DNA from: Bacillota bacterium
Lineage (GTDB): Bacteria; Bacillota; Clostridia; Saccharofermentanales; DTU023
Length of the DNA: 64,000 nt
Direction: 5' to 3'
Assembly (NCBI GenBank): GCA_023426575.1
Contig: JAFAAL010000030.1
Location: 1,637 to 65,636 of the forward strand
Shown here: one piece after another, positions 1 through 64,000 of the stretch
Numbering within the stretch: position 1 is the stretch's first letter
How the letters are laid out: each line of letters starts with the position of its first letter
Notes under the pieces: generated by a model
Database searches by the model: none
Seen by the model: only the letters and a program-made list of their open reading frames with translations
What the model was told of the DNA's origin: nothing
Translations under genes and position numbers: made by a program

Positions 1-195
1 AAGAATATTCTGGCCTCGGTACAGCACCTCTCCAGCCGTCGGCATGCTGGCTGCCGCGATCATATTGATCAGGGTCGTCTTGCCTGCTCCGTTCGGCCCT
101 AAGAGTCCATAGATGCCACGATCAAAACGATAGTTGAGCTCATGGATGATTTTGTTTTTACCATAAGATTTTTCGAGATGGTTCAGCTCTAACAT
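1..195 (-). CDS. ABC transporter ATP-binding protein, N-terminal 65 codons (gene runs off the left edge)
   Basis: Not in the ORF track. Reverse translation from the ATG at 193-195 gives MLELNHLEKSYGKNKIIHELNYRFDRGIYGLLGPNGAGKTTLINMIAAASMPTAGEVLYRGQNI, with Walker A GPNGAGKT. An AAGGAG RBS overlaps the upstream stop. About 38 of 64 residues are identical by eye to the N-terminus of the island ATPase 40592..41449. Confidence 0.85.
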   Translation of the reverse strand, partial: MLELNHLEKSYGKNKIIHELNYRFDRGIYGLLGPNGAGKTTLINMIAAASMPTAGEVLYRGQNIL

Positions 196-205
196 AATGT
201 GCTCC

Positions 206-1292
206 TTAGATCTCCCATTTTAGAAAAGCTCGGCGGCTCAAGAGGGAATTGACAAAGATGACAAGCAGAGGAATTCCACTCATCTTGATCATATGTAGTA
301 AGTAGCCCTGTCCTGCCAATTGTTCGCTCAGATCCAAGTGATAGATACGATCAAAGGATCCCATGATATTGGTGGGGAAGATCATTGGTCTCAGATCTAC
401 AGCTGCCAGGGTCAGCGGCAGAGCAATCAGGAGGAGGAGCGAGATGAATAGTGCCTGGATATTGTTCTGACTGAGTGTCGAAATCAAGACGAGGAATGAC
501 GTAAGAACCATCATGGCCACGAGCCAGAAAGAAAAGTTTGTCAGTACGACAGTGAAGAGGCTGTGGTCGAATTGATAGATGCCCATCATGGCGACAGAGA
601 GCTTGAGACTCAAATGTGAGAGTTGATAAGAGCGACCGATGATCAGGTAGAAGGAGATCAAATAGATGAGAAAGCCCATGCTCATCGTCATAATGGTGCA
701 GGCACGGATCTTTGAGCGGCTGAGACCCAAGAGACCCATTCTCGTATTTTTGATGATCTTCAATGTTTTGAAGGAGCGCTCGATACTACTGATGGCAAAG
801 CAGAAGGCGATGAGACCCGTGACAACAATATAGGGAATATATGAATTGCTACTTGAAAATTCTGAGAAAAAATCGGACCAGCGCGTGGTCAGATAAAACT
901 GAGGATGATCGAGGAGTTCTTGTCTCTTCTCAATCTCTGCTGTGATCCCCGCAGAGAGCGGTTTCTCTGCCAGCTCTTGAATTTCTCTTTGCAGTCGCTC
1001 TCGTCCATAGACATATTATTCACAGTAGACTCTCTAGTCTCCTCTGACCCTCATCTGGAGACTTATAGTCATAGTCCGAGACGGATTCTTGCAAATTAAC
1101 ACTGTTCTGAAATTGCGCTAAACGTATCGAATCGTAGGGTCCTTCCAGAGCTTTAACCTTTTCTCGAGGGAGCGCGTAATCGAAGACATGGCTAATCTCG
1201 CTTGCGAGAAATAAACAAAGCATCGTGCATAAGATGAGAACTATGAAACCAGGCCTGTTCAAGAAGAGGAGCTTCAACTCTTTACGTGTCAT
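206..1292 (-). pseudogene. ABC-2-like permease, paralog of 41452..42558, split into two reading frames
   Basis: The N-terminal ORF (ATG 1292, GGAGG RBS, MTRKELKLLFLNRPGF...) stops at TGA 1020-1022. The C-terminal frame opens right after TAA 1016-1018 and runs to 206 with no ATG/GTG/TTG until 763. The combined length of ~362 codons matches the 368-aa island paralog. Shared motifs are TTRWSDFF/STRWETFF, IERSFKTLKIIKNTR/VERTMRMKKILSNTR and IFPTNIMG/VFPSNLMA. Confidence 0.6.
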
Positions 1293-1479
1293 AACGCAGC
1301 CTCCAGACTCTCCCGTCTCAATGTCCAGGAGCAAGCATCTCCATGATATATGCTCCCATATGCAAAGTCTAGTGTTTATTTCATTTCAATAGCCTTCGAG
1401 GCAGGAAAATGTCACAGCGGATATCGCCAACTCTCTCCCCTGTGTATAATCAAGGCAAGCATTACAATTTCAGGAGGAG

Positions 1480-2460
1480 ATGATGCAAGGAAAAAGTCTC
1501 AAACACCACGCAGGAGCCTATATCGCCAACTTTAAGACCAAGCGCTTTTGGATCGGTGTCTTCTATCTCTTGGCGGGCAGTGTGCTCTCGGCCTTTGCCC
1601 TCAATATTTTCTTTGTTCCGACAAAGTTTACAATGGGTGGCGTCTCGGGCGCAGCCTCTATCATCTATCAGCTGACGGGACAGGGCGAGTTCTTAAACTT
1701 CGGAACGCTCGTCATCCTCCTGAACATTCCGCTTCTCATCCTCGGCTGGGTGAAGATCGGCTTCTCCTTTGTCTGGCGCTCAATTGTCGGAACTTTTGTC
1801 TATTCGCTGGTCCTCGACCTCCTCCGTCCGCTGACCGAGGGCTGGTTCGACCGCTACTTCAACGTGGCTCTCGAGAGTGGCCACCACCCCGACCCCCTGA
1901 TCTTTGCACTCTTTGGCGGCATTCTCTTCGGCATCTCTATGGGGCTCATTCTCCGCGGCGGCTATACGACGGGCGGCACGGATGTCCTCGCTGTCGTCCT
2001 CCACCGTCGTTGGCCGAATCTTACGATCGGCAATCTCCTAATGGCTCTGGATGTGGTCATCGTGACCTCGACCCTCTTCTTCTATCGTGACGAAGGTAAT
2101 CACGCGATTCTCCTCGCCATGTACTCTTTTATCGCCATGTGGTTTACCGCAAGATTTACCGACATCACGATTTCAGGACTCGACTTCTCCCGCGCGGTCT
2201 ACATCATCTCGGAGCACAAGGAGGAGATCTCAGAGGCCGTCTTTGCCGAGCTCGATCGCTCGGTGACTCTGGTCCCCGCCCGTGGCATGTATACGGGCGC
2301 TGAGCGCGACATGCTCTACTGTGTCGTCTCCTCGCGCCAGGCCCCAAAGCTCAAGGCGATTGTCAAGGAGATCGACCCCCGTGCCTTCATCGTCGTCCAC
2401 GACGTCAGCGAGGTCGTGGGGGAGGGCTTCGAGCGCAGTGGCGCCGACTTCCTGGCCTAG
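1480..2460 (+). CDS. YitT-family membrane protein (DUF161 repeats plus C-terminal DUF2179-like domain)
   Basis: 326-aa ORF preceded by an AGGAGGAG RBS. Multiple TM helices and the GGYTTGGTDVLA motif typical of YitT/YpjC-type proteins. Soluble C-terminal domain. Confidence 0.75.
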   Translation: MMQGKSLKHHAGAYIANFKTKRFWIGVFYLLAGSVLSAFALNIFFVPTKFTMGGVSGAASIIYQLTGQGEFLNFGTLVILLNIPLLILGWVKIGFSFVWRSIVGTFVYSLVLDLLRPLTEGWFDRYFNVALESGHHPDPLIFALFGGILFGISMGLILRGGYTTGGTDVLAVVLHRRWPNLTIGNLLMALDVVIVTSTLFFYRDEGNHAILLAMYSFIAMWFTARFTDITISGLDFSRAVYIISEHKEEISEAVFAELDRSVTLVPARGMYTGAERDMLYCVVSSRQAPKLKAIVKEIDPRAFIVVHDVSEVVGEGFERSGADFLA

Positions 2461-3381
2461 GTGATGCAACATCTGCGTCTACAAATCTTCTCACCGGCCA
2501 AGCTCAACCTGAGTCTGAAAGTTTCCGCAAAGCTTCGTGCCGACGGCTATCACGAGATCGACAGTCTCATGCAGATGATCGATCTTGGCGACAGCCTGCA
2601 GCTCACGGTGAGCCCTGGCTCAGGTGAGAGTCTCGAGCTTCGCTTCCTCGCCCCCTGCCAGTCCCTCCTCGCACAGCAAGGCGAGATCACGCATCTCGAA
2701 AGCGAGCTCAAATCAGAGAATAATCTCCTCCTCCGGGCGCAGCGCCTCTGGAGCGAGCGATTTTTACCCTCAACGGCCCGCTATGCCTGGCACTGGCATC
2801 TGGCAAAAGCCACCCCCACGGGCGCTGGTCTCGGGGGCGGGAGTTCTAACGCGGCGGCGGCTCTGAAAATTCTAGGGAGATGGGCAGTGGCAGAGGGCCT
2901 CTTGAGCCCAGAGACGATTCACTCTGCTTCTTATCAGGCGGAGCTGATGCAGATCGCCGCAGAGCTTGGCTCGGACATTCCTTTCTTTCTCTTAGAGAGC
3001 ACATGCGCGCGAGCGACGGGACGTGGCACAGAGCTCAGTCCTCGCCGTCCCGAAGCAGCTCAATATCTTCTGATCTTCCCGAGAGAGTCCGCCGCGACCG
3101 CAGGGGCCTACGCCCGTCTCGATGCCTATCGCCAGACGCTCCCCGAGGCTCTCTGGCATTCGACGGCCAATGATTTTTCAATTCTCTACGAGAAGGAGAG
3201 GAAGGAGATTTCTGAGGCTTTTGCCGCATATGCTCAGTATCCGCTCGAGCTCACGGGCAGTGGCTCTGCCTTCTACTTCTGCTGGCCTCAAGCGCAGGAG
3301 GTCAAAAGGCTGGAGCGCGGGGGCTACCTCGCCTGGCCGGCTCGAGCCCTCCTCGAAGTGCCTCAGCCTGTCATGCTCTGA
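2461..3381 (+). CDS. ispE: 4-diphosphocytidyl-2-C-methyl-D-erythritol kinase
   Basis: N-terminal FSPAKLNLSLKV and the GHMP-kinase motif PTGAGLGGGSSNAAAALK. 306 aa. Confidence 0.85.
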   Translation: MMQHLRLQIFSPAKLNLSLKVSAKLRADGYHEIDSLMQMIDLGDSLQLTVSPGSGESLELRFLAPCQSLLAQQGEITHLESELKSENNLLLRAQRLWSERFLPSTARYAWHWHLAKATPTGAGLGGGSSNAAAALKILGRWAVAEGLLSPETIHSASYQAELMQIAAELGSDIPFFLLESTCARATGRGTELSPRRPEAAQYLLIFPRESAATAGAYARLDAYRQTLPEALWHSTANDFSILYEKERKEISEAFAAYAQYPLELTGSGSAFYFCWPQAQEVKRLERGGYLAWPARALLEVPQPVML

Positions 3382-5714
3382 GACTTCGCTCTTGAGGCGG
3401 CGTCGAGATCGAGGACGCGATGCGCGAGATAGCGTGCCTCCTTGGGATCGTGGGTGATCAGGAGGTAGGCGAGTCCCTCTCTCTCCTGTAGCTCGATCAA
3501 GAGGTCCATGATTTCCCTTTTGATCAGGATGTCGAGGGCCGAGAGGGCCTCATCGAGGATTAGGAACTCCGCGCCCATGAGGAGGGCGCGTGCGAGGGCC
3601 AGTCTCTGCGCCTGTCCCCCAGAAAACTGCAAGGGGTATTTATCGAGGCTGCCAGCCTCTAGCTTCACTCTGGCCAGAACTTCTTCGAGCTCTTCTCGAC
3701 TCACGTCACGAGCGCGAACTTTTGCCACTTCTCTCAAAGCCGCCTCGATTTTCTGGCGCGGATCGAAGGAGCTCTGCGGATGCTGGAAAATCATCTGAAT
3801 CTTCTGGCGCTCCTCTCGCGCCAGATCTGCCAGCGGCACGCCGCGCCAGAGGATCTCTCCCGCGCTCTGCGGGGTGAGGCCGACAATGGCACGAGCAGAG
3901 GAGCTCTTGCCCGAGCCTGAGGCGCCGACCAGGGCGAGGCATTCAGCTCTGGCGAGGTCAAAGGAGAGATCTGCCACCGCCGTGAAGCTCTGCTTGCGCC
4001 AGGCTCCCGTGATCTGCTTGCGATAGCTGATCTCGAGATTTAGAACGCTGAGGAGAATATCACCTCGCTTTGTCACTTTTCTCTGGCATACTGTCTCTTG
4101 CGCTGCAAAGAGCGCGCGGGCATAGGGCTGCTCGATCTCTTCGGCCCGAGGATTCGCTCCGACTTCACTGACGATCTCGCCAGCTTCTAAGATGAGGATG
4201 CGCTCGGCAAAGTCCTCTAAGAGCGATAGTTCATGGGTGATGAAGAGAATCCCTATCCCCTGCTCCTGGCTGAGCCGCTGAAAGAGTTCGATCAGTCCTC
4301 GGCGGAGTCGGCTGTCGAGGGCCGAGCTCGGCTCATCCGCGATCAGGAACTGCGCTCCCTGGAGGAGGGCGAGGGCAATGAGGATACGCTGCTTCTGCCC
4401 GCCCGAGAGCTGATGCGGGTAGGATCTCAGAATTCTCTGACTGGGCTCAATTTCCGCAAGACGCAGCGCCTCGTAGATGCGCGCGCGGCGCTCCGCATGG
4501 TTGAGGCCAGGATGCTGCAGCGCCAGGACTTCTTCACAGGCGGCCTCAATGCGCTGGAGGGGATCGAGGGCCGCCGTCGGATCTTGAGGAATGAGGGCAA
4601 TTGTCTGGCCGCGTAGCCTGATCGCCTCGGGACTGCCGAGCGGCATCGCAGTGCCAGCATAGAGAATTTGCCCTGAGTATTCCGCCTCTGGGCTGTCGAT
4701 GAGGCTGAGCGCGAGGCGGGCAAGACTCGACTTGCCACTGCCCGACTCTCCGAGGAGCGCCACGACTTCGCCTGCCGCGATCTCGAGGCTGAGATTCTTG
4801 AGAATCGTCTTCTGACCCTCGGCCGTCGCATAGCTCAAATGCAAGTCTCTGAGCGCAAGAAGATCTTCTGAAAGATCCTCTCCCGGCTCGGACGGCAGTG
4901 ATTTCTTCTGTCGGCCACGCCGCGGGAGCACGCGCTCGGCCCCATAGAAATCGCCGACAGTCGCGAGCGCAAAGAGCAGCGAAAAGATAAAGAAGGCGGG
5001 GATCAGGATGAGTCGTGGTGCCTTCATAAAATCGAGCTTCGCTGCGGCAATGATATTGCCCCAGCTCGGGGTCCTGGCCGCAAGACCCGCCCCGAGAAAG
5101 CTCAGGGCCGCCTCGGAAATGATGACCTCCGAAAAGATGAAGGCAGAGCGGATAAAGAGGCCCTGCCAGAGATTCGGCAGCGCGTGATGCCAGATTTGCC
5201 GCGATCTGCTGGCGCCCGCTATCTGCAGAGCCTCGATATAGGCTTCGCTGCGGATGGGCATGGCCGTCGCTCGCGCCAGGCGGGCGACACTCGGCGTGTA
5301 GACCAGGGTCAGAGCTAGGATGATATTGCCAGCTGAGGCCGAAAAGAGGGTCATCAGCGCAATCGCCAAGAGGATCGCTGGAATGGCCATCATGGCGTCG
5401 ACGAGGCGCATGATCAGCTTGTCAAAACGTGGGTAGAAGGCGGCGTAGAGTCCAATCGTCGTTCCGATGCCAAGCGAGAGCAGCGTCGTCACAGCTGCAA
5501 GACTCAGGGAGACCCGTCCCCCATAGATAATCTGGGCAAAGAGATCGCGGCCATAGCGATCGGCACCGAAGGGTAGGTCGAGACTGATCGGCGCGAGGCG
5601 CCGCGTCGGATCCATGCGAACGGGGTCGAGCTCTAGGAAGAGAGGCAGGAGAAAGCAGAGGAGCGTGAGTCCTAAGAGATAGTAGAGGGCCAGGGAATGT
5701 CGTCTTCTCTTCAT
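3363..5714 (-). CDS. Peptide/nickel ABC transporter, fused permease (DppC/OppC-like) plus two ATPase domains (DppD/DppF-like)
   Basis: Single 783-aa frame. The N-terminal ~270 aa is polytopic (FGADRYGRDLFAQIIYGGRVSL). It is followed by GESGSGKSS...LSGGQKQRILIA...ADEPSSALD and then GASGSGKSS...FSGGQAQRLALA...LDEALSALD. Confidence 0.8.
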   Translation of the reverse strand: MKRRRHSLALYYLLGLTLLCFLLPLFLELDPVRMDPTRRLAPISLDLPFGADRYGRDLFAQIIYGGRVSLSLAAVTTLLSLGIGTTIGLYAAFYPRFDKLIMRLVDAMMAIPAILLAIALMTLFSASAGNIILALTLVYTPSVARLARATAMPIRSEAYIEALQIAGASRSRQIWHHALPNLWQGLFIRSAFIFSEVIISEAALSFLGAGLAARTPSWGNIIAAAKLDFMKAPRLILIPAFFIFSLLFALATVGDFYGAERVLPRRGRQKKSLPSEPGEDLSEDLLALRDLHLSYATAEGQKTILKNLSLEIAAGEVVALLGESGSGKSSLARLALSLIDSPEAEYSGQILYAGTAMPLGSPEAIRLRGQTIALIPQDPTAALDPLQRIEAACEEVLALQHPGLNHAERRARIYEALRLAEIEPSQRILRSYPHQLSGGQKQRILIALALLQGAQFLIADEPSSALDSRLRRGLIELFQRLSQEQGIGILFITHELSLLEDFAERILILEAGEIVSEVGANPRAEEIEQPYARALFAAQETVCQRKVTKRGDILLSVLNLEISYRKQITGAWRKQSFTAVADLSFDLARAECLALVGASGSGKSSSARAIVGLTPQSAGEILWRGVPLADLAREERQKIQMIFQHPQSSFDPRQKIEAALREVAKVRARDVSREELEEVLARVKLEAGSLDKYPLQFSGGQAQRLALARALLMGAEFLILDEALSALDILIKREIMDLLIELQEREGLAYLLITHDPKEARYLAHRVLDLDAASRAKSQSMTG

Positions 5715-6671
5715 CTACTGCTCCTGCTCCAAGTGGATTCTCGGATCGATGAGGGCATAGAGGATGTCGAGGATAAGATTGACGCCGAGATAGATGAGAC
5801 TCGTCAAGAGGACGACGCCCTGGATGAGGAAGATGTCGCGGCGCGAAATGGCGTTCATGACGAGCAGGCCAAGGCCTGGAATCGTAAAGATGGTCTCGAC
5901 AATGACAGCGCCAGCGAGGATGGAGGCAAAGTATTCGCCGCTGAGCGTGAGGATCGGGAGCGCCGCATTTTTGAGGAGATGTCGGCGCATGATCTGAGCC
6001 TCGGAGAGGCCCCGCGCCCGCAATTGCTCGACAAAGGGCCGGGCTCGCAGCTCCTCGAGTTTCTGCCTGGAGAGGCGAAAGAGGACCGCGGCCTGGCCGA
6101 GCGCGAGAGCGGTCGCGGGGAGGATCAAATAGCGAAAGTGTGGCCAGAAGCCCGCGCTGATCTCCTGGTAGCCCGCAGCTGGCAGAGCTTTGAGGGCGAC
6201 GGCAAAAATCAGGATGAGGAGGAGACTGAGGACAAAGGAGGGCAGCGCTGGCAGTGCCGTCGCCAGCGTGGTCAAGAGGCGATCGATGAGCGAACCCCGC
6301 TTAGAGGCGGCAAGAAGTGCCAGGGGCAGGGCTAATGAGAGCGCGAGAAGCTGGGCGATCAGGGCGAGCTCAAGACTCGTCCAGAACTTATCTTTTAAAA
6401 TTGAAGCGACAGAATCATTTAAAAAAAGCGAGGGGCCGAGATCTCCTCGGAGCGCCCGCCCGAGCCACTCGGGATACTGTTGCCAGAAGGGGCGGTCGAA
6501 GCCGAGCTTTAGATTGAGTGCGGCAATGGCCTCGGGCTCTGCCTCCATGCCGAGAATGGCCGCCGCTGGCGATCCCCCCGCCAGATAGAGGAGCGAGAAG
6601 ACGATGAGACTTAGAATCAGTAGCGTCGGCAGCATCGCCAGAATGCGTTTTAAGATATAGCGAAGAGACAT
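5715..6671 (-). CDS. Peptide/nickel ABC transporter permease (DppB/OppB-like)
   Basis: MSLRYILKRILAMLPTLLILSLIVF... polytopic protein, adjacent to and co-oriented with the fused subunit. The start is uncertain: ATG 6671 lacks an SD, and the ORF track gives an alternative start at 6704. Confidence 0.75.
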   Translation of the reverse strand: MSLRYILKRILAMLPTLLILSLIVFSLLYLAGGSPAAAILGMEAEPEAIAALNLKLGFDRPFWQQYPEWLGRALRGDLGPSLFLNDSVASILKDKFWTSLELALIAQLLALSLALPLALLAASKRGSLIDRLLTTLATALPALPSFVLSLLLILIFAVALKALPAAGYQEISAGFWPHFRYLILPATALALGQAAVLFRLSRQKLEELRARPFVEQLRARGLSEAQIMRRHLLKNAALPILTLSGEYFASILAGAVIVETIFTIPGLGLLVMNAISRRDIFLIQGVVLLTSLIYLGVNLILDILYALIDPRIHLEQEQ

Positions 6672-6672
6672 A

Positions 6673-6700
6673 GGAAAAGCTCGGGGCCGCAGCCCCGAGC
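6673..6700 (-). terminator. Intercistronic hairpin plus short U-run between the SBP and permease genes (partial terminator/attenuator candidate)
   Basis: 9-bp GC-rich stem GCTCGGGGC/GCCCCGAGC (6679-6687 / 6692-6700) with a 4-nt loop, followed on the minus strand by TTTTCC. Confidence 0.35.
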
Positions 6701-6707
6701 TCAAAAC

Positions 6708-8384
6708 TTATTTTTTTACTCTGATGTTCCAGACGAGCGGAGCCTGCTGGAACTGATAGTTTTCAATCCGCTTCGTCACGGCGATCAGATCCTTGTACTG
6801 ACCGACGGCCGAGGAGGAGAGATAGTCGTAGAGGAAGCCCTGGAGCTCGGCCCAGCGCTCACTCGCCTCTTCGGGCGTCTTGGCCTGGCGGATCGCGAGC
6901 GAAAGCTCGGAGATCTTCGGGTCATTTGCCCCGGCCCAGTCTTCATTGAGGACGAGGAGTTGCGGCGGCGTCTGCTGGTAGGAGTTCGTCGTGACGAAGA
7001 GATCCCAGCTCTTTCGATCCTGGCGCTTCTCCATAAAGGTCGGGAAGTCAAATTCTAAGAAATCAGTCTTGAAACCTGCAGCTTCGAGTTGGTCGACGAT
7101 GAAGAGGCAGGTGTCGTACATATCCTTGTAGTCAGGCGTCGTCAGGATACGAATAGGCTCACCCTTATAACCCGCTTCTTCCATCAGTTTTTTGGCCTTG
7201 GCCACATCGTTCTGATTGTAGATCTCGGCGCCGGCATCCGTGCCCCACTGCGCAGAGTTCGGATTCATATAGCCTGGGGCGAGGGTATAGAGCTCGGGCT
7301 CGATATAGGCACCCGCCATGATCAGGTCAAAGTTCAGAGCCGCCTGCACCGCATGACGCATCTTCGGATCGGCGAGGATGCCCTCCTGCACATTGTAAAA
7401 GAGCGTGGTCGTGCCGCCCTCATCGGTCAGCAACGTGATGTCGTCGCGCTGGGCGAGATCGGCATAATTCTCATTAGGGACGCTGTCGATGATGTCGTAG
7501 TTCCCTGCGAGGAGGCCTGCAATACGCGTCGCCGCATCCGTGACGAAATAGTAGACAACCTTTTCAGTCAAGGCCTCACGTCGGCCACTGAAGCCAGAGG
7601 GTTCTTCCGTTCTGGGGGCGTAGTCAGGGTTGGCCTCGAGTTCAATGGAGACATCTGGCGTCCACTTGACGAACTTATAGGGGCCGGTGCCGATGTATTC
7701 GGAGATGCCCTTCTCAGGATCGTAGTTCTTGAGGACACGCGCGGGCATGATCGCAGGATAGCAGGTCTGCGCCGCCATCAGGGTCAGTAGATCCGTGGCA
7801 GGCTCGGGCAGGGTCACTTGGACGGTCAGCTCATCGATGGCCTCCCACTTCCCCTCACCAAAGAGCTTCTTAGCGCGGCCATTGACCTCGTTCCAATGAG
7901 CCATCGAGACGGCGACGTCCTCGGCGGTGACAGCACTGCCATCGTGGAACTTCAAGTCGGGGCGGAGCTTAAAGCTGTAGACCGTCATCTCCTCATTGAC
8001 CTCATAGGACTCGGCGAGCATCGGCTGGGGATTCAGTTCGGCGTCCGTCGTAAAGAGCGGTTCAAAGATATTCTGGCTGATGTCCCAGACGATTTGCGAG
8101 GAACTTGTCGCAGGATCGAGCGTCGGAGGCGCTGCGGGGAGCGCAACGTGAATGACGTCTCGATACTCTGCCTCAGCCGTCTCCTCCGTCTCTGATTCGC
8201 TCTTCTCTTTTGTTTCAGCAGCGGTGGCATCAGATTCAGCTTCGGTCTCCGCTTCAGGGCTCGTCGCATCACTCGCTTCGAGCTCGACCTCAGAGGTCTC
8301 TGTCTTGCCAGCCATAGAGTCGCAGCCGCTCATCGCCAGGATGAAAAAGAGGGCGAGAGCCAGGCTCATAAATTTTTTCAGCAT
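6708..8384 (-). CDS. ABC substrate-binding lipoprotein, family 5 (peptide/nickel), with acidic Ser/Thr/Glu-rich linker
   Basis: AAGGAGA RBS, signal peptide MLKKFMSLALALFFILAMSGC (lipobox), then a ~55-aa E/T/A/S-rich linker and a large SBP body. First gene of the peptide ABC operon. Confidence 0.8.
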   Translation of the reverse strand: MLKKFMSLALALFFILAMSGCDSMAGKTETSEVELEASDATSPEAETEAESDATAAETKEKSESETEETAEAEYRDVIHVALPAAPPTLDPATSSSQIVWDISQNIFEPLFTTDAELNPQPMLAESYEVNEEMTVYSFKLRPDLKFHDGSAVTAEDVAVSMAHWNEVNGRAKKLFGEGKWEAIDELTVQVTLPEPATDLLTLMAAQTCYPAIMPARVLKNYDPEKGISEYIGTGPYKFVKWTPDVSIELEANPDYAPRTEEPSGFSGRREALTEKVVYYFVTDAATRIAGLLAGNYDIIDSVPNENYADLAQRDDITLLTDEGGTTTLFYNVQEGILADPKMRHAVQAALNFDLIMAGAYIEPELYTLAPGYMNPNSAQWGTDAGAEIYNQNDVAKAKKLMEEAGYKGEPIRILTTPDYKDMYDTCLFIVDQLEAAGFKTDFLEFDFPTFMEKRQDRKSWDLFVTTNSYQQTPPQLLVLNEDWAGANDPKISELSLAIRQAKTPEEASERWAELQGFLYDYLSSSAVGQYKDLIAVTKRIENYQFQQAPLVWNIRVKK

Positions 8385-8497
8385 CTGTGTTCTCCTTAAA
8401 GATTTTCCAGCATAGAATGCCGAGAGAACTATAGCAGTCCTCCCCTTTTTGGTCAATATATTATATTTGATTTTATAATACGTTGGGTCATAGATAA

Positions 8498-8517
8498 GGC
8501 CAGCTTATAAGCTGGCC
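8498..8517 (-). terminator. Perfect palindromic hairpin downstream of the FemAB-family gene
   Basis: GGCCAGCTTATAAGCTGGCC lies 9 nt after the stop at 8526. The following U-tract on the minus strand (TTATCTAT) is weak. Confidence 0.35.
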
Positions 8518-8525
8518 CCGATTGA

Positions 8526-9743
8526 TTAATTCTTCCTAAATTTTTGCCTCATGCGCATGAGGAAATCAAATAGACGAGCCCGGAGCGGCGCGAGGGGAAG
8601 ATTGAATTCTCCATAATTTTCTTCAATGCGGGGATTAAAATGCGCCTTGAAGCGACTGAGCCCGTCGTCGAAGTGACCGTCAATGCCCCCGAGATTGAGA
8701 CGCTCAGCCCCGTTCTGAAAGGCATCTTCAATGACGGCATTGTAAATCCCCCAGGAGGCGGGAACATTGAAGTATTTCTCATCCGTTCCGGCATAGGGCA
8801 ATTCGCTGAGGGCGCCAAGGTGGACGAGGAGTCCTGCAGCTATGGTCTCACGGCCTACCTCGCCAAGTTCCCGAAAGAATAGGGCCATCTTCTCGGCAGA
8901 GCTCAGCTGTTCCTCGAGCTGCCGCCGCTTCTTCTGCGCGTGCTCGGGACAGTTTTGAACTTCGGCCGCGAGACGCTCGAGCTCGGCCTCTGCCTTCTGG
9001 CGACCCTCTGGGGCGTCGATTTCGGCCAAAAAGATTTGAGCGCTCTCTGGATAGGCGGCGAGGAAGCGCTGGAAATATTCCTTGTCTCGCAAATTGATGG
9101 CCTGGCGTGCCTCCGTACATTCAATGCAGCGCAGGAAGAGCTCGAGTTCAGAAGGATCTGCCTTGCGGACAGAGACCTCACGTCGCTCGAGCTGGCGGAG
9201 ATTGTAACGCAGCTTGGCATACTGATCGGCCTGCCAGTCCTCGCGGTAGATGACCGCCTGATAGCGAGGCTGAATCGTGCTGGCCAGATCTCTCTCGAGA
9301 CCCGTATGGACGAATCCAAGCTCTCGCATCTCAGAGAGGAAAGCATGATCACGCGCCTCGTCAGCCTCTGGCTCCTCCTCGCCGAGCGGGAAGACTTTGC
9401 GGAGGACGGGCGGCTGTACCTTGAAGAGAAAGCAGCCACGGTCTCGCTTGAGCTCCGTGGCCAGCGCGGCAAGACAGGCCAGTCGATCGCCCTCCTCCCC
9501 TACTGACAGAAGCATGGGCCCGAGTGCAAGGTAGGCCAGTTTCTGGCCGAGGGGAAAAGGTCTGAGGAGTAGCTGCGCGAGCGCCCGTGGCCTCCCCTCG
9601 CGCTCATAGACAAAGCGCCGCGGCGCCCAGTCCCGCTTGATCTCGGGCCAGGCTGGCGATTGCAGGAGCGAGGGTTCACGGCTCTCTTTAAAGAGCGTGG
9701 AATATTCTTCCCGAGAAATCTCTCTCAATAAATCTGCTTGCAA
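8526..9743 (-). CDS. FemAB-family peptidoglycan interpeptide-bridge aminoacyltransferase
   Basis: 405 aa with a TTG start 4 nt after AGGAGG. It has a central coiled-coil insertion (EAELERLAAEVQNCPEHAQKKRRQLEEQL) between two GNAT-like halves and a C-terminal YAGTDEKY...LNLGGI. This architecture is typical of FemX/FemA/MurM. Confidence 0.65.
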   Translation of the reverse strand: MQADLLREISREEYSTLFKESREPSLLQSPAWPEIKRDWAPRRFVYEREGRPRALAQLLLRPFPLGQKLAYLALGPMLLSVGEEGDRLACLAALATELKRDRGCFLFKVQPPVLRKVFPLGEEEPEADEARDHAFLSEMRELGFVHTGLERDLASTIQPRYQAVIYREDWQADQYAKLRYNLRQLERREVSVRKADPSELELFLRCIECTEARQAINLRDKEYFQRFLAAYPESAQIFLAEIDAPEGRQKAEAELERLAAEVQNCPEHAQKKRRQLEEQLSSAEKMALFFRELGEVGRETIAAGLLVHLGALSELPYAGTDEKYFNVPASWGIYNAVIEDAFQNGAERLNLGGIDGHFDDGLSRFKAHFNPRIEENYGEFNLPLAPLRARLFDFLMRMRQKFRKN

Positions 9744-9751
9744 AGCTCCTC

Positions 9752-10537
9752 CTAAAAGTCTTTAATTTCGCGCCTCATAATGAGGTGATAAGGCGTGGCG
9801 ACAAAGAGCGCCCCCCCGATGATATTGCCGATAGTGACGAAGAGAAGACTCTTCAAGAGCGAGATCAGAGGAATCGTCTGGCCGATGAGAGCGACTTGTG
9901 CCCCAGATTTTAAGACGGCATAGCTAAAGATAAACATATTGGCGACGACGTGTTCGAAGCCAAGGAAGACAAAGGCCGAGATCAGCGCATAGCAGATGGC
10001 AATCTTAGCTCCCTCAGACTGGAGGGCATAGGCAATCCAGATGGCGAGGCAGACGAAGATATTGCAGAGGATTCCCCGGAAAATCATCTCGGGGATGGTG
10101 AGGGAGGCTTTTGCCGAGACGGAATTCAAAATGGTCTCGTCGAGTGCCGTGCCGCCCGTCCGACTGAAATATAAGAGGACGGCGAGGATAAAGGATCCGA
10201 TGAAATTCCCGAGCCAGGCGGCGAGGCCGAGTTTCAGTCCGGCGAGCCGGGAGTTTTGCTTCTGAAAGCGGTCGAGGCTGATCGAGAGGACGATGCCCGT
10301 GAAGAGATCTGAACCGGCAAAGATGACCATGACCAGGCCGACCGGAAAGAGCAGGGCTGCGACGAGCGCTCCCATGGGATGACCCGCCAGGGCTGACTTA
10401 GCGTACTGAGAGAGCAAGAAGCCGAGACCGATATAGAAGCCGGCAAGAGCCGCTGAGACATAGAAGCCGAGGGGATTCTCTCTGAGGCGCTTGACGCGCG
10501 CCATGTTGGCAGCCAATTGTTTCTGATACTTATCCAT
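9752..10537 (-). CDS. Formate/nitrite transporter family protein
   Basis: FAGSDLFTG and GFEHVVANMF signature segments of the FNT family. 261 aa with 6 TM helices. Confidence 0.85.
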   Translation of the reverse strand: MDKYQKQLAANMARVKRLRENPLGFYVSAALAGFYIGLGFLLSQYAKSALAGHPMGALVAALLFPVGLVMVIFAGSDLFTGIVLSISLDRFQKQNSRLAGLKLGLAAWLGNFIGSFILAVLLYFSRTGGTALDETILNSVSAKASLTIPEMIFRGILCNIFVCLAIWIAYALQSEGAKIAICYALISAFVFLGFEHVVANMFIFSYAVLKSGAQVALIGQTIPLISLLKSLLFVTIGNIIGGALFVATPYHLIMRREIKDF

Positions 10538-10621
10538 GCATCTCCTCCTAGACGAAGCTATGGGTTATTCTCGCTTATCAGTGAGAATAAGTCCAGCCAA
10601 GTAGGCTCAGGCAGAGCGGGA

Positions 10622-12001
10622 TTACTCGTTTCTTAGAGCCTCGAGTGCCGAGAGACGCATCGCGCGGCGGGCGGGCATGAGTCCCGAGAGCATGCCAATC
10701 ATGATGGCAAAGAAGAGAGCGAGTGGAATCAGCCAGAGCGGGATATAGGAGATGGTTGTGGACTCACCGCCCATCATCCCAGGACCCCCTGCTATGAGCG
10801 CGCCGCCATAGCGATTGAGGAAGAAAGAGCCGAGAAGACTGAAGCTGATGCCGATGATGCCGCCGAAGAAGCCGATGAAGCCCGCCTCGGCGAGGAAGAG
10901 GTTTCGGATGTTGTGGAGACTGCAGCCGAGCACCTTGAAGACGCCAATCTCCTTGGTCCGCTCGTAGATCGACATCATCATCGTATTGGCGATGCCGATG
11001 GCGGCGACGATCAGGGAGACGCCGCCGATGGCGCCGAGGATCATCTGCGAGCGCTTGCTCTCCTTCTCCATCGCCTCGATGTATTCAACAGGGGAATTGC
11101 CCTGGAGGCCGAGCTCCTTGATGGCAAAGAGGGCGTCCTTGGTCTGATCATAGGAATGGGAGATCGCGACGAGCTTGTTGTAGACGATCTCGCCTGTGTG
11201 CTTGCCGTTCTTTCGGCGAGGTTGCCCAGGCCAGGCCTTGCCCTTAAATACTCTATGTAGCTCCTCCTTGAGGTCCTCTAGGGGGACGAACACCTCGTAG
11301 TTGTAGGGGCTCCACTGTTCTTGCTTGTCGGTGCCAATGATCGCCGCTGCGCGCATGGGATAACGCTTCGGCTTCGAAACTCCAGAGGCAGGGTCTTGGG
11401 AGGCATAGAGGGCCTGCACATCCCAGATGACAAAGAAGTCCTCATTGATCAGGTCGACTTGGGGACCCGCCTCACGAATGGCCTCCCAGTCAAAATGGTC
11501 ATGTCTTGCGTTGGGATCGCTAAAGTTAAAGAGACGGTCGTAGCCCACATAAAGAGCGAGAAAATTCGAACTTTTCTTGCCCTGGACAATCGGCAAGTCA
11601 ATGCGATCTAGGTAAGCCCGCGGCACCCCATTGATATTAGACCACATCTCTCGCTTTCCCTGCTTGAAGAGGCAGTCGATAGAGAGGTAGGGGACGACCT
11701 CCTTGATCTGCGGGAGGTCCTCGATTTGCTTCACGATCTCATCTGTCAGTGGCTTCTCATCAGGATTGCCATATTTCGTCCCGTCGGGGTTATAGCCCAC
11801 ATTGCTGTGGATCTCGATATTCGTCAGTCCTCCCTCCCGATTGACAGCTTCGAGGAAGGAGCGCCGCTGGCCGAAGCCGATGGAGAGCATCAGGAGGACG
11901 GAGGTGGTCCCAATGACCACCCCGAGAATAGTCAAAAGACTCCTGAGCTTCCTACGCCAGAGGTTTCTGAGGCTGATGCCGATGAGGTCCGTAAAGCGCA
12001 T
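10622..12001 (-). CDS. ABC transporter permease, FtsX/MacB type
   Basis: N-terminus MRFTDLIGISLRNLWRRKLRSLLTILGVVIGTTSV, a large periplasmic-type domain, and a C-terminal FtsX-like 3-TM bundle. Confidence 0.8.
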   Translation of the reverse strand: MRFTDLIGISLRNLWRRKLRSLLTILGVVIGTTSVLLMLSIGFGQRRSFLEAVNREGGLTNIEIHSNVGYNPDGTKYGNPDEKPLTDEIVKQIEDLPQIKEVVPYLSIDCLFKQGKREMWSNINGVPRAYLDRIDLPIVQGKKSSNFLALYVGYDRLFNFSDPNARHDHFDWEAIREAGPQVDLINEDFFVIWDVQALYASQDPASGVSKPKRYPMRAAAIIGTDKQEQWSPYNYEVFVPLEDLKEELHRVFKGKAWPGQPRRKNGKHTGEIVYNKLVAISHSYDQTKDALFAIKELGLQGNSPVEYIEAMEKESKRSQMILGAIGGVSLIVAAIGIANTMMMSIYERTKEIGVFKVLGCSLHNIRNLFLAEAGFIGFFGGIIGISFSLLGSFFLNRYGGALIAGGPGMMGGESTTISYIPLWLIPLALFFAIMIGMLSGLMPARRAMRLSALEALRNE

Positions 12002-12010
12002 ACTGCGTTC

Positions 12011-14242
12011 TTATCTCCGCCGAGGCGCCTGTCGATCAGATTTTGCAGGGCCGACAGAGCCGCCGCCAGGACGGGATCCGTTGCCATTTGACGATTTCGA
12101 TCCATTGCCATTCGACGCCTTAGGCGTGTTAGCATTTTGCGCCTTGGAGCCATGGCCGTTCTGCCCGTTGGGCGAGGTCTTGGGACTCGCGCCAGGATTT
12201 CTATTCTGTCGTTCTTCCTCGAGCTGGCGGAAGAATTCCGCATCTTCCTCTGCTTGTTTTTGCCGTCTGCGCTTGCGCATCAGGGCTGTGAGGACAGCGA
12301 TGAGAGCGATCAAGAGGGCGAGAATAATGAGAATCCAGGCCCAGATGGGGAACTTGCTGCCACCCTCGTCATCTCCGCCGGGGAATTCTCCAGGCTCGCC
12401 TGGGAACTCTCCCTCGGGGGGATACATATCGTCTGGAGGCATGGCCTCGACGACTTCGAGGCTCAATTCCTCTTCAATAATCTTTGGCTGGCCGTTGCTA
12501 TCCTCATAGTGAATTTGGATCTTGATCTTTTCTCCATTTGTGGGGTTCTCAGGCATAATTGAGATGTCGACATCCTTGGCGGCACCTGGGTCAATATTGC
12601 CGAGAAAGACCTCTGGAGCACTGACGGCCCCACCCTCTGGGAAGGTGATGGAGGCATTGTTCAGCTTGTTCTTACCCTTGTTGAGAATGGAGAAGGTGAG
12701 GTTTCCCTCCTGCCCGACGCTGAGCTGAGCCGGATAGGCCTCGACACCCGAGATACCGACGCGCGTCTCCTGATGAAGCTGGAGAGAGAGGGTCTCTTCG
12801 GCATTGTAGACCTTGGCCGCGTAGTCCTCGTATTCCATCTTGAGGTTCAGAGGATAAATCTTCTCCTCGAGATTGGCCGAGGCCTGGAGGTCCAAGATCA
12901 GCTCGTACTGGCCCCCCGCAGCGATGTAGTCGATGTACTTGGTCGTGGCACCGTCGGTCGGCAAGAAGGGGGCGCCTTCTCCCGAGTCAAAGCTCAGGCG
13001 GACGTTTTGCACCGCCGTCACAGTGGAGGTATTTTCCAGCGTCAGGCGGAGCCTGAACTTATCGCCGCCCATGATCTGCTCGGGCGTCGTCGTGAAGCCC
13101 TTGGAAATCAGGCGCGGTGTGGGAATTTTAACTTCTTCTGTCGGCTTCTCTTCGCCGACACCATTGACATAGAAAATGAGGGAGAGGGTTACCTCAGAAA
13201 ATTCTTCTGGCAGTGTGATTTTATAGCCCTCATGACTGTAGTAGAGACCCTCGTACTCGTTGTAGTAGATGATGTCCTTCTTCGTCATAAAGTCTTGATA
13301 TTTGACGAGGAAGTCGACCTTGTAATAGCCCTTCTTCAGATCGGACTTGACGTACATGGGGCCAAAATCAATGGAGGCATCGACGCAAGTGCCATATAGG
13401 TCGAGGCCGAGTGCCCCCTGGGGGGCCAGCAGCAATTCGAGCTGCTTTGTATAGTCAGATTTTAATATTTCAAAGGGAAAGTTCTCATCGAGGGGTGTCT
13501 GCGGCTGAATATTGACAATACGGACGTACTGATCCCCACGGTTGATAATGGGCAGGACCAGATTGATCTCTTGCCCGAGCTCGAGCCGGGGCACATCCCC
13601 TTCCTTGACCATCAGCATCGACTTGCGATTGACGGGATCTGGCAGGGCGGGTTTCTCGACGCCCTCCCCTGGTGGCTTGTTGGGATCGCGGGTTGGCTTG
13701 GTCTCACCCTCATCCTTGTCGGGAGGCGCGACAACCTCGTCAGAGCTCCCTATCTGTACACGGTAGTCGAGCTCTTGTTTCTTGGCCTGAGGCTGACCAT
13801 TGACAGTCTCTTCATATGTGACGATCAGGCGGATGTAGTAGATGCCGTCCTTAGCCTCGGGATTGACAGTATACTCGCCAAAGCTGACGACGACATCTTC
13901 GATATCGGGGTGCTGGGTGATGGTCGCCTGAAAATCAAATTTACTCTCTTCCAGAGGAAATTTCTGAGGATCGCTCGAACTGTGGATCGACACTTGCTTG
14001 ATCTTGATCCCCTGTCGATTGGGTCGCAGGGTAAAGACGATCGGCTTGCTATCGTTGTGCACATAGGTTGTAAGATCTGAGCCAACAATCTTGACGGCGC
14101 TATCGGCCAGAGGATCCGTCGCCTCAGTGGCGAGGACCACGCCTCGGTCAATAGAGGGCCCGATGGGCCATCCCAGACAGAGATTCATCACTAAGATGAG
14201 CAGAAATGGCGTAAAGACTTTCTTCAATTTACTGTGCATCAT
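12011..14242 (-). CDS. Large secreted, membrane-anchored protein of the MacB-type ABC operon (beta-sandwich repeat-like; function unknown)
   Basis: GGGAGG RBS and ATGATG start overlapping the upstream ATPase stop. Signal-like MHSKLKKVFTPFLLILVMNLCLG, a ~640-aa extracytoplasmic body, the TM helix FPIWAWILIILALLIALIAVLTALM, and a basic/N/G/S-rich tail. Confidence 0.6.
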   Translation of the reverse strand: MMHSKLKKVFTPFLLILVMNLCLGWPIGPSIDRGVVLATEATDPLADSAVKIVGSDLTTYVHNDSKPIVFTLRPNRQGIKIKQVSIHSSSDPQKFPLEESKFDFQATITQHPDIEDVVVSFGEYTVNPEAKDGIYYIRLIVTYEETVNGQPQAKKQELDYRVQIGSSDEVVAPPDKDEGETKPTRDPNKPPGEGVEKPALPDPVNRKSMLMVKEGDVPRLELGQEINLVLPIINRGDQYVRIVNIQPQTPLDENFPFEILKSDYTKQLELLLAPQGALGLDLYGTCVDASIDFGPMYVKSDLKKGYYKVDFLVKYQDFMTKKDIIYYNEYEGLYYSHEGYKITLPEEFSEVTLSLIFYVNGVGEEKPTEEVKIPTPRLISKGFTTTPEQIMGGDKFRLRLTLENTSTVTAVQNVRLSFDSGEGAPFLPTDGATTKYIDYIAAGGQYELILDLQASANLEEKIYPLNLKMEYEDYAAKVYNAEETLSLQLHQETRVGISGVEAYPAQLSVGQEGNLTFSILNKGKNKLNNASITFPEGGAVSAPEVFLGNIDPGAAKDVDISIMPENPTNGEKIKIQIHYEDSNGQPKIIEEELSLEVVEAMPPDDMYPPEGEFPGEPGEFPGGDDEGGSKFPIWAWILIILALLIALIAVLTALMRKRRRQKQAEEDAEFFRQLEEERQNRNPGASPKTSPNGQNGHGSKAQNANTPKASNGNGSKSSNGNGSRPGGGSVGPAKSDRQAPRRR

Positions 14243-15065
14243 GACCTCCCATATCCTCCGGCTGATAGCGCTTTGTCCCCAGCTCAATGGCCACGATCCG
14301 ACCATCCACGATGCGGAAGATGCGGTCGGCGTATTGGGCCAAGTTATTATCGTGCGTGACCATGACCATGGTCTGATTCTCTTCCTTGGCGATACGCTGC
14401 AGGAGAGCTAAAATTTCTTCAGTTGTCCGGCTGTCGAGGTTCCCCGTCGGCTCGTCCGCGAAGACGATCTCGGGATTGACAACTAGAGCCCTGGCGATAC
14501 CGACGCGCTGCTGTTCACCGCCCGACATCTCAAAGGGCCGGTGGCGAACCTTCTTCTGCAGCCCCACCGAAAAGAGCATCTGCCGCGCCTTGCGACGCCG
14601 CTTGGAACGACTTTCTCCACGAAAGACCAGAGGTAGTTCCACATTCTCTTCGGCCGTCTGACTCGCAATCAGGTTGAAGCTCTGGAAGATGAAGCCGATG
14701 TGCTGACGACGAAAATTGACGAGCTGCTGCTCACTCATTCGCGTGATGTCCCGCTGATGGATATAGACCTTGCCACGACTCGGTCGCTCGAGGCCCGCCA
14801 GCATGTTGAGCAGCGTGGACTTACCAGAACCGGAGGTCCCCACGATGGCGAGAAACTCACCACGACGGACGTCAAAGCTGACCCCGTTGAGTGCTCTCAC
14901 CGCCGTCGTGCCCAGACGAAAAATCTTCCAGAGATCCCGCACGGAGATGACGATGTCGAGGGCATCAGGCAGCTCCCCCGAGAGGGAGTCCTGCTTCACG
15001 CTAGCCTCAGTCGCTTCGACGGCGAGACTCGCTTGCCCCTGTCTCGTCATTGTTTCATCTGGCAT
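14229..15065 (-). CDS. ABC transporter ATP-binding protein (MacB/LolD-type)
   Basis: GTSGSGKSTLLNMLAG, SGGEQQRVGIARAL and VFADEPTGNLD. The start is placed at ATG 15065 (GAGG 5 nt upstream) rather than the ORF-track alternative start at 15107. Confidence 0.85.
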   Translation of the reverse strand: MPDETMTRQGQASLAVEATEASVKQDSLSGELPDALDIVISVRDLWKIFRLGTTAVRALNGVSFDVRRGEFLAIVGTSGSGKSTLLNMLAGLERPSRGKVYIHQRDITRMSEQQLVNFRRQHIGFIFQSFNLIASQTAEENVELPLVFRGESRSKRRRKARQMLFSVGLQKKVRHRPFEMSGGEQQRVGIARALVVNPEIVFADEPTGNLDSRTTEEILALLQRIAKEENQTMVMVTHDNNLAQYADRIFRIVDGRIVAIELGTKRYQPEDMGGHDAQ

Positions 15066-15095
15066 CTTGACCTCGCTCCATCCTTTCACTATCGC

Positions 15096-15123
15096 TAAGT
15101 TTAACACATTAAGTTTAACACAT
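15096..15123. repeat. Perfect tandem direct repeat, 2 x 14 bp (TAAGTTTAACACAT), in the divergent ABC-operon/tnaA intergenic region
   Basis: Read directly: unit 1 at 15096-15109 and unit 2 at 15110-15123, lying 31-58 nt upstream of the ATPase ATG (15065). Confidence 0.9.
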
Positions 15124-15216
15124 GATGAAGCATCTTCACGCTTGATTGAGAGCTTCGCTTATTAAAAAATTTTTAACTTGAAAAAAGCCTCCGAAGAAGG
15201 ATTTTTTAAGAGTTTT

Positions 15217-15225
15217 TGTTATACT
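15217..15225 (+). promoter_or_regulatory. Extended -10 promoter element (TGtTATACT) 7 nt upstream of the tnaA ATG
   Basis: TG at 15217-15218 and TATACT at 15220-15225, with the ATG at 15232. There is no Shine-Dalgarno sequence between them and no good -35. Confidence 0.35.
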
Positions 15226-15231
15226 TGACGC

Positions 15232-16605
15232 ATGGCTAAATATGTACGTGAACCATTTCGAATCAAGATGATTGAGACGATGCCAACCACGACGAGAACC
15301 GAGCGAGAGCGTTATTTGAAGGAGGCACATTATAATCTCTTCGGTCTGCGCAGTGACTGGGTGGCCATCGATCTCTTGACGGACAGCGGTACGGGGGCGA
15401 TGAGCTCGACCCAGTGGGCCGCCATGCTCCAGGGAGACGAGGCTTACGCCGGAGCTCGGGGCTACTATAAGTTGACAGAGGCTGTCGAAGATATCTTTGG
15501 CTATCAGTTTATGCAGCCCGTCCATCAGGGGCGCGCGGCGGAGAAGGTCCTCTTCCCGATCTTGCTGAAGGCTGGTCAAATATCGATCTCCAATATGCAC
15601 TTTGATACGACGCGGGGTCACGTCGGTCTCGTCGGGGCCGAGGCCGTGGATCTCGTGGATCCTGCGGCCAGAGACACTGAGTCCTATGCCCCCTTCAAGG
15701 GCAACATGGACTGCGAGCGCCTCCGCGCATTCCTCCAGGACAAGGGCGAGCAGGTCGGCGTCATCATCATGACTCTGACCAATAATTCCGCGGGCGGTCA
15801 GCCCGTCTCTCTTGCCAATCTCCGCCAGGTCTCTGAGATTGCCAAGGCCCATCAGATTCCCCTGGTCATCGATGCGGCCCGCTACGCCGAAAATGCCTAC
15901 TTTATTCAAGAGCGCGAGGACGCCTGTCGGGGGATGAGCATCTCTGAAATCGTCCGTGAGTGCTTTAAGCTGGCCGACGCCTTCACCATGTCCGCCAAGA
16001 AGGACGCCATCGTCAACATGGGCGGTCTCATCGGGATTCGGGAGGATCGCGAGCTCTACGAGAAGGTCAAGATCAATACGGTGCCGATGGAGGGATTCAT
16101 CACTTATGGGGGGCTCGCCGGTCGCGATTTGGAAGCGCTCGCCATCGGCCTCTATGAGGGCATCGATCCCAATTTCCTCCACTATCGGATCAAGCAGGTG
16201 GAATACCTCGGCGAGAGACTTCGCGAGATCGGCATCCCCGTACAGTATCCGATCGGCGGCCATGCCGTCTTCGTCGATGCCAAGCGTCTGCTGCCCCAGA
16301 TTCCCTATCATCAGTTCCCGGCCCAGGCGCTCGCCATCGAGCTCTATCTCGAGGCGGGCATTCGCTCTTGTGATGTCGGCTCCTTCATGCTCGACCCAGA
16401 TCCCAAGACGGGAGTGCAGCCGGAGGCTGAAATGGAGTTTACGAGGCTCTGCCTCCCCCGCCGGGTCTATACGCAGGCCCATCTGGAGGAGATTGTTGAG
16501 GCTTTTGCCGCGATTAAAGAACGCGCATCGACGCTTCGAGGCTACGAGATTGTCGAACAGGCACCCGTCCTCCGGCACTTCACAGCCAAGCTCAAACCGC
16601 TCTAG
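15232..16605 (+). CDS. tnaA: Tryptophanase (beta-eliminating lyase family)
   Basis: EPFRIKMIE...[16 protein letters not shown]-lysine motif [24 protein letters not shown] and the C-terminal [11 protein letters not shown]. These resemble E. coli TnaA more than tyrosine phenol-lyase, from memory. Confidence 0.8.
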
Positions 16606-16615
16606 GTTTCCGAAA

Positions 16616-16653
16616 TCAAAAAGAGCCGCCCCGTCTGGAGCGGCTCTTTTTTT
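16616..16653. terminator. Bidirectional intrinsic terminator between tnaA and the DUF1015 gene
   Basis: AAAAAGAGCCGC-cccgtctgga-GCGGCTCTTTTTTTT: an 8-bp stem flanked by an A-run and a T-run. Confidence 0.75.
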
Positions 16654-16663
16654 TGAACATTTT

Positions 16664-17926
16664 CTAGTCGTCGAGGCTGTGGACGAAGAGGCCAGAGCGC
16701 AGCTTCGGCTCGAACCAGGTCGACTTAGGCGGCATGATCTCACCGGCGTCGGCGATGCCGAGCAGTTCATCCATCGCAGTTGGGAAGAGGGCAAAGGCCA
16801 CCTGCATTTCCCCACTATCCACCCGGCGCTCGAGTTCCTCGAGACCGCGGATGCCTCCGACGAAGTCGATGCGCTCATCGACTCGCGGATCACCGATGCC
16901 GAGGATTGGCGCGAGGAGGTTCTGCTGGAGGATCGAGACGTCGAGGCGATCGACGGGATCTGCCTGGGCGAGGAGCTCTGGCTTGGCCTCGAGGGCGTAC
17001 CACTCCCCATCGAGATACATGCTGTAATTCGCCTTCTCACTCGGGCGAATCTGCTCGAGATCTAATCCAGCCTCATACTTTTTCACGCTGAATTTCTCCA
17101 TGATCTCCGTCAGGAACTGCTCCTTGCTGCGGCCGTTGAGGTCGCGGACGACGCGGTTGTAGTCCATGACGTAGAGGTCGCGATCGGCAAAGAGGACTGC
17201 CATGAAGTAGTTGAACTCGGCCTCGGGGCCGCGGTCCGGGAACTCCGCCCGGCGCTGTTCGCCGACTTTGGCGGCAGAGGCTGAGCGGTGGTGACCGTCG
17301 GCGATGTAGAGGGCGTCGAGCTCGGCGAATTCGAGGATGAGTTCGCGGGTCAGATCGGGATCCTGGATGACCCAGCCGACGTGCATGATATGATCCTCAG
17401 TCGTGAAGTTAAAGACCGGCTTGTGGCGCTTGATGTACTCATGCATGATCTCGTCCACGCGCTCGATATGTCGATAAGTGAGGAAGATGGGGGCCGTGTT
17501 GGCATTACAAGTTCCAAAATGCTTGATGCGATCGACTTCCTTGGCAGCGCGGGTCAGCTCGTGCTTCTTGATCTTGCCCGTCTGGTATTCATCGACAGAG
17601 ACACAGGCGACGAGACCCGTCTGGACGCGACCGTCCATAATCTGGCGATAGATGTAGAAGTGGGCCTCGTCATCTTGGACCATGTGGCCCTCACGGATGA
17701 GGCGCTGGAGATTCTCACGCCCCTTGGCGTAGACCTCGTCACTGTACATATCGACATTGTCGGGAAAGTTGATCTCGGCACGGACGACGTTCAGGAAGGA
17801 GAGCGGCTTGCCCTCAGCCATGGCCTGGGCCTCACTGCGGTTCATGACGTCATAGGGCAGGGAGGCAATCTGATCGGCCTTGCCAGGGGCGGGGCGGAGC
17901 GCTCTGAAGGGACGGATGACAGACAT
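16664..17926 (-). CDS. DUF1015 family protein
   Basis: 420 aa. The N-terminus MSVIRPFRALRPAPGKADQIASLPYDV and the overall length match my recollection of DUF1015. Confidence 0.7.
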   Translation of the reverse strand: MSVIRPFRALRPAPGKADQIASLPYDVMNRSEAQAMAEGKPLSFLNVVRAEINFPDNVDMYSDEVYAKGRENLQRLIREGHMVQDDEAHFYIYRQIMDGRVQTGLVACVSVDEYQTGKIKKHELTRAAKEVDRIKHFGTCNANTAPIFLTYRHIERVDEIMHEYIKRHKPVFNFTTEDHIMHVGWVIQDPDLTRELILEFAELDALYIADGHHRSASAAKVGEQRRAEFPDRGPEAEFNYFMAVLFADRDLYVMDYNRVVRDLNGRSKEQFLTEIMEKFSVKKYEAGLDLEQIRPSEKANYSMYLDGEWYALEAKPELLAQADPVDRLDVSILQQNLLAPILGIGDPRVDERIDFVGGIRGLEELERRVDSGEMQVAFALFPTAMDELLGIADAGEIMPPKSTWFEPKLRSGLFVHSLDD

Positions 17927-17940
17927 CGCAAGACTCCTCT

Positions 17941-18855
17941 CTAAATGGGGAAGTGACTGCTGACAATCGAGACGATATTGTCACCAATCCGATCTTGAGC
18001 CTCTTGGGTCGCTGCCCCGATATGCGGAGTCAGGGAGAGGCGATCACAGTTCATCAGTTCGGGCTTGTCCAGGGGCTCGCGTTCGAAGACGTCGAGGGCG
18101 GCGCCTGCGACCTTGCCGCTTTCGATGGCGCGGACGAGGGCCTCTTCATCGATGACGCCCCCACGGGCGGCCTGGATGATATAGACGCCGTCCTTCATCT
18201 TGGCAAAGGTCTCCTCCGTGATCACGGCCTCGCCAGTAAATGGGAGGTGGAGGGAGATATAGTCGGCCTCCGCGAGGACCTCGTCCATCGACTTATAGGC
18301 CCAGCCGTGCTCAGCCTCGCCCTCTTCGAAGCGGAAGAGGTCGAAGTAGATGACCTTCATGCCGAGAGCCTGAGCCTTCTCAGCCAGCGTTCTGCCGATG
18401 CGGCCGAGACCGATGATGCCGAGTGTCTTGCCCATGATTTCCGTGCCGTCATACTGCTTCTTCAGCCACTCACCACGGGCCATTGAGCGATTGGCGCTCG
18501 CAATGTGGCGCGCCAGGCTCAGCATGTGGCCGATGACGAGTTCTGCCACCGCATTGGAAGAGGCGGCGGGCGTATTGGTCACTTCGATGCCGTGCTGCTT
18601 GGCGTAGTCGACGTCGATATTGTCGATGCCGACCCCCGCGCGAATGATCAGTTTGAGTCTGCCGCCCTCAGCCGCCGCATCGATTTCTGGCTGGCGGACC
18701 TTGGTGGCAGAGCGGACGACGAGACAGTCAACCTCCTTGAGGCGCTGGTGAAGAGATTCTCCCTCATATTTCGTCGTGTCGACCTGGTAGCCCAGGCGCT
18801 CGAGTTCCTGCTTTGCAGATTCTGCAATGCCATCGTTGGCTAAAATGATAAACAT
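17941..18855 (-). CDS. D-isomer-specific 2-hydroxyacid dehydrogenase, short phosphoglycerate-dehydrogenase-like (no ACT domain)
   Basis: NAD-binding GIIGLGRIGRTLAEKAQALGMKVIYFD. 304 aa. Sits between the DUF1015 and class-V aminotransferase genes. Confidence 0.75.
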   Translation of the reverse strand: MFIILANDGIAESAKQELERLGYQVDTTKYEGESLHQRLKEVDCLVVRSATKVRQPEIDAAAEGGRLKLIIRAGVGIDNIDVDYAKQHGIEVTNTPAASSNAVAELVIGHMLSLARHIASANRSMARGEWLKKQYDGTEIMGKTLGIIGLGRIGRTLAEKAQALGMKVIYFDLFRFEEGEAEHGWAYKSMDEVLAEADYISLHLPFTGEAVITEETFAKMKDGVYIIQAARGGVIDEEALVRAIESGKVAGAALDVFEREPLDKPELMNCDRLSLTPHIGAATQEAQDRIGDNIVSIVSSHFPI

Positions 18856-18875
18856 CTCTATTTCTCCTTCACAGT

Positions 18876-19952
18876 CTAGGCGTCGAGGCCGAGGATGTCC
18901 TCGATCTCATGGAGCACCTGCTCGAGATCCTCCGGCTTGGCATCGGCCATGTGCGCGATTCTAAAGGTCTTGCCCTTGAAGGGACCGTAGCCATTGGAAA
19001 TCGTGAAACCACGCTTGCCGAGTTCCGTGTTCAGGGCCTTGAAATCAAAGTCTTCAGGATTCTTGATGCAGGTCACGGTCAGGGAGCGGTAGCCCTCCTT
19101 GGCAAAGAGCTCAAAGTGCTTGGCCGCCCATTCCCAGACGCGCTCGGCCATCTTTCTATGGCGCTCAAAACGCGCCTCGAGCCCCTCTTCATTCAGAATG
19201 TAGTCCAGCTGATAGTCGAGGGCAAACATGTGCTCGAGAGAGGGAGTGGAGGGATACTGATAGTCCTTCTTGACGCGCTTGGCGAGTTGCACGAGGTCGA
19301 AGTAGAAACCGCGGTTCTCGACGGTCTCGGCGCGCTCGAGGGCACGCTCAGAAATCGCTGCAATCGACATGCCTGCGGGCAGGCCAAGGCACTTCTGCGT
19401 CGAGGTGACCAAGTAATCGATTCCCCAGGCATCTGTCTCAATTTTGGCGCCGCCGAGAGAGGAGACGGAGTCGACCATGTAGATGACGTCGGGATAGCGC
19501 TTGACGACCTCGCCGATCTCGGCACAGGGATTCATAATCCCCGATGAGGTCTCGTTGTGAGTGACGGTAATCGCATCATATTTGCCCGTCTTGAGTGCTT
19601 CTTCAACCATTTCGGGAGTGGTCGGCTGACCGGGCTCGGATTCGAAGAAATCGGCTTCCTTGCCATTGGAAATCGCCATCTCATACCAGCGCTTGCCGAA
19701 GGCACCGACGGAGAAGCAGGCGATGCGCTTCTTGGAGAGGCAGCGGACACCAGCCTCCATGAGGCCGGAGCCAGAAGAGGTCGAGAGAATGATGAGATTG
19801 TCGGTAAACATGAGCTTTTGCATCTTCTCAGAGATCGACTTCTGCAGTTCTGTCGCCTCTGGAGTGCGGTGACCGATCATCGGTGTCGCCATCTTGGCGA
19901 GGACGTCCTCACGGACATCGACGGGTCCTGGAATAAAGAGTTTCTTATGCAT
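18876..19952 (-). CDS. Class-V aminotransferase (serine-pyruvate / phosphoserine aminotransferase-like)
   Basis: Start taken at MHKKLFIPGPVDVREDVL. PLP-lysine context TSTQKCLGLPAG. The ORF-track N-terminal extension (30 aa) looks non-coding. Confidence 0.75.
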   Translation of the reverse strand: MHKKLFIPGPVDVREDVLAKMATPMIGHRTPEATELQKSISEKMQKLMFTDNLIILSTSSGSGLMEAGVRCLSKKRIACFSVGAFGKRWYEMAISNGKEADFFESEPGQPTTPEMVEEALKTGKYDAITVTHNETSSGIMNPCAEIGEVVKRYPDVIYMVDSVSSLGGAKIETDAWGIDYLVTSTQKCLGLPAGMSIAAISERALERAETVENRGFYFDLVQLAKRVKKDYQYPSTPSLEHMFALDYQLDYILNEEGLEARFERHRKMAERVWEWAAKHFELFAKEGYRSLTVTCIKNPEDFDFKALNTELGKRGFTISNGYGPFKGKTFRIAHMADAKPEDLEQVLHEIEDILGLDA

Positions 19953-20082
19953 GGAATAATCCTCCCTCTGTCTGCCGCGCATATTACCATTTCGGCAAGA
20001 CACATACAGCTCGGATTTTAACAGGCTATACAATAAAATCAAGTTGAGAGAGTTTTATCCAGTGAATTCGCACAAAAATATG

Positions 20083-23000
20083 TCAGTAGACGAGCTCAAT
20101 GCGGCTGCTGCCATCTGCCTCGCTGCGCAGGCGAATCTGCTTTTGTAAGCGCTCGGCCAGCTCTGGAACGTGGGAGATCACCGCGACGACACGGCTCTCA
20201 TCACTGATACTGAGCAGGCATTCATAAGCTGAATTGAGTGAATCAGCATCGAGCGTGCCGAATCCCTCATCGATGAAGAGACAGCCAATCTTCTTGCCCC
20301 CGGCATTGGCCCCCGCCAAATCTGAGAGCGCCAGGGCAAAGGCGAGCGCCGCCTTGAAGCTCTCACCTCCCGAGAGGGTCGATACTGGGCGCACCTTGCC
20401 CGTCCAGCGGTCATAGACGTCGAGGTCGAGGCCCATGCGCTTCCTGAGATCCCAGGCCTCTGTCCGCCGCCTCAGCTCATAGCGCGCCTCCGTCAAGAGC
20501 GAGAAGCGCCGCGCCGCCAGCGCCAGCACCTGCTGAAAGTAAAAAGTCTGAACAAAGGTCTCAAAATCGATCTTGGCACTTTGCGCCATCTGACCCATCG
20601 CCAGCTGCTGCAGATAGCGGTGTGCCTGATAGTCCTCTTCTGCAGCCGCCAATTCAGAGAGCTCTCTCCTTAAGCTGGGCTGAGCCTCCACAAGCGCCGC
20701 CCGATCGGCCGCCAAGACCTGCTGGGTCGCCGCGAGCTGATCTCGCTGAGCTATCGTAGCTGCGAGCTCCTCTTCAACTCTCTCGAGCGCCGCTCGCAGC
20801 TCTTCTTCTGTCTCGAGCCCGAGCGCCAACTGCGCCCACGCCGCCGCATTCTGCGCCCGAGCCTCTCGCAGCGCTCGCGCCTCGAGCTCCGCAGCCTCCA
20901 ACTGGGCTCTGAGCTCTGCCTGCTCTTCAGCCAGGGCCGTGGCAGTCAGGCCAGCCTCATAGAGCGCTGCCGTTTCCAAATCATGGGCACGGGCATAGCT
21001 CAAAATTTCCTCCTGGCTCGCCTCGAGCGCCACGGTCTCTGCCTCCCGCCGCTCTCTCAACTGCCGCTGCAAAATCTTGACATCCTGCTCTTCCCGCTCC
21101 AGCTGCTTCGCCTGCTCCGCCCAGCTCTCCAGCTGCTGCTCCAAGTCAGAGACGCGCCGAGACAGCGCCTCTCTGCGCAGTCCGAGCGAGGCCACAGCCG
21201 TCTCTTCATCAGCCAGCGATTCACCGAACCTCTTGCTCAGTCGCTCCAGACGCTCCCGCAAGAGGATGTCGTACTTCTGGAGGACCGCCCTCGCCCCGTC
21301 GAGAGCCGTCTGACGACTGACCCCCTCGGCCTCCCAAGCCGCCAGCTGTGCCGCATCTGCGAGACGTTCCAGGCTGGCCTCCCAGTTCTTGATCGTGGCC
21401 TCGCCCTCAGCTCGCTGCATTTCTGTCCGAGCCTTCAACTTGGCAAAAGCCTCATGCAGCTGTCCCAGATCCTCCTGATATGCCTCTGCCTCTAAGCTCT
21501 CGGCTTCCTCTGCGGCTGGGAGGTGGAGGACCATGGCTGGGATGGCCGCAAAGACATCATTGAAAAACGGCGTGGCTAGGCTCTCTGGATAGGCCTCCTG
21601 AAATCGCTCTTGCAAGAGCTCTCGACTCTTGTCGTAGCGCTGCTTCTGCTTCCTGATCTCCACCGCCAAGCGCTCCTTCTGAGCGCTGTCATTGGCCAGT
21701 CGTCCCTGCGCCGTGATCAGCGCCAGGCGGAGGGCATCGACCCCCTCGCCCCGCTCGGACTCGTGAGTTCTCGCTGGATCTGGATGCTCAACGCTGCCAC
21801 AGACAGGACAGGGGGTCTCGAGCACGAGTCCCCGCGCCAGATGTGCCGCCCAATACGCATCCTGCTGTTCTGACGCCGCCTGAAGCTCCGCCGCCAGGCG
21901 CTCAATCTCAGCCTCGACCTCAGTCCTCTCTTGCTCGAGTTCTCGCAGCTTCGCCGCCTCTGTCACCCATTCCCCATAGCGCTCCGCGAGGTCTGAACTC
22001 AACTGATGGAGAAGCGCCAGTTGTACATCTTCTTCCTTGAGCTGGCTCTGTCTCCTCTCGACTTCGATGCGACGCCCTTCAAAATCCCGCCGTCTCTCCA
22101 CTTGATCTTGGAGAATTTCATGCTGGCTGCGCCACGCTTGCAGAGCCTTCTGCGCCTCACTTGCAGCAGCTCTGGCCGCTGCCAGCTCGCCCCTCTCTGC
22201 GCGGCTCTCCTCGAGCTCTGTCTGGATATCGTCCAGGCGCGTCTGCTCAGCCCTGAGACTTGCCAATTCCTCTTGCTTGGCGGGCCTCCTCTCGAGAGCC
22301 TCTTCCAGCGCCTTTCGCGCCTCAGTCGAGAGCTTCAGGCGCTCCTCGAGCTCAGATTTTGCATCCGCCAGTCCCTCTAGGACCTCTTGTCTCGTCTGAA
22401 CATCAAAGAGCCTGGTCTGCAATTTCTGGTAGTGGCCGAGCCAGACGAGGCGATCACGCTCTCTCTGCCGCAATTCCTCTGCCGCCACTTCTTCACGCGC
22501 CCGCTCATCGAGCCTGCCTCTCTCGAGGAGGAGAGTCGCTCCCTCCCTGAGACGCAGGAGCTCCGCCTCTTGCCCCTCCCGCCGGGCATTCAAGTCGCCG
22601 AGCTGCGCCTCGCCATGTGAGAGCTCCGTCTCGAGCTTATGGACAGCCAGGGCACAGGCAGGTTCCAAGCGCTCGAGATCATAGTATTGAAGATCCGCTT
22701 GCCATTCTTCCAGGACGGCATCGATCTCGGGCCGTCGCGGCAGTCCAGTAAAGAGGCGATAGAGAGCCTCACGGCCAGACTGAAGCATCTGGCGCCGGCG
22801 CTCACAGTGAAGCTGCAGAGCCTCTTGCAAGTCGCGGGCCTGGTCCGTGGCAAAGAGCGTCCTAAAGATCTCGACACGATCCTTGCTGCTCGCATAGAGC
22901 AATTTCTGAAACTCCCCCTGGGCCAGCAGAGCCGTCTGCTTAAACTGCTTGGCATCGAGGCCAATCAGCTCACGAATCTTCTCTGAGACCTCGTTGATCT

Positions 23001-23400
23001 TATTAATCTGAGTGCCGTCAGGCAGTGTCAAAACGACCTGGGCCGGCAAGTTGACCAGGCGCTGCAGCCGCGGCGACCAGAGCTCCTGCTGAGGCTGGCG
23101 CAGCAGACGATATTGCGTCGTCTTCCCCGCCTCCGTCAGCTCGAAATCGAGGCAGACACGGGTCTCGAGCTCGGGCGGCGCAAAATCAGAGCGCAGTGTC
23201 TTGACCTCGCGGTGTGAGCCAGAACTCTCACCGTAGAGCGCGTAGGCCATCGCATCAAAGATCATCGTCTTGCCAGATCCCGTCGGCCCCGCAATCAAGA
23301 TGGGCCCCGGCGCCTCCAATTCTTGAAAACGCCGAAAATCAATCTCCTGACGCTCTGCAAAAGGGCCAAATGCCTCGAGAATCAATCTCAGTGGCCGCAT
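20083..23400 (-). CDS. sbcC: SbcC/Rad50-family exonuclease ATPase
   Basis: N-terminal Walker A AGPTGSGKTMIFDAMAYALYG, ~800 aa of coiled coil with a central zinc hook CPVCGS, and C-terminal LSGGESFKAALAFALAL...LFIDEGFGTLD. Confidence 0.85.
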   Translation of the reverse strand: MRPLRLILEAFGPFAERQEIDFRRFQELEAPGPILIAGPTGSGKTMIFDAMAYALYGESSGSHREVKTLRSDFAPPELETRVCLDFELTEAGKTTQYRLLRQPQQELWSPRLQRLVNLPAQVVLTLPDGTQINKINEVSEKIRELIGLDAKQFKQTALLAQGEFQKLLYASSKDRVEIFRTLFATDQARDLQEALQLHCERRRQMLQSGREALYRLFTGLPRRPEIDAVLEEWQADLQYYDLERLEPACALAVHKLETELSHGEAQLGDLNARREGQEAELLRLREGATLLLERGRLDERAREEVAAEELRQRERDRLVWLGHYQKLQTRLFDVQTRQEVLEGLADAKSELEERLKLSTEARKALEEALERRPAKQEELASLRAEQTRLDDIQTELEESRAERGELAAARAAASEAQKALQAWRSQHEILQDQVERRRDFEGRRIEVERRQSQLKEEDVQLALLHQLSSDLAERYGEWVTEAAKLRELEQERTEVEAEIERLAAELQAASEQQDAYWAAHLARGLVLETPCPVCGSVEHPDPARTHESERGEGVDALRLALITAQGRLANDSAQKERLAVEIRKQKQRYDKSRELLQERFQEAYPESLATPFFNDVFAAIPAMVLHLPAAEEAESLEAEAYQEDLGQLHEAFAKLKARTEMQRAEGEATIKNWEASLERLADAAQLAAWEAEGVSRQTALDGARAVLQKYDILLRERLERLSKRFGESLADEETAVASLGLRREALSRRVSDLEQQLESWAEQAKQLEREEQDVKILQRQLRERREAETVALEASQEEILSYARAHDLETAALYEAGLTATALAEEQAELRAQLEAAELEARALREARAQNAAAWAQLALGLETEEELRAALERVEEELAATIAQRDQLAATQQVLAADRAALVEAQPSLRRELSELAAAEEDYQAHRYLQQLAMGQMAQSAKIDFETFVQTFYFQQVLALAARRFSLLTEARYELRRRTEAWDLRKRMGLDLDVYDRWTGKVRPVSTLSGGESFKAALAFALALSDLAGANAGGKKIGCLFIDEGFGTLDADSLNSAYECLLSISDESRVVAVISHVPELAERLQKQIRLRSEADGSSRIELVY

Positions 23401-24590
23401 ATCTCTGCTCCCACGATATCGATAATCTTCTCTTCAGCCGCCGTCAGCGCCCGACCGCCCTGCTCCTCGGCAAAGCGCTTGAACAAGGTCGTCATCTCCA
23501 GCTCCGGCTCCTCAAAAATCTGCTCGAGCTCCGTCTTCTCCTCGCGCTCAGCCAGAGTCAATTGAACCAGGCGCGGCAGAAGCTCAGAGATCTGGGCATA
23601 GGCATCTGGCGGCAGCGGGCGATCCGTCAAAATCACCTCACTATAGGCCTCTTTGAGACGAGTAAATTCGAGACTCTCTTCTCGAGCCTCGCGCTTCAAA
23701 TCGGCCAAAGTCCCGCGCCAGCGCCTCAATTCATAGGCCGGGCAGAACGGCAAGAGGCAAAGTCTCGGCCTCTGACCTCGCTCTAGTTCCAGGAGAGGGA
23801 TGCTCCTCTCGATGTCTATTTCGGAGAAGCGGAAGGGCCAGAGCGCCCCAGCATAGCGACAGCGCTCGTCACTGAGCGCCTGAGGGCGATGGATGTGGCC
23901 CAGCGCCACATAGTCATAGGCGCTGAAGAGCTCTGCAGAGACCTCGTCAGTCGCCCCGATGTAGAGGCGCTCCGAACTCGCCAGTTCTGGCCGGATGCCA
24001 GAAGACGTCACCAATTGATGGGCGACGAGCACAGAAAAATCTGCTGCTGGCTCTGTGGCATGGTGCTGGCCAATCTCCCGCAGAGCAGAGGCGACCGCCG
24101 CCTCTGTCGTGCGGGGCAAGACTTCAGGCTCAAAGGCGCTGAGATCAATGCTTCTCAGAAAGGGCAGGAGATCAAAATCGACGCAGAGCCCTGCCCGCTC
24201 AAGGCGCACACGCATGACAAAGGGATCCTCAGTCAGCTTGACTTGATAGGCGGAGATGGACTGGGGAATGTAGATCTCATTTTCACCGAGAATCTCAGAG
24301 AGAAAACTCAGACCCTCCGCAGAGTCATGGTTACCGGGGACCATGAGCGTCGCAATGCCGAGGCGATGCAGGCTTGTCAGGAAGCGGTCGAGGACAGTTC
24401 GCGCCTCGACACTCGGCCGACTGTGATGATAGATATCGCCAGCGATGAGGCAGACATCGACCTGCTCCGCCTCAGCGAGGGCGACGACCCGCTCAAGGTC
24501 GGCCGCCTGCTCGGGGAGAAGGCTCAGTCCCGAGAGCTGATTACCCAGCTTCAGGCCGAGATGCAGGTCCGCAAGATGCAGAATGCGCAT
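23388..24590 (-). CDS. sbcD: SbcD/Mre11-family nuclease
   Basis: MRILHLADLHLG, GDIYHHSRPS, VPGNHDS and ALGHIHRPQ. The stop overlaps the sbcC start by 13 nt. Confidence 0.85.
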   Translation of the reverse strand: MRILHLADLHLGLKLGNQLSGLSLLPEQAADLERVVALAEAEQVDVCLIAGDIYHHSRPSVEARTVLDRFLTSLHRLGIATLMVPGNHDSAEGLSFLSEILGENEIYIPQSISAYQVKLTEDPFVMRVRLERAGLCVDFDLLPFLRSIDLSAFEPEVLPRTTEAAVASALREIGQHHATEPAADFSVLVAHQLVTSSGIRPELASSERLYIGATDEVSAELFSAYDYVALGHIHRPQALSDERCRYAGALWPFRFSEIDIERSIPLLELERGQRPRLCLLPFCPAYELRRWRGTLADLKREAREESLEFTRLKEAYSEVILTDRPLPPDAYAQISELLPRLVQLTLAEREEKTELEQIFEEPELEMTTLFKRFAEEQGGRALTAAEEKIIDIVGAEICGH

Positions 24591-25953
24591 AGACCAATCG
24601 CCTCCGAAAACATTCAAGAGCTATGACCATGACGATGCCCATGAGAATAGATGAGAGGGAGATCGACCACCAGATTCCGACGACACCGAGGCCCAGGGCC
24701 ATCAAGAGGTGGCTGAGGGGAATCCGCATGACCACGCCCGTCAGGACCACGGTAGAAGGCAGGACCGTCCGGCCGAAGCCATTGAAACAGGCCCCCGCAA
24801 CCATTTCAAGGCACATAAAGGCCTGGGAGAGTGCGACAATCTTCAAGTAGCGCGCCCCCTCGGCAAGTGCCGCCGGCTCTTGGATGAAGAGGCCAAAGAT
24901 CGCCCGACTGCCCCCGAAGAGCAGCAGCGTATTGGCAAGTCCGATGCCAAAAATCAGGGCCAGGGCCGTCCGATAACCGCGCTGAGCGCGATCCAACTGG
25001 CCGTTGCCGTGATTTTGCGCAATAAAGCTCGTCACCGCCTGGGCAAATCCCTCTGCCGTCGTCCAGCTAATGGACTCAATCTGCGCGCCGACCTTCTGCG
25101 CCGCAATCGCCGCATCACCAAAGCTGGCAATCAGGCGGGCGACATACATGGAGACCAGCGCAAAGCCCATGTTCTGTAGGGATACGGGGAGTCCCATGCG
25201 AAAGAGGGCGGGCCAAAGTCGTACATTCTCTCGAAGATTAAAGATATCGAGATGCTGAAAGGGCTCGTGCCGCAAGATGGAGAAGGCGAGCAAGACCGCG
25301 ACGACCGCTTGAGAAAAGACAGTCGCCCAGGCAGCTCCTGCAACACCGAGATCGAGTCCAAAGATCAGGAGTGGGTCGAGGATGATATTGAGGATGAGGC
25401 CCGCCGTATTGATCCGAAAGGGCGACTTGCTGTTGCCACAGCTGATGGAAAGAGCCGTCAACTGCCGGCCGAAGTAGGCAAAGAAGACACCGATGGCCGT
25501 AATGCCAAGATAGGTCTCGGCCGCCCGCACTGTCTCTAGGTTCTGGAGGCGAAAGAAGGAGATGAGCGGAGCTCGGAGAAAGTGTAAAAAGAGGGCGACG
25601 AAGAGGCCGAGGCTGAGGGCAAAAGAAAGAGAAGCCGCCGCTTGCCGCCGAGCCTGATCAGGGCGACCCGCCCCGAGCTCGCGAGCCGCAAAGACCTGGC
25701 CACCCACCCGAGAGAGTAAGACGATGCCCTCGGAGAGCCAGAGAAACATCCCAGCCGTTCCAGCCCCGGCCACCTGCGCGACACCGACTTGCGAGACCCA
25801 AAAAGTGTCCGTCAAATTGTAGGCGACTGAGACAAAAGAGGTGGCCATGAGTGGCAGCGCCAGGCGTGCGAGCGCACCCATAATAGAGCCGCTAAGCAGA
25901 TCAACTTGGCGGCTCTTAGGAAGTTTTGAGGGAGATTGTCTTAGACGTCCCAT
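24541..25953 (-). CDS. MATE-family efflux transporter
   Basis: 470 aa with ~12 TM helices. N-terminal LARLALPLMATSFVSVAYNLTDTFWVSQVG is typical of MATE/NorM proteins. Confidence 0.8.
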   Translation of the reverse strand: MGRLRQSPSKLPKSRQVDLLSGSIMGALARLALPLMATSFVSVAYNLTDTFWVSQVGVAQVAGAGTAGMFLWLSEGIVLLSRVGGQVFAARELGAGRPDQARRQAAASLSFALSLGLFVALFLHFLRAPLISFFRLQNLETVRAAETYLGITAIGVFFAYFGRQLTALSISCGNSKSPFRINTAGLILNIILDPLLIFGLDLGVAGAAWATVFSQAVVAVLLAFSILRHEPFQHLDIFNLRENVRLWPALFRMGLPVSLQNMGFALVSMYVARLIASFGDAAIAAQKVGAQIESISWTTAEGFAQAVTSFIAQNHGNGQLDRAQRGYRTALALIFGIGLANTLLLFGGSRAIFGLFIQEPAALAEGARYLKIVALSQAFMCLEMVAGACFNGFGRTVLPSTVVLTGVVMRIPLSHLLMALGLGVVGIWWSISLSSILMGIVMVIALECFRRRLVYAHSASCGPASRPEAG

Positions 25954-25959
25954 TTAAAC

Positions 25960-26940
25960 TTAAAAGGACATCAGCTGCTGGAGTAGGCTCAAGAACAAGA
26001 CCGAAGAGAGGATGAGGAGACTGAGCAGCCAATAGCCAGAGCGCCGATTCTCGCGGTTGAGCTCGTTGAAGCCGAGGGCGATGTTGAAGTAGAGCGGTAG
26101 GAGAGCCCAGGGGGCCAGCGAGAAATAGAGCGGCTTGTACAGCAGTGAGCACAAGAGGATGAGGATCATGGCAACACTGTGCATCAAGCTGGAGATCGAG
26201 AGCGTATTGATGGCCAGCTCAAGCGAGCGAGGCTCGCGTTGCAGGAGGCGGAAGATGAGGAAGAGGCCGGCACCGAGCAAGACGAGGTTGAGACTGCTGT
26301 GGAGGAGATGAGTCCCAAAGATCGACCAGCCCTGCTTGCCGCTCATGAGAGCCTTCAAGTCGGTCCCTTCAGCCAGAGCCTCGCCAAAGAGGGCGGGCAA
26401 GTCAGCACCCATGGCCTGCTTCAAGACGGCGAAACCGATCTTGAGACCTGCCAGCGCAAAGAGGCCAGAGAGGAAAATATTGATGACGAGGAGGAGCGCT
26501 CGGCTGACCCAGGAGAGCTCCGCTCTGAAGACTGACTCTGGACGGACGCCAAAGAGACGCTGCAAGAGATTTCTAAAATCGGCACCCACACGGCGGAGGG
26601 TGTATTGCATGTCGAGACCCTGGGACTGCGACGCTCTCTGGCGCCCAGTTCTCGGGGCATCGGGGCGCTGCCGTCTCTGCGGCGGACGACGCCGTAGCTG
26701 CTCCTGCTGATACTGGCGGCGCTCCGCAGGACTCGGGCCCTCGCCCTTATAGTAATCGAGGGGATTGAAGTCACCCTGCTCATAGTCACGAGGATCGAGG
26801 CGGGGAATCTGACCCGTCAACTGGCCCGTGTAGCGGCCCGCGTACTGACCTGTATACTGTCTCTGACGGGGATCGACTTCGTTCTCATAGCCCTGGGCGT
26901 CAGCATTTCTCTCCTGATAGCGGTCATCGTATCTGTTCAC
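25960..26940 (-). CDS. Hypothetical membrane protein with a Q/R/Y/D-rich disordered N-terminal region
   Basis: GTG start 5 nt after AGGAGG (26940). ~150 aa of low-complexity sequence followed by 4-5 TM helices. No family recognised. Confidence 0.45.
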   Translation of the reverse strand: MNRYDDRYQERNADAQGYENEVDPRQRQYTGQYAGRYTGQLTGQIPRLDPRDYEQGDFNPLDYYKGEGPSPAERRQYQQEQLRRRPPQRRQRPDAPRTGRQRASQSQGLDMQYTLRRVGADFRNLLQRLFGVRPESVFRAELSWVSRALLLVINIFLSGLFALAGLKIGFAVLKQAMGADLPALFGEALAEGTDLKALMSGKQGWSIFGTHLLHSSLNLVLLGAGLFLIFRLLQREPRSLELAINTLSISSLMHSVAMILILLCSLLYKPLYFSLAPWALLPLYFNIALGFNELNRENRRSGYWLLSLLILSSVLFLSLLQQLMSF

Positions 26941-27041
26941 ATGATCCTCCTGGCTTGGGAGCCTCTTGATAGAATTTGAAAGAGAATATATCTCCTTGCC
27001 ATCATAGCACAAAAAAGACGGATAAGGGCTATAATAACGGC

Positions 27042-27830
27042 ATGTCCAGAGAAAAGAACATGGCCTCACAGATCCTGATCACGGGTGCCAGCGGCGGCCT
27101 CGGCGCAGCACTCGCCAGCGCTTGGCTCGCGCCTGGCAAGCACTTGATTCTCCATGGCCGCGACGAGAGGCGACTCGAGGCTCTCAGCAGGGCTCTCTCA
27201 CAAAAAGAGCCTGGGGCCGAGTTGAGCCTCATCGCTAGAGATCTCGCAGGTCCCGACGCTGTCACGGCTCTGGTCTCGGATCTCAGGGAGCGCTCTCTGG
27301 TACCCGATGCCCTGATTCTCAATATCGGCTATTCCTTGACTCGCGCCTTCTCAGATCTCACTATCGCAGAGGTGCAAGATCTCCTGGCGGCCAATCTCAC
27401 AGCTCAAATTATGCTGGCACATCAACTGCTGCCAGAGCTAAGACAGTTAATCGTCATCTCCTCATCAGGCGCCTACCAACCAGGGCCCTATACCAATCTC
27501 TACTATGCCTCCAAGGCAGCTCTAAGCTCCTGGACGACTGCTCTCCAGGCAGAGCGGCCCGATCTTGAAATTCTGCTCGTCTGCCCTGGCGCCATGTGTA
27601 CAGACTTTGCCTGTAAGGCAGGGCGATCGCCTGCACCGCTCGCCCTGAGTCCCATATCTGTCGCAAGCGCCATCAAAAAAGCGGCCGATCGTGGCCGCCA
27701 CTATCTCGCACCAGGTCTCTTCAACAAGCTAGCGATCGCTCTGACGAAGCTCCTCCCCGCGCGCTGGAATGCCCAGCTCATCAAGCGTCTCCAGCTTATG
27801 CAGGCGGAGAGCCCTGACATTCGTCGCTAG
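27042..27830 (+). CDS. Short-chain dehydrogenase/reductase (SDR)
   Basis: ILITGASGGLGAALA (TGxxxGxG) and YYASKAAL (YxxxK). Start taken at ATG 27042. Confidence 0.8.
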   Translation: MSREKNMASQILITGASGGLGAALASAWLAPGKHLILHGRDERRLEALSRALSQKEPGAELSLIARDLAGPDAVTALVSDLRERSLVPDALILNIGYSLTRAFSDLTIAEVQDLLAANLTAQIMLAHQLLPELRQLIVISSSGAYQPGPYTNLYYASKAALSSWTTALQAERPDLEILLVCPGAMCTDFACKAGRSPAPLALSPISVASAIKKAADRGRHYLAPGLFNKLAIALTKLLPARWNAQLIKRLQLMQAESPDIRR

Positions 27831-28868
27831 GACATTGACCGCCGTATATTTTTCAAGACAGTCCGTTGCGGCCTGTTGGGCCTGACGGAGGACCTCTTGA
27901 GCGTTATAGCCATAGATGATCGCCAGGTCGATGTAGAGGAAGACGCCATAGGGCTCCTTGTCCAATTGTAGATGTAAGAGTTGCCAGACCCCTGGCACCT
28001 GCCGTAGCTCAATGTCGAGCATCTGCGCCATCGCCTGATCTGAGATCGAATACGTGCCGAGGGCCGAAAAGGTGGGCCTCACGACTGAGCGCTCGTCGGC
28101 CAGAGCCATCTGCTGTTCCCGACTGGTGCGGTCGAAGCGGCGCTTGAGCCGTAGAATCGGATCGCTGAGATAACCTGAGAACTCGTGCCTGATTTCCATG
28201 GCGGGGACGGGGATGGTGTGCTTGCCCTCGAGGAGGCGCACCGACTTAGCCTTCATCCGCTCGTCTTCAGTCGTCACGTCTTCAATGAGGATAAAGCGCT
28301 TGGGCTGCTCGAGGCCAAGATTCTTGCAGATGCGCTCAATCATCTCGTAAGAGGTCCCGAGGATGAGCAGCTTTTCAGGGGCACTGGCGTAGAGTGCTCG
28401 GCGCATGATCTCGGCCCGTACGGGCTCGGCAAAGAGGGCCTGGCGCACGGACTCGAGCTTGGTCTCTGCCTTCTTGGCCGAGGCTCCCGCGACGATGCGC
28501 GAACCGCGAATAAGAATGCCATCATCGATGATGTCGAAAATATTCTCTTCACGCGCAATTCTCAGAGCTCTGGTCGACTTGCCCGTTCCCGAAGGGCCGA
28601 CAAAGGCGATGACTTCTATCGCTCTGAGCGTCTGCTCCAATCGCTCCTCAGGGCTCAAGTCCTCGCGCGCCTCCTCCGATTTTAAGTTGTGGGCGCTGAC
28701 CAGGCGACCAAAGGGATTAAAGACAGCCGCACTCTCCTCTTCGGCAATCAGTTTGTCCAGCTTGGCCTGGCGAGCGATGCCCTCTTGCACGGTATCCGAA
28801 TGTGTCGGCCGCTTGATGAGCTCTCGTGCGAGCTCCTTTAAGTCTTGAAATAGGTTTAGGCCTGCCAA
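27729..28868 (-). CDS. P-loop NTPase domain fused to an Asp23/Gls24-like C-terminal domain (hypothetical)
   Basis: Walker A FVGPSGTGKST at ~residue 95. The C-terminal ~110 aa (ISDQAMAQMLDIELRQVPGV...VFLYIDLAIIYGYNAQEVLRQAQQAATDCLEKYTAVNVLATNVRALRL) has the Asp23-family pattern. TTG start; the 3' end overlaps the SDR gene by 102 nt. Confidence 0.5.
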   Translation of the reverse strand: MAGLNLFQDLKELARELIKRPTHSDTVQEGIARQAKLDKLIAEEESAAVFNPFGRLVSAHNLKSEEAREDLSPEERLEQTLRAIEVIAFVGPSGTGKSTRALRIAREENIFDIIDDGILIRGSRIVAGASAKKAETKLESVRQALFAEPVRAEIMRRALYASAPEKLLILGTSYEMIERICKNLGLEQPKRFILIEDVTTEDERMKAKSVRLLEGKHTIPVPAMEIRHEFSGYLSDPILRLKRRFDRTSREQQMALADERSVVRPTFSALGTYSISDQAMAQMLDIELRQVPGVWQLLHLQLDKEPYGVFLYIDLAIIYGYNAQEVLRQAQQAATDCLEKYTAVNVLATNVRALRLHKLETLDELGIPARGEELRQSDR

Positions 28869-29578
28869 TTGTGGTAGACGTCCTGCACGTCGTCACAGTC
28901 TTCGAGGTGGGCGATCAGCTTCTCTAGCTGCTCGACCTGCTCAGGATCTGTCACTTCCACTTCCACTTGAGCGACGGGACCGAGGCTCATGTCGAGGAAC
29001 TCATAGTCTTGACTCAGCTGATCACGGACCTCGGCATAGCTCTCGGGTGAGGTCAAGATCTCATAGCCCTCCTCAGAGCTCTGAAAGTCGTCAGCTCCGG
29101 CATCCATGGCAGCCATCAGGACAGAGTCCTCATCGGGATAGCTTTCGCGTTCGAGGATCAGTGATCCCTGGCGCTCGAACTGGAAGCTGACACAGCCACT
29201 CGTTCCGAGATTGCCGCCGAACTTGTCGAAGATATGCCGGACCTCGCCAGCCGTTCGATTGCGATTGTCTGTCAGGCAGCGCACCATGATAGCGACCCCC
29301 GCAGGACCGTAACCCTCATAGAGGACGTCCTCGAGCTGATCCTCGCCACCTGCTCCCTGGGCCTTCTGAATCGAGCGTTCAATGTTGGCATTGGGCATGT
29401 TGTTGGCCTTGGCCCTAGCGATGGCATCCTTTAGGACCGCATTGGTCTCAGGATCGGCTCCGCCCGACTTGACGGCCAGCATGATCTCTCGTCCGAATTT
29501 CGTAAAAATCTTTCCCTTTTGGGCGTCCTGCGCCTCTTTGCGACGCTTGATATTATTCCACTTCGAATGACCTGCCAT
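28856..29578 (-). CDS. yebC: YebC/PmpR-family transcriptional regulator
   Basis: MAGHSKWNNIKRRKEAQDAQKGKIFTKFGREI. 240 aa. Confidence 0.9.
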   Translation of the reverse strand: MAGHSKWNNIKRRKEAQDAQKGKIFTKFGREIMLAVKSGGADPETNAVLKDAIARAKANNMPNANIERSIQKAQGAGGEDQLEDVLYEGYGPAGVAIMVRCLTDNRNRTAGEVRHIFDKFGGNLGTSGCVSFQFERQGSLILERESYPDEDSVLMAAMDAGADDFQSSEEGYEILTSPESYAEVRDQLSQDYEFLDMSLGPVAQVEVEVTDPEQVEQLEKLIAHLEDCDDVQDVYHNWQA

Positions 29579-29592
29579 AAGATCTCCCTCGC

Positions 29593-29919
29593 TTAATTTT
29601 TCTTGACGACGACGCCGGTCCCAGAGACCGTCACCATCAGCATCGAGCCATTGGCCCCGAGGACCTCATAGTCCATCTTGCAGCCGACGACCGCATTACA
29701 GCCGATCTCGGCGACCCGCTGGGCCAATTCGCCGAGTGCCTCGTTACGCGCCTGAATCAGTTCCTCTTCGTAGCCCTGAGATCTGCCACCGAACATATCG
29801 CGGAAGGCAGCGCCCATATCCTTTAAGAAATTGACACCTGTGATCACCTCGCCGAAGACGATGCCACGATATTCATAAATGGTGAATCCCTGCAATTCAT
29901 GCGTCGTTGAAAGTATCAT
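29593..29919 (-). CDS. YbjQ/UPF0145 family protein
   Basis: 108 aa. [36 protein letters not shown]...GCNAVVG. Confidence 0.8.
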
Positions 29920-29952
29920 CTACGAGACCTCCCAGATTGTAAAACCATTCTT

Positions 29953-30585
29953 TCAATCGATCGCCACATAGCGCTCATCAAGCAGTTCTGGCGTCAAGGT
30001 CCCGCAGCTCAGCTCTTGTATCAGCATCTGAGCCTTCTCGACAGCGGCAGGTGGTGGCGCAAATTCCCAGACGACGGACTCACCATAGTCGGGAGAACTC
30101 TGTATCGATTGAAGCTGATCTAATTTATACCACAACTGCTCTCTGAGGTGGTAGGGGGCCTCGAGCCGGTAGAAGGAGCGCCGCTCGTATTGGCAGACCT
30201 CGGCCTCACGGACGGCAGTTGCTGCAGCAGCCGAATAGGCGCGGATCAGTCCCCCAGCTCCGAGCTTGATCCCCCCGAAGTAGCGGACGACAATGATGCC
30301 GCACTCGCTGAGCTCCTCTTGGACGAGGACGTCGAGCACGGGCTTGCCGGCCGTCCCCTGAGGTTCACCGTCATCGGAATAGCGCTGGTAAAAAGTCTCG
30401 AGAGCAAAGCGCCAGGCCGAGACATGGTGCGTGGCCTGGGGGTGGAGAGCACGAATCTCCTCGAGCTTTTCGACCGCGGCCTCTGGATCTTCTAGGGGTC
30501 CTGCATAGCCCAAAAAGCGCGATTTTTTCTCGATGATCTCGATCTCCGCCCATTTTTTCAGTGATTTATAGCTGGAATGAGCCAT
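29953..30585 (-). CDS. YigZ/IMPACT-family protein (UPF0029)
   Basis: EKKSRFLGYA...THHVSAWRF...DDGEPQGTAGKPVLDVL...VVRYFGGIKLGAGGLIRAY. Confidence 0.85.
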   Translation of the reverse strand: MAHSSYKSLKKWAEIEIIEKKSRFLGYAGPLEDPEAAVEKLEEIRALHPQATHHVSAWRFALETFYQRYSDDGEPQGTAGKPVLDVLVQEELSECGIIVVRYFGGIKLGAGGLIRAYSAAAATAVREAEVCQYERRSFYRLEAPYHLREQLWYKLDQLQSIQSSPDYGESVVWEFAPPPAAVEKAQMLIQELSCGTLTPELLDERYVAID

Positions 30586-30618
30586 TTATTGCCCCTTTCT
30601 ACACCAGAGCGCTGAATA

Positions 30619-32106
30619 ATGCTATTATACAGAGGTATGAAGAGACAGCAAAAACAGGCTGCTCCCGGCTCAAAAATCTTCCTGAAAATGCCCAAACCTC
30701 GTTTAGGCCTACTTGATTATCTGAAATTTTTCATTTATTTCCTGCTTTTTCTCATCTTCTGTCTCGTCCTGGCCCTGCTCTGGCGAGATTATGCCCCTCT
30801 TTTAAGGCAGGACGACGAGACCAGTACGGCGAGCGAGCTCGTCGAGACCAGCGCTGCCCCAGGGCCAGATGATCTGGTTCCCGCCGAGATGCTGAGCTGT
30901 CGAGACCCTGACTTGCAGAGGGAGCTCGACCGCTTCTTCGGCCCGCTGCCTCAGACCTATCGCGATCGCTCCTATGAGCGCCATCCCGTCCGTGGTATCT
31001 ACTGTCGCACTCCAGACCCTCAACTCCTCGAACGTTTCATCGACCTCGCCAAGCGTACAGAGATCAACGCCCTGATCATCGACGCCAAGGAGAGCTATGG
31101 TCTGACCTATCCCAGCCAGGTGCCTCTGGCCGTCGAGATTGGCGCAGCGGTCGGCAATCTCAACTGGCAAGAGATCTGTGAGCGCTGTCACGCCGAGGGC
31201 ATCCTGGTCATCGCGCGCGTCGTCGTCTTCAAGGATGAGACGATGGTCCATGGCAAACCTGAACTCTGTATCCAGAATGCCAGGGGGCAGGTCTGTACCT
31301 ACGGCATGGAAGGTGGCGCCTCCTTTGTCAATCCCTATCGCCAGGAGGCCTGGCAGTACATCATCGACATCAGCAAGGAGCTGATCCACTTCGGCGTCGA
31401 TGAGATTCAGTTTGACTACATCCGCTTCCCGACGGGGGCGCCCGATGGAGATCTCCCTGCCCAGTTCTCGCGAGACGGCAATGAAGACGCCCTCCCTGAG
31501 CGGCACTGGGCGATCAATCGCTTTCTCGAGACCGCTCGAATCGAACTCCAAGACAAGCTCAAGGTGCCCGTCGGCGCCGACCTCTTTGCCGCCATCATGG
31601 TCTCGGACATCGACGGCTTCCTCCTCGGGCAGCACTGGCAGACGATCGGTCTCACCGCGATCGACAACATCGGGGTCATGGTCTATCCCTCACACTTTGC
31701 AAATGATTCTTATCATTACACAGGCAATGGAGAGGGCTCACAAATTGGGGACACACTCTTTGCCAAACCAGACCTAGAGCCCTATGGCGTCGTCAAGAAT
31801 ACGATGCTCGAGGGGCTGAACGGCTTTGCCCAGAAGGGCTATTCCATCATGAGGCCCTATCTCCAGGCTTTTACCGCTTCGTATCTGCCTCCGGGCTACT
31901 ATTTGGACTACGGAGCTTCTGAGGTCAGCGCCCAGATGCAAGCTCTCTATGATATCGGCCTGCGCGAGTGGCAGCTCTGGCGCCCCGACCCAGACTACCC
32001 TGAGGGCGCTTTCCGGGGCCCCGAGGCCGAGGGAGAGCTGGCTCTGCCCGAGCCGACGGTCAACCGCCACCAGGTGACGATTCCTCCCGCCACCCTGCCC
32101 GATTAG
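30619..32106 (+). CDS. Putative glycoside-hydrolase-like TIM-barrel protein (COG1306/DUF4015-like) with N-terminal TM anchor
   Basis: TM helix FFIYFLLFLIFCLVLALLW, then RGIY..INALIIDAKE, VVFKD and DEIQFDYIRFP segments that I associate with this family. The family call is from recollection only. Confidence 0.55.
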   Translation: MLLYRGMKRQQKQAAPGSKIFLKMPKPRLGLLDYLKFFIYFLLFLIFCLVLALLWRDYAPLLRQDDETSTASELVETSAAPGPDDLVPAEMLSCRDPDLQRELDRFFGPLPQTYRDRSYERHPVRGIYCRTPDPQLLERFIDLAKRTEINALIIDAKESYGLTYPSQVPLAVEIGAAVGNLNWQEICERCHAEGILVIARVVVFKDETMVHGKPELCIQNARGQVCTYGMEGGASFVNPYRQEAWQYIIDISKELIHFGVDEIQFDYIRFPTGAPDGDLPAQFSRDGNEDALPERHWAINRFLETARIELQDKLKVPVGADLFAAIMVSDIDGFLLGQHWQTIGLTAIDNIGVMVYPSHFANDSYHYTGNGEGSQIGDTLFAKPDLEPYGVVKNTMLEGLNGFAQKGYSIMRPYLQAFTASYLPPGYYLDYGASEVSAQMQALYDIGLREWQLWRPDPDYPEGAFRGPEAEGELALPEPTVNRHQVTIPPATLPD

Positions 32107-32111
32107 TTTCA

Positions 32112-32142
32112 AAGATAAAAACGGCAGGGACTCGCCCTGCCG
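32112..32142 (-). terminator. Intrinsic terminator after serS
   Basis: CGGCAGGG-cgagt-CCCTGCCG followed by TTTTTATCTTT on the minus strand, 22 nt after the serS stop. Confidence 0.7.
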
Positions 32143-32164
32143 CTCTCGTTTCGCATGATTTTTC

Positions 32165-33481
32165 TTAATTCTGCGCTTCGATTTTCTCGAGGCCGCCGAG
32201 ATAGGGGCGGAGGACCTCCGGAATCATGACGCTCCCGTCCGCCAGCTGATTCTGCTCGAGGAGGGCTGGGAAGATACGGCTGGTCGCAAGACCTGAGGCA
32301 TTGAGGGTGTGGACGAATTCGGGCTTCTTGCCGCCCTCGCGGCGGAAGCGAATCTGGCCGCGCCGCGCCTGGTAGTCGCCAGCGCAGGAAGCCGAGGAGA
32401 CTTCCTTATAGTCATTCATCGAGGGGATCCAGATCTCGACGTCGTAGGTCTCCCGCATCGTGTGGCTGACATCTCCAGCCGCTAGGTGGGTCAGGCGATA
32501 GTGCAGGCCGAGTTCCTCGACGAGCTTGCAGGCCTTGTTCACCAGTTCCTGGAGGGCGGCATCTGAGGTCTCGGGCGTCGTGAACTGGAACATCTCAACC
32601 TTGTTGAACTGGTGGCCGCGAATCATGCCGCGCTCCTCTGCGCGATAGGAGCCGGCCTCGCGACGGTAACAAGGGGTATAAGAAAAGTATTTTTTCGGTA
32701 GTTCTCTCTCCTCGAGAATCTCCTCGCGGAAGAGATTGACGAGCGCGGTCTCCGAGGTCGGTAGAAGATAGCGAGAGAAGCTGCGTCCGAGCTCCTTATC
32801 ACGCACGGAGAGGGCATCTGCTCCGCCGAGGACGAAGCTGTCTTCACAGAATTTAGGGAACTGGCCCGCCGTGAAACCGCAGTCGTAGAGCAGAATGTGC
32901 GGGGGCAGAATCATCTCATAGCCGTCCTGGAGATGGCGGTCGATGAAGAAGTTGAGGAGAGCCCATTCGAGCCTGGCGCCGAGGCCCTTATAGAGCCAGA
33001 AGCCATTGCCTGCGAGCTTGACGCCACGTTCATAGTCAATCAGGTCAAGATCCGTCGCAAGGTCGACGTGGTGCTTGGGCTCGAAGTCAAAGGACGGCTT
33101 CTCACCCCAAGTTCTCACCGTCTGATTGTTCTCCTTGCCGCCAGAGACGACGCCTTCAGCCGGGAGATTGGGCAGGCCCGCGACGAATTCCTGCTGCTCT
33201 TGACTGAGCCGCTCGAGCTCCTCATCTTGGACCTTGATCTGCTCGGCCAGCTCCTTCATCTTCTCGAGGAGCTCTGTGACGTCCTCGCCCGTCCGCTTCT
33301 TTTCGGGCACGAGCTTGGACTGGCTGTTGCGCTCTGCCTTGAGCTCTTCTGTCCGATGGATGAGCTCACGCCGCTTCTGATCGAGCGCTAAGAATGCGTC
33401 TAGGTCGAGCTCATAGCCACGCTTGGCCAGGGCCTCTCGGACAGTGTCCGGAGCATTGCGCAGGAGATTGAGATCTAACAT
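32165..33481 (-). CDS. serS: Seryl-tRNA synthetase
   Basis: Start MLDLNLLRNAPDTVREALAKRGY (GGAGG RBS), a coiled-coil arm and class II core motifs (RREAGSYRAEERGMIRGHQFNKVE; TLNASGLATSR). Confidence 0.9.
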   Translation of the reverse strand: MLDLNLLRNAPDTVREALAKRGYELDLDAFLALDQKRRELIHRTEELKAERNSQSKLVPEKKRTGEDVTELLEKMKELAEQIKVQDEELERLSQEQQEFVAGLPNLPAEGVVSGGKENNQTVRTWGEKPSFDFEPKHHVDLATDLDLIDYERGVKLAGNGFWLYKGLGARLEWALLNFFIDRHLQDGYEMILPPHILLYDCGFTAGQFPKFCEDSFVLGGADALSVRDKELGRSFSRYLLPTSETALVNLFREEILEERELPKKYFSYTPCYRREAGSYRAEERGMIRGHQFNKVEMFQFTTPETSDAALQELVNKACKLVEELGLHYRLTHLAAGDVSHTMRETYDVEIWIPSMNDYKEVSSASCAGDYQARRGQIRFRREGGKKPEFVHTLNASGLATSRIFPALLEQNQLADGSVMIPEVLRPYLGGLEKIEAQN

Positions 33482-33678
33482 ATGGCCTCCACTCTCGTCA
33501 CAGGCAAAAAATGCGTCTGATGGCTGCCTGTGGCTTTTGTCATTGGTATATCTTAGCAAAAAGCTCCCCGTCACTCAATTTTTCCGCTATACTATTCCAA
33601 TGTAATAACAGCGCTCGGCGCTAGAAAGGAGTGCGAAGCCTCAAATAAGCTGATAACTTAACGTGCTCGCAAAATGCT

Positions 33679-35487
33679 ATGAAAGAAATCACTGCTCTAT
33701 ACGCTGATGGCCATGTCGCCGTCGCTCCGAATCCCCTCGATGTGGTGCGTCACTCGACGGCCCACCTGATGGCTCAAGCGGTTCAGAGACTCTATCCCAG
33801 CACGAAATTGGCGATCGGTCCTGCGATCGAGAACGGTTTCTACTATGACGTCGAGGCCCCTGTGACGCTGACAGACGAAGATCTGCCACGGATCGAGGCC
33901 GAGATGCAAAAAATTGTCAAGGAGAAGCACGAGGTCACTTGCTTCGAGCTCCCGAGGGACGAGGCCCTGGCCTATGTCGATAAGCAGGGGGAACCCTATA
34001 AGCGCGAACTGATCGAGGACCTGCCAGAAGACAGTCACATCACCTTCTATACTCAGGGGGAATTCACCGACCTCTGTGCGGGCCCCCATATTCAAAATAC
34101 GAAGCAGATTCCTCATTTTAAGCTGATGAGTCTGGCCGGAGCCTACTGGCGCGGCGATGAGAAGAATAAGATGCTGACGCGGATCTACGGCACCGCCTGG
34201 CTGTCCAAGGAGGATCTTAAGAACTACCTCCAGCAGCTCGAGGAGGCCAAGAAGCGCGACCATAGAAAGCTCGGCAAGGAGCTGAAACTCTTTGCCCTGA
34301 TGGATGAGGGACCGGGCTTCCCCTTCTACCTGCCCAATGGCAAGATTCTCTTTAACCGTCTGCAGGAATACATGAGAGAGCTGCTCCAGCGTGAGAACTA
34401 TGTCGAGATCTCGACGCCGACGATGCTCAATCAGGAGCTCTGGGAGCGCTCGGGGCACTGGGCGCACTACAAGGAGAACATGTATCTCTCAGAGATCGAC
34501 GAGACGGCCTATGCCATCAAGCCGATGAACTGCCCAGGCTGCTTCCTCGTCTATAACTACGAGCAGCACTCCTATCGCGATCTGCCACTTCGGATCAGCG
34601 AGATGGGACTCGTCCACCGCTATGAGCTCTCAGGGGCCCTGCACGGTCTGGTCCGTGTCCGCGCCTTCACGCAGGATGATGCCCACATCTTCATGCGCCC
34701 CGATCAGATCTCTGACGAGGTCCTCGCGATCATCCGCCTGATTGCCGAGATCTACGAGAAATTCGGCTTCAGCTATAAGATTGAGCTCTCGACTCGGCCC
34801 GAGGATTCCATGGGCACTGAGGAAGAGTGGGAGATGGCCACCGAGGGCCTGCGCTCCGCGCTCGATCGCTCTGGCTCACCCTATACGATCAATGAGGGCG
34901 ATGGCGCCTTCTACGGGCCCAAGATCGACTTCCACCTGCGCGATGCCATTGGCAGGAGCCATCAGTGCGGTACGATCCAGCTGGATCTGCAGCTGCCCCA
35001 GCGCTTCGATGCCACTTATATTGGCTCTGATGGTGAGAAACACCGACCGATCGTGCTCCACCGAGCCATCTATGGCTCTGTCGACCGCTTCATTTCTATT
35101 CTGATTGAGCACTATGCGGGCAAGTTCCCCTTCTGGCTCGCCCCCGAGCAGATCAAGATCCTGCCGATCTCCGATAAGCTCGAGGCCTATGCCGAGGATG
35201 TCTATCGCCAGCTGAAGCAGGCCGGCTTCCGCGTCTCTGTCGACAAGCGTGACGAGAAACTCGGCTATAAGATCCGCCAGGGCACACAGGAGAAGATCCC
35301 CTTCCTCCTGGTTCTCGGCGAGCGCGAGGCAGCAGATGGCCTCCTGGCCGTCCGCTCGCGCGACGAGGGAGATCTCGGTAGCATGTCGATGGCAGAGTTC
35401 ATGGAGCGCTGCAGAGCCCTCAATGCCGAGGGCCATGGCAAGAAGGAATCCATCGTCGAGGCCATTGCTCACGAAAGACAATCATAG
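33679..35487 (+). CDS. thrS: Threonyl-tRNA synthetase lacking the N-terminal TGS domain
   Basis: HSTAHLMAQA editing-domain motif begins at residue 25. An in-frame TAA at 33646-33648 forbids an upstream extension. Class II core and anticodon-binding domain are present. 602 aa. Confidence 0.9.
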   Translation: MKEITALYADGHVAVAPNPLDVVRHSTAHLMAQAVQRLYPSTKLAIGPAIENGFYYDVEAPVTLTDEDLPRIEAEMQKIVKEKHEVTCFELPRDEALAYVDKQGEPYKRELIEDLPEDSHITFYTQGEFTDLCAGPHIQNTKQIPHFKLMSLAGAYWRGDEKNKMLTRIYGTAWLSKEDLKNYLQQLEEAKKRDHRKLGKELKLFALMDEGPGFPFYLPNGKILFNRLQEYMRELLQRENYVEISTPTMLNQELWERSGHWAHYKENMYLSEIDETAYAIKPMNCPGCFLVYNYEQHSYRDLPLRISEMGLVHRYELSGALHGLVRVRAFTQDDAHIFMRPDQISDEVLAIIRLIAEIYEKFGFSYKIELSTRPEDSMGTEEEWEMATEGLRSALDRSGSPYTINEGDGAFYGPKIDFHLRDAIGRSHQCGTIQLDLQLPQRFDATYIGSDGEKHRPIVLHRAIYGSVDRFISILIEHYAGKFPFWLAPEQIKILPISDKLEAYAEDVYRQLKQAGFRVSVDKRDEKLGYKIRQGTQEKIPFLLVLGEREAADGLLAVRSRDEGDLGSMSMAEFMERCRALNAEGHGKKESIVEAIAHERQS

Positions 35488-35513
35488 ACAAAGCTGTACA
35501 GCATAATTATTGG

Positions 35514-35550
35514 AGGGCCGCTCCCGCTGGGGCGGCCCTTTCTTCTGCTT
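35514..35550 (+). terminator. Intrinsic terminator after thrS
   Basis: AGGGCCGC-10 nt loop-GCGGCCCT followed by TTCTTCTGCTTT. Confidence 0.7.
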
Positions 35551-35700
35551 TGGGAGTCAATTGGTAACACTGGTTGAAGAACTCTTGATTTAATTCTTTT
35601 TATGTTATGATAACCTCATCTCGCAGGCGAAAGTCTTCGAGAGAGGAGACATCGACTTATGATCTGTCTTTTCAACACAATATAAATATAGGAGGAATTT

Positions 35701-35952
35701 ATGGGAATTTTAGCATGGTTACTCGTAGGTGGCGTCGCTGGTTGGCTCGCTGGCCTGATCATGAAAGAAGAACGTGGACTCGTCGGTAGCATCGTCGTCG
35801 GTATCGTCGGCGCATTTATCGGTGGTGCCATCATGAACGGGATCCAGGCGCCCACGGCTGGCTTCACCGGCTTCAACGTCTATTCTGTCCTGACAGCACT
35901 TCTCGGTGCGATTATCCTGATTGCTGTCATGCGCATGATTCGCAGACACTAA
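35701..35952 (+). CDS. GlsB/YeaQ/YmgE-family small membrane protein
   Basis: AGGAGG RBS. MGILAWLLVGGVAGWLAGLIMK...VGIVGAFIGGAIMNG. 83 aa. Confidence 0.85.
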   Translation: MGILAWLLVGGVAGWLAGLIMKEERGLVGSIVVGIVGAFIGGAIMNGIQAPTAGFTGFNVYSVLTALLGAIILIAVMRMIRRH

Positions 35953-35984
35953 GCGCTGCTGGCGAGTCCACTCGAGTTCTCGTC

Positions 35985-36029
35985 GCGATCATTCTGATCG
36001 CCATCATGCGCGTTCGTCGCAGAAACTAA
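35985..36029 (+). pseudogene. Remnant of a second GlsB/YeaQ gene (last ~15 codons only)
   Basis: The segment gcgatcattctgatcgccatcatgcgcgttcgtcgcagaaactaa encodes AIILIAIMRVRRRN*. The intact gene 3' end encodes AIILIAVMRMIRRH*. About 35 of 45 nt are identical by eye. Confidence 0.45.
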
Positions 36030-36068
36030 TAGAGTCAGTAAGCCAGCTGTCGTCATAGGCAGCTTTGA

Positions 36069-36110
36069 GTCAGGGGAGAGGCCACAGGCCCCTCCCCTGA
36101 CTTCCTTCTG
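36069..36110 (+). terminator. Intrinsic terminator marking the left edge of the low-GC island
   Basis: GTCAGGGGAG-12 nt loop-CTCCCCTGAC followed by TTCCTTCTG. Confidence 0.65.
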
Positions 36111-36136
36111 ATTCAGCTCAAAGAGATGCCGCAGTA

Positions 36137-37822
36137 TTGGCAGAATGGAGACATACGCTGAAACTCTTGCTTAATTACATCTTATCACGTTATAAGCGCG
36201 ATCTTTTTATTCGCTCTTTACTGTCAATCATCATTGGCCTAAGTTCTGCTGCACTCGTATATAGTAATAAGTTGCTTTTCGATCACATCGGACGACCTAT
36301 TGTAGCTAAAAAACTATTCTATGATGTATCCATTTTTTGTGTGATACAAGTATCCGCAATACTTATTCAGTCTGTGAATAATAGAGTTAACGACTTGGGC
36401 GCAAGCAAAATAAAAAGTGATTTAGAACAAGTCTTATATCAAAAGCAGCTCAGCCTCTCACTTGAAACACTGGAAACACCTGATACACATACCTCTATCA
36501 TGTTAGCTAGAAACTATGGCATAGATGCAGTATTTTCAACCATAAATAATCTCCTATCTTTATTGAATAGCCTTATTGGCATAACATCTATTCTGTATAT
36601 TTCCATTAGCATAACAACTTCAATGTTATCGGTTATTCTCATAATACCTATTCTTTCATTATATTTGAACACTGTTGTGGATAGGAAACTGGATAAAAAT
36701 CGTGAGACTACGGCTAAACTTAAAAGAGAGCAATCATATATCAATTCTCTGGCCTTGAGTCCACAAAATAGTAGAGAGATAAAAAGTTATCTAGCCGAAG
36801 CTTTCTTCATTAATAAGCTGAGGGCTGTATTATCAAATATATTCGAAAATGAGCGCGAGCAATTTTTAACCCAAGAAAAAATGAGAATTACTCTGGCACT
36901 CTTGGAATTTATAGCTGAATTATACATAATTATGGTAGCAGTAGTACAATCCGTCTCTGATGATATGCCCTTTGGAACAATTACCATGTTTATTGCTGCC
37001 ACTCAAAGCATTAGGGCACATATTAATAGCATCTTCGTCAATTTAAGGGATATAAATCAAAACAGACTGTTCAGTAGATATTTCTTTGATCTTTTACAAC
37101 TTAATTCAGAGCAAGAAACAGGTTCACTATGCCCGCACATCCATTCTATAACGATTGATAATTTAAGTTTTACATACCCAGGAACGACCAAGAAAGTAAT
37201 AAAGAATGTAAATCTAGAACTATTTAGTGGTGACAGAATACTTCTGATCGGACCCAATGGAGTCGGAAAAAGTACTTTAGTTAAACTTTTGGCTGGACTT
37301 TACCATACATACGAGGGCTCAATAAAAATAAACGGTATAGATCTCAGAGATATCTCTATCGAGAGTTACAGAAAGAAAGTCTCTGTGTTCTTCCAGGATT
37401 ATACTAATTTTGATTTAAGCATAGAGGAAAACACATATTTTGACAGTCACATTTCAGAAGCTCAAATGAATAAGATGCGCAACTTACATGCTGAGCTTGA
37501 TCTGCAAAGAAAAATTAAAGAAAAAAACATTAAACACGGCACCCGTTTGGGGTACTGGGATGGAAGCATTGTTTTTTCTGGAGGAGAAGCTCAACGAATA
37601 GCTATAGCACGCTGTTTAGCAAAACAGGCAGACTTTTATATTTTTGATGAGATCACCTCAGCGCAGGACTCAATATCGAGGCGGAATCTCTTTAGATCAG
37701 TTTTAGTTCCTGCAGATGACATAAGGATTATGATAACCCACAATCAAGAGTTAGCATCTAAATACGCGACAAAAGTTTTTAGAATAAAAAATGGTGAGAT
37801 CTTTCCAGATTCTACACCATGA
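36137..37822 (+). CDS. ABC exporter, fused 6-TM domain plus ATPase (no C39 peptidase domain)
   Basis: 561 aa. TMD first (LFIRSLLSIIIGLSSAALVY...), then GPNGVGKSTLVKLLAG, FSGGEAQRIAIARCL and FYIFDE. TTG start; the first in-frame ATG is ~120 codons in. Convergent with the radical SAM operon. Confidence 0.8.
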   Translation: MAEWRHTLKLLLNYILSRYKRDLFIRSLLSIIIGLSSAALVYSNKLLFDHIGRPIVAKKLFYDVSIFCVIQVSAILIQSVNNRVNDLGASKIKSDLEQVLYQKQLSLSLETLETPDTHTSIMLARNYGIDAVFSTINNLLSLLNSLIGITSILYISISITTSMLSVILIIPILSLYLNTVVDRKLDKNRETTAKLKREQSYINSLALSPQNSREIKSYLAEAFFINKLRAVLSNIFENEREQFLTQEKMRITLALLEFIAELYIIMVAVVQSVSDDMPFGTITMFIAATQSIRAHINSIFVNLRDINQNRLFSRYFFDLLQLNSEQETGSLCPHIHSITIDNLSFTYPGTTKKVIKNVNLELFSGDRILLIGPNGVGKSTLVKLLAGLYHTYEGSIKINGIDLRDISIESYRKKVSVFFQDYTNFDLSIEENTYFDSHISEAQMNKMRNLHAELDLQRKIKEKNIKHGTRLGYWDGSIVFSGGEAQRIAIARCLAKQADFYIFDEITSAQDSISRRNLFRSVLVPADDIRIMITHNQELASKYATKVFRIKNGEIFPDSTP

Positions 37823-37903
37823 AGCTGCCCCCTATCGCTAAAATTGCTGAACAAGCCATCTCATACCCAAAATGCTAATGATACCGTGGATGCGGAGGTT
37901 CAT

Positions 37904-39019
37904 TTAGTGCTTAAAACACGCTCTACTTCTGAAATACGATAAAGATAGACCTATACAAATCCAAATCAAAGAAGCAATACCGTGAAAAATTAAAGGATTC
38001 ATATGTCCAGTCCCAAAAATTCTTATCCCTAAAATGCTCCTATCAATATCTAATCCATAGGAAAGCACACCCCCAGGCAAGAACATCATAAGCTGTCTCA
38101 ATCCCAGAAGAAACTTGGGCAAACTGCCTATAAGCCTAAAATACTGTGGCAGGAATATTATAGATAAAGCATAGAATAGAGAAATCGAAGCTGAACTAGC
38201 TGCTTGTGAAAAACATTGCGATAACGCTAGCTGGAAGAATATAAAGGAAAGAAAATCAATGAGCGCAACAAGAACAAACATAAGAATATAATCGATAAGG
38301 GAGGCCTTATAAGAGGCAGTTAAGATATTTATATGCGAGGCTGGATTATCTATATTGTTTAGGCCAATATGACCATAAATCCAGAGAGTAGAAATATATA
38401 CAATAATTGGAAGTATAAAAAATACCAACCCAAAAATCAACTGAGTTAAGAGCTTCACAGGAAAGAGTTTCTGTTTAATCCTTTCTGCCCCGGATAGAAT
38501 TTTCCTGCAATGTATAATATCGTATGTATATCCAGAGGCAAAAACAAATGGTGAAACAATGAACATCCACTTGAGAAGAATGAAGAAGTTCTTTGTAATA
38601 TCTGCCAGCTGTGGATCATGAAACTCGGACAACTCACTAATTCTCTGCTCAAATTTGATCTTGCATTTAGGATCTTTTCTAGATGAGATCGTTTTGTTCT
38701 CCTGGCAGACGCTAGACTTCAACTTATTTAATAGCTGCAGGTCATTAAACTGGTCTATATAAGACGTTAAACAGTAGTATTTACTCCTGTTTTCAGGCCT
38801 CAAATGAAATGCCATATCGTGATTACTAATGTATTCATCCGCCTCCAAGCTTTTCTCAACATTAAGACTTTGGCCTATGTTAGGGCATGGAGCACTATAG
38901 CCTGTAAATTTGATTTCTCTAGAAGTTTTGATGGCAAGATAAGTGGAAATGGCAGAAATCAAAATCAAAAACGCTATTGCGAAATAATTAAATGTCTTCT
39001 TAACTTCTATTAGAAACAT
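37904..39019 (-). CDS. ABC-2-like permease paralog 2 (polytopic membrane protein)
   Basis: 371 aa: N-terminal TM helix, a ~130-aa extracytoplasmic segment, then ~5 TM helices. This is the same architecture as 41452..42558 and shares its KILS..R..K segment (HCRKILSGAERIKQKL vs MRMKKILSNTRRGLKKL). Last gene of the operon, 17 nt after the rSAM stop. Confidence 0.55.
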   Translation of the reverse strand: MFLIEVKKTFNYFAIAFLILISAISTYLAIKTSREIKFTGYSAPCPNIGQSLNVEKSLEADEYISNHDMAFHLRPENRSKYYCLTSYIDQFNDLQLLNKLKSSVCQENKTISSRKDPKCKIKFEQRISELSEFHDPQLADITKNFFILLKWMFIVSPFVFASGYTYDIIHCRKILSGAERIKQKLFPVKLLTQLIFGLVFFILPIIVYISTLWIYGHIGLNNIDNPASHINILTASYKASLIDYILMFVLVALIDFLSFIFFQLALSQCFSQAASSASISLFYALSIIFLPQYFRLIGSLPKFLLGLRQLMMFLPGGVLSYGLDIDRSILGIRIFGTGHMNPLIFHGIASLIWICIGLSLSYFRSRACFKH

Positions 39020-39036
39020 TGTATTCTCGTATCCTT

Positions 39037-40590
39037 CTACGCTCTAATTAAGTTGTTGAGTTTCATCAATTCATCTGGGTTATTCTCCAGGATTTCATGA
39101 TATAACATAAGACATTCTTTGACATGCTCCCTTTCAGAAGTGCAAAAATGTCTTTTTTTATCGAGATTAAATCCTTCATCAGTATATGAAGACGTATAAC
39201 AAATCCCGCATAGTAAGTTTGCCCAACATTTTGAGCAGTCTTCTTTTGAAGCATTTGCATAATCCTGCACGTATTTTTCCCTTATCAACTCGATATCGAA
39301 TCCTCTATCCACATGTCCGATAGAGGGAGAATCTCCGATTCTTTCGCAAACCTTAAAATCCCCATTCACAGTTACGTAAAGACGTCTAACACCAGGCACA
39401 CAACAACCATTAAATGGGATCATATTGCTGACGGAACAATCAAGACATAGTCTGCGATGAATGATATCAAGCATCTGAATCACTGCATTATGGTTTATTG
39501 AATTTATTGAACTTGATATACGAAGCATATCCTGTGATTTAAGCCACTCAGTTATCGGATTTAAGAAGACTGCATTTCCTTCACTATCAATAGTCAAATT
39601 CAAGTCACTAAGAATTTCCTCATCCTCATCCACACTCCCTTCGTTTGGCAGTGTCAAATCGATGCTGCTATTAATTGAAAAAGAAATATTCTTATAGAAC
39701 TCAGCAATTTTTTCCAACGAACTCGTCCGATATGGCGGCGCAAACACACCATTAATTGATATACCCTCTAATCCCTTTTCCCTATATGCATCAGTAATAA
39801 GCTCATAGCCTCGCATACAATCGTCAAAAGAGCCTCTTCCATCACAGTATATTCTCCAGCTGTCATGAATATCACGTGGACCATCTATACTGCATAGGAT
39901 ATTACAATTACCGAGACTCGCAAAGTACTGCGCCATTTCCTCATTCATTAAAGTCAGATTGGTAGTAAATGAATACCTTATGTCCTTGTCATAAATTTTA
40001 GCTTTTGCGTTACAATAGTCGATAATATTTCTCATCAAATTAAATTTGATAAGCGGTTCTCCTCCGTAAAAACTAATAGATAACTCTTTCCCAGAATGTG
40101 CGAATGCAAATTCCACTGCTTTAATAGCAGTTACAAGTAACATTTCTTCATTTCCAAAGTTTCTATTTGATTTGAACTCATCGTGATAAATACAATATTT
40201 GCAGCGCAGATTGCAACTCTCTGTAAGCTCCAAAATAAGTTGGGTAACATTATTCTCTAAAATCGATTCCAATTTCTCATAGTGAGATAGTGAATATAAA
40301 TCCTTTAATCCACCACCTAAGAGTAATCCTTCTTCAACTATAATACTGATAAATCCTCTTTCGAAGAGTCGATCTTTCAAAGTGGTCCAATTAGCGTCGA
40401 TCTTCTGTTCGCCACAACAATAAGCAAAAAACGCGCGCTCGTCATCTTCCTCAATGAGCACAACCTTACCGGAGCCACTATCATAGAAGTAGTCATTAGT
40501 TTTAGTGCTAAATAAAATCCCTTTAGACTTTAACTCCTCATCCGATAAACCTTCAAGTGCTATGAGGAAATGCGCTAGGCATGTATCCAT
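39037..40590 (-). CDS. Radical SAM / SPASM-domain peptide maturase candidate
   Basis: CNLRCKYC (CxxxCxxC, residues 126-133; nt 40192..40215), SFYGGEPL, and a C-terminal auxiliary-cluster region GCCVPGVRRLYVTVNGDFKVC ... CSKCWANLLCGIC ... HFC. A ~115-aa N-terminal extension precedes the core. 517 aa. Confidence 0.85.
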   Translation of the reverse strand: MDTCLAHFLIALEGLSDEELKSKGILFSTKTNDYFYDSGSGKVVLIEEDDERAFFAYCCGEQKIDANWTTLKDRLFERGFISIIVEEGLLLGGGLKDLYSLSHYEKLESILENNVTQLILELTESCNLRCKYCIYHDEFKSNRNFGNEEMLLVTAIKAVEFAFAHSGKELSISFYGGEPLIKFNLMRNIIDYCNAKAKIYDKDIRYSFTTNLTLMNEEMAQYFASLGNCNILCSIDGPRDIHDSWRIYCDGRGSFDDCMRGYELITDAYREKGLEGISINGVFAPPYRTSSLEKIAEFYKNISFSINSSIDLTLPNEGSVDEDEEILSDLNLTIDSEGNAVFLNPITEWLKSQDMLRISSSINSINHNAVIQMLDIIHRRLCLDCSVSNMIPFNGCCVPGVRRLYVTVNGDFKVCERIGDSPSIGHVDRGFDIELIREKYVQDYANASKEDCSKCWANLLCGICYTSSYTDEGFNLDKKRHFCTSEREHVKECLMLYHEILENNPDELMKLNNLIRA

Positions 40591-40591
40591 T

Positions 40592-41449
40592 TCAATTCTC
40601 CATTAAGTATACATACAAGTCTTCTAGGCGAGGGTTAACTTGTGTCGCATTTTTTATAGGCCTTGATGATACAAATCTTACTTTTGCATTGTGTGATTGA
40701 TCATTATAAACAGAGATTATCTTACAAGATTTAGCTAGAGTATCTACCTCTCTAGTATCCAAGCTAATCTCCCATACCATCTTAGAAAGACCTCTAAGGA
40801 GCTCATCTTCATAGCCCGAAGCAAGTATCTCCCCAGATCTGAGAAAGATAATCTGTTCAGCAATCTGCTCTATGTCAGGAACAATATGCGTAGAATATAT
40901 GACAATTCTTTGCTTGGAGAGTTGAGATATTAGATTCCTAAGATTAATCCTTTCCATGGGATCCAATCCAGAAGTTGGCTCATCTAATATAAGCACCTTA
41001 GGGTCATTTAACAGAGCCTGTATAAGACATAGACGTCTTTTCATTCCACCAGAAAACTCACCACACTTCTTATCCAAATGAGCCTTAAGATTACAAATCT
41101 CCGCAAGCATATCAATTCTATCATCCATAGATCTGCGTGATAGACCTTTAAGTTCCGCAAAATATCGCAAATAATCGATCGCCTTTAATTGAGGGTATAT
41201 ACAATCTTCTTGTGGAAGATAGCCCAAGTGCCTATAATACCCTGCACCTGCTTTGGCAATATTCTGCGTTCGCCACCTCACTTCACCCGCACTAGGCGCG
41301 CTAGCTGCAGCTAAAATATTGATAAGACTTGTCTTACCTGCACCATTAGGGCCTAATAAACCATATATACCTGAGACAAAATCAAAGCTGAACTCTTTAA
41401 CAGCTGTATTCTTTCTATATTTCTTAGAAACGTTCACTGCACTAAGCAT
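40592..41449 (-). CDS. ABC transporter ATP-binding protein (ABC-2 / immunity-type)
   Basis: ATG 2 nt after the permease stop, with GGGAGG upstream. GLLGPNGAGKTSLINILA, FSGGMKRRLCLIQAL and LILDEPTSGLD. The stop is 1 nt before the rSAM ATG. Confidence 0.85.
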   Translation of the reverse strand: MLSAVNVSKKYRKNTAVKEFSFDFVSGIYGLLGPNGAGKTSLINILAAASAPSAGEVRWRTQNIAKAGAGYYRHLGYLPQEDCIYPQLKAIDYLRYFAELKGLSRRSMDDRIDMLAEICNLKAHLDKKCGEFSGGMKRRLCLIQALLNDPKVLILDEPTSGLDPMERINLRNLISQLSKQRIVIYSTHIVPDIEQIAEQIIFLRSGEILASGYEDELLRGLSKMVWEISLDTREVDTLAKSCKIISVYNDQSHNAKVRFVSSRPIKNATQVNPRLEDLYVYLMEN

Positions 41450-41451
41450 AG

Positions 41452-42558
41452 TTAATGGACCTCCCATGCCCTAACAACTCTCGTAGTCAGGATAAGATTG
41501 CCTACTATTACAAATATTGCTACTAAAACGTGCTTAACGATCCTCAATATGATGTTGGCATGAGTCGAGATATTGGCACCCGTAAGTTCCTCTGGTATGT
41601 GTTTTACAACGGCCATAAGATTAGAGGGGAAGACTAATGGTAAGAAGTCAAATTGTGCTAAGAAAAATGGAATGATGATGATGATGAGAAGTCCCCCAAA
41701 CAAAGATTGCAGTGAAGAGGAAGAAACGGATGATATCATAACAATCGTTGAAGCAAGTACGAACATAGCAAGAGCATAAAAAAAGAGGGTTAATATAAAC
41801 AGCAATCCCATTGAAGGATCAACAATGTAGGGACGCATCATCACCGTTGATATTTTCTCTTTAAATAGGCTCGACTCATGTGACGAAAGCACATTTTTTA
41901 TGAAGTAAACCGCACAAGGAACGAGTGCACACAAAGAGAATATTCCTGATAGGACAAAAAATTTGTCCCATATAAGTTTCTTCAGTCCCCTCCGGGTATT
42001 ACTCAGTATTTTCTTCATGCGCATTGTTCTTTCTACAGTCATGATTGGAAATGACACAAGGACAAGCGCACCCAAAAGAAGATACATGAGAGGAAATTGG
42101 TTATCACCAAAAATGAGAAAAAAAGTCTCCCACCGTGTAGACGAAAAAAACCTCAAATCCTTGTAAAAATTATCCAGCATGCTGATCCTATCATTTGATA
42201 AGGTGTCAGTATTCGTGCTGTTGATCCCTGATAATTGTATTTCATCATAGATCTTATTACGGATCTGAGATGCCTCTACATATCGTTCAGATTTGATATT
42301 TTTTAATTTATGAATGGCTTCTTCTCTATTTTGTGCATCATTGAAAATCGGTGTAAGAGGATTCTCTTGCCTGATTTCACTTTCCTCATAAGCGCCTTCA
42401 ACCGATAAATAGTCGGACTCTTCAAGTAAATTAACATAATCCAAGTTCGCAAGAGCATGGTAGGCGTAAGCGGCTAAACAAAAGCTCAGTATAAAGAGCA
42501 CAACTCTTATTTTTGAATGAAATAAAATCCATAGCTCTTTTTTTCGACCGATATTCAT
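41452..42558 (-). CDS. ABC-2-like permease paralog 1
   Basis: 368 aa: TM1 (VVLFILSFCLAAYAY), an extracytoplasmic ~130 aa, then ~5 TM helices. Starts 8 nt after the precursor stop. Homologous by eye to the disrupted gene at 206..1292. Confidence 0.6.
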   Translation of the reverse strand: MNIGRKKELWILFHSKIRVVLFILSFCLAAYAYHALANLDYVNLLEESDYLSVEGAYEESEIRQENPLTPIFNDAQNREEAIHKLKNIKSERYVEASQIRNKIYDEIQLSGINSTNTDTLSNDRISMLDNFYKDLRFFSSTRWETFFLIFGDNQFPLMYLLLGALVLVSFPIMTVERTMRMKKILSNTRRGLKKLIWDKFFVLSGIFSLCALVPCAVYFIKNVLSSHESSLFKEKISTVMMRPYIVDPSMGLLFILTLFFYALAMFVLASTIVMISSVSSSSLQSLFGGLLIIIIIPFFLAQFDFLPLVFPSNLMAVVKHIPEELTGANISTHANIILRIVKHVLVAIFVIVGNLILTTRVVRAWEVH

Positions 42559-42566
42559 ATGCTAAT

Positions 42567-42773
42567 TTACTTTTTACGCGCTAAACCTAGATTGGCATCC
42601 TTATTATCGAAATTGCCTTCAAAACACGAACAAAAACAAGTTCCAAAAGTAACTGTAGACTTATTTCGCGTGCCTGAATATGCGCTGTTGGTATTACATA
42701 TACATCTGCACGTCCATATGAGACCTTGTGGTTCATTGTTTTCATTTGTAGCAATAGGTTTTAATATCTTCAT
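42567..42773 (-). CDS. Cys-rich 68-aa peptide, candidate RiPP precursor
   Basis: AGGAGG lies 7 nt upstream of the ATG. I re-translated it codon by codon: MKILKPIATNENNEPQGLIWTCRCICNTNSAYSGTRNKSTVTFGTCFCSCFEGNFDNKDANLGLARKK. Six Cys residues at 22/24/26 and 46/48/50. First gene of the operon containing the rSAM/SPASM enzyme. Confidence 0.65.
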   Translation of the reverse strand: MKILKPIATNENNEPQGLIWTCRCICNTNSAYSGTRNKSTVTFGTCFCSCFEGNFDNKDANLGLARKK

Positions 42774-42801
42774 AATTAAGCCTCCTTACTGAGTTGATTT
42801 G

Positions 42802-42830
42802 AATCTACACGATTTTTAAATATGTGTCAA
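42802..42830 (-). promoter_or_regulatory. Sigma-70-type promoter candidate for the precursor operon
   Basis: On the minus strand: TTGACA (42825-42830), a 17-nt spacer, then TAGATT (42802-42807). The predicted TSS is ~15-20 nt upstream of the RBS. Confidence 0.4.
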
Positions 42831-42894
42831 TATCTGTTGGAATTTCCTCATCATTCACTTCCTTACGATCTCCTTAGCATTTCCTATACTTTAA

Positions 42895-42931
42895 AAGTCA
42901 AAAAAGGGGGAACTGCGAACAGTTCCCCCTT
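42895..42931 (-). terminator. Intrinsic terminator of rplL (right edge of the island)
   Basis: 12-bp stem AAGGGGGAACTG/CAGTTCCCCCTT with a TTCG loop, then TTTTGACTTTT. Lies 24 nt after the rplL stop. Confidence 0.8.
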
Positions 42932-42955
42932 TGCTTCCATAAAAATTGAAAGATC

Positions 42956-43333
42956 TTACTTGAGTTCGACTTCGGCGCCGGCCTCTTCCAGAGCTGCCTT
43001 GATCTCTTCGGCCTCTTCCTTGGAGACGTTTTCCTTGACTTCCTTGGGAGCGGCATCGACGACAGCCTTGGCATCCTTGAGGCCGAGGCCCGTGATCTTC
43101 TGGACGGCCTTGATGACAGGGATCTTGGAGCCGCCGGGGCTCTTGAGGATGACGGTGAACTCGCTCTTCTCTTCTTCAGCGGCACCAGCGGCAGGGGCGG
43201 CGCCAGGGGCGACGGCCATCATGGCAGCGGCGGAGACGCCGAATTCTTCTTCGAGAGCCTTGACGAGGTCATTGAGCTCGAGGACGCTGAGGCTCTTCAC
43301 TTCTTCGATGATATTGGTGATTTTTTCAGACAT
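42956..43333 (-). CDS. rplL: 50S ribosomal protein L7/L12
   Basis: [18 protein letters not shown]...[25 protein letters not shown]...[10 protein letters not shown]. Confidence 0.95.
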
Positions 43334-43358
43334 GTTTGTATCCTTTCAATAAATAGAA

Positions 43359-44090
43359 TTACTCAGCATCGGCCTCGCCATTTTCGGCGGCGGGCTCTTC
43401 TGCTGCGGCAGGAGCAGCTTCTTCTGCTTCTGCGGCGGGGGCACTCTCCTCGGCGGGAGCTTCGGCAGCGGCTTCCTCGGCGGGAGCTTCTGCGGTGGCT
43501 TGCTCGGTGGCAGGCTCTTCTGCACTCTCGGCAGGAGCTGCTTCTTCAGCTGACTTTGAGGCGGCAGCTGCGAGATCGGAGACCTTTTCGAGACCCTTTT
43601 CTTCGCAGGCCTTTGCGGCTGCACCGAGGGTCATGGCGAGTGAAGTGATCGGGAACAGCAAGCTGGAGACCAACTGTCCATAGAGCGTTTCCTGGGTCGG
43701 AATGTTGGACAGCTTATTGATGGTGTCGAGTTCAGCGAGCTGACCTTCGACGACGCCACCCTTGATCTTGATCTTCTTGAACTCGTCGACGTACTTCTTG
43801 ACCATGCGAGGGGCCAAGACGACATCCTGAGTGGAGAAGGCCAGAGCCGTGGGGCCGGTCATCTCATCGCCGACTTCGATACCGATTTCCTTCAGGGCAC
43901 GACGGCTGATATTGTTCTTGATGACGCGATACTCGATGCCTTCTTTGCGGAAAGCAGCACGCATCTCAGTGTCCTGAGCAACCGTGAGACCCTGATAGTC
44001 GGCAAAGACGATGGACTGAGCTTCCTTGAGCTCAGCGGCCAGCTTCTTTACGCGATCCTTCTTCTGCGCCAGAATTTTTTGACTGGGCAT
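43359..44090 (-). CDS. rplJ: 50S ribosomal protein L10 with a ~72-aa Ala/Glu/Pro-rich C-terminal extension
   Basis: L10 body (residues 1-~170, IVFADYQGLTVAQDTEMR...) followed by AAAASKSAEEAAPAESAEEPATEQATAEAPAEEAAAEAPAEESAPAAEAEEAAPAAAEEPAAENGEADAE. 243 aa total. Confidence 0.9.
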   Translation of the reverse strand: MPSQKILAQKKDRVKKLAAELKEAQSIVFADYQGLTVAQDTEMRAAFRKEGIEYRVIKNNISRRALKEIGIEVGDEMTGPTALAFSTQDVVLAPRMVKKYVDEFKKIKIKGGVVEGQLAELDTINKLSNIPTQETLYGQLVSSLLFPITSLAMTLGAAAKACEEKGLEKVSDLAAAASKSAEEAAPAESAEEPATEQATAEAPAEEAAAEAPAEESAPAAEAEEAAPAAAEEPAAENGEADAE

Positions 44091-44240
44091 TGAACTTCCT
44101 CCTATTAATATTTAAATACCCCTCACGCACAAGACGGAGGGGTAGTCGAAATCACTAGCTCCGCCTCGGGTGGCGCATCTGCATTAGACCTTGCGGTACC
44201 ACCTGTCTCTGGCGATAGGGTTATTTACTTCTTGAGCCGC
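44091..44240 (-). promoter_or_regulatory. rplJ leader with terminator-type hairpin (L10-leader-like attenuator candidate)
   Basis: 150-nt untranslated gap between rplA and rplJ. On the minus strand, ACCCCTC-12 nt-GAGGGGT (44118..44143) is followed by ATTTAAATATT and then AGGAGG-ATG. Confidence 0.45.
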
Positions 44241-44933
44241 CTACTTATTGGCGGTGTTGACCTTGATGCCGGGGCCCATAGACGCGGCGATCGTGCAGGA
44301 TCTGACATAGCGACCCTTGGCAGCCGCGGGGCGCGCCTTGACGATGGCATCCATGAGAGCGTCAAAGTTCTCTAAGAGCTGCTCCTCAGAAAAAGAGCAC
44401 TTGCCAATGGGGCAGTGGATGATGTTTGACTTGTCGAGACGATACTCGATCTTACCCGCCTTGGCCTCTTCGACCGCCTTGCCGATCTCCATCGTGACCG
44501 TGCCACTCTTGGGGTTCGGCATCAGGCCCTTGGGACCTAAGACGCGGCCGAGACGACCGACGACACCCATCATATCCGGGGTCGCGACGATGACGTCAAA
44601 TTCAAACCAGTTTTCTTTCTGAATCTTCTCTGCGAGCTCATCAGCACCGACGTAGTCAGCACCAGCGGCCTGAGCCTCATCAGCCTTGGCCCCCTTGGCA
44701 AAAGCCAAGACACGCATCGATTTGCCCGTGCCGTGAGGCAGGACAACGGCGCCTCTGACCTGCTGGTCCGCGTGACGGGAGTCGACGCCGAGGCGGCAGT
44801 GGAATTCGACTGTCTCATCAAATTTGGTGCTGCCCGTCTGCTTGACGAGTTTCACCGCATCTGCGGGCTCATAGACCTGTGTGCGATCGACGAGTTCGGC
44901 GATCTTGCGATAACGCTTACCGTGTTTAGCCAT
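44241..44933 (-). CDS. rplA: 50S ribosomal protein L1
   Basis: Start [16 protein letters not shown] with a [42 protein letters not shown]. Confidence 0.95.
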
Positions 44934-44944
44934 TCCAGACCTCC

Positions 44945-45376
44945 TTACGCATCCATCTTGACGGTGATGCCCATGGAACGAGCCGTCCCAGCGACCATGC
45001 GGGCACAGGCCTCGAGATCTGCTGCGTTGGACTCTTCCAACTTGATCTCGGCGATCTTCAGGCACTCAGACCAGGGAATCTCCGCGACCTTCTTCTTGTT
45101 CGGCTCACCGGAAGCAGATTCCAGATGACAAGCCTTCTTTAAGAGTACGGGCACCGGGGGTTTCTTCGTGATGAAGGTAAAGGAGCGGTCCTGATAGACC
45201 GTGATGACGACGGGGATGATATACCCCATGTCCTTGGCAGTCCGCTCGTTAAAATCCTTGACGAATTGCGCGATGTTTAGACCGTGCGCGCCAAGGGCTG
45301 GTCCCACCGGTGGCGCCGGCGTTGCTTTCCCCGCGGGGATCTGCAACTTGACAATTGCCATTACTTTTTTAGCCAT
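44945..45376 (-). CDS. rplK: 50S ribosomal protein L11
   Basis: [34 protein letters not shown] lies 8 nt upstream of ATG 45376. Confidence 0.95.
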
Positions 45377-45443
45377 TGTGGCCACCTCCCAAATTTATTT
45401 GCAGCTCAGCTTAAGCTCCACTCCTAAGTAAAACACTTCTGGA

Positions 45444-45986
45444 CTAGATGCGCAAGATCTGAGTCAGCTCCAATTCCACAGGTGTCTCGCGGCCAAACAT
45501 CGAAACTTGGACCACGACCTTTTTCTTTTCGCTGTCGATCTCTTGAACCACACCTGTAAAGGACTCAAGAGGACCCTGAATAATTCGGACCGAGTCGCCG
45601 ATGTCGTAGTCGACCACGGGATCGAGGTTCTGGACGAGGCCCATGATCATGAGCTCCTCGTCCGTCAGGGGGACGGGGTGCGTGCTGGACGGCCCGACAA
45701 AGCCCGTCACACCCCGCGTATTGCGGACAATGTACCAAATTTCATCGGTCAGGATGAGCTTGACGAGGACATAGCCAGGGTAGATTTTACGGTCGTAGAT
45801 CTTGCGCTTGCCGTCCTTGATCTCGACGACTTGCTCTGTCGGCACCGAAATCTCCTGGATGTAATCCTCGAGACCGCGGTTCTCCACGATCATCTCCAGC
45901 GTATCTTTCACCTTATTCTCATAGCCCGAGTACGTGTGAATGACGTACCACTTGGCCTCTTGCTCATCATGTCGACCCATTGTCAC
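45444..45986 (-). CDS. nusG: Transcription termination/antitermination factor NusG
   Basis: KWYVIHTYSGYENKVKDTLE (NGN domain) and a C-terminal KOW domain (GDSVRIIQGPLESFTGVVQEID). Confidence 0.9.
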   Translation of the reverse strand: MTMGRHDEQEAKWYVIHTYSGYENKVKDTLEMIVENRGLEDYIQEISVPTEQVVEIKDGKRKIYDRKIYPGYVLVKLILTDEIWYIVRNTRGVTGFVGPSSTHPVPLTDEELMIMGLVQNLDPVVDYDIGDSVRIIQGPLESFTGVVQEIDSEKKKVVVQVSMFGRETPVELELTQILRI

Positions 45987-45997
45987 TCGCCTTTTAA

Positions 45998-46246
45998 CTA
46001 GTGGCCGCTGTAGAAGCCGGTCACGTTGAGGATGCCCTGGATGGCCATGTCAAAGAGCCAGATGCTGACGGCCGCAATCATGATGATGACGAGAACCGTC
46101 GCCGTATTCTGGCGGAGTGTGGGCCAATCGGGCCACGACACACGCTTGATTTCCTGGCCGATACTCTTGAAGAAATTGCGAATGCGCTTCATGAGAGAAG
46201 GCTTGTCGCCCTGAGCACGGACGGGCTTATTGTCACGCGCCTTCAT
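45998..46246 (-). CDS. secE: Preprotein translocase subunit SecE
   Basis: 82 aa. KSIGQEIKRVSWPDWPTLRQNTATVLVIIMIAAVSIWLFD. Confidence 0.85.
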   Translation of the reverse strand: MKARDNKPVRAQGDKPSLMKRIRNFFKSIGQEIKRVSWPDWPTLRQNTATVLVIIMIAAVSIWLFDMAIQGILNVTGFYSGH

Positions 46247-46410
46247 TACTTCGTCTCCCGATGCAGGGTGTGCTTACGGCAGAACGGGCAAAACTTCTTC
46301 ATTTCGAGTTTGTCACCAGAGTTGCGCTTGTTCTTCTTCGTGTCGTAATTTCTCTGCTTGCACTCTGAACAGGCAAAGGTGATTTTAATGCGATCGCCTA
46401 CTTTAGCCAT
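46246..46410 (-). CDS. rpmG: 50S ribosomal protein L33
   Basis: Below the ORF-track size cutoff, so hand-translated: [54 protein letters not shown] (54 aa; CxxC...CxxC). GGAGG RBS. The stop overlaps the secE ATG (TAATG). Confidence 0.9.
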
Positions 46411-46517
46411 CGTGGACCTCCACACTCCAGAAAAACCCCCTCGGAGAGGGGCTCAAACTGAAAGTCTACTAGATTTTTCCGTGCAAAAAAAAAGGCGGTT
46501 GCCCGGAAATCGCTATC

Positions 46518-46545
46518 AGAATACCACAACGACCGTTCATGTCAA
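46518..46545 (-). promoter_or_regulatory. Promoter candidate for rpmG-secE-nusG
   Basis: On the minus strand: TTGACA (46540-46545), a 16-nt spacer, then TATTCT (46518-46523). This gives a ~100-nt 5' UTR. Confidence 0.35.
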
Positions 46546-46557
46546 GCATTTTGCGGT

Positions 46558-47601
46558 ATGATGAGGAAAAGAGGAGGTATTGAGATCTTGACTCTAATTA
46601 CCGTGTCTAGTGAAGTGGCTGCCTACGGCGCTGAATTTTCAGAGCGTCTTGCCGATCGCTACTTTGCTGAGCTACTGCGCCGAGACGATCTGATCGAGCG
46701 TTTTATCCGGCCGATTGCCACAGACAAAGAGCTGCGCCTCCTGGCCGTCAGTCCCAAATACTACCTCTCTGAGAGTGCAGCGGGCATCTCTTTTTACGAC
46801 TATCTGCAGGGAGCCTTGCAAGACCTCGCCACGCGCAGCAATCTCGTCCTCTGTGACCTCGGCGGCCAGTTTTACCTCGAAAATTTCCCCGCCGCTGTCC
46901 ACTTGCGACTCGTTGCCGACGAGAATTTTCGGCGTCAGCGCTTTATCGAGCGCAACCTCGAGCTCATCCGCAAGACGGGGGCAAGCGAGCTGAGCTATCG
47001 CGACTTGACCATCCCGAGCGACTCCGACTTCGGCGATGTCTTCTCCCGAATTGAAAAGCTCGAGCGACGCTTCTTCAACACTGTCTTTAGCGGTCGCCAA
47101 GAGGATAATCCCGTCTACTATGACGCCGTCTTGAACAGTTCGCGCCTCTCTTTTGAGGCCATGCTCAAGCTTGTGGACGAGTTGGTCCTCGAGCGCAATA
47201 TCCAAGAGCAGCTCGACCTCTACGCCCAGGAGAGCAGCCTATCTCCCAATGGTCACTATTTTGAACTCAAAAACGAGAGCGAGCGCGAATTTGCAAGACT
47301 CCTCGATCTCTACGGCATCGAGTGGCGCTACGAGCCCAAGACCTTTCCCGTGGAGTGGGACAGCGAGGGCCGCGTGTCCCTCGCCTTCTCCCCTGATTTT
47401 TACCTGCCACGCTTTGATCTCTTCATTGAGCTGACGACGATGAATCAAAAATATGTGCGCTTGAAAAAGAAAAAAGCCAAGATCCTGAGCGAACTCTACC
47501 CTGGAGTGCGCTGCAAGGTTGTTTATAAGAGGGATTTTGAGGCTTTGTTTAAAAGATTTGAAGCGGAGGCGGATGCCGCCTCGCGAGGAGGGGCAGAATG
47601 A
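46558..47601 (+). CDS. Hypothetical two-domain protein (cytidylate-kinase-like N-terminal half with degenerate P-loop; nuclease-fold-like C-terminal half)
   Basis: 347 aa. The N-terminus LITVSSEVAAYGAEF resembles the ITIxRxxGSGG start of the Cytidylate_kin2 family but lacks GSGG. The C-terminus FARLLDLYGIEWRYEPKTFPV...SPDFYLPRFDLFIELT is of the type seen in PD-(D/E)xK-like domains. Start codon uncertain. Confidence 0.4.
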   Translation: MMRKRGGIEILTLITVSSEVAAYGAEFSERLADRYFAELLRRDDLIERFIRPIATDKELRLLAVSPKYYLSESAAGISFYDYLQGALQDLATRSNLVLCDLGGQFYLENFPAAVHLRLVADENFRRQRFIERNLELIRKTGASELSYRDLTIPSDSDFGDVFSRIEKLERRFFNTVFSGRQEDNPVYYDAVLNSSRLSFEAMLKLVDELVLERNIQEQLDLYAQESSLSPNGHYFELKNESEREFARLLDLYGIEWRYEPKTFPVEWDSEGRVSLAFSPDFYLPRFDLFIELTTMNQKYVRLKKKKAKILSELYPGVRCKVVYKRDFEALFKRFEAEADAASRGGAE

Positions 47602-48155
47602 ATTCGTGCAGGTCTTGCGATTATAAGATTCTCTATGATAGCGCGACGATTCAGAAGAGGGTGCAAGAACTCGGGCGCGAGATCAGTGAGGCCTATCGTG
47701 AGAACCCGCCGGTCCTGGTCGCCATGCTCAAGGGGTCAATCTACTTTATGGCTGATCTGACGCGGGCGATTGAGCTGCCGATTACCTTTGACCTCGTCGG
47801 CATCTCCCAGCTCGGGCGCGCGAGCCGCGAGACTGGGATCGTACGCGTGACGCGTGACCTCACCCTGGACATTGCGGGACGCGAAGTCATCGTCGTCGAA
47901 GAGATCGTCCGCTCAGGACTGACGACGAATTATCTCTTGCAGTATCTCGAGAAGCGGAGGCCCGCAAGTCTCAGCGTCGTTTCACTCCTCTGCAATCCCG
48001 AGGAGCTCCTGATCGACTTGCCCCTGCATTTTTCTGGCTTCCAGATCGACTACCGGCGGGTGGTCGGCTATGGCATGGACTACCGGGAGCAGGATCGCCA
48101 TCTGCCCTTTATCGCAGAACTTGAGCCCGCGCGCTATCAGACGAGAGATCAGTAG
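47598..48155 (+). CDS. hpt: Hypoxanthine phosphoribosyltransferase
   Basis: LVAMLKGSIYFMADLTRAI and the PRPP motif VIVVEEIVRSGLT. ATGA overlap with the upstream gene. Confidence 0.85.
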   Translation: MNSCRSCDYKILYDSATIQKRVQELGREISEAYRENPPVLVAMLKGSIYFMADLTRAIELPITFDLVGISQLGRASRETGIVRVTRDLTLDIAGREVIVVEEIVRSGLTTNYLLQYLEKRRPASLSVVSLLCNPEELLIDLPLHFSGFQIDYRRVVGYGMDYREQDRHLPFIAELEPARYQTRDQ

Positions 48156-48691
48156 ACCGTGTCGGGTCCCGTGATGGACTGGCGGGCCAGGACCTCAGCG
48201 CGATTCAAGTCTATCAGTGCAATCTCATCATCCTGCCAGAGGGCAAAGGAGGGGATGCCGTCGCGCGGGCGACTCGGCGAACCTGGATTGACGACGACGA
48301 TGCCGTCCTGCTTAAAGAGCTCCTTGCGGTGGCTGTGCCCCGAGATGACGATCTCGGCCTGGAGCTCGGCTGCGCGTGCCATGAGCTCACGGCAGTGATA
48401 GCGGTGTCCGTGGTGCATCAGGACGAGGCGTCCTGCAAGCTTAAAGAGGCGTATCTCCTGACTGAGGTCGAGGCCGATTTCAGCAGCGGCGCGGGGGTCG
48501 TCACAATTGCCGCGGACAGCAAAGAGCGCTGGCTGCGCAAGGAGGAGGTCGGCGAGGTCCTGGCTTGCAATGCTGACGCCTGAGAGGACATCGCCAGCAT
48601 GGAGCGTGGCCTCGGCAGCACCCGAGAGACTATAGACGCGCTTGACGGCATTGAGGTCGCCGTGGGTATCACTGATGATGACTATTCTCAT
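48149..48691 (-). CDS. YfcE/MJ0936-family metallophosphoesterase
   Basis: Start MRIVIISDTHGDLNAV. GDVLS, GNCD, MHHGH and ISGHSH motifs. Confidence 0.8.
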   Translation of the reverse strand: MRIVIISDTHGDLNAVKRVYSLSGAAEATLHAGDVLSGVSIASQDLADLLLAQPALFAVRGNCDDPRAAAEIGLDLSQEIRLFKLAGRLVLMHHGHRYHCRELMARAAELQAEIVISGHSHRKELFKQDGIVVVNPGSPSRPRDGIPSFALWQDDEIALIDLNRAEVLARQSITGPDTVY

Positions 48692-48827
48692 AACTCCACC
48701 TAGATAAATGTATATGTATAATACCGCTCTTAGACATTCTTTGGCAATCCCTTTGGTAAGCCTGAACAAAATTTGTTTTGGGGCTTTGTGCAAGATGTAA
48801 AACATGAGAAACCTTGTCTAAAAATGC

Positions 48828-48856
48828 TTGACAGAGAATTTTTATGGCGCCATACT
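48828..48856 (+). promoter_or_regulatory. Sigma-70-type promoter candidate at the head of an ORF-free region
   Basis: TTGACA (48828-48833), a 17-nt spacer, then CATACT (48851-48856). TACTAT is also available with a 19-nt spacer. Confidence 0.35.
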
Positions 48857-48862
48857 ATGGCC

Positions 48863-49491
48863 AAGCTCCGGGGAAAGCAATACCCGAAAAGCGAATGCAA
48901 AGCGAGAAATCGCGAGGGCAGCGAAGCTTGACAAGTAGATATCTGAAGCTAGGAGACTGGTTATGAGACAAGACAAGTCTCGTGCGGAGGGAGCAGCAAG
49001 CACCCCGCAAGTGAAACACCAGCACGATGCCTGAATCAGGATCAATAGTGAAAGATTTAGAAAATTTGAATGACTGGGCCCAACAGCCGTTGAACTGAGA
49101 CAAAAACGGAATATGTCATGTGAGAATGAAGTGAAAATGAAATGATTACATACCATCCCATCCGTTACCTACCATGTTTCGACAACGCACTAGGCAAAGA
49201 TTTGAAAATCAGACGTCAGATGAGTATAAATCATAAAAGTCCAAAAGATTCAGAGATGAGACGAAAGCGCGTTGCAAGTCAGAATGATAAGTAGGCAAAA
49301 TCAATTGGTTTGTGTTCAACGAGAGAGGAAACGATCAGACGTAAACACTGTAAAACGCAAAATGGAAACCAAGATAGGAAAACGGCCAGAGCTTATCATC
49401 TGATACAAAAACTCTTAAAATTGCAAGAGCTAAAACGACAACTTCGCCGGAGCAGAGAGACCCTCGAGAAATCGAGGGTCTCTTCTTTTTG
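48863..49491 (+). ncRNA. Candidate ~630-nt noncoding RNA (family not recognised)
   Basis: Bracketed by the promoter candidate above and a strong plus-strand terminator. The plus strand is purine-rich and has no credible ORF on either strand. Several local hairpins are visible, including GCGA-GAAA-TCGC, GAGAC-7 nt-GTCTC, CCGTT-13 nt-AACGG and CTCTT-8 nt-AAGAG. Confidence 0.3.
49456..49491 (+). terminator. Strong intrinsic terminator (plus-strand orientation)
   Basis: 12-bp stem AGAGACCCTCGA/TCGAGGGTCTCT with a GAAA loop, followed by TCTTTTTG. On the minus strand there is no U-tract after the hairpin. Confidence 0.75.
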
Positions 49492-49530
49492 CCTCTCTTG
49501 AAAAGGCGCTCCTCTCGCCACAGGCCCATT

Positions 49531-50748
49531 TTAGTGGGAAAGGTGGCCGAGTCTCACGAGCTCGGCGCGGAGCGTCTCGAAATCGCAGTCAATGCGCGCT
49601 TGGACAAAGGCCGGCTGACCGCCTCCTCTCAATGACAGATCTTCTTTCAATTGGGCCAGCACAGCCGTCAGGTCAAAATCGACGGGGCTCTCGGGGCTTC
49701 TCGAGGCCGTGATGTTCAGTATGGGGCGGCCACCCTCCTCGCCACGCTGAGCGAGCATGACAAAGTGGGGGAAGTGCTGACTCAGGTCCTTGGCGAGGTC
49801 CTTGGCCGAGCTCTTGTCGAGATCTGAGGCGTCGAGGAGAGCGGCTGCTTCGCCCACGTAGCGAGCGGCCTCCCTCTGTAAGTGCTCGAATGTAAATTCA
49901 CGCAAGGCGAGCCGGGCCTCAGTCAATTTGTCCAGGCGATCCTGGACTGCGGCGACGAGTTTTTCAGGGGGTTCTGAGAGTGTTCTCACCAGCTCGTCGA
50001 GCAGGGCCGACTCCCGCTGCGCCATCTGAAGAGCCCGCCGTCCGCAGTAGGCCTGAATTCTGACCCCTCCACGGTGGCGCTGCATCTGGCGGAGGCGAAT
50101 GAGACCAATCTCTCCTGTCCGTCTGACTTGGGTGCCACAGCAGGCACAGAGATCATAGCCGCCGACCTTGATCAGGCGGAGCCGTTCACCGACGTCTTTC
50201 TTGGAGCGATAGTCCAATCCCTGGGCCTCTTCAGGACTGGGGAAGAGGACCTCTATCTCTTCATTGAGCCAGACGGCGGCATTGGCCTCATCCTCAATCT
50301 GCTGTAATTCAGCGGGCGTCAGCTCCCCATTGAAGTCGATGACCATCGTCTCCTCATTGATGTGGAAGCCGACATTGTCGTAGCCCTTTAAGGCGTGACA
50401 GAGCCCCGAGATCAGGTGTTCTCCCGAGTGCTGTTGCATAAAGTCGAAGCGGCGCTCCCAGTCTATTCTCAGCACTGCCTCTTGACCCGGCTCCGGCCCT
50501 TCCCCTCTGACGAGGTGCAAGATCTCGCCCGCCCGCCTCTGCGTGTCAAGGACCTCATAGCTCAGTGCTGAGGCGATCAGTTCTCCGCGATCTCCAGGCT
50601 GACCCCCGCCCTCCGGATAGAAGCAAGTATCCTTGCAGATGACGGCAGACACACCCTCCTCATAGGGAAAGACCGCCTCGATCTCGGCTCTCATCTCCTC
50701 GAGGTAGGGGTTGAGATAGTAGGCCTCGCTAAAGAGTTCTCGAGCCAT
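49531..50748 (-). CDS. AlaX-L-type alanyl-tRNA editing protein (AlaRS-related)
   Basis: GGGQPGDRG, HSGEHLISG and CACCGTQV (zinc/editing-site motifs of the AlaRS second additional domain). 405 aa. Confidence 0.8.
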   Translation of the reverse strand: MARELFSEAYYLNPYLEEMRAEIEAVFPYEEGVSAVICKDTCFYPEGGGQPGDRGELIASALSYEVLDTQRRAGEILHLVRGEGPEPGQEAVLRIDWERRFDFMQQHSGEHLISGLCHALKGYDNVGFHINEETMVIDFNGELTPAELQQIEDEANAAVWLNEEIEVLFPSPEEAQGLDYRSKKDVGERLRLIKVGGYDLCACCGTQVRRTGEIGLIRLRQMQRHRGGVRIQAYCGRRALQMAQRESALLDELVRTLSEPPEKLVAAVQDRLDKLTEARLALREFTFEHLQREAARYVGEAAALLDASDLDKSSAKDLAKDLSQHFPHFVMLAQRGEEGGRPILNITASRSPESPVDFDLTAVLAQLKEDLSLRGGGQPAFVQARIDCDFETLRAELVRLGHLSH

Positions 50749-51701
50749 TAGCTGACGACCCTAGTCTGGCGGCGTCTGCGGATGAACAAGAAGAGCAGGT
50801 AGAAGGCAGAGAGCGCATAGAGGAGCAAGAGGATCAGGCCATATCGCTCCGCATTGGCATCCGTCAAATTGGCCCCCATATAGGTCGGCAAGAAACCGCC
50901 GAGGAAATTGAAGATCATGTGCATGACAATGGGCACCAGCAAATGGCCACTGAGATAGTAGGCAAAGCTCAAAATCAGACCTGGGACGATGACGTAGGCG
51001 ATCTGCACGAAATTCCCATGGAAGAGCGCAAAGATGAGGGCGGCACAGAGCGCCGCAAAGGCGGGCTTCATCGCCTGCAAAAACTCACCCATGATAATCC
51101 CGCGGCATAAGAGCTCCTCCATGATGGGCACGAGGATGACCACCGAGAGAAAACTCAAGAAAAAGTGGTCGTTCGACGGCAGAATCGTCTGCATGAGCTT
51201 CTCGTGATACTCGAGGCGCTCTGCCACATAGGGCGAAAGCTGCCCGAGCCCATGGAGTCCAAGGATGAGGAGCTGCGTCCCCGCGAGCCCCAGGATGATA
51301 GCAGAGGCCGCAGTCATAAACTTCTGTGCACCGAGCCTCTCTTGGAGATAGGTCATCGGATACATTTTACGGCGCCGGAAAATGTAATAGACAAAGAGCG
51401 GAATCAAGATGAGCGCCATAAAAATCGTCGCAAGTGAGGTGACCAGCGGATCCATCATATACTTCGTCATGTCAATGCCCGTCTCGAGTCCTTGCGACTC
51501 GATAATCTCCGAACCATAGCGCAGGCCAGCAACCAAGGTGACCCCTAGGACCTGAATGAGGACAAAGATCAGCCCAAAGAGCAGAGGCACAAAGACCGTC
51601 CGAGGTCTGAAGCGCCGTTCCCGCACGAGGTTGACAGAGTCCTCCTGGACCTCAGGGCTCGTCTCTTGCTTATTCGTCTCGTAATTTTCCAGCATGATCA
51701 A
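50748..51701 (-). CDS. CPBP-family intramembrane glutamic endopeptidase (CAAX protease-like)
   Basis: PIMEELLCRG (EExxxR), FALFHGN (FxxxH) and HMIFNF (HxxxN). Polytopic. The stop overlaps the AlaX ATG (TAATG). Confidence 0.8.
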   Translation of the reverse strand: MIMLENYETNKQETSPEVQEDSVNLVRERRFRPRTVFVPLLFGLIFVLIQVLGVTLVAGLRYGSEIIESQGLETGIDMTKYMMDPLVTSLATIFMALILIPLFVYYIFRRRKMYPMTYLQERLGAQKFMTAASAIILGLAGTQLLILGLHGLGQLSPYVAERLEYHEKLMQTILPSNDHFFLSFLSVVILVPIMEELLCRGIIMGEFLQAMKPAFAALCAALIFALFHGNFVQIAYVIVPGLILSFAYYLSGHLLVPIVMHMIFNFLGGFLPTYMGANLTDANAERYGLILLLLYALSAFYLLFLFIRRRRQTRVVS

Positions 51702-52666
51702 CTCCTTTTCTGACAGGCCTCATGACAGCGCCCGTCCTTCTGTGGCATCAAAAATGCACGATACTTTCTCAATCGCTTGATGGGATTATAGGACTCCTTG
51801 GCCAAGCGGATACCCTCAATCCCCATGTCCTCTTCCCGATTGACTTCAGAAACCTCGGCAAAAGCCTCCTCCAAAGTCCACTTATTAATAACGGCGTAGA
51901 GATTCTCAAACTCAGGATTCGCCTTCTCGAAGTGGATGATTGCGCGTTTCGGACTCGGCAGCGAGCCGAGCGCAAAGGCGAGGACGATCTCGCCGAGCCT
52001 AATCACCCCACCACGCACATCCAATGCTTCAAAGTGATCGAAGAGATACTTGATCGGCAAGTAGTCAGACTCGTGCAGGTTCAGAGGATCGACGCCCTTC
52101 TCCTCGGCCCACTGGCGGACGAGTCTCAGGACCCTCTCCCCATGTTCGGGAGCGATGGCCTCATAGCGCGCATCGGGGAAGTCTCGCAAGAATTGATTGA
52201 TATGATTGCGTTTCACGCGATAGACCTTCCCCTGCAGCTGTCTTAGGGCCTCTGCGTCATAGACATAATCGCTGTAGTCGTCGTTGTATTCCCAGTCGAT
52301 GACGTAGCCGAGACGGGCTGCCGCCTCGTTGTAGAGCGGGCGGTAGTGCTCATCTATAAACATCGAGCAGAAACAACAAAATTTCGAATCTTGAAAGATC
52401 TCCGCAGCTCTCTCTATGGCGCGCGTCAGATTCTCCACCGTGAGGGCACCGAGGGGTAGACAAAAGTGAGGGCGCGTAAAAATACCGCCATCTGAAATGG
52501 CCGTCAAGACTTGGCCATCGTCAAAATAGTGATACTGATAGCCGAGATTCCAGGCGAGCCTTGAGTTGAGACTGGCATCTGCCAGTTCGCTTGTACTCTG
52601 AGAATAGCGCTTGCGATAAAGTTCGCGCGCTTCAATGTCGAGGATGGGTAATTCATTGATGGTCAT
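51698..52666 (-). CDS. DUF2156 (LPG-synthase C-terminal-like, GNAT-fold) domain protein
   Basis: ~322 aa soluble protein. The N-terminal SELADASLNSRLAWNLGYQYHYFDDGQVL resembles the family's conserved opening. The call is from recollection. Start taken at MTINEL. Confidence 0.45.
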   Translation of the reverse strand: MTINELPILDIEARELYRKRYSQSTSELADASLNSRLAWNLGYQYHYFDDGQVLTAISDGGIFTRPHFCLPLGALTVENLTRAIERAAEIFQDSKFCCFCSMFIDEHYRPLYNEAAARLGYVIDWEYNDDYSDYVYDAEALRQLQGKVYRVKRNHINQFLRDFPDARYEAIAPEHGERVLRLVRQWAEEKGVDPLNLHESDYLPIKYLFDHFEALDVRGGVIRLGEIVLAFALGSLPSPKRAIIHFEKANPEFENLYAVINKWTLEEAFAEVSEVNREEDMGIEGIRLAKESYNPIKRLRKYRAFLMPQKDGRCHEACQKRS

Positions 52667-52976
52667 GTTCACCGTACTGTTCTGAGAAGCGATCGTAAAA
52701 CACTTCAAATATCATCTCTAACTCTTGCTTACTCCGTATCGAGGTGAAGTATCGCGTGCCGTCCTTGGCCCGATAGGCCCTCATCAGAACGATCTCGGGC
52801 GATTTTTCAGCTATAGATTCTGGCTCGTAGTTGTAGACGACGACATACTCCTGATCACGAAAGTCGAAACTGTCGACCAGGGAGACATAATACTCGCGGC
52901 CCGTGTGTTCATCCACGAGGACCGCGAGTGCTTCATCACGTGCAGAAAAACTGAGATCTCCAGAGCCTTGGCGCAT
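52653..52976 (-). CDS. DUF1292 family protein
   Basis: 107 aa, acidic. EYYVSLVDSFDFRDQEYVVVYNYEP is typical of the family. Confidence 0.7.
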   Translation of the reverse strand: MRQGSGDLSFSARDEALAVLVDEHTGREYYVSLVDSFDFRDQEYVVVYNYEPESIAEKSPEIVLMRAYRAKDGTRYFTSIRSKQELEMIFEVFYDRFSEQYGEHDHQ

Positions 52977-52987
52977 ACTGCGATCGC

Positions 52988-53398
52988 TTACTCCGTGACC
53001 TCGTCTTCTTCATCTTCCCACTCTTCCGCCTCGTCGAGGAGCTCCTCGTAGTAGGCGTAAATCGGGGCATCTTCAGTCTCATCGAGTGTTTCTAAATTGA
53101 ACTCTGCATCTTCATCTTCGCGGTCGCGCACGATGAAATAGCCGAGAGGATCATCGGGGGCAATCATGACGAGGAAGTGCTCATCTTTAAAGTCGAATTC
53201 GTCGACGATGTAAAACTCCATCTTCTCACCGTCTTCGGAGATGATCTCAACGAGCTCGGCCTCGGCCAGCATCTCATCGATATCCGCCTGGGTCAAGATC
53301 TCCTCGTGCTCCTCATGGTGACAGCCACAGCCGCAGTCGTGATCATCTGGGGCCATGAAGAATTCTGGTCTGACATTAAGCATTGTCGCATGCCTCAC
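52988..53398 (-). CDS. DUF1292 family protein with Cys/His-rich N-terminal segment
   Basis: DHDCGCGCHHEEHEE followed by EDGEKMEFYIVDEFDFKDEHFLVMIAPDDP. Very acidic C-terminus. Confidence 0.7.
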   Translation of the reverse strand: MRHATMLNVRPEFFMAPDDHDCGCGCHHEEHEEILTQADIDEMLAEAELVEIISEDGEKMEFYIVDEFDFKDEHFLVMIAPDDPLGYFIVRDREDEDAEFNLETLDETEDAPIYAYYEELLDEAEEWEDEEDEVTE

Positions 53399-53882
53399 TT
53401 TCTCTCTGGTCAGTCTCGCTGACCCTCTTTTCGATTATAGCACAGTGTCTGAGATAATCATTCAATAAAATGGCGGCTGCGCGGCCGTCAATTTCCGCCT
53501 TCTTCTGCTTGGGATCCATACCTGGGCGAAAGGTCGACAGGGCAAGACGCGTGGTATAGCGCTCATCGAAATAGTGGATGGGCAATTCTGTGAGCTCAGC
53601 CAAGAGCGCTCCGAAGGTGTGGACCTCATCCAGCCAATCGTGGGGACGCCCATCGGTTCGCGTCGGCTCGCCGATGACAATCTCCTGGACCTCCTCGCGC
53701 TCAATCAGTGCACTGAGCTCGGCGATCAGCTGGCGCGCCTCGGGATCTTGGGCCAGGCGTCGCGGTAAGAAGCCCTGCGGACTCGCCATGATGCGCAGTG
53801 GATCAGACAGCGCAAGGCCCACCCGCTTCTTGCCAAAGTCAATTGCGAGAACTCGGCCAGGGACCTGCTGCGAGCTCGGCAT
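53376..53882 (-). CDS. ruvX: Holliday-junction-resolvase-like nuclease RuvX/YqgF
   Basis: VLAIDFGKKRVGLALSDPLRIMASPQG...DERYTT. Confidence 0.85.
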   Translation of the reverse strand: MPSSQQVPGRVLAIDFGKKRVGLALSDPLRIMASPQGFLPRRLAQDPEARQLIAELSALIEREEVQEIVIGEPTRTDGRPHDWLDEVHTFGALLAELTELPIHYFDERYTTRLALSTFRPGMDPKQKKAEIDGRAAAILLNDYLRHCAIIEKRVSETDQRESEACDNA

Positions 53883-54145
53883 TATTTCAGACGGGCAATA
53901 TAGTCTCGGATGATGACCTCGAGGAGGTCGTCGCGCTCCATCCGTCGAATCGTCGCCCGTGCCCCCTCATAATTGGTGATATAGGTGGGATCTCCAGAGA
54001 GAAAATAGCCGACGAGTTGGGTCGAGGGCTCATAGCCCTTCTCTTCCAGAGCTGCGAGGACCTGTCGCATGATCTTAGCGGCTTCGACATTGCGGTCGAG
54101 ACCCATGACAAAGCGCGTCGTTTCACCTGCTACCATAGTGCACAC
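53882..54145 (-). CDS. IreB/UPF0297 family protein
   Basis: 87 aa. VLAALEEKGYEPSTQLVGYFLSGDPTYITNYEGARATIRRMERDDLLEVIIRDY. Firmicutes-type synteny with ruvX and DUF1292. Confidence 0.8.
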   Translation of the reverse strand: MCTMVAGETTRFVMGLDRNVEAAKIMRQVLAALEEKGYEPSTQLVGYFLSGDPTYITNYEGARATIRRMERDDLLEVIIRDYIARLK

Positions 54146-54257
54146 TCCTTGCGTTCAAAATTACGCTCATTTTAGCATAATATGCGCCAGACTGCTCTCC
54201 CCTCAGCCTGATATAATGAATGAAAAGACGTTTTAAGAAAAAGTTAAGGAGCTGGCC

Positions 54258-56216
54258 ATGCCGATGAATCATCCCGCGACCCCTGGGCCTCGAAGCCTCA
54301 AACAATATCAAGATTTCCTAAATCAGCAGATCGAGACGATAGACAATGCCGCCGAGGCCGAGACGAGGCGCGTTGGCCTCCTCGAGCGCCATGGCGCCAG
54401 AGATGGCCTCGTCACTCTGGATCGGAGACATCCGGTCTACGGCCGAGAGATCTGGATCCCTCACAAGTCTCTTCACGGAGCCCCCTATGGCATGAAGGTT
54501 CTGGTCGAGATCACGGCAGCTGACCCGCCCCGCGGCCAGATCGTGACGGTTCTTGGCGACCCTGAGCGTGAAGACTTGGCCATTATGAGCATCATCCACG
54601 ACTTCGGGCTGAACCCACACTATCCGGAGGAGGCCATGTCCGAGCTTGAGGCTTTTGGCACTGAGTTGACGGCATCTGAGATCCAATCTGAACTCGAGGC
54701 GGGCCGGCGAGATTTGAGAGAGCTCTTTACGATGACGATTGACGGCCTCGATGCCAAGGATCTCGACGACGCGATTTCGATCCGTCGCGAGGGTGAGCTG
54801 ATCCGTCTTTTTGTCCACATCGCGGACGTCAGCCATTATGTGCAGGTGGGGACGGCTCTAGACTTTGAGGCTCTCCAGCGCGGCAATTCAGTCTATCTGG
54901 TCGACCGTGTCTTGCCGATGCTGCCGCCACAGCTGTCGAATGGCCTCTGTTCTTTGAACCCCGGGGTCGACCGCCTGGCCATGACCTCGGAGCTCTTGTT
55001 CAACGCGCGCGGCGAGCGTCTTGAGAGTCAGATATACCCCTCCCTCATCCGCTCGGATCACAGGGGGGATTACACGGAGATCTATGAGGGGACTTATGAC
55101 CCCGCCTATCGAGAAACGGTCGAGCTCATGCGGGAGCTCGCCGAGCAATTGAGTGCCAGACGGCATGAGCGCGGCGCCCTGACCTTTCACTTTCCCGAGA
55201 CGGTCGTGACGCTGAACAGTGAGGGCGAGCCCATAGACATTGCGGCAGAGAGCAGCCATTTTGCCCATGCTCTCATCGAGTCCTTTATGATTGCCGCCAA
55301 CGAGGCCGTGGCTGACTTCTGTCAGCAGCACAAATTGCCTGTCATCTATCGTGTGCACGAGAATCCAGATCCTGAAATGATCGCCGCCCTGAGGGAAGTC
55401 CTGCGCCTGAGGGGCATTCCTGTCAAGATTCCGCAAAAACTCGATCCCAAGGCGCTCCAGACGGTTCTCGAGGCCATTCAGGAGCGCCCCGAGGCCGAAG
55501 CTCTCAACTTCCTCATCTTGCGCTCGCTGGCGAAGGCGGAATACCATGCGGAGAATCTCGGGCACTTTGGTCTCGCGAGCCAGTCATACCTGCACTTTAC
55601 AGCGCCCATCCGCCGCTATGCTGACCTCCACAGCCATCGCGTCATCCGTCGCTATATAAACGACCGCCGCGATCGCAGCAGCGACTTGCGAGCTCTGACG
55701 CGCCCCATCGCCAAGCACATCTCCGAAACCGAGCGCAATGCCATGGATGCTGAGCGCGCCTCTGTCGATCAGAAGATCTGCGAATATTATCAGGATAAGT
55801 TGGGCGAGGTCTACCGCGCCACAGTCTCTGGCCTCAGCCCGATCGCCTTCTACGCCCGAATGGCCAATAGTGTCGAGGGCACCGTCCTCTACAGCGAGCT
55901 GCCAGGCTACTTTCAGTATGATGAGCAGCGCCTCGAGGCCGTCGGCCCGGGCCAACTCGCCATCAAGATCGGTGACAGTCTAGAGATGCAGCTCATCCGC
56001 GTCGATCTGCAGCGGCGCTTCCTCGACTTTCGCCCCGTGCGCTTCCTGACGGGCGATCTTGCGGGTAAGAACTTAGACAGTCAGAGACAGCCGGGCAAGG
56101 ACAAGCTCAAGCGCGGCCGCCAGATCAAAGAGGGCAAGACCCAGCGCAAGCGCAAGGTCAAAGAGCATCGCAAACAGCGCCGCGGCGGGATTCAAAAGTT
56201 TAGGAAGCAGAGGTAG
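54258..56216 (+). CDS. rnr: Ribonuclease R
   Basis: RNB motifs TIDGLDAKDLDDAISI and HFGLASQSYLHFTAPIRRYADLHSHR, an S1-like domain and a Lys/Arg-rich tail. Confidence 0.85.
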   Translation: MPMNHPATPGPRSLKQYQDFLNQQIETIDNAAEAETRRVGLLERHGARDGLVTLDRRHPVYGREIWIPHKSLHGAPYGMKVLVEITAADPPRGQIVTVLGDPEREDLAIMSIIHDFGLNPHYPEEAMSELEAFGTELTASEIQSELEAGRRDLRELFTMTIDGLDAKDLDDAISIRREGELIRLFVHIADVSHYVQVGTALDFEALQRGNSVYLVDRVLPMLPPQLSNGLCSLNPGVDRLAMTSELLFNARGERLESQIYPSLIRSDHRGDYTEIYEGTYDPAYRETVELMRELAEQLSARRHERGALTFHFPETVVTLNSEGEPIDIAAESSHFAHALIESFMIAANEAVADFCQQHKLPVIYRVHENPDPEMIAALREVLRLRGIPVKIPQKLDPKALQTVLEAIQERPEAEALNFLILRSLAKAEYHAENLGHFGLASQSYLHFTAPIRRYADLHSHRVIRRYINDRRDRSSDLRALTRPIAKHISETERNAMDAERASVDQKICEYYQDKLGEVYRATVSGLSPIAFYARMANSVEGTVLYSELPGYFQYDEQRLEAVGPGQLAIKIGDSLEMQLIRVDLQRRFLDFRPVRFLTGDLAGKNLDSQRQPGKDKLKRGRQIKEGKTQRKRKVKEHRKQRRGGIQKFRKQR

Positions 56217-56220
56217 AGCT

Positions 56221-57552
56221 GTGCGCGTTGCCTTGATCACTCTGGGTTGCAAGACCAATCATGCAGAATCGGCAAGCCTTGCCGAGAGGTTTCGCGAGGC
56301 TGGCTTCACAATTGTCGAGGCCAGTGAAGAGGCAGATATCTATATCTTGAATTCTTGCACGGTCACCCATGAGGCCGGTCGAAAATGCGAGCAACAGCTG
56401 CGCCGCCTCCGCCGCCTCCATCCCGAGGCGCGCATCGCCGTCATGGGCTGCCACGCCCAGCTCAAGGATCTCTCGCAAGTGGTCGACTTTCAGCGCGGTG
56501 TCATGGACCGCCTCGACCTCCTCAGCTGGGCCAGAGCCTGTCGAGGCGACGCTCCCTTGTCTCCCTCCCGAGACATCTCCATCGGCCCCGCGCGCCAGCG
56601 CGAATTCGAAAGTCTCGGCCTGCTCTCAGAACCTGGAGCGACCCGCGCCATCGTCAAGATTCAAGACGGCTGTGAACTCTTTTGTTCATACTGTGCCATT
56701 TGTCTGGCTCGCGGGCCTGTCCGCAGTCGCGATCGCGCGGAGATCCTCGCCGAGGTACGCCAACTCGCCGCTCGAGATGTCCAGGAGATTGTCCTGACGG
56801 GGATCCACCTCTGCTCCTTCGAAAAGGAGCGGGGACGTGACAGTCTCGCCCTCGCGGAACTTTGTGCCGAGATCGCAGAGATTCCGGCTGTCCGGCGCAT
56901 CCGTCTCGGCTCTCTCGAGCCCAACAGTATGAGTGATGAGGTCCTCGAGCGCCTCGCCGAGATCCCAGAGCTCTGCCCCCACTTCCACCTCTCCCTGCAG
57001 AGCGGCTCTGACAGCGTTCTCCAGCGCATGCGCCGGCGCTATACCGCCGAAGATTACAGACAGCGCGTCCTGAAGATCCGCGAACTCTTTGTCCGCCCCG
57101 CCCTGACGACCGACCTCATGGTCGGCTTCCCCGAGGAGACCGAGGAGGAGCATCAGGAGAGCCTTGCCTTTGTGCGCGAATTAGAACTCTCCCGCCTCCA
57201 CATCTTCCGCTATTCTCCACGCGCCAAGACTCCCGCGGCTAGCTGGCCCCAACTGCCCCCAGAGCTCAGCAAGGCACGCGCCCAGGAGGCACAGCAGCTG
57301 GCCGACTTCCTACTCCACAAATTTCTCGTGCAAAATCTTCCCTTTCCCCAGGAGATTCTCCTGGAGGAAGAAGTCGACGGTCACTGGGAGGGCTATAGCC
57401 GCAATTATATTCGCTGCCGACTCCTCGGCACGGCTTCTCACTCGCGGCACTCGGGCCAGATCCTGACAGCCCAGCCCGTCGATATCGTCGCTGATCGGCT
57501 CCAGCTGCGAGAGATGAGCGCAGATGCTACAAAATCTGATATGAACTTGTAA
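56221..57552 (+). CDS. mtaB: MiaB-like tRNA methylthiotransferase (MtaB type)
   Basis: GTG start. VALITLGCKTNHAESASL (UPF0004 domain), the radical SAM motif CELFCSYC, and a TRAM-like C-terminus. 443 aa. Confidence 0.75.
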   Translation: MRVALITLGCKTNHAESASLAERFREAGFTIVEASEEADIYILNSCTVTHEAGRKCEQQLRRLRRLHPEARIAVMGCHAQLKDLSQVVDFQRGVMDRLDLLSWARACRGDAPLSPSRDISIGPARQREFESLGLLSEPGATRAIVKIQDGCELFCSYCAICLARGPVRSRDRAEILAEVRQLAARDVQEIVLTGIHLCSFEKERGRDSLALAELCAEIAEIPAVRRIRLGSLEPNSMSDEVLERLAEIPELCPHFHLSLQSGSDSVLQRMRRRYTAEDYRQRVLKIRELFVRPALTTDLMVGFPEETEEEHQESLAFVRELELSRLHIFRYSPRAKTPAASWPQLPPELSKARAQEAQQLADFLLHKFLVQNLPFPQEILLEEEVDGHWEGYSRNYIRCRLLGTASHSRHSGQILTAQPVDIVADRLQLREMSADATKSDMNL

Positions 57553-57648
57553 TTTTACGAAGCTTCTCTAAAATATTCAGTAAGCTGAACTCTTTGCAGA
57601 GAGATAAATTTTTCCCGAGTTCAGAAATTGTGTATTAAGGAGAAAAAT

Positions 57649-59028
57649 ATGCAAGTCAAAAAGATTTTTGTCCTGCTCATGCTCGTCCTCGCGATGAGTC
57701 TGGCCTGGACCGCCTGCGCCCCTAAGCAGGAAACGACAAGCACCAGCCCCGATGCCGAGGCTCCCGCAGATGAGGCTCAGACCCCTGCCGACTCGGCCGA
57801 GACCCCAGCAGATGACGTCGCGGCTGCGATTTCCGTCCAAGTAGAAGAGGCCTGGATGCCCCACTACGAGGCTGCGGCCGCCCGCGTCAAGGATCGCTTC
57901 CCGAACGCTGAGATCAACTTTATTCAGATTGGCGCCTTTGAGCACCTGGAAACCATCGATAGCACCGACGTCATGAACCAGGACGTCGCCGACGTCTATG
58001 CCTATCCTCTGGATCGCTTTGTCGACTTGGTCGAAAAGGATGCTCTGGCGGCTTTTGACGCGCCTGCTATGGCTGGCAAGCTCGGCGGTTTCCCCGACTA
58101 TTCGAAGAGCATCGGCAACGCTCTGATGAAGGAGGGCAGCTATTTCGGCTTCCCCTACAATATCGAGACGCTGATCATCTTTGCCAACGAGAAGAACGCC
58201 GCCGATCAAAAGATCGACCTCTCGCAGCCCGTGGAACTCACCGCGCTCGAGAATCCCAAGACGGCCCTCTTGCCGATCTTTGATGCCTGGTTCGGCGTCG
58301 CCCTGACCAACAGCGCAGATATCGAGCTCCTCGGCCAGGCCGACGGCGCTTTCTTCTCAGACTTCAGCCAGCCCTGGGCCGAGCTCAGTCCTGAGAAGCA
58401 GCAGTTCATCGAGGCCATCTACAAGTATTGGAAGATCAACTTCGACGCCAACTCCGCCCTCTTCGATCCCGACGCAGGTTGGGGCTACATCGATGAGAGC
58501 TTCCGCTCCGGCAACGAGGGCGTCCTCCGCCTCGGTGGTCCATGGGAGACCAACGGCGTTAAAGAGCTGACCAATGACGGCGCCGACCTCGGTATCTACC
58601 CGATCAACCACATCACCGTCAATGGCCATCCCCTCAAGCACTGGCAGGGCGGTTGGGCCCTCGGCATCAACGCGCGCTGCGAAGAAGATGCTGCCAAGAT
58701 GCAGCTTGCCCAGGCCATGATCGAAGAGATCGTCAATCCCGAATTTGCCGTCGACTTGTTCAAGGCCACAGGCAAGATCCTCGAAAACGTCCCTGCGGAT
58801 GTCTACACCAATTCGGACCTCAACGAGATCGACAAAAAGGTCATCGCCGCCGTCATCGAATCCTACAAGATTTCGCAGAACCGTCCGCTCTTCAGAGAGT
58901 GGGGTGAGGTCTGGGATACTTACAAGAACGCGATCCTCTCCTGGAACAGCGTAAAACCCGACAGTGCCGAGGCTGCCTATGAGCAGTTGCAGGCCTCCTT
59001 TGCCTCCCTCTTGGAGCGTCAGAAATAA
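57649..59028 (+). CDS. Sugar ABC substrate-binding lipoprotein (family 1, maltodextrin-like)
   Basis: AAGGAGA RBS. MQVKKIFVLLMLVLAMSLAWTAC lipobox, an acidic A/E/P/T linker and an SBP body. Upstream of the MalF/MalG/MalK-like genes. Confidence 0.75.
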   Translation: MQVKKIFVLLMLVLAMSLAWTACAPKQETTSTSPDAEAPADEAQTPADSAETPADDVAAAISVQVEEAWMPHYEAAAARVKDRFPNAEINFIQIGAFEHLETIDSTDVMNQDVADVYAYPLDRFVDLVEKDALAAFDAPAMAGKLGGFPDYSKSIGNALMKEGSYFGFPYNIETLIIFANEKNAADQKIDLSQPVELTALENPKTALLPIFDAWFGVALTNSADIELLGQADGAFFSDFSQPWAELSPEKQQFIEAIYKYWKINFDANSALFDPDAGWGYIDESFRSGNEGVLRLGGPWETNGVKELTNDGADLGIYPINHITVNGHPLKHWQGGWALGINARCEEDAAKMQLAQAMIEEIVNPEFAVDLFKATGKILENVPADVYTNSDLNEIDKKVIAAVIESYKISQNRPLFREWGEVWDTYKNAILSWNSVKPDSAEAAYEQLQASFASLLERQK

Positions 59029-59079
59029 GTCCTGATTAGAAGACGGGGCGCCAGCAGGCGTCCCGTTTTTATATTAGCT

Positions 59080-59514
59080 ATGAAGATGGTGACATGTGAC
59101 AGACCCGACCGCAGGGCCCTGCTGCTCATCCTGAGTCTCGCCGCGGTATATAGCCTCGCAGCCAGCTGCGAGCTCTTTTGGCTTCTCGGACGCGAGGAAC
59201 TCTTCCTCGCGCAACAGTCTGCTCAGCCGAATTTGAGCTACGGCGACTTCCAGCAATTCTTACTCTTGCGCTTTTGGGGTGGCCTGATCCCCGTCATCAC
59301 CCTCGCTGGCTATGCCTATTGGGGCTGGCCGCGCTTCGGTCTCCGACGATTTGGGACGGGCGTCTTTGTGCTCATCCTGACTTACACCCTCATGACGCAG
59401 CTCCTCGAGCTCCGGCTCGACTCCATCTTCTACTACCTCCGCAGCTTGAGCCTTATCGGCCTGATTCTCACTGTATTAAACGCCCGCCGCCTCAGTCAGA
59501 CGGCGACCAGATGA
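59080..59514 (+). CDS. Small hypothetical membrane protein
   Basis: 144 aa with 3-4 predicted TM helices, sitting between the SBP and permease genes. No family recognised. Confidence 0.4.
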   Translation: MKMVTCDRPDRRALLLILSLAAVYSLAASCELFWLLGREELFLAQQSAQPNLSYGDFQQFLLLRFWGGLIPVITLAGYAYWGWPRFGLRRFGTGVFVLILTYTLMTQLLELRLDSIFYYLRSLSLIGLILTVLNARRLSQTATR

Positions 59515-59526
59515 AGAGGTGACCCT

Positions 59527-61602
59527 ATGGCCTACCAGCCCTATGTCTATGACGAGCTCGGCCGCGAGTACCCCCGCAAGAACTTGTACCTACAAGAGCT
59601 TGCAGACCTCGATGCCGCCCTCCAAGCTGCGAGTCCCCCCGCAGAGCTCAAAGAAAAGCGCCGTGAGCTCGTCCGCCACCGCGCCCAGCATCCCCACATC
59701 CAAGAGCTCGAAGCCGCGCGCGCGGCCGCCAAAAAATTTGAGAGCGAATTGAGAGCGCGACTTAAAAGGGAGCTTCAGCCCAGCGCCTTCAGCTCTCGCC
59801 TGCTCTATCGCTTAAGCTATAGCTTGCGCGAGGCCGAGGCTCGCATCGACTTCTACCAGCCCCTTGCCGGACTCGACTATGACTTCGAGCTCGCCTACCA
59901 GACCGCCGCCATCCAAGCGGCACGCCTCCCCCAGGTCATTGAGCGCCGCAAGAGCCTCGAGGCCCTCGCCGAGTCACTCAAGGCGGAACTCCAGAGCGAG
60001 CGCCAAGCCGAGCACCGCGAGGTCGAAGCCGCGATTGCCAAGAAACAGGCAGAGGTCGACGCAAAGCTCCAAGAGCAAGTGCAAAAGCTCAAGTCCCTGC
60101 GCCGTGATCGTCAGATTTCCGCCCGAGCCTATCGCAATCAGCGCGAACAGCAAAAGCGCGCGGCCCAAGAGGAGAAGACGGCCCTCAAGCTGACTCATCC
60201 CGTCCTCCGCCTCGAGCAAAAGCTCAAAAATGTCAGACATCACCTGAGAGTCGACCCCGAGGCCGAGCAGCGCGTCATCAATTCTGACATCTCAGACATC
60301 CGTCGCAAGACCCCCGTCGAAGTCGAGCAAGAGCGCCCGTACAAGGCCTACCTGACCTTCCTCCTGCCAGGACTCGGCCAGCTCTTAAATGGCCAGAAGG
60401 TCAAGGCCATCGCCTTCTTCCTCCTCTCCCTCCTGATCTACGGCGTCAACTTCCCCTATGTCCTCGGCAAGCACAATTACCGTGGCGACGGCCTCATGGG
60501 CCTCATCACCCTCGCCGCGGGCCGCTCCAGAGTCGACCGCTCGATTATCTTTATGATTGAGGGCATCATCTCCCTCTTCCTCTTGATCTTCGCTCTCGCC
60601 ATCCTCTACCTCTCCTTCCGCGACGTCCTCCATGTCGAGCGCGCGAGAATCCGCGGCATCCGCCCGCACAATCTCTTCGAGACGCGGCAGGAAATTCAGC
60701 GCAAGGGCTTCCCCTATCTCGTCTCCCTGCCCGCCCTGATCCTCATCGTCTTCATCGTCATGGTCCCAATCCTCTCGACGATTCTGATCTCCTTTACCAA
60801 CTACGACCCGCAGCACCAGTCAAAATTTGTCTGGAACGGGCTCAACAATTACAAGGAGATCTTCCTCGGCCAGGGCGTCGCCGGCGGCCCCTTCTGGCAC
60901 ATCCTCGGCTGGACCCTGATCTGGACCCTCGGAGCCACGACCCTGGCCATCTCTGTAGGCTTTGGCCTCTCGCTGCTCGTCCACCAGGAGCGCGTCAAGG
61001 GCAAGAAGATCTTCAGAACCATCTACCTCCTGCCCTGGGCCGTCCCCGCCTTTATCACGATCATGATGTTCTCCATCATGTTCTCGCCCGGCGGCCCGCT
61101 CGCCGAGATTCTCGGCAATCTCATGGGGCACAGCGTCAATATCAAGAATTCGACCGTCGGCACCAGAGTCGTCCTGATCCTCCTCCAGACCTGGCTCGGC
61201 TCCGCCTACGTCTTCATGCTCTCGACGGGCGTCCTCCAGGGTATCCCCTCCGACCTCTACGAAGCCGCACACATGGACGGTGCCACCCCCTTCCAGCAGG
61301 TCACAAAGATTACCATCCCCCTGGTCCTCTACCGCACGGCGCCCCTCCTGATCGGGCAGTACACCTTTAACTTCAACAACTTCTCGATCATCCACCTCTT
61401 CAATGGCGGCGGCCCCTTCAATCCCGTCAAGTACGGCAATATCGCGGGCTCCTCGGACCTCCTGATCTCCTACATCTACAAGCTGACGATTGTTAAACAG
61501 TATCAGGCGATCGGCGCCGCCATCACCATCGTCGTTTCGATCTTCCTGCTCTTCTTGACCTGGATTGGCTACAAGAACAGCAAGGCCTTTAAGGAGAACT
61601 AG
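59527..61602 (+). CDS. Sugar ABC permease (MalF-like) with a ~272-aa charged, coiled-coil-like N-terminal extension
   Basis: The C-terminal ~415 aa is polytopic with the EAA loop EAAHMDGATPFQQVTKITIPL. Residues 1-272 are E/R/K/Q/A-rich with no TM helix. Confidence 0.75.
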   Translation: MAYQPYVYDELGREYPRKNLYLQELADLDAALQAASPPAELKEKRRELVRHRAQHPHIQELEAARAAAKKFESELRARLKRELQPSAFSSRLLYRLSYSLREAEARIDFYQPLAGLDYDFELAYQTAAIQAARLPQVIERRKSLEALAESLKAELQSERQAEHREVEAAIAKKQAEVDAKLQEQVQKLKSLRRDRQISARAYRNQREQQKRAAQEEKTALKLTHPVLRLEQKLKNVRHHLRVDPEAEQRVINSDISDIRRKTPVEVEQERPYKAYLTFLLPGLGQLLNGQKVKAIAFFLLSLLIYGVNFPYVLGKHNYRGDGLMGLITLAAGRSRVDRSIIFMIEGIISLFLLIFALAILYLSFRDVLHVERARIRGIRPHNLFETRQEIQRKGFPYLVSLPALILIVFIVMVPILSTILISFTNYDPQHQSKFVWNGLNNYKEIFLGQGVAGGPFWHILGWTLIWTLGATTLAISVGFGLSLLVHQERVKGKKIFRTIYLLPWAVPAFITIMMFSIMFSPGGPLAEILGNLMGHSVNIKNSTVGTRVVLILLQTWLGSAYVFMLSTGVLQGIPSDLYEAAHMDGATPFQQVTKITIPLVLYRTAPLLIGQYTFNFNNFSIIHLFNGGGPFNPVKYGNIAGSSDLLISYIYKLTIVKQYQAIGAAITIVVSIFLLFLTWIGYKNSKAFKEN

Positions 61603-61603
61603 T

Positions 61604-62530
61604 ATGAAGCAGCAGCAGCAGCAAAAGCCCCCAAAAGAGCCTAAACTCTCCCGCAAGGAGCGCCTCTACCTCTCGGACAAGCCGCCGCTCTCGCCCATTG
61701 GCTACGTCATGCTCGGGATCTCCTATTTGATCTTGATCCTCTGGGCATTCGTCATCCTCTGGCCCCTCATCCAGATGAGCCTTGCAGCTCTGAACGGCGC
61801 CCTCGGCCAGTACATCTCGCTCGGTGGCACTTTTGAGCTCTCCTTGAAGCACTTCCGCTACCTCTTCACCAAGACGCACTTCCTGCTCTGGACAAAGAAC
61901 ACCCTGGTCATCGCCATCTCGACAGCGCTTCTCACTCTGATCGTCGTCTCCTTTACGGGATACGCCTACTCACGCTATCGCTTCTCAGGGCGTCGCGCCT
62001 CCCTGATGGCCATCATGCTGATCCAGACCATCCCCGCCTTCGCTGGGATTACGGCCTACTACACCATTCACTCGATCGTCGCCGCGATCATCCCGAGTTT
62101 TACCCGTCAGATCTGGCTGATCATGATCTACGCGGCAGGCGGAATTGCCGGCAATACCTTCATGCTCAAGGGCTATATCGACGGCATCTCCTCTGAGCTC
62201 GACGATGCGGCAAGAATTGACGGCTGTAGCAATATGCAAGTCTACCGCCTGATCATCATGCCGATCGCCCGCCCGATGCTCGCCATCATCGCCCTCTGGT
62301 CCTTTATCGGGCCATTCCTCGACTTCATGCTGCCGAAGATCCTCCTGACAGATCCCAAGGACTACACCCTGGCCACGGGTCTCTTCACTCTGATCAGCGA
62401 TATGCGTAACATGCACCAGCCCGTCTTCGCCGCCGGGGGGCTCTTGACGGCAGTGCCCATCATCATTCTCTTCATCAGCCTCCAAAAACAGTTGGTCTCT
62501 GGACTGGCACAAGGCTCAGTCAAGGGCTAG
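61604..62530 (+). CDS. Sugar ABC permease (MalG-like)
   Basis: Start MKQQQQQKPPKEPK at ATG 61604. EAA loop DDAARIDGCSNMQVYRLIIMP. Confidence 0.8.
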   Translation: MKQQQQQKPPKEPKLSRKERLYLSDKPPLSPIGYVMLGISYLILILWAFVILWPLIQMSLAALNGALGQYISLGGTFELSLKHFRYLFTKTHFLLWTKNTLVIAISTALLTLIVVSFTGYAYSRYRFSGRRASLMAIMLIQTIPAFAGITAYYTIHSIVAAIIPSFTRQIWLIMIYAAGGIAGNTFMLKGYIDGISSELDDAARIDGCSNMQVYRLIIMPIARPMLAIIALWSFIGPFLDFMLPKILLTDPKDYTLATGLFTLISDMRNMHQPVFAAGGLLTAVPIIILFISLQKQLVSGLAQGSVKG

Positions 62531-62545
62531 AAAGTAAGGTATCCC

Positions 62546-63631
62546 ATGGAAATTAAACTGAAAAATGTTGGTAAAAAATATGAGGGTCGTGAAAACTTCA
62601 CGATTCGCCACATCAATCTCGAGATCGCCGACAAGGACTTTTGCGTCATCCTCGGACCCTCCGGCTGTGGCAAGAGCACACTGCTTCGAATGATTGCCGG
62701 GCTCAACTCCATCACCGAGGGCGAGATGTACTTTGGCCACCGCCTGATCAACAAGGTCGAGCCCAAGGATCGCGACATTGCCATGGTCTTTCAGTCCTAT
62801 GCCCTCTACCCCCACATGACGGTCTACGACAATATGGCCTTCTCTCTGGCGATGCGCAAGGAGCGCAAAGAGGTCATCCACGACCGCGTCATGGAAGCGG
62901 CCGAGATCCTCCAGATCACGGATTACCTCTACTCGCGTCCCTCAGACATCTCCGGCGGCCAGAGGCAAAGAGTCGCCCTCGGCCGAGCCATGGTCAGAAA
63001 GCCGGCCGTCTTCCTGATGGACGAGCCCCTCTCAAACCTCGATGCCAAGCTGCGCGAGCACATGCGAGTCGAACTTGTCCGCCTCCACAAATCACTCCAG
63101 ACGACGACCATCTACGTCACGCACGATCAGACCGAGGCGATGACGATGGCCACGCGCATCGTCCTCCTCGACGGCGGCAAGATTCAGCAAGTGGGCAAGC
63201 CAGAAGACTTCTATAACAGACCTGCCAACCTCTTCGTCGCTGGCTTCATCGGTTCGCCGACGATGAATACCTTCCCTGGCCGTTACGAAAATGGAGAGTT
63301 CATTTCAGACAGCGGTATAATCAGAGTGACACCCAAGCCTGAGGATCAGGCAGCTCTCGCCCCCTATGAGGGCCGGGCCGTCCACCTCGGCATCCGCAGT
63401 GAGCGCTTTATCGCCGGCATCGGCGACGACGGCAAGCTGGCGGCCAATATCGAAGTGGTCGAGATGCTCGGCAAGGAGAAACTCCTCTACTGTGAGCTCC
63501 CCGATGGCACGAACTGCGTCATCTCGCAACCCGGCTACTACGAATACGCCCCCGACGAGGTCCATAACTTCCACCTCGACAAGGACGGCCTCCACTTCTT
63601 CGCCAGTGACACGGGAGAGCGCATCAACTAA
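62546..63631 (+). CDS. Sugar ABC ATPase (MsmX/MalK/UgpC type)
   Basis: GPSGCGKSTLLRMIAGL, SGGQRQRVALGRAMV, FLMDEPLSNLD and a C-terminal TOBE-like regulatory domain. Confidence 0.9.
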   Translation: MEIKLKNVGKKYEGRENFTIRHINLEIADKDFCVILGPSGCGKSTLLRMIAGLNSITEGEMYFGHRLINKVEPKDRDIAMVFQSYALYPHMTVYDNMAFSLAMRKERKEVIHDRVMEAAEILQITDYLYSRPSDISGGQRQRVALGRAMVRKPAVFLMDEPLSNLDAKLREHMRVELVRLHKSLQTTTIYVTHDQTEAMTMATRIVLLDGGKIQQVGKPEDFYNRPANLFVAGFIGSPTMNTFPGRYENGEFISDSGIIRVTPKPEDQAALAPYEGRAVHLGIRSERFIAGIGDDGKLAANIEVVEMLGKEKLLYCELPDGTNCVISQPGYYEYAPDEVHNFHLDKDGLHFFASDTGERIN

Positions 63632-63658
63632 GAGAGGTCACAAGCTCAGAGGTTTAAT

Positions 63659-64000
63659 ATGAAAATCATCTGCACAGCTCTAGTGCTCCTGTTTGCGCTC
63701 TCGGCAATCGCCTGTTCGACAGAGCAAGCGTCTGGCCTCAGCACGACAGCCAAGGAGCAGCTTGAAGAGAGAGAAGGAGTCAATATCATGAATCAGAAAT
63801 CGAGGAGTCAGAACCTACACACGATCTACTTTGCCGGCGGCTGCTTCTGGGGAGTAGAACACTACTTCCAGCAGCTGACTGGGGTCGAGGCGACAGAAGT
63901 CGGCTATGCCAATGGCGACGGCGAGCAGACCTCCTATCAGAAAATCGGCAGCACGGGCCACGCCGAGACGGTCAAGATCGTCTTCGACCGCAACCGCATC
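63659..64000 (+). CDS. msrA: Peptide-methionine (S)-S-oxide reductase with lipoprotein-type signal peptide, 5' part (runs off the right edge)
   Basis: Hand-translated: [20 protein letters not shown]...[18 protein letters not shown]...[16 protein letters not shown] is the active-site motif. Confidence 0.8.

Follow-up and report, generated by a model that had tools for sequence, protein, structure and literature searches.

A decayed ABC transporter module, probably an orphan immunity system, related to the transporter genes of a RumC-like sactipeptide island

Gene content at the left edge of the window

The left edge of the window (the whole stretch of 64,000 nucleotides that was analysed) carries, on the minus strand of positions 1-1292, the first 1.3 kb of an ABC module of about 2.5 kb. 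This module has three genes, in the order membrane protein 1 (permease 1), ATPase, and membrane protein 2 (permease 2). The same window holds, at 36-43 kb, a low-GC sactipeptide island that encodes a six-Cys precursor, a permease 1, an ATPase, a RumMC-like radical-SAM (rSAM) maturase, and a permease 2 (Table 1).

Table 1. Features of the edge module and of the island genes compared with it
Feature	Position	Strand	Basis or remark
Edge ABC ATPase, first 65 codons	1..195	-	Translation; ATG 195-193; gene exits the left end of the window
AAGGAG ribosome-binding site (RBS) of the edge ATPase	203..208	-	Direct reading; overlaps the membrane-gene stop TAA 208-206
Permease-1 pseudogene, distal part, frame B, 269 codons + stop	206..1015	-	Family HMM positions 87-365, 147.6 bits; hydropathy
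Lesion 2, in-frame TAA nonsense codon	1016..1018	-	At a variable x of L-x-R-x-Y-x-E-x-Y
Permease-1 pseudogene, proximal part, frame A, 90 codons (MTRKELKLLF...ESLL)	1020..1292	-	Family HMM positions 2-86, 29.1 bits
Lesion 1, (AG)3 run, inferred 2-nt (AG) deletion causing a frameshift	1030..1035	-	Profile frame switch; repair scores
GGAGG RBS of the permease-1 gene	1300..1304	-	Direct reading; 7 nt 5' of ATG 1292
Promoter-like site (TAGACT, 17 nt, TATCAT)	1343..1371	-	Consensus match only; inside the 187-nt spacer shared with the divergently oriented YitT-family gene (1480-2460, +)
Island fused ABC exporter gene	36137-37822	Opposite to the rest of the island
Island permease 2, 371 aa	37904..39019	-	Comparator of the L001 2931-3476 ORF
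Island ABC ATPase, 291 aa	40592..41467	-	Contains P0022
Island permease 1, intact, 368 aa	41452..42558	-	Homologue of the edge pseudogene; identical to P0001

The part of the ATPase inside the window translates into 65 residues (MLELNHLEKSYGKNKIIHELNYRFDRGIYGLLGPNGAGKTTLINMIAAASMPTAGEVLYRGQNIL), which already include the Walker A motif GPNGAGKT and are recognised by the Pfam model ABC_tran (42.8 bits, cut-off 25, E 1e-10). The overlap of its ribosome-binding site with the stop codon of the preceding gene suggests that translation of the ATPase is coupled to that of the membrane gene.

Permease 1 is split between two reading frames. Frame A starts at ATG 1292-1290, encodes TM1 and the start of an outside loop, and terminates at TGA 1022-1020; its final three residues and the TGA are an out-of-frame continuation past the first lesion. 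Frame B is open from after TAA 1018-1016 to TAA 208-206, encodes the remainder of the loop and the predicted TM2-TM6, and offers no start codon until TTG 763 or ATG 739. Gene callers in other assemblies report a 90-aa product (L001, L002) and, distally, only a 177-aa product from ATG 739. An alternative start at TTG 1334 was rejected in favour of the ATG, which has the GGAGG site, fits the family N-terminus MxKE(L/F)xLLF, and agrees with the 90-aa call. Hydropathy predicts six TM segments for the edge permease, with a loop of about 120 aa after TM1; an AF2 model of permease 1 built from three sequences was too poor for fold reading (mean pLDDT 44.5).

Upstream of the gene, an ORF scan of 1293-1479 found no minus-strand frame of at least 20 aa, and tblastn with the island precursor peptide gave no match at the edge, which bears out the sequence-only reading that no peptide ORF precedes the module. 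The Rfam scan of positions 1-2000 gave no match either, and the number of promoter-like sites at the edge (3 observed, 2.2 expected) is not significant.

Lesions of permease 1 and the sequence beyond the window

Across the break, the minus strand reads ...GAG AGT CTA CTG TGA ATA ATA TGT... in frame A and GAA TAA TAT GTC... in frame B (window 1000-1060: CTAGAGAGTC...TGAATAATATG; the (AG)3 run lies inside CTAGAGAGTC). That the first frame is broken by a TGA and the +1 frame by a TAA had been noted from the letters, and the coordinates of both codons agree with it; since frame A ends in the TGA and frame B holds TAA 1018-1016, no one-base indel can mend the permease.

The repair was examined with a family profile built from seven intact relatives (P0001, P0003-P0008). 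The short N-terminal fragment was misaligned by MAFFT when given a row of its own, and that alignment was set aside. The profile exits frame A at model position 86 (GAG 1034-1032) and re-enters frame B at position 87 (AGA 1033-1031), so that the two codons share 2 nt and the switch sits 10-12 nt upstream of the TGA. The contiguity of the frames at 86/87 together with this overlap points to the loss of 2 nt in the AG run and to an independent nonsense codon. Repaired for 2 nt, the sequence reads L-E-R-V-Y-C-E-[TAA]-Y, in agreement with the family motif L-x-R-x-Y-x-E-x-Y, and the TAA takes a variable position where relatives have S, V, E, K or R. Among the repairs scored, the 2-nt deletion reaches 200.5 bits, a 1-nt insertion 191.3, and the removal of the 7 nt GAATAAT 186.3. 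This last repair had been suggested from the letters alone and does restore a frame, but is not the best repair, given its lower score and a frame switch that lies upstream of the TGA. The pseudogene thus bears two lesions, both in the predicted TM1-TM2 loop, and its unbroken form at the AG run would be (AG)4, CTAGAGAGAGTC. For annotation, this replaces one 7-nt insertion with two lesions.

The stop cluster is genuine and not an assembly artefact. The frameshift at 1035-1030 and the TAA at 1018-1016 are also present in four other assemblies, of MEGAHIT-style, scaffold, Logan, and SPAdes-style origin (L001, L002, L003, L008), where 41 nt over the break are identical base for base, although these assemblies may stem from related samples of one host population. 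L002, with 9 SNPs over 6452 nt, represents a strain variant. Scans of GTDB genomes and JGI metagenomes with the edge permease fragment found no relative and no intact allele.

What lies to the left of position 1 was inferred from contigs that are 99.6-100% identical to the window over overlaps of 1.1-2.2 kb. In these near-identical contigs, the ATPase is completed to 284 aa (855 nt, L001:2040-2894) and is apparently intact, with an SGGMKRR signature, a LILDEP Walker B motif, and an STH H-loop. After a gap of 36 nt follows a cut-down permease 2 homologue of 181 aa (L001 2931-3476), so that of a gene of about 370-405 codons only the N-terminal 181 remain, with TM1, the loop, and TM2. This ORF matches the N-terminal half of the island permease 2 (E 2e-5) and, with E values of 1e-12 to 1e-16, the intact permease 2 of L004, L012, L016, L018, and L015, always at residues of about 34-188. 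Beyond the relic lies a second decayed bacteriocin-type ABC system, of lactococcin-972 type, with the HhH-GPD gene expected after it. The protein database lists both the edge and the island ATPase on one NCBI contig of 74,932 nt.

An rSAM gene had been thought to lie perhaps just past the window, and the near-identical contigs show the truncated permease 2 in its place. When the rSAM, peptide, and exporter of the island served as tblastn queries against the 6.7 kb of L001, a generic ATPase-domain match was the only result, and the gene calls of L001 contain no Radical_SAM domain. With no peptide ORF upstream and no rSAM trace in L001, the edge locus does not belong to a sactipeptide or other rSAM-RiPP cluster, and there is no hidden second maturase.

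Two further candidates were rejected in this region. An antisense ORF of 86 aa at the truncation (L001 3367-3627) was considered as the remnant of an IS element, and gave a weak HTH_23 match (E 0.0045) and no match in a plasmid tblastn search. Similarly, a 236-aa ORF (L001 4124-4834) was considered as the C-terminal half of permease 2; its match to the island protein is marginal (E 0.045), and none was found to permease 2 of L004 or L012.

Relatives of the module and known systems

The edge and island modules are homologous and share their gene order, as had been noticed from the letters. The ATPase identity counted by eye at about 38 of 64 residues was found to be exactly that (59%, E 6e-25), and the completed protein is 58% identical to the island ATPase across 279 residues. 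The joined edge permease is colinear with the island permease 1 over its full length (26% identity, E 5e-20) and does not align with the island permease 2. The base composition is intermediate, as previously claimed, with 44-48% GC in the edge genes, 35-39% in the island, and 57-60% in the core; GC3 is 0.50-0.58, 0.29-0.39, and 0.66-0.75, respectively. The description of the edge as a second copy stands in the sense of a homologous module, but not of a duplicate. With pS values of 0.80-0.90 between the modules, synonymous sites are saturated, which, together with the differing GC3, indicates old relatives acquired separately rather than an intragenomic duplication. The saturation of dS extends to every relative, and dN/dS between the modules was not computable.

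Among curated models, the edge ATPase is closest to GldA, DrrA, NodI, and lantibiotic-protection proteins, and all its NCBIfam scores stay below the cut-offs (GldA 205 bits against 402.6; DrrA 183 against 312; TIGR03740 160.6 against 309.75). Its best relatives in the PDB are ABCA and NosF domains. The protein belongs to the broad ABC-2 class, outside every named DrrA, GldA, NodI, or lantibiotic-protection subfamily. In a comparison with 5.8 billion protein clusters, the island ATPase comes out as roughly its sixth-closest relative, and a neighbour-joining tree places both in one subclade; the bulk of ABC-2 ATPases plateau at 45-49% identity to the edge protein. P0018, the nearest of the outside ATPases, has an rSAM gene after it.

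Permease 1, in turn, belongs to a very rare family. The profile search of 1.84 billion representative proteins gave 16 matches at E<=1e-3, and the repaired edge sequence is recognised as a member of the narrow family at E 7e-63. Each of its seven profile homologues is a single protein, 333 aa long in one case and 357-373 aa in the other six. A word-indexed protein search retrieved nothing with the joined permease and P0006 alone with the family alignment, and a PDB sequence search with the permease profile gave no match. The edge permease matches no Pfam or NCBIfam model and the island permease 1 no Pfam model. PF12679 (ABC2_membrane_2) is found in one of eight aligned relatives (3.3e-11) and, as a precomputed match, in the L015 homologue, so the assignment of the edge membrane genes to the ABC-2 type would be a transitive one, by way of these relatives.

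The genes occur in several contexts. At L018, the peptide (48% identical to that of the island), ATPase, rSAM (45% identical), permease 1, and permease 2 are followed by a C39-like peptidase and an exporter, and L020 has an ATPase followed by an rSAM gene. At L012 and L015, three intact transporter genes stand beside rSAM remnants (of 65 aa and of 52+119 aa, respectively), while L004, L016, and L021 carry the three genes without any rSAM, L016 also with a two-component system. No precursor was found upstream of the module at L004 or at the edge, the two loci checked. Across these loci, the transporter genes are found within RumC-like sactipeptide clusters as well as by themselves, in some cases beside rSAM remnants. 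Cases in which they may have outlived the maturase are L012 and L015, with remnants, and L004, L016, L021, and the edge, which are rSAM-less.

Both kinds of module, the producer cluster and the rSAM-less trio, were found in sample SRR24915820, possibly in one genome.

Among the closest known systems is the RumC cluster of Ruminococcus gnavus E1, which comprises rumC1-5, rumMc1/2, a peptidase, an exporter, and genes predicted for immunity and export (PMC6760926, PMC6779426). The island maturase is closest to the RumMC family (NF035951, 434.7 bits, under the family cut-off of 720), and, as at L018, relatives of the edge module are found in clusters that combine a Cys-rich precursor and an rSAM/SPASM protein with ABC genes, a two-component system, and a peptidase, in a layout like that described for RumC in the same two papers. 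Contrary to RumC, with four Cys, the precursors here have six (CxCxC...CxCxC), and the edge locus is broken and lacks maturase and precursor.

The trio also resembles, in a predicted role of producer immunity, a lantibiotic system. LanFEG self-protection transporters combine one ATPase with two different membrane subunits. The edge trio likewise has a single ATPase, of the ABC-2 class, and two membrane proteins that differ from each other, and the ATPase matches TIGR03740, although under its cut-off. The membrane proteins, however, match no LanE, LanG, or other curated model, are longer (about 360-400 aa, with the loop of about 120 aa after TM1), and the order is permease, ATPase, permease. 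A wider likeness is to ABC-2 or type V exporters (DrrAB, NatAB, NosDFY, ABCA-like), which include the best curated or solved relatives of the ATPase, and with which PF12679 in a family member and the six predicted TM segments agree; the ATPase misses all subfamily cut-offs, and the divergence of the membrane proteins precludes assigning them directly.

ABC immunity transporters are known to exist as orphans without a bacteriocin gene, such as Mr10EFGH of enterococci (PMC10598978). Here, too, a bacteriocin-cluster transporter moves as its own module: L004, L016, L021, and the edge lack the maturase, L004 and the edge also an upstream precursor, and L012 and L015 show the loss of the maturase under way. 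Mr10EFGH differs, though, in its protein families and bacteriocin class, which are unrelated to those here, and the edge copy is additionally pseudogenised.

Origin and fate of the module

The best explanation, to which a probability of about 0.8 can be assigned, is that the edge locus is a decayed, maturase-less orphan transporter module that originally served probably in immunity, and that it is an old, separately acquired relative of the island trio. It lacks maturase, precursor, and island-type exporter, and both membrane genes are broken next to an intact ATPase. An ABC-2-type transporter depends on its membrane subunits, and the module has therefore presumably lost its pumping activity, although, with its ATPase still intact, it may not be wholly dead. 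The module would have come in independently of the island, from another or an earlier donor. Most likely it originally protected its own cell from a RumC-like sactipeptide by expelling the peptide from the membrane or the cell, as is said of ABC transporters that act in bacteriocin immunity. It may then have been kept as an orphan immunity module without production genes, have lost its use, and now be eroding. The immunity role of the trio, which is read from gene context, is the most likely one, but the trio could equally be a peptide exporter in place of an immunity pump.

Several readings compete with that of a decayed orphan module. An assembly or sequencing error in a truly intact gene could be argued from the position of the break at the edge of a metagenome-derived window, from its non-trivial repair, and from the thin coverage of one supporting contig (L008, 4.35). 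It is highly improbable, as it would require two separate lesions to be reproduced in four assemblies by different assemblers, one of which (L002) differs at 9 other sites and hence is a separate consensus, and as permease 2 and the next ABC system are broken too in those contigs. It is likewise very unlikely that a single 7-nt insertion split the permease in a module that begins a second complete biosynthetic cluster with its rSAM gene just to the left. The GAATAAT deletion does give one frame and a joined protein that aligns with the island permease 1, and the neighbourhood of P0018 would fit, but the profile changes frame before the TGA and regains the family motif there, the 7-nt version scores 14 bits worse, and the near-identical contigs hold the truncated permease 2 after the ATPase with no rSAM or peptide remnant. 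A functional split, by programmed frameshift or read-through, or as two polypeptides (90 aa with TM1 and loop; 177-185 aa with TM3-TM6) that assemble with the ATPase, deserves just as little credit. In its favour, a variable extracytoplasmic loop is the site of the lesion, the break is kept in two strain variants, and the ATPase is intact with a coupled ribosome-binding site. A shift from frame A to B, however, meets the TAA within five codons, so both frameshift and TAA read-through would be needed; a start at 763 or 739 loses part of the loop and TM2; and all seven homologues are single proteins, while the partner permease 2 is truncated too.

That the similarity of edge and island is merely that of generic ABC proteins, in otherwise unrelated loci, can practically be set aside. 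Walker motifs are common to ABC ATPases and the window has just 65 residues, but the full ATPase stands at 58% against the 45-49% plateau, both membrane genes are homologous too and in matching order, and the permease family has 16 detectable members; the alignments and the rarity of the family rule out the generic similarity that had been named as a way to refute the relationship. More room, though still little, is left for a partly live relic in which only the membrane genes are dead, and the ATPase is kept to energise other membrane subunits, such as the island permeases, or in another role. Its 284 codons retain all ATPase motifs between two broken genes, and its identity to the island ATPase is high (58%), but as the entire module has only about three lesions, chance alone would leave a gene of 855 nt unharmed, the island brings its own ATPase, and dS is saturated against every relative.

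Going beyond the decayed orphan module itself, it can be proposed tentatively, and with more doubt than confidence, that the trio is a dedicated immunity pump for an undescribed family of six-Cys (CxCxC...CxCxC) RumC-like sactipeptides that repeatedly outlives the production genes. Producer genomes would then tend to carry a second, rSAM-less module, like this window and perhaps sample SRR24915820, the edge relic would testify to an earlier encounter with a second variant of the peptide, and its intact ATPase might serve the island permeases.

Taken alone, the edge locus is a pseudogene relic and an ordinary finding. Its relatives show that the three transporter genes of the island are a unit that moves and survives apart from the maturase, as expected of an immunity module. 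They also draw attention to a pair of membrane-protein families, very rare and uncharacterised, that is associated with a six-Cys sactipeptide-like precursor. The loci L004, L012, L015, L016, and L018 offer a concrete test set for this idea. Orphan immunity bears on the mutual bacteriocin resistance of gut bacteria, and would be relevant if RumC-like peptides become antibiotics.

The module lies inside a 5.5-kb stretch of 35-51% GC, between the YitT-family gene and an HhH-GPD repair gene. Beside YitT, L006 carries TrkA/TrkH in place of the module and L007 stops 150 nt upstream, and no true empty site could be defined from these two. Exact look-up of the neighbouring YitT protein gave no record, and a GTDB scan with it found two 'Eubacteriales bacterium' MAGs with 87% YitT identity, both of them distant (ispE 42% identity, GC 47.6%).

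The edge genes and their resemblance to the island

The two minus-strand genes at the left end of the window appear to be a pseudogenised, maturase-less relative of the three-gene ABC-2 transporter (permease 1, ATPase and permease 2, here called the trio) of the low-GC sactipeptide island. Coordinates, frames, composition and the absence of an upstream ORF were all checked, and the sequence-only reading of this edge proved accurate except for the start codon of the membrane gene, which lies at 1292 and not at 1334. The composition is intermediate, as had been claimed: region 1-1479 has 44-48% GC and a GC3 of 0.50-0.58, against 57-60% and 0.66-0.75 in the core genes of the window and 35-39% and 0.29-0.39 in the island (36-43 kb). 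Likewise, there is no peptide ORF upstream, since no minus-strand ORF of at least 20 aa lies in the spacer that separates the membrane-gene start from the YitT-family gene, which diverges from it at 1480. No Rfam family matches the edge region.

Features of the edge module, its left-hand continuation, the island and related loci (window coordinates unless a locus is named)
Feature	Position	Strand	Remarks
Edge ABC ATPase, N-terminal 65 residues	195..1	-	translation
Membrane-gene stop TAA	208-206	-	10 bases upstream of ATPase gene
AAGGAG site	overlapping stop TAA 208-206	-	read from sequence
Membrane-gene start ATG	1292	-	GGAGG 7 nt upstream
Membrane gene, proximal frame	1292 down to TGA 1022-1020	-	90 codons
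Membrane gene, distal part, +1 frame	open 1015 down to 206	-	TAA at 1018-1016
Second damaged ABC system	L001 3826-6367		1.6-4.1 kb beyond the left window end
Core HhH-GPD gene	from L001 6368		after lactococcin-972-type system
Probable island precursor	42567-42773	-	68 aa; AAGGAGG 7 nt upstream
Island fused exporter	36137-37822		
L018, full cluster			68-aa Cys-rich precursor, ATPase, rSAM/SPASM enzyme, permease 1, permease 2, C39-like peptidase, fused exporter; adjoins two-component system
L020			rSAM gene directly after ATPase
L012			precursor and three intact transporter genes; rSAM gene a 65-aa remnant
L015			three intact transporter genes; rSAM remnants of 52 and 119 aa
L004, L016, L021			three transporter genes, without maturase; L016 with two-component system

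The edge ATPase is of the ABC-2 (type V) class. Among curated models GldA, DrrA, NodI and lantibiotic-protection ATPases match it best, each with a score below its cut-off, and among solved structures the nearest are ABCA-type and NosF domains. Both membrane proteins, permease 1 and permease 2, are predicted to consist of TM1, a loop of ~120 residues and five further TM segments; the structure prediction of permease 1 was unusable (mean pLDDT 44.5). Neither edge nor island permease 1 is matched by Pfam or NCBIfam models, and PF12679 (ABC2_membrane_2) is matched by one family member and one permease 1 homologue.

The proposed homology of the edge pair to island permease 1 and ATPase is borne out. 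The 65-residue ATPase fragment is identical to the island ATPase at 38 of 64 positions (E 6e-25), the complete protein shares 58% identity with it over 279 residues, and the joined membrane protein can be aligned along its entire length with permease 1 (26% identity, E 5e-20) and not at all with permease 2. When a profile of the edge and island permease 1 copies was run exhaustively with HMMER against 1.84 billion representative proteins, it returned a family of just 16 members at E<=1e-3, two of them the window's own; another six, with E-values from 3e-25 to 3e-11, are each one intact protein, 333-373 aa long. No further copy was found in the window. The resemblance is thus specific. Synonymous sites are saturated between edge and island genes (pS 0.80-0.90), which, together with their differing codon composition, argues that the two modules are old relatives acquired separately, rather than a duplication within this genome.

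The break in the membrane gene

The three minus-strand frames were searched with a profile of seven intact relatives, excluding the edge copy. The first-frame match covers model positions 2-86 and ends with codon GAG 1034-1032, while the second-frame match runs from model position 87, codon AGA 1033-1031, through the model end. The profile is therefore continuous across both frames and the boundary codons have 2 nt in common, as a 2-nt deletion produces; its site would have been the (AG)3 run in CTAGAGAGTC, formerly (AG)4. The restored sequence, ...RRLE-RVYCE-[TAA]-YVYG..., matches the family motif L-x-R-x-Y-x-E-x-Y; the TAA falls on one of the variable sites of the motif, and a single change could have produced it from AAA, GAA, CAA or TAT/TAC. 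Scored against the same seven-relative profile, repair of the 2-nt deletion plus return of the TAA to a sense codon reaches 200.5 bits, compared with 191.3 for a 1-nt insertion and 186.3 for the 7-nt deletion (GAATAAT) suggested by the sequence-only reading, which is thus disfavored. The gene thus carries two independent inactivating changes, and the TGA at 1022-1020 is just a chance stop of the shifted frame.

The break itself is best regarded as real. The 41 nt around the lesions are identical in four assemblies produced by different assemblers (L001, L002, L003 and L008), of which L002 is a strain variant with nine further differences from the window, and an assembly error is accordingly very unlikely. 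The independence of these assemblies is supported by this one variant and by the variety of assemblers. Recoding is also unlikely, since every shift into the distal frame reaches the TAA within five codons. The search for an intact allele of the edge gene found none in protein databases, the GTDB genome scan or the JGI metagenome scan. Eight of the nine L002 differences are crowded into a 67-nt part of the YitT gene (window 1908-1974, L002 41-107), spaced mostly by 3 or 6 nt, a pattern that resembles either a short recombination tract or a series of changes at third codon positions.

Left of the window

The 177-aa gene-caller product of the distal frame, on record in public assemblies, led to contigs L001, L002 and L003, and later to L008-L010, which are 99.6-100% identical to the window over overlaps of 0.35-2.2 kb and reach 4.4 kb beyond its position 1. 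The left-hand continuation is known from these contigs and not from the window's own record. There, the edge ATPase is complete (284 aa, all motifs present) and is followed, 36 nt downstream, by a 181-aa membrane ORF homologous to the N-terminal half of island permease 2 (E 2e-5), and matched more strongly, at E 1e-12 to 1e-16, by the intact proteins of 385-405 aa encoded after the ATPase in related loci (their residues ~34-188). A second permease, which had been proposed as something to look for, is therefore present, but only as this N-terminal half: it is predicted to retain only TM1, the loop and TM2, and its C-terminal half left no trace in the continuation. The rSAM gene suggested to lie just outside the window is not borne out, as the 4.4 kb hold no remnants of an rSAM enzyme, and none of a precursor or island-type exporter either. 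With two of its three parts lost, the edge module would be unable to form an ABC-2 transporter.

Beyond the 181-aa ORF lies a second ABC system of bacteriocin type, also damaged. Its ATPase, of the lactococcin-972 group (TIGR03608, 184 bits vs a cut-off of 255), is frameshifted near the C-terminus into ORFs of 448 and 83 aa, and its membrane ORFs are split (67 and 236 aa). The truncation point of the permease 2 homologue adjoins an antisense 86-aa ORF (L001 3367-3627, minus strand); the sole match of this ORF is a weak one to HTH_23 (E 0.0045), and tblastn found no counterpart in plasmids.

Related loci and the probable role of the trio

Searches with the full ATPase set a few relatives with 51-59% identity, the island ATPase (58%) among them, apart from a broad plateau at 45-49%; a neighbour-joining tree, without bootstrap support, places the island and edge ATPases in one subclade with two database proteins, P0018 and P0019. 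The loci of these relatives range from a full cluster to trios without maturase. In L012 and L015 the rSAM remnants sit between the ATPase and permease genes: the L012 ORF (8874-9071) shares 55% identity across 33 aa with the N-terminus of the island rSAM enzyme, and the 119-aa ORF of L015 (remnant region 4816-5393) matches its residues 97-150 and 270-296. Such remnants beside intact trios indicate that the maturase was lost repeatedly and the pump retained. Taken together, these loci show the trio to be a unit that is found inside RumC-like sactipeptide clusters and is also maintained, or moves, where the genes for production are missing.

The probable island precursor, MKILKPIATNENNEPQGLIWTCRCICNTNSAYSGTRNKSTVTFGTCFCSCFEGNFDNKDANLGLARKK, has six Cys in a CxCxC...CxCxC pattern and shares 47-48% identity with the peptides that accompany related modules (L012 6633-6860; L018 2219-2425, 48%); the L018 rSAM/SPASM enzyme is 45% identical to that of the island. 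RumC precursors, in contrast, have four Cys, and the island maturase, at 434.7 bits, stays below the cut-off of the RumMC model, 720.

Descriptions of RumC clusters predict separate genes for immunity and for export (PMC6760926, PMC6779426). The island and L018 clusters hold a separate fused exporter (623 aa in L018), and this, along with the trio repeatedly outlasting the maturase, leads us to infer that the trio is probably the self-protection pump, the edge copy being a former orphan immunity module. Bacteriocin immunity is often conferred by ABC transporters, of which orphans are known (PMC10598978). The edge module is best read as a decaying orphan transporter of bacteriocin type, a kind already known. 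More useful leads are the rare permease families and the recurrent maturase loss around them.

P0018 and P0019, the closest outside relatives of the edge ATPase, both come from sample SRR24915820 (L020, L021). One precedes an rSAM gene; the other has no rSAM and is flanked by the C-terminus of a permease 1 and the N-terminus of a permease 2-like protein, so that cluster and rSAM-less module are paired just as they are in the window. In L011 (6390-6860), a chimeric 156-aa ORF has its first 103 residues from a module ATPase, fused in frame to the last 54 precursor residues (100% identical to residues 22-75 of the L012 peptide), a deletion having linked the precursor gene to a second module upstream.

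An empty site was not definable from the nearest GTDB genomes, which are too distant. Two GTDB "Eubacteriales bacterium" MAGs (L006 and L007) have YitT-family proteins with 87% identity to that of the window (1480-2460, plus strand), but for the adjacent ispE product identity is only 41-42%, so conservation is uneven between neighbouring genes; GC is 47.6% in L006 and about 57% in the window.

Follow-up and report, generated by a model that had tools for sequence, protein, structure and literature searches.

The locus behind the ribosomal protein gene rplL raises the question of how a segment of low GC content came to lie there and what its genes might make. Within the 64-kb stretch of DNA that we analysed (the window), positions 36111-42894 (~6.8 kb) have a GC content of 0.367, compared to 0.567 for the remainder. 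All 400-nt windows from 36200 to 42800 have values of 0.34-0.42, and the 6-kb flanks on both sides show 0.48-0.63. The 221 1-kb windows outside the segment average 0.568 (sd 0.032, minimum 0.452); inside it, 1-kb windows do not exceed 0.399. GC3 is 0.29-0.39 in the six genes of the segment and 0.60-0.82 in 13 host genes, and the tetranucleotide distance to the rest of the window is 0.056, compared to at most 0.018 for any same-sized, non-overlapping segment. A second segment with such a composition is not present within the 64 kb. Our data demonstrate that base composition and codon usage of the segment deviate from those of the host. A preliminary description of this DNA had proposed an abrupt low-GC island bounded by two terminators; GC, GC3 and tetranucleotide checks within the 64 kb all agree with the island, and the following features mark its extent:

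36111..42894, no strand assigned: low-GC island, left edge within 36103-36136, right edge within 42895-42902, both sharp
36068..36102, plus strand: GC-rich hairpin in host-type DNA at the left edge, 16-nt arms and 3-nt loop
42903..42932, minus strand: intrinsic terminator of rplL in host DNA at the right edge, 13-pair stem followed by a T run

The rplL terminator is real, but the hairpin on the left has no proper T tract and was not called by terminator prediction. Less than 300 bp of the island are non-coding. As had been noted before, the island carries no visible trace of mobility: family searches with Pfam and NCBIfam revealed no integrase or transposase domains in it, no tRNA was found as an island marker, and no flanking direct or inverted repeats were convincing or above chance. 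The island may have entered by illegitimate recombination or by recombination through flanking homology.

The suggestion to look for an empty site in relatives led to a positive result. In L097 and L098, serS, thrS and glsB face rplL-rplJ-rplA-rplK-nusG-secE-rpmG as they do in the window, with synteny over at least 10 kb on each side and identities of 93.6% for RplL, 97% for NusG and 80% for ThrS. The gap between glsB and rplL is only 82 bp long in these contigs and holds one hairpin. Homology between the window and L097 ends at 35954 on the left and restarts at 42954 on the right. The glsB-rplL gap of L097 and L098 is the empty site of the island. At the same spot L099 carries a different insert, four genes of native GC. 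One further feature lies in the host flank of the window:

35977..36029, plus strand: relic of a second glsB 3' end, 77% identical to 35900-35952, with the translation ...VLVAIILIAIMRVRRRN*

This relic is absent in L097, and its presence indicates that the site was rearranged earlier.

How the island came to this place can be explained in several ways. A low-GC contig could have been joined to a high-GC one during assembly or binning, and it would fit such a chimera that the host appears to be uncultured and known mainly from metagenome assemblies, and that contigs of its relatives tend to break near such loci. We consider this extremely improbable, since the junction between rplL and the precursor gene was found in ten contigs from different assemblers and several samples, with the same spacing of 183 bp in the contigs measured, and since L001, which is 99.46% identical to the window, spans both junctions. 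All ten contigs with identical RplL carry the island, so that no presence/absence variation was seen within the species. The SNP count between the window and L001 is about 16 in 6.8 kb of island and about 67 in 13 kb of flanking sequence; this low density in the island implies that it predates the split of these strains. Fixation within the species would also be expected if the ancestor of the clade had already possessed the cluster and the L097 lineage had lost it by deletion, with low GC as a stable local property. Only a single island-free lineage was found (one sample yielded both L097 and L098), the contigs of the closest relatives, L095 (GCA_030537525.1) and L096 (ThrS 85%), stop at thrS, and the earlier rearrangement of the site, seen in the glsB relic and the other insert of L099, is also in agreement with this scenario. 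However, the difference in GC3 between island and host could not have lasted under host mutation pressure since the split at 80% ThrS identity, the outgroup L099 has unrelated genes of native GC at the site, and no other lineage holds a homolog with more than 45% identity. Ancestry with later deletion is thus unlikely, and we favor acquisition from outside.

The preliminary description had also proposed that the island, by inserting here, broke up a conserved rplKAJL-rpoBC arrangement. The gene order that it gave for the window, rplL, the island and then glsB/thrS, is correct, and rpoB and rpoC are absent throughout the 64 kb, the largest ORF being SbcC-like. The proposed disruption is nevertheless highly improbable and is refuted by the relatives: in the island-free L097 and L098 glsB already lies 82 bp from rplL with thrS next to it, L099 has no rpoB after rplL either, and a gene of rpoB size is missing downstream of rplL in 45 of 59 related Clostridia loci (GTDB species representatives with 5 kb or more of sequence after rplL; the size criterion was checked on L053). 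The separation of rplL and rpoB is therefore ancestral to the clade and older than the insertion. The missing rpoBC is a clade trait and not damage by the insertion, which corrects a tempting misreading of the locus.

Seven ORFs had been claimed for the island. Six of these are real genes, and they do share the theme recognized before, a peptide, a radical SAM (rSAM) enzyme and ABC parts. The 77-aa ORF at 42559-42792 on the plus strand was rejected as spurious, as it is antisense to the precursor gene. The genes and their signals are listed here in the order of transcription of the operon:

42802..42830, minus strand: promoter-like site TTGACA-17-TAGATT of the five-gene operon, best promoter match of the region (10/12 positions)
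42781..42787, minus strand: strong ribosome-binding site AAGGAGG, read from the sequence, 7 nt ahead of the precursor ATG
42567..42773, minus strand: precursor peptide, 68 aa, sequence MKILKPIATNENNEPQGLIWTCRCICNTNSAYSGTRNKSTVTFGTCFCSCFEGNFDNKDANLGLARKK
41452..42558, minus strand: perm1, membrane protein of 368 aa, probably an ABC-2-type permease
40592..41467, minus strand: ABC transporter ATP-binding subunit, 291 aa (PF00005, E 4e-27)
39037..40590, minus strand: radical SAM/SPASM peptide maturase, 517 aa, RumMC-like by NF035951 match, motifs and fold
37904..39019, minus strand: perm2, membrane protein of 371 aa, probably a second ABC-2-type permease
36137..37822, plus strand: ABC exporter half-transporter, 561 aa, TTG start, membrane domain and ATPase domain (PF00664 and PF00005)

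The promoter-like site, expected near 42830 from the earlier work, lies about 30 nt upstream of the ribosome-binding site of the precursor gene. The precursor has six Cys at positions 22, 24, 26, 46, 48 and 50 (CxCxC-19-CxCxC, 3+3). Its sole family match is NCBIfam NF035954, the CA_C0660 family of putative sactipeptide bacteriocins, with 28.8 bits (E 9.5e-7), which does not reach the cut-off of 60; six relatives, five of them with 3+3 Cys, score 25-37 bits against the same model. The peptides at the same position of the closest related clusters share the six Cys and have 34-49% identity to the window precursor. Matches of the 3+3 type are rare: a set of 1.84 billion representative proteins gave only eight hits, and 5.8 billion proteins gave 10 clusters. 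A profile of the precursor family did not detect RumC1 (PDB 6T33) even at E <= 10.

The maturase matches NF035951 (RumMC, equivalog) over model positions 8-506 of 510 with 434.7 bits (E 4.5e-130), and falls short of the curated cut-off of 720 bits. The second-best model is CcpM with 267.6 bits, and QhpD, PapB and SCIFF maturases are also among the next-best. PF04055 is matched with E 5.5e-16, and the CX3CX2C motif is present (C126-X3-C130-X2-C133). The SPASM motif, C396-X13-G-X4-C-X36-C-X2-C-X5-C-X2-C-X18-C483, comprises seven Cys for two auxiliary clusters, and its spacing is identical to that reported for RumMC1/2 (PMC6779426). Across 44 homologs the SPASM Cys are invariant, C396 nearly so. 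In an AlphaFold model (pLDDT 86.8), residues 24-86 form three strands followed by helices, a possible N-terminal beta3-alpha3 domain of the RRE-like type; a sequence search for an RRE family match to the maturase gave no hit. The top solved-structure match of the model is CteB (5why/5wgg) with about 500 alignment columns. Outside the species the nearest match to the maturase among 5.8 billion proteins is 44-45% identical. The donor of the island was probably a low-GC Firmicute.

Neither perm1 nor perm2 has a match in Pfam or NCBIfam. Both have six hydrophobic segments and a large loop after the first, which comprises ~120 aa in perm1. Identity to the genes at the same position is 21-24% for perm1 (L091-L094, L102) and 22-26% for perm2 (related clusters), and the Sarcina genes at these positions are annotated as ABC permease subunits. 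The start of the ATPase gene overlaps the end of perm1. The best NCBIfam matches of the ATPase are DrrA, GldA and lantibiotic-protection ATPases, all under cut-off, and ATPases from related clusters share 48-52% identity with it. ATPase, perm1 and perm2 together constitute the gene content of an ABC-2-type bacteriocin immunity transporter, and their putative role is self-resistance. The exporter, for which the TTG start at 36137 was assigned correctly before, resembles MsbA and bacteriocin exporters. It has no peptidase domain and aligns to exporters with a C39 peptidase only beyond their peptidase domain. Its gene is inverted relative to the five-gene operon; the exporter gene comes last in all related clusters that were examined, and there it is encoded on the same strand as the other genes.

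Considering all these results, the island very probably represents a horizontally acquired cluster without mobility genes for a RumC-type thioether-cross-linked peptide, and as judged from the sequence this peptide is probably a bacteriocin. The island would have entered the short stretch that separates glsB and rplL, two convergent genes, in an uncultured member of the Clostridia (~57% GC), before the sampled strains of the host species diverged. We infer the following steps from homology and gene layout; precedents for each of them are known from RumC (PMC6779426, PMC6760926). A sigma-70-type promoter at 42830-42802 would drive the packed operon of precursor, perm1, ATPase, rSAM and perm2, and any read-through of the rplL terminator would raise its expression, because the operon is co-directional with rplL. 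The RumMC-like enzyme would connect the thiols of both triplets, Cys22/24/26 and Cys46/48/50, with backbone carbons of residues further downstream. Two stapled hairpins would form in this way, similar to those of ruminococcin C, but each could have as many as three bridges where ruminococcin C has two. The 561-aa half-transporter would export the peptide, the leader (~residues 1-19) would be cut off by a protease encoded outside the island, and the ATPase and the two ABC-2-like permeases would shield the producer from its own peptide. Against this explanation stand the fixation of the island in all contigs of the species that were seen, the absence of a mobility gene, att repeat or tRNA, the lack of a maturase above 45% identity that would point to a donor, the scores of maturase and peptide below the cut-offs, the failure of the peptide profile to detect RumC1, the inverted exporter gene, upstream of which no promoter-like site was found, and the fact that the cluster encodes no leader peptidase; a regulator is not encoded in it either. 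It is possible, though we can propose this only tentatively, that the precursor founds a rare 3+3 subfamily in which a RumMC-like enzyme would make a double-hairpin peptide with six thioether bridges. In the literature searched, no sactipeptide with more than four bridges was found.

A foreign island might also make something other than a RumC-type sactipeptide bacteriocin: a peptide with ranthipeptide thioethers, one with some disulfides, or one that acts as a signal and not as an antibiotic. The low score of the maturase relative to the RumMC equivalog cut-off and the presence of CcpM, QhpD, PapB and SCIFF maturases among the next-best models leave room for this, as do the failure of the peptide profile to find RumC1 in the PDB and the two-component regulators that adjoin L093 and L094, which are among the closest clusters. 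CteB, the best solved-structure match, has a SCIFF peptide as its substrate. SCIFF products are now classed as ranthipeptides, linked via beta or gamma carbons (PMC8172795), and the carbon bridged in the window peptide may therefore be other than the alpha carbon. On the other hand, RumMC is by far the best model and is aligned end to end, the SPASM spacing equals that of RumMC1/2, and the precursor agrees with RumC in its length, in the length of its leader and in Cys22/Cys24. Applied to Cys50 and Cys46, the RumC spacings (+8 and +20) would place the bridges at Lys58 and Arg66, which could serve as basic acceptors comparable to Arg53/Lys61 of RumC. The dedicated ABC-2 set and the exporter represent the usual layout of bacteriocin immunity and export. 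A product of another type is a minority possibility that deserves to be kept in mind, and we prefer the RumC-type peptide. Peptide and maturase fall below every curated family cut-off, yet they are of a known kind; their chemistry and activity are predicted.

As a horizontal transfer the island is fairly ordinary, and its six-Cys peptide is unusual. Work on RumC-type peptides aims at antibiotics against Clostridium perfringens, C. difficile and multidrug-resistant Gram-positives (PMC6760926). A compact cluster with a single precursor, a single enzyme and a new six-Cys core would be an easy target for heterologous expression, and could reveal the way in which a single sactisynthase installs a nested set of three bridges in each hairpin. 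The island also offers a clear example, with well-defined edges, of a biosynthetic cassette that was captured with no mobility gene. It lies directly behind a highly expressed ribosomal-protein operon and is co-directional with it, at a spot that holds other cargo in related species.

Several known systems can be compared to this cluster. Putative sactipeptide clusters of the CA_C0660/Apre_1838 type (PGAP-annotated), e.g., on plasmid p2 of Sarcina sp. JB2 and on pCM022-180 of Clostridium tagluense, have the same parts list: a Cys-rich peptide of 66-69 aa whose leader has the pattern MK(I/V)xxP, the rSAM enzyme (36-38% identical), the ABC ATPase (38%), one or two permeases and an ABC exporter. 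Clostridium tagluense, Sarcina, Anaerococcus and Paraclostridium carry more distant members on plasmids, and the peptide of one is annotated as "Apre_1838 family putative sactipeptide bacteriocin". The Cys layout is 2+4 in Sarcina and 3+2 in C. tagluense, compared to 3+3 in the window. In these clusters the rSAM gene comes first and the location is plasmid-borne, whereas the window cluster is chromosomal, lacks an M16 peptidase and has the inverted exporter.

The gene order of the window (precursor, perm1, ATPase, rSAM, perm2, exporter) is kept in L102-L104. Their precursor, P0242, has 3+3 Cys and is 49% identical, their rSAM enzyme 44% and their ATPase 48%; L093 and L094 encode 3+3 peptides that are 42-48% identical to that of the window. 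L102-L104 and L091-L094 are uncharacterised metagenomic clusters with all genes on one strand, unlike the window, and their exporters have 618-623 aa compared to 561 aa, with 21-23% identity. Some of them add a Peptidase_C39_2-like gene or two-component regulators. Transposase fragments lie beside the cluster in L102 and L103, in L102 also a resolvase. Their GC content is 0.41-0.48. The similarity of these clusters to the island is too low for any of them to have been the donor.

CteB (PDB 5WGG/5WHY), a SPASM rSAM enzyme that forms the thioether of SCIFF, is the best solved match by sequence (E 1e-31) and by Foldseek (E 6.5e-21), and the alignment includes a putative N-terminal domain of peptide-binding type. 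Identity is about 22%, and the Cys pattern of the SCIFF substrate differs.

Ruminococcin C (RumC1-5) of Ruminococcus gnavus E1 is made with RumMC1/2, whose model is the best for the window maturase over its full length. It differs in having five precursors and two maturases instead of one each, four Cys (22, 24, 41 and 45; 2+2) instead of 3+3, and an AGPAY hinge and a conserved C-terminal region; AGPAY is missing in the window peptide, which has no detectable sequence similarity to RumC1. The RumPc-type M16 peptidase and the two-component regulator of the RumC regulon are absent in the window cluster, and unlike RumC the window precursor has no Lys/Arg for trypsin at the leader/core junction. 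Both systems have an exporter and immunity-type ABC genes, and the maturases share CX3CX2C and the CX13GX4CX36CX2CX5CX2CX18C spacing. The precursors are of similar length (63 aa for RumC, 68 aa in the window) and have in common a leader of ~20 residues and first Cys residues at 22 and 24. In both, the Cys fall into two groups set apart from each other, which suggest two hairpins.

Between glsB and rplL lies a gene cluster with sharp edges (36111-42894) that was acquired horizontally and encodes a predicted cross-linked peptide; it entered behind rplL, at a site whose cargo varies. Its GC content of 0.367, compared to 0.567 in the remainder of the 64 kb, bears out the abrupt low-GC island claimed in the preliminary description. 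Between 35800 and 36600, GC in 400-nt windows dropped from 0.53 to 0.35; it stayed at 0.34-0.42 as far as 42800, and was back to 0.57 by 43000. The top 1-kb window within the island reached 0.399, and the 221 1-kb windows outside had a mean of 0.568 (sd 0.032) and a minimum of 0.452. The six island genes have GC3 values of 0.29-0.39 versus 0.60-0.82 for 13 host genes, and the tetranucleotide distance to the rest of the window was 0.056 for the island and at most 0.018 for equal-sized, non-overlapping segments. No second segment of island-like composition was found in the 64-kb window. The features of the island and its edges are as follows.

Features of the island and its edges
42932-42903, minus strand: terminator of rplL
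42830-42802, minus strand: promoter-like site, TTGACA-17-TAGATT
42567-42773, minus strand: precursor peptide, 68 aa, with Cys at 22, 24, 26, 46, 48 and 50
Second in the operon, minus strand: perm1, membrane protein, 368 aa
Third in the operon, minus strand: ABC ATPase
Fourth in the operon, minus strand: radical SAM/SPASM enzyme (the maturase), 517 aa
Fifth in the operon, minus strand: perm2, membrane protein, 371 aa
Convergent with the operon, plus strand: ABC half-transporter (the exporter), 561 aa, without a peptidase domain
36137, plus strand: TTG start of the ABC exporter
36068-36102, left edge of the island: hairpin with 16-nt arms, without a proper T tract

The rplL terminator, the operon promoter around 42830 and the TTG start were each found where they had been placed. 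A terminator had also been claimed for the left edge; the hairpin is present, but the proper T tract is absent. Seven ORFs had been counted inside the island, of which six are real genes: the 77-aa ORF on the plus strand (42559-42792) was rejected, since it is antisense to the precursor gene. The proposed common theme of a peptide, a radical SAM enzyme and ABC parts fits all six. Downstream of the promoter come a ribosome-binding site (AAGGAGG) and then the five minus-strand genes, which are separated by 17 nt at most or overlap. Perm1 and perm2 had no family matches in Pfam or NCBIfam and no significant similarity to each other by BLASTP; each has six hydrophobic segments, the first of them followed by a loop of about 120 residues, the layout of an ABC-2 permease. 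The exporter gene begins 35 nt past the host hairpin, and its orientation is inverted relative to all related clusters examined. No promoter-like site of its own was found upstream, and its expression may therefore depend on read-through from glsB.

Relatives of the host were sought by a ThrS search. The contigs L097 (from the NCBI metagenome-assembled genome GCA_030537595.1) and L098 (from Logan) encode ThrS, RplL, RplK and NusG proteins 80%, 93.6%, 96.6% and 97% identical to those of the window, and in L097 the gene order is conserved over 10 kb or more to either side. In both, the gap between glsB and rplL is just 82 bp with one hairpin inside, which provides the empty site that had been proposed as a check. 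At the DNA level, the window and L097 are homologous up to 35954, where glsB ends, and again from 42954, the rplL stop. Scans with RplL of the GTDB species representatives (best match 74% identical) and of JGI metagenomes (72%) yielded no close relative; the GTDB scan gave no empty site either. In the more distant relative L099 (ThrS 74%), the gap contains four unrelated genes with native GC, and the cargo at this spot therefore differs among lineages. This insert of about 6.5 kb (12547-18799 of L099) encodes an 853-aa protein without domain match, a Hydrolase_4 protein, and two unknown proteins of 493 and 303 aa. Over about 20 kb, GC was 0.48 in L097, 0.57 in the window and 0.60 in L099, despite NusG and RplK being 90-97% identical.

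The island looks fixed in the species, being present in 10 of 10 contigs that encode an identical RplL. An assembly chimera is ruled out, since the conspecific contig L001 (99.46% identical to the window) covers both junctions and the rplL-precursor junction recurs, with a spacing of 183 bp in all four contigs measured. Between L001 and the window there are about 16 SNPs across the island and about 67 across 13 kb of flanking DNA. The continuous span and these SNP counts show that the island was acquired before the sampled strains diverged. Contigs of relatives break repeatedly at these loci: L095 and L096, from the closest lineage by ThrS (85%), both stop at the 3′ end of thrS, and L185, which carries the related P0246, stops just past the precursor. 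Such breaks would be consistent with difficulties in assembling inserts that vary among strains or are odd in composition.

As the preliminary description had stated, there is no tRNA and no integrase or transposase domain among the proteins (Pfam/NCBIfam). Nor is there a flanking repeat above chance, with only the short, low-identity pairs expected in AT-rich DNA. The suggested check for att-like repeats at the flanks gave no candidate; the pairs I13 (36021/42785) and I25 (37870/42865) were rejected as att sites. Non-coding DNA makes up under 300 bp of the island, which leaves no space for decayed mobility genes. Among the hallmarks of a genomic island, deviating composition and an empty site were thus found, and mobility signatures and variability within the species were not. 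The next-best maturase among 5.8 billion proteins is only 44-45% identical, so that no donor is visible, and matches in a phage collection reached 29% identity at most. Full-length maturase homologs (34-37% identical) were observed in IMG/VR on predicted viral or prophage contigs of 47-69 kb (L187-L189); a prophage is a possible vehicle for such cassettes.

It had also been claimed that the island broke the linkage of rplL to rpoBC. This did not hold up. No rpoB or rpoC was found in the 64-kb window, where the largest ORF is SbcC-like. We surveyed 59 loci of GTDB species representatives from related Clostridia (RplL 61-74% identical) in which the sequence continues for 5 kb or more beyond rplL. 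A same-strand ORF of at least 1100 aa within 1.6 kb was taken as rpoB, a criterion validated on L053, where this ORF is RpoB. Such an ORF follows rplL in 14 loci and is absent from 45. Because these 45 loci and the island-free L097 and L098, with glsB/thrS already beside rplL, show the separation, it is a trait of the clade older than the insertion.

Several further observations were made in the window. Between glsB and the left hairpin, a second glsB 3′ end survives as a relic of 53 nt (35977-36029), which is 77% identical to 35900-35952, has a translation ending in ...VLVAIILIAIMRVRRRN followed by a stop, and is absent from L097. This suggests that a tandem copy of glsB was lost and that the site was rearranged earlier. 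The 3′ end of glsB itself (35862-35946) shows 18 SNPs in 85 bp between the window and L001; the first 160 nt of glsB are identical, as is everything downstream, including relic and hairpin, except for a SNP at 36117. This SNP cluster resembles a short patch of recombination or conversion adjoining the island. Gene conversion from the relic was rejected as its source, since the L001 allele is unlike the relic. On the other side, rplJ (43359-44090) encodes an L10 of 243 aa whose C-terminal tail (about 70 aa) is rich in Ala, Glu and Pro; L10 has 218 aa in L097 and 246 aa in L099, and is alignable only over the first 175-180 residues. About 720 bp between metallophosphoesterase and AlaX-like genes (48806-49530) have a GC of 0.40-0.46 and an AT skew of about +0.3, with no convincing ORF and no Rfam match. 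In Firmicutes, T-box or ribosomal-protein leaders are expected near thrS, serS and rplKAJL; an Rfam scan of the whole 64-kb window returned no family at gathering score, including near these genes.

The cluster shows the features that define a radical SAM/SPASM maturase of peptides, together with a neighbouring Cys-rich precursor and ABC export/immunity genes. The best NCBIfam model of the maturase was RumMC (NF035951), the sactisynthase of the ruminococcin C (RumC) peptides, with an end-to-end alignment (E 4.5e-130) at 434.7 bits, below the equivalog cut-off of 720; the runner-up, CcpM, scored 267.6 bits. It carries CX3CX2C at residue 126 and C396-X13-G-X4-C-X36-C-X2-C-X5-C-X2-C-X18-C483, and these Cys are invariant or nearly so over 44 homologs. 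An identical SPASM Cys spacing has been reported for RumMC1/2 (PMC6779426). The top structure match of an AlphaFold model (pLDDT 86.8) was CteB (5WHY/5WGG), over about 500 alignment columns that include an N-terminal domain of three strands plus helices, possibly of the peptide-recognition type.

The only family match of the precursor was CA_C0660 "putative sactipeptide bacteriocin", at 28.8 bits with a cut-off of 60. None of the three parts of the RumC peptide signature (four Cys, AGPAY hinge, detectable similarity to 6T33) was found, and a profile of the precursor family did not recover RumC1 from the PDB, giving only chance matches to coronavirus spike proteins. RumC folds into two hairpins with the bridges Cys22-Asn35, Cys24-Ala31, Cys41-Lys61 and Cys45-Arg53, and its activity requires removal of a leader of 19-20 residues (PMC6779426, PMC6760926). 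In the precursor, Cys22 and Cys24 are at RumC positions and an Ala is also present at 31. By analogy, the RumC spacings of +8 and +20 would join Cys50 to Lys58 and Cys46 to Arg66, basic residues like the RumC acceptors. Between K5 and R23 the precursor lacks the Lys or Arg that trypsin would need to cut it as in RumC, and the island encodes no leader peptidase. Peptides with two CxCxC triplets (3+3) are rare, with 8 matches in 1.84 billion representative proteins and 10 clusters in 5.8 billion proteins, counts that are lower bounds, as small ORFs often remain uncalled in metagenomes. A literature search on six thioethers in sactipeptides returned only PapB and ranthipeptide papers, and one on CA_C0660, Apre_1838, TIGR04067, TIGR04068 and CcpM no relevant paper.

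Judged by homology, the following scheme is the most likely. The promoter at 42830-42802 would drive the five-gene operon, which is co-oriented with rplL, and any read-through past the rplL terminator would add to its expression. The RumMC-like enzyme is predicted to take hydrogen from backbone carbons and to join these carbons to the six Cys thiols. The 561-aa ABC protein would export the peptide, and the ATPase with perm1 and perm2 would serve self-protection.

Related, uncharacterised clusters share much of this layout. Those on L102-L104 have the same gene order and a 67-aa peptide (P0242) that is 49% identical to the precursor with the same 3+3 Cys; their radical SAM enzyme and ATPase are 44% and 48% identical. 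L102 and L103 both have a transposase fragment next to the cluster, and L102 has a resolvase as well. The 68-aa peptides of L093 and L094 are also 3+3 (42-48% identical), but these clusters have an extra C39_2-like peptidase and two-component regulators. More distant homologs (35-38% identical) are encoded on plasmids of Clostridium tagluense, Anaerococcus prevotii, Sarcina sp. JB2 and Paraclostridium bifermentans. The Sarcina and C. tagluense clusters have the parts list of the island but different Cys layouts, 2+4 and 3+2, and the Sarcina peptide is annotated as "Apre_1838 family putative sactipeptide bacteriocin". Beside the closest related cluster, L091 carries a second, decayed copy (2153-5910) with a 193-aa radical SAM fragment at 3052-3633. 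In a related chimeric ORF, P0245, an ATPase is fused to a precursor. Apparently the cassette was duplicated and later decayed.

The nearest solved enzyme to the maturase is CteB. Its substrate is a SCIFF peptide, a group now classed as ranthipeptides (PMC8172795), and the carbon bridged in the island's peptide may be the alpha, beta or gamma carbon. In its working the island may be likened to the RumC system and to the clusters named putative sactipeptide by PGAP, although it misses the cut-off or signature of each curated family. The kind of cluster is known, and the island is a new, uncharacterised member of it, of somewhat more value for natural-product discovery than for genome biology owing to its rare 3+3 Cys core and its minimal layout of one precursor and one enzyme.

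Follow-up and report, generated by a model that had tools for sequence, protein, structure and literature searches.

Gene cluster and insertion site

The window, which is the whole 64,000-nucleotide stretch analysed (contig JAFAAL010000030.1), carried a cluster of genes for a radical SAM (rSAM) enzyme, a Cys-rich precursor peptide and ABC transporter components. The first-pass annotation had described a 517-aa radical SAM/SPASM enzyme at 39037–40590, and this ORF was found to be genuine, lying on the minus strand with an ATG start; on the plus strand the same interval contained no ORF, its translation being riddled with stops. The junctions were also as described: the ATPase ORF ended at 40592, with 1 nt between it and the rSAM ATG at 40590, and 17 nt separated the rSAM stop, ending at 39037, from the next start at 39019. 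The enzyme gene is embedded among transporter genes, flanked by an ATPase and putative divergent ABC-2-type permeases. That annotation had overlooked the precursor gene and had not recognised the cluster as an acquired island. The features of the locus were as follows.

35955–42891, no strand: inserted segment of ∼6.9 kb with the whole cluster (GC contrast, empty site in L095, junction alignment)
36137–37822, plus strand: fused TMD-NBD ABC exporter, 561 aa, lacking a peptidase domain, in convergent orientation to the operon (PF00005)
37904–39019, minus strand: permease 2, a 371-aa membrane protein, probable remote paralogue of permease 1 (homologues downstream of the rSAM gene in loci L002–L004)
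39037–40590, minus strand: RRE / radical SAM / SPASM enzyme, RumMC-family sactisynthase homologue (517-aa ORF, ATG start)
40592–41467, minus strand: ATPase of an ABC transporter, 291 aa when started at the first ATG (gene callers start at 41449, giving 285 aa; PF00005)
41452–42558, minus strand: permease 1, a 368-aa membrane protein, putatively of a divergent ABC-2 type (jackhmmer-linked relatives match ABC-2 Pfams)
42567–42773, minus strand: 68-aa precursor peptide MKILKPIATNENNEPQGLIWTCRCICNTNSAYSGTRNKSTVTFGTCFCSCFEGNFDNKDANLGLARKK, head of the operon (Shine-Dalgarno, NF035954, homologue in L004)
42802–42830, minus strand: sigma-70-like promoter candidate TTGACA-17-TAGATT (best-scoring site, 10/12 matches, consensus match only)
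42903–42932, minus strand: rplL intrinsic terminator, common to the empty site (13-bp stem, then a T run)

The island had a GC content of 37.1%, compared with 56.7% in the remaining window, and the low-GC part extended from about 36100 to 42890. The insertion point was located between a Transgly_assoc gene and rplL. An empty site was observed in the related MAG L095 (GCA_030537595.1), where Transgly_assoc, 82 bp and rplL follow one another and the flanks are conserved; the right border of the insertion lay just beyond the rplL terminator, which aligned to the intergenic hairpin of L095. Contigs encoding an identical RplL, from several independent samples, gave no empty site because all of them carried the island, so that the comparison came from the more distant L095. 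No tRNA, integrase, transposase or flanking direct repeat that would explain the insertion was found, no Rfam family was detected in the window at gathering thresholds, and neither a leader peptidase nor a regulator was found in the island. Both the difference in GC content and the empty site show the segment to be an insertion, and the six-gene cassette was most likely acquired horizontally into the 57% GC genome of an uncultured member of the Eubacteriales, a placement that comes from ThrRS relatives only.

Domain organization of the enzyme

The 517-aa protein comprised three domains.

40255–40590, minus strand: N-terminal RRE-like domain, residues 1–112 (AF2 secondary structure, conserved columns)
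39700–40233, minus strand: radical SAM core, residues ∼120–297, with CX3CX2C at Cys126/130/133 (PF04055 and motif)
39142–39405, minus strand: SPASM domain, residues 396–483, with a seven-Cys motif (exact regex match, TIGR04085)

The motif CNLRCKYC (CX3CX2C) was present at residues 126–133, as had been noted. In the type of profile search proposed earlier as a check, PF04055 matched residues 121–296 with 59.6 bits (cutoff 29.5, E = 5.5e-16) and TIGR04085 (SPASM) scored 32.7 bits (cutoff 27) over model positions 1–93 of 93; PF13186, the Pfam SPASM model, was sub-threshold (16.2 vs 21.5). The C-terminal strings quoted in the first pass, GCCVPGVRRLYVTVNGDFKVC and CSKCWANLLCGIC, were recovered, the latter reading Cx2Cx5Cx2C at Cys452/455/461/464, as was HFC ... 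KEC with Cys483 and Cys493. An exact regex match to CX13GX4CX36CX2CX5CX2CX18C was obtained for residues 396–483, and its Cys residues (the first at about 396–397, then C415, C452, C455, C461, C464 and C483) were invariant in 60 homologues. The catalytic Cys residues of the rSAM enzyme were all conserved in the alignment with homologues. The seven-Cys motif is predicted to hold two auxiliary [4Fe-4S] clusters. The window copy had Cys4 where the Logan copy P0001 had Trp4, the rest being identical.

The residues preceding the rSAM motif, in which the quoted string YFYDSGSGKVVLIEEDDERAFFAYCCGEQ was present at residues 34–62, had been suggested to be a peptide-recognition (RRE) domain. The AF2 model of the enzyme (pLDDT 90.1, pTM 0.89) gave a beta3-alpha3 fold with strands at residues 24–28, 33–37 and 43–46, followed by helices at 49–58, 68–77 and 80–86, collinear with the RRE of RumMC2. 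The same fold was obtained in full-length and domain-only models, with a pLDDT of 83–90 for the domain and about 84–96 along the beta3-alpha3 stretch. The suggestion was supported, and the lack of an RRE-like fold, which had been named as counter-evidence, was not what was observed. The domain carried a family-conserved strand motif, YFYD(T/S)G(T/S)GKV, and its conserved columns were F27, Y34, Y36, D37, G39, T40, K42 and V43. In a Foldseek search with the N-terminal domain, RRE domains led the ranking, none being individually significant (best E 0.31), and PqqD was the sole Pfam family matched by more than one slice of the domain, the matches being weak. In RumMC2 the RRE spans residues 16–94, and its deletion abolishes thioether formation (PMC8188230).

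The best match among solved structures was CteB, the SCIFF thioether maturase (5WGG/5WHY), both by sequence (1.2e-31) and by fold (E 5e-21, ∼500 columns). CteB is likewise built of an N-terminal RRE, a radical SAM core and a SPASM domain that binds a pair of auxiliary clusters, but the identity was only 21–23% and its type of substrate is different. CteB reads CX2CX5CX3C, and relative to it the enzyme is one residue shorter ahead of the last Cys. The Cx2Cx5Cx2C spacing called non-canonical in the first pass was real, but it is not unusual for the clade: of the 120 nearest homologues, 117 share it. The insertion reported at ∼300–370 likewise held only relative to CteB, in which the linker is about 28 aa shorter: the segment between the radical SAM core and SPASM, residues 270–395 (125 aa), corresponded to CteB 249–346 (97 aa). 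The same gap exists in RumMC2, with its radical SAM domain at 120–297 and SPASM at 394–481, so the 300–395 linker is a family feature and not an oddity.

Family placement

The note's proposal of a RiPP-modifying rSAM/SPASM maturase was supported, and the best family was that of the RumMC (ruminococcin C maturase) sactipeptide maturases, radical SAM enzymes that introduce cross-links into small antibacterial peptides. The top NCBIfam model was NF035951 (rSAM_RumMC) with 434.7 bits, residues 15–513 aligning to model positions 8–506 of 510, collinear end to end; this is below the equivalog cutoff of 720. The Cys motif published for RumMC1/2 (CX3CX2C plus the seven-Cys SPASM motif; PMC6779426 and PMC8188230) was matched exactly. 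Given the RumMC architecture and this published motif, the Cx2Cx5Cx2C spacing, the N-terminal extension and the linker are RumMC-family traits. Other maturase models scored below their cutoffs, namely CcpM (TIGR04068, 267.6 vs 500), QhpD (TIGR03906, 165.6 vs 453), PapB (NF047865, 142 vs 340) and the SCIFF maturase (TIGR03974, 124.9 vs 425). [quoted passage not shown]

By its domain architecture, motifs and family placement, the enzyme belongs with RumMC1 and RumMC2, the maturases of RumC1–5 in Ruminococcus (Mediterraneibacter) gnavus E1. They share the RRE / radical SAM / SPASM order with near-identical boundaries and an identical seven-Cys SPASM spacing, and in RumMC2 Cys130 and Cys133 have the same residue numbers and SPASM spans 394–481, compared with 396–483 here. 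It differs in scoring under the NF035951 cutoff and in being ∼36–37% identical to the enzyme of locus L008, which is paired with a near-RumC precursor; identity to the nearest relatives was 44–45%, and the best enzyme match in a GTDB genome scan was 41%. Homologues with the RumMC signature numbered at least 1397 at E ≤ 1e-10.

The precursor peptide

The 68-aa ORF at the head of the operon was preceded by the Shine-Dalgarno sequence AAGGAGG 7 nt upstream, and the promoter candidate sits between the rplL terminator and this site. The peptide contains Cys at positions 22, 24, 26, 46, 48 and 50, forming two CxCxC motifs. The only library family that matched it was that of the CA_C0660 putative sactipeptide bacteriocins (NF035954, ocin_CA_C0660), with 28.8 bits and E 9.5e-07 over the full length (1–65 vs 1–61 of 64). 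A homologue in L004, 48% identical and in the same operon position, matched the same family with 33.3 bits; both scores were well under the cutoff of 60.

A word-indexed search with the precursor returned nothing beyond one 99%-identical copy, and the precursor family was therefore mined from the flanks of the enzyme homologues, where 50 different precursors were found to be encoded beside RumMC-like genes. The leader of the present precursor, MKILKPIATNENNEP..., departs from the leader MK(L/V)(V/I)NPxGR that most of the mined relatives have. When the mixed precursor-family profile was compared with the PDB, the sole match was RumC (6T33, E 6.6e-4), and a profile of the precursors with 3+3 Cys alone also returned only 6T33, at a non-significant E of 3.2. 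The RumC sequence used for comparison was that of PDB entry 6T33.

RumC resembles the precursor in its length (63–68 aa), its two Cys clusters and the conserved C-terminal N..AN motif. In the alignment, C24, C26, C46 and C50 fell on the four donor Cys of RumC, with C22 and C48 being extra, and the RumC acceptors Asn35, Arg53 and Lys/Arg61 aligned with N37, K58 and R66, so that the donors and three of the four acceptor positions agreed. In contrast, RumC has four Cys (CxC + CxxxC) rather than six (CxCxC + CxCxC), and it is encoded in five copies rather than in one at the operon head. RumMC-signature enzymes were paired with precursors of 4 to 7 Cys, and odd Cys counts (2+3 and 3+2) occurred in 15 of the 50 precursors. 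C22 and C48 were invariant inside the 3+3 subgroup. The 68-aa precursor is most likely the substrate of the rSAM enzyme. Neither a literature match on the "six cysteines" of SCIFF nor gnavucin D, which is thurincin H-like, proved relevant.

Transporter genes

The ATPase matched PF00005 with 95.8 bits (E 4.3e-27), and its nearest NCBIfam models were the GldA, DrrA and lantibiotic-protection ABC ATPases, all under cutoff. Its counterparts in L002–L004, encoded immediately upstream of the rSAM gene, were 48–52% identical to it. Permeases 1 and 2 had no direct Pfam or NCBIfam match and were only 21–26% identical even to their nearest counterparts. By jackhmmer, permease 1 was linked to 35 relatives in RumMC-like loci, several of which matched PF12679, PF12698 or PF12730 above threshold. 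Direct pairwise comparison of the two permeases gave no similarity; the permease-1 profile reached permease-2 homologues at about 1e-8, and on this iterated profile alone the two are probably remote paralogues. One ATPase and two differing multi-pass membrane proteins around the maturase, the nearest ATPase models and the ABC-2 Pfams of the permease relatives are reminiscent of LanFEG-type or ABC-2 bacteriocin immunity transporters; they differ in that neither permease matches a curated family directly, and a role in immunity or export is putative.

The fused exporter matched PF00005 (1.8e-30) and was sub-threshold for ABC_membrane (22.5 bits vs cutoff 28). Its alignment to peptidase-containing exporters began at model position 152, and counterparts of 618–623 aa were found in L002 and L004. 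The gene order of the cassette was conserved in L002–L004. The RumC cluster also has ABC transport/immunity genes; unlike it, the present cluster lacks an M16 peptidase (RumPc) and a two-component regulator, its rSAM gene is wedged between ATPase and permease genes, and the lineage hosting it, an uncultured one of high GC within the Eubacteriales, gained the cluster as an island.

Proposed modification and alternative explanations

We consider it probable, at about 0.8, that the enzyme is a divergent but fairly ordinary RumMC-family sactisynthase, with the 68-aa peptide as its likely substrate, in a horizontally acquired cassette. For the C-alpha chemistry, the number and connectivity of the bridges and the transporter roles, we infer the following scheme. 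The N-terminal RRE (about residues 16–94) would dock the leader of the precursor, and the radical SAM core (Cys126/130/133) would cleave SAM reductively to the 5'-deoxyadenosyl radical, which would take an H atom from the acceptor residue of the core peptide. The SPASM domain, with its seven conserved Cys and two predicted auxiliary [4Fe-4S] clusters, would support the formation of the thioether from Cys sulfur to carbon. RumMC2 has three [4Fe-4S] clusters (11.5 Fe per protein) and abstracts the C-alpha H atom (PMC8188230). Homology with ruminococcin C predicts that a double-hairpin peptide is formed. The ATPase and the two permeases would most likely serve producer self-protection and/or export, and the convergent fused transporter is most likely the peptide exporter.

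Four to six thioethers are predicted, since four Cys align with the RumC donors and two are extra. The predicted RumC-type bridges are C26–S33, C24–N37, C50–K58 and C46–R66, with spacings of +7/+13/+8/+20 as in RumC, and C22 and C48 may give each hairpin a third nested bridge (about C22–V41 and C48–L62). Because acceptor residue types were poorly conserved over the precursor family, this bridge map is a register-based guess. A double hairpin of six sactionines, with three nested bridges for each CxCxC donor triplet, is possible, although we would not call it probable. A precedent by Cys pattern is StsA/StsB of Streptomyces sparsogenes, in which the CxCxC triplet of StsA forms the nested sactionines Cys2–Gly15, Cys4–Gly13 and Cys6–Gly11 in one hairpin (PMC10288494); that system differs in its single hairpin, Gly acceptors, discrete RRE protein and MftC-like enzyme clade. 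The same enzyme and substrate might instead give only the four RumC-type thioethers, leaving C22 and C48 free, joined in a hairpin-stapling disulfide or bound to metal. This outcome is likewise conceivable but tentative: only C24, C26, C46 and C50 align with RumC donors, and every characterised sactipeptide in the literature searched has at most four sactionines, whereas the invariance of C22 and C48 in the 3+3 subgroup and the three nested sactionines of the StsA triplet speak for further bridges. The many odd Cys counts in the family argue that paired disulfides are not the general role of the extra Cys.

The chemistry could also be of the CteB/PapB type, with the Cys sulfur joined to C-beta or C-gamma, which would make the product a ranthipeptide rather than a sactipeptide. 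In sequence, RumMC-type sactisynthases are reported to lie nearer to the ranthisynthases than to AlbA/ThnB (PMC10288494), and with CteB as the best solved structure, C-alpha and C-beta/gamma regiochemistry cannot be told apart by homology alone; the score under the RumMC equivalog cutoff points the same way. We nevertheless regard a ranthisynthase as unlikely, since RumMC was far ahead of PapB and the SCIFF maturase in score, the RumMC Cys spacing was exact, and the precursor resembles RumC in its Cys register and its C-terminal motif and matched neither the SCIFF nor the PapA type. It is quite improbable that the acquired island is silent or in decay, with its intact ORFs unexpressed or its enzyme inactive in the host. 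A 37% GC cassette in a 57% GC genome, without its own regulator or leader peptidase, would fit such a state, but none of the six ORFs is broken and their junctions are tight or overlap, a strong Shine-Dalgarno and a promoter-like site are present, the catalytic Cys are all conserved, and contigs of several independent samples have the same island beside an identical RplL. An anSME or another non-RiPP SPASM enzyme is hardly credible. Homologue P0012 (41% identical) bears the name "anaerobic sulfatase-maturating enzyme" in NCBI/UniRef, and anSME structures came after CteB in the fold search; against this stand the low anSME scores, alignments that begin at residue ∼118 and so do not include the N-terminal domain, and an island without a sulfatase gene in which a Cys-rich precursor and transporters adjoin the enzyme.

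Implications for the RumMC/RumC family

The enzyme is a further, divergent member of the known RumMC family. The peptide ruminococcin C has potent activity against clostridia, and work is under way on its family as an antibiotic scaffold. The RumMC equivalog cutoff and the Pfam SPASM model both miss the present enzyme, and at least one relative carries a wrong label as a sulfatase maturase. The clean empty-site comparison indicates that a complete bacteriocin cassette was transferred into a housekeeping locus without a recognisable mobility gene. The family is wider and more varied than its characterised members, with precursors of 4 to 7 Cys, those characterised in the literature searched having apparently 4 Cys only. 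As the cluster is compact, with six genes and one precursor, it lends itself to testing whether further Cys are turned into further thioethers. If so, six bridges would exceed the sactionine count of any sactipeptide described in the papers searched, and a RumMC-type enzyme would be capable of building a regular ladder processively, in steps of "donor −2 / acceptor +4".

Radical SAM enzyme and its family

The 517-codon ORF at 39037–40590 was present, on the minus strand and with an ATG start; read on the plus strand, the interval showed no open frame, with stops throughout. Every string quoted in the first-pass annotation was found, with CX3CX2C beginning at residue 126. Its intergenic distances were also exact: the ATPase ORF ended at 40592 and the enzyme ATG lay at 40590 (1 nt), and the enzyme stop ended at 39037 and the next ORF began at 39019 (17 nt). 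The C-terminal cysteines were at residues 396/397, 415, 452, 455, 461, 464, 483 and 493. The auxiliary-cluster motif had been called slightly non-canonical. The deviation was real, with one residue fewer before the last cluster-motif Cys than in CteB, the SCIFF thioether maturase, but it was not unusual. CX3CX2C and CX13GX4CX36CX2CX5CX2CX18C have been reported for the ruminococcin C (RumC) maturases RumMC1/2 (PMC6779426; PMC8188230). Because the enzyme matched the latter motif exactly (residues 396–483), and because Cx2Cx5Cx2C occurred in 117 of its 120 closest homologues, this spacing was regarded as the norm, and the published signature, of the RumMC clade. The full seven-Cys motif with exact spacing was found in 87 of the 120.

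In Pfam, only PF04055 (residues 121–296) and Fer4_12 were matched. The top NCBIfam model was NF035951, 'RumMC family radical SAM sactipeptide maturase', which aligned end to end (residues 15–513 against positions 8–506 of 510) with 434.7 bits, under its equivalog cutoff of 720 bits. The next scores were CcpM 267.6, QhpD 165.6, PapB 142, SCIFF maturase 124.9 and anSME 71.3, all far under those models' own cutoffs. When the C-terminal region was scanned alone, the SPASM model TIGR04085 was passed (32.7 bits, cutoff 27) and PF13186 was not (16.2 bits, cutoff 21.5). At E ≤ 1e-10, at least 1397 homologues were obtained, of which the closest beyond one identical cluster were 44–45% identical. A Clostridium puniceum protein (P0012, 41% identical) is labelled 'anaerobic sulfatase-maturating enzyme' in NCBI/UniRef; since the window enzyme scored so far under the anSME cutoffs, this name is likely a database mis-annotation.

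N-terminal domain and linker

The first-pass annotation had singled out a long N-terminal extension and an insertion at residues ~300–370. The extension was present, and the linker was ~28 residues longer than that of CteB; but because nearly all homologues were 495–550 aa long, the extension and the 300–395 linker were considered family traits rather than peculiarities of this enzyme. RumMC2 comprises an RRE (16–94), a radical SAM domain (120–297) and a SPASM domain (394–481), binds three [4Fe-4S] clusters and abstracts a C-alpha hydrogen, and its thioether formation is lost without residues 1–111 (PMC6779426; PMC8188230).

An AlphaFold2 model was built with 60 homologues from a near-identical Logan copy (P0001; W4, C4 in the window), giving a pLDDT of 90.1 and a pTM of 0.89. 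A Foldseek search against the PDB ranked CteB first (E 5e-21, ~500 columns), followed by anSME, ChlB, TigE, SuiB and SkfB. Confidence was reduced in linker region 320–370 (pLDDT 65–81), although the linker carries conserved family motifs. The predicted N-terminus consisted of strands 24–28, 33–37 and 43–46 followed by helices 49–58, 68–77 and 80–86, which is the RRE topology. Modelled alone (pLDDT 83), the N-terminal 112 residues gave no individually significant Foldseek match (best E 0.31); the top ranks, none significant, were almost all true RREs (TbiB1 with leader, CteB N-terminus, lasso B1, McbB, ThcOx, PbtF). Of 38 N-terminal slices scanned against Pfam, two matched PqqD (best E 0.0035), and no other family was matched by more than a single slice. 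The suggested RRE/PqqD-like domain was regarded as well supported as an RRE but not proven.

Precursor peptide and predicted bridges

A candidate substrate gene was located in the operon:

42567–42773, minus strand, upstream in the operon: precursor gene of 68 codons, preceded by AAGGAGG; product MKILKPIATNENNEPQGLIWTCRCICNTNSAYSGTRNKSTVTFGTCFCSCFEGNFDNKDANLGLARKK

The six-Cys peptide aligned along its entire length with NF035954 ('CA_C0660 family putative sactipeptide bacteriocin'), scoring 28.8 bits (cutoff 60). In L004, which encodes the second-closest relative of the enzyme, a 68-aa peptide 48% identical to it occupied the equivalent operon position; at L002 (ERZ27269871 k141_42744) and L003, an HMM search of the stretches of DNA covered found no precursor-like ORF. 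Iterated HMM mining over 80 named genome loci yielded 50 distinct precursors adjoining RumMC-like genes. Every one had two Cys clusters, of types 2+4 (15), 2+2 (10), 2+3 (10), 3+3 (9), 3+2 (5) and 2+5 (1). The 3+3 arrangement, CxCxC...CxCxC, was also present in Paenibacillus tuaregi, Clostridium acidisoli, Aedoeadaptatus coli and several MAGs. Against the PDB, a profile of 14 precursor representatives had a single match, ruminococcin C (6T33, E 6.6e-4); the 3+3 peptides alone again matched only 6T33, non-significantly (E 3.2). Seven 2+2 RumC-like precursor genes surrounded one RumMC-like gene in a Candidatus Aminicenantia MAG (L038, 499–9741), and a 3+2 precursor occurred in three tandem copies at L005 (9615–10604), indicating that the family extends beyond Bacillota and that its precursors are often multi-copy.

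Two small differences were seen between copies. Codon 4 of the enzyme gene (40579–40581) encodes Cys, and Trp in the otherwise identical P0001 (SRR26926588); a precursor variant, P0121, was 99% identical. These point to minor strain-level polymorphism.

RumC carries bridges Cys24–31, Cys22–35, Cys45–53 and Cys41–61, that is +7, +13, +8 and +20 (PMC6779426). Its CxC aligned to precursor C24/C26 and its CxxxC to C46/C50, leaving C22 and C48 as extra. Mapped by analogy, the predicted bridges would be C26–S33, C24–N37, C50–K58 and C46–R66. An Asn and two basic residues were conserved in the RumC acceptor columns; across the precursor family, acceptor residue types differed. Extending the 'donor –2 / acceptor +4' step predicts two further bridges, C22–V41 and C48–L62. 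Three nested sactionines from one CxCxC triplet in StsA provide a precedent (PMC10288494). In the literature searched, no sactipeptide with more than four sactionines was reported, and 'six thioether' reports concerned the ranthipeptide freyrasin. Because RumMC-type enzymes are nearer to ranthisynthases than to AlbA/ThnB (PMC10288494), C-alpha regiochemistry is the main chemical uncertainty.

Operon and transporters

The operon order was precursor, 368-aa membrane protein, ABC ATPase, radical SAM enzyme and 371-aa membrane protein; the enzyme gene was thus embedded among transporter genes, as first described. A sigma-70-like site (10/12 consensus matches) between the rplL terminator and the precursor SD is a candidate promoter. 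A 561-aa fused ABC exporter without a peptidase domain lay convergently on the opposite strand, and the island contained no protease or regulator gene. The ATPase resembled DrrA, GldA and lantibiotic-protection ATPases (NCBIfam). Neither membrane protein directly matched a curated family (Pfam, NCBIfam), nor did the two show direct pairwise similarity. An iterated profile of the 368-aa protein collected 35 relatives within RumMC-like loci, several of which matched ABC-2 permease Pfams above threshold, and reached homologues of the 371-aa protein at ~1e-8.

The ATPase–enzyme–permease order was kept in L002–L004, with identities of 48–52% for the ATPase, 44–45% for the enzyme and just 21–26% for the membrane proteins. 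P0002, at 44% identity the nearest relative of the enzyme, was encoded in the same ATPase–enzyme–permease–exporter cassette; L002 has a second ATPase/permease set.

Genomic island

GC content was 37.1% over 36000–42950 and 56.7% in the rest of the window. Two proteins titled 'MAG: Eubacteriales bacterium' shared 85% and 80% identity with the host ThrRS, and in the genome of one of them (GCA_030537595.1) the genes to either side ran in the same order as in the window: serS, thrS, Transgly_assoc / rplL, rplJ, rplA, rplK, nusG, secE, rpmG onward. There, the Transgly_assoc–rplL spacing was just 82 bp, and junction alignment placed the insertion at ~35955–42891 (~6.9 kb), against 13 bp. The whole cluster is a ~6.9-kb insertion between the Transgly_assoc gene and rplL. 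Neither a tRNA, integrase or transposase gene nor a flanking repeat was detected that would account for its arrival. All contigs with identical RplL, from several samples, carried the island.

A perfect GC-rich hairpin (36068–36102; 16-nt arms, 3-nt loop) lay close to the left insertion end on its inner side, in 150 bp of GC-rich sequence that precedes the low-GC exporter gene, and may be a terminator of host or island. The 64-kb window contained no tRNA gene or Rfam family at gathering threshold, yet it includes rpmG-secE-nusG-rplKAJL, thrS and serS, genes for which one might look for ribosomal-protein leaders or T-boxes. At 49000–49500, GC fell to 41% in a gene-free gap flanked by the Metallophos gene and the AlaX-like gene; the sRNA-model matches there were sub-threshold (~27 bits, gathering scores 39 and 114) and probably reflect a hairpin.

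Relation to ruminococcin C

The original interpretation was supported by the top rank of NF035951 and the RRE-like N-terminus, and the features called unusual were family norms. By homology, the system would work like that of ruminococcin C, and its enzyme and precursor fall into the broad families to which those of ruminococcin C belong; however, the enzyme fell under the NF035951 cutoff and the precursor under that of NF035954. Because both curated equivalog/subfamily cutoffs were missed, the system counts as a divergent member rather than an orthologue. More was learned from the six-Cys precursor and from the clean evidence of horizontal insertion.
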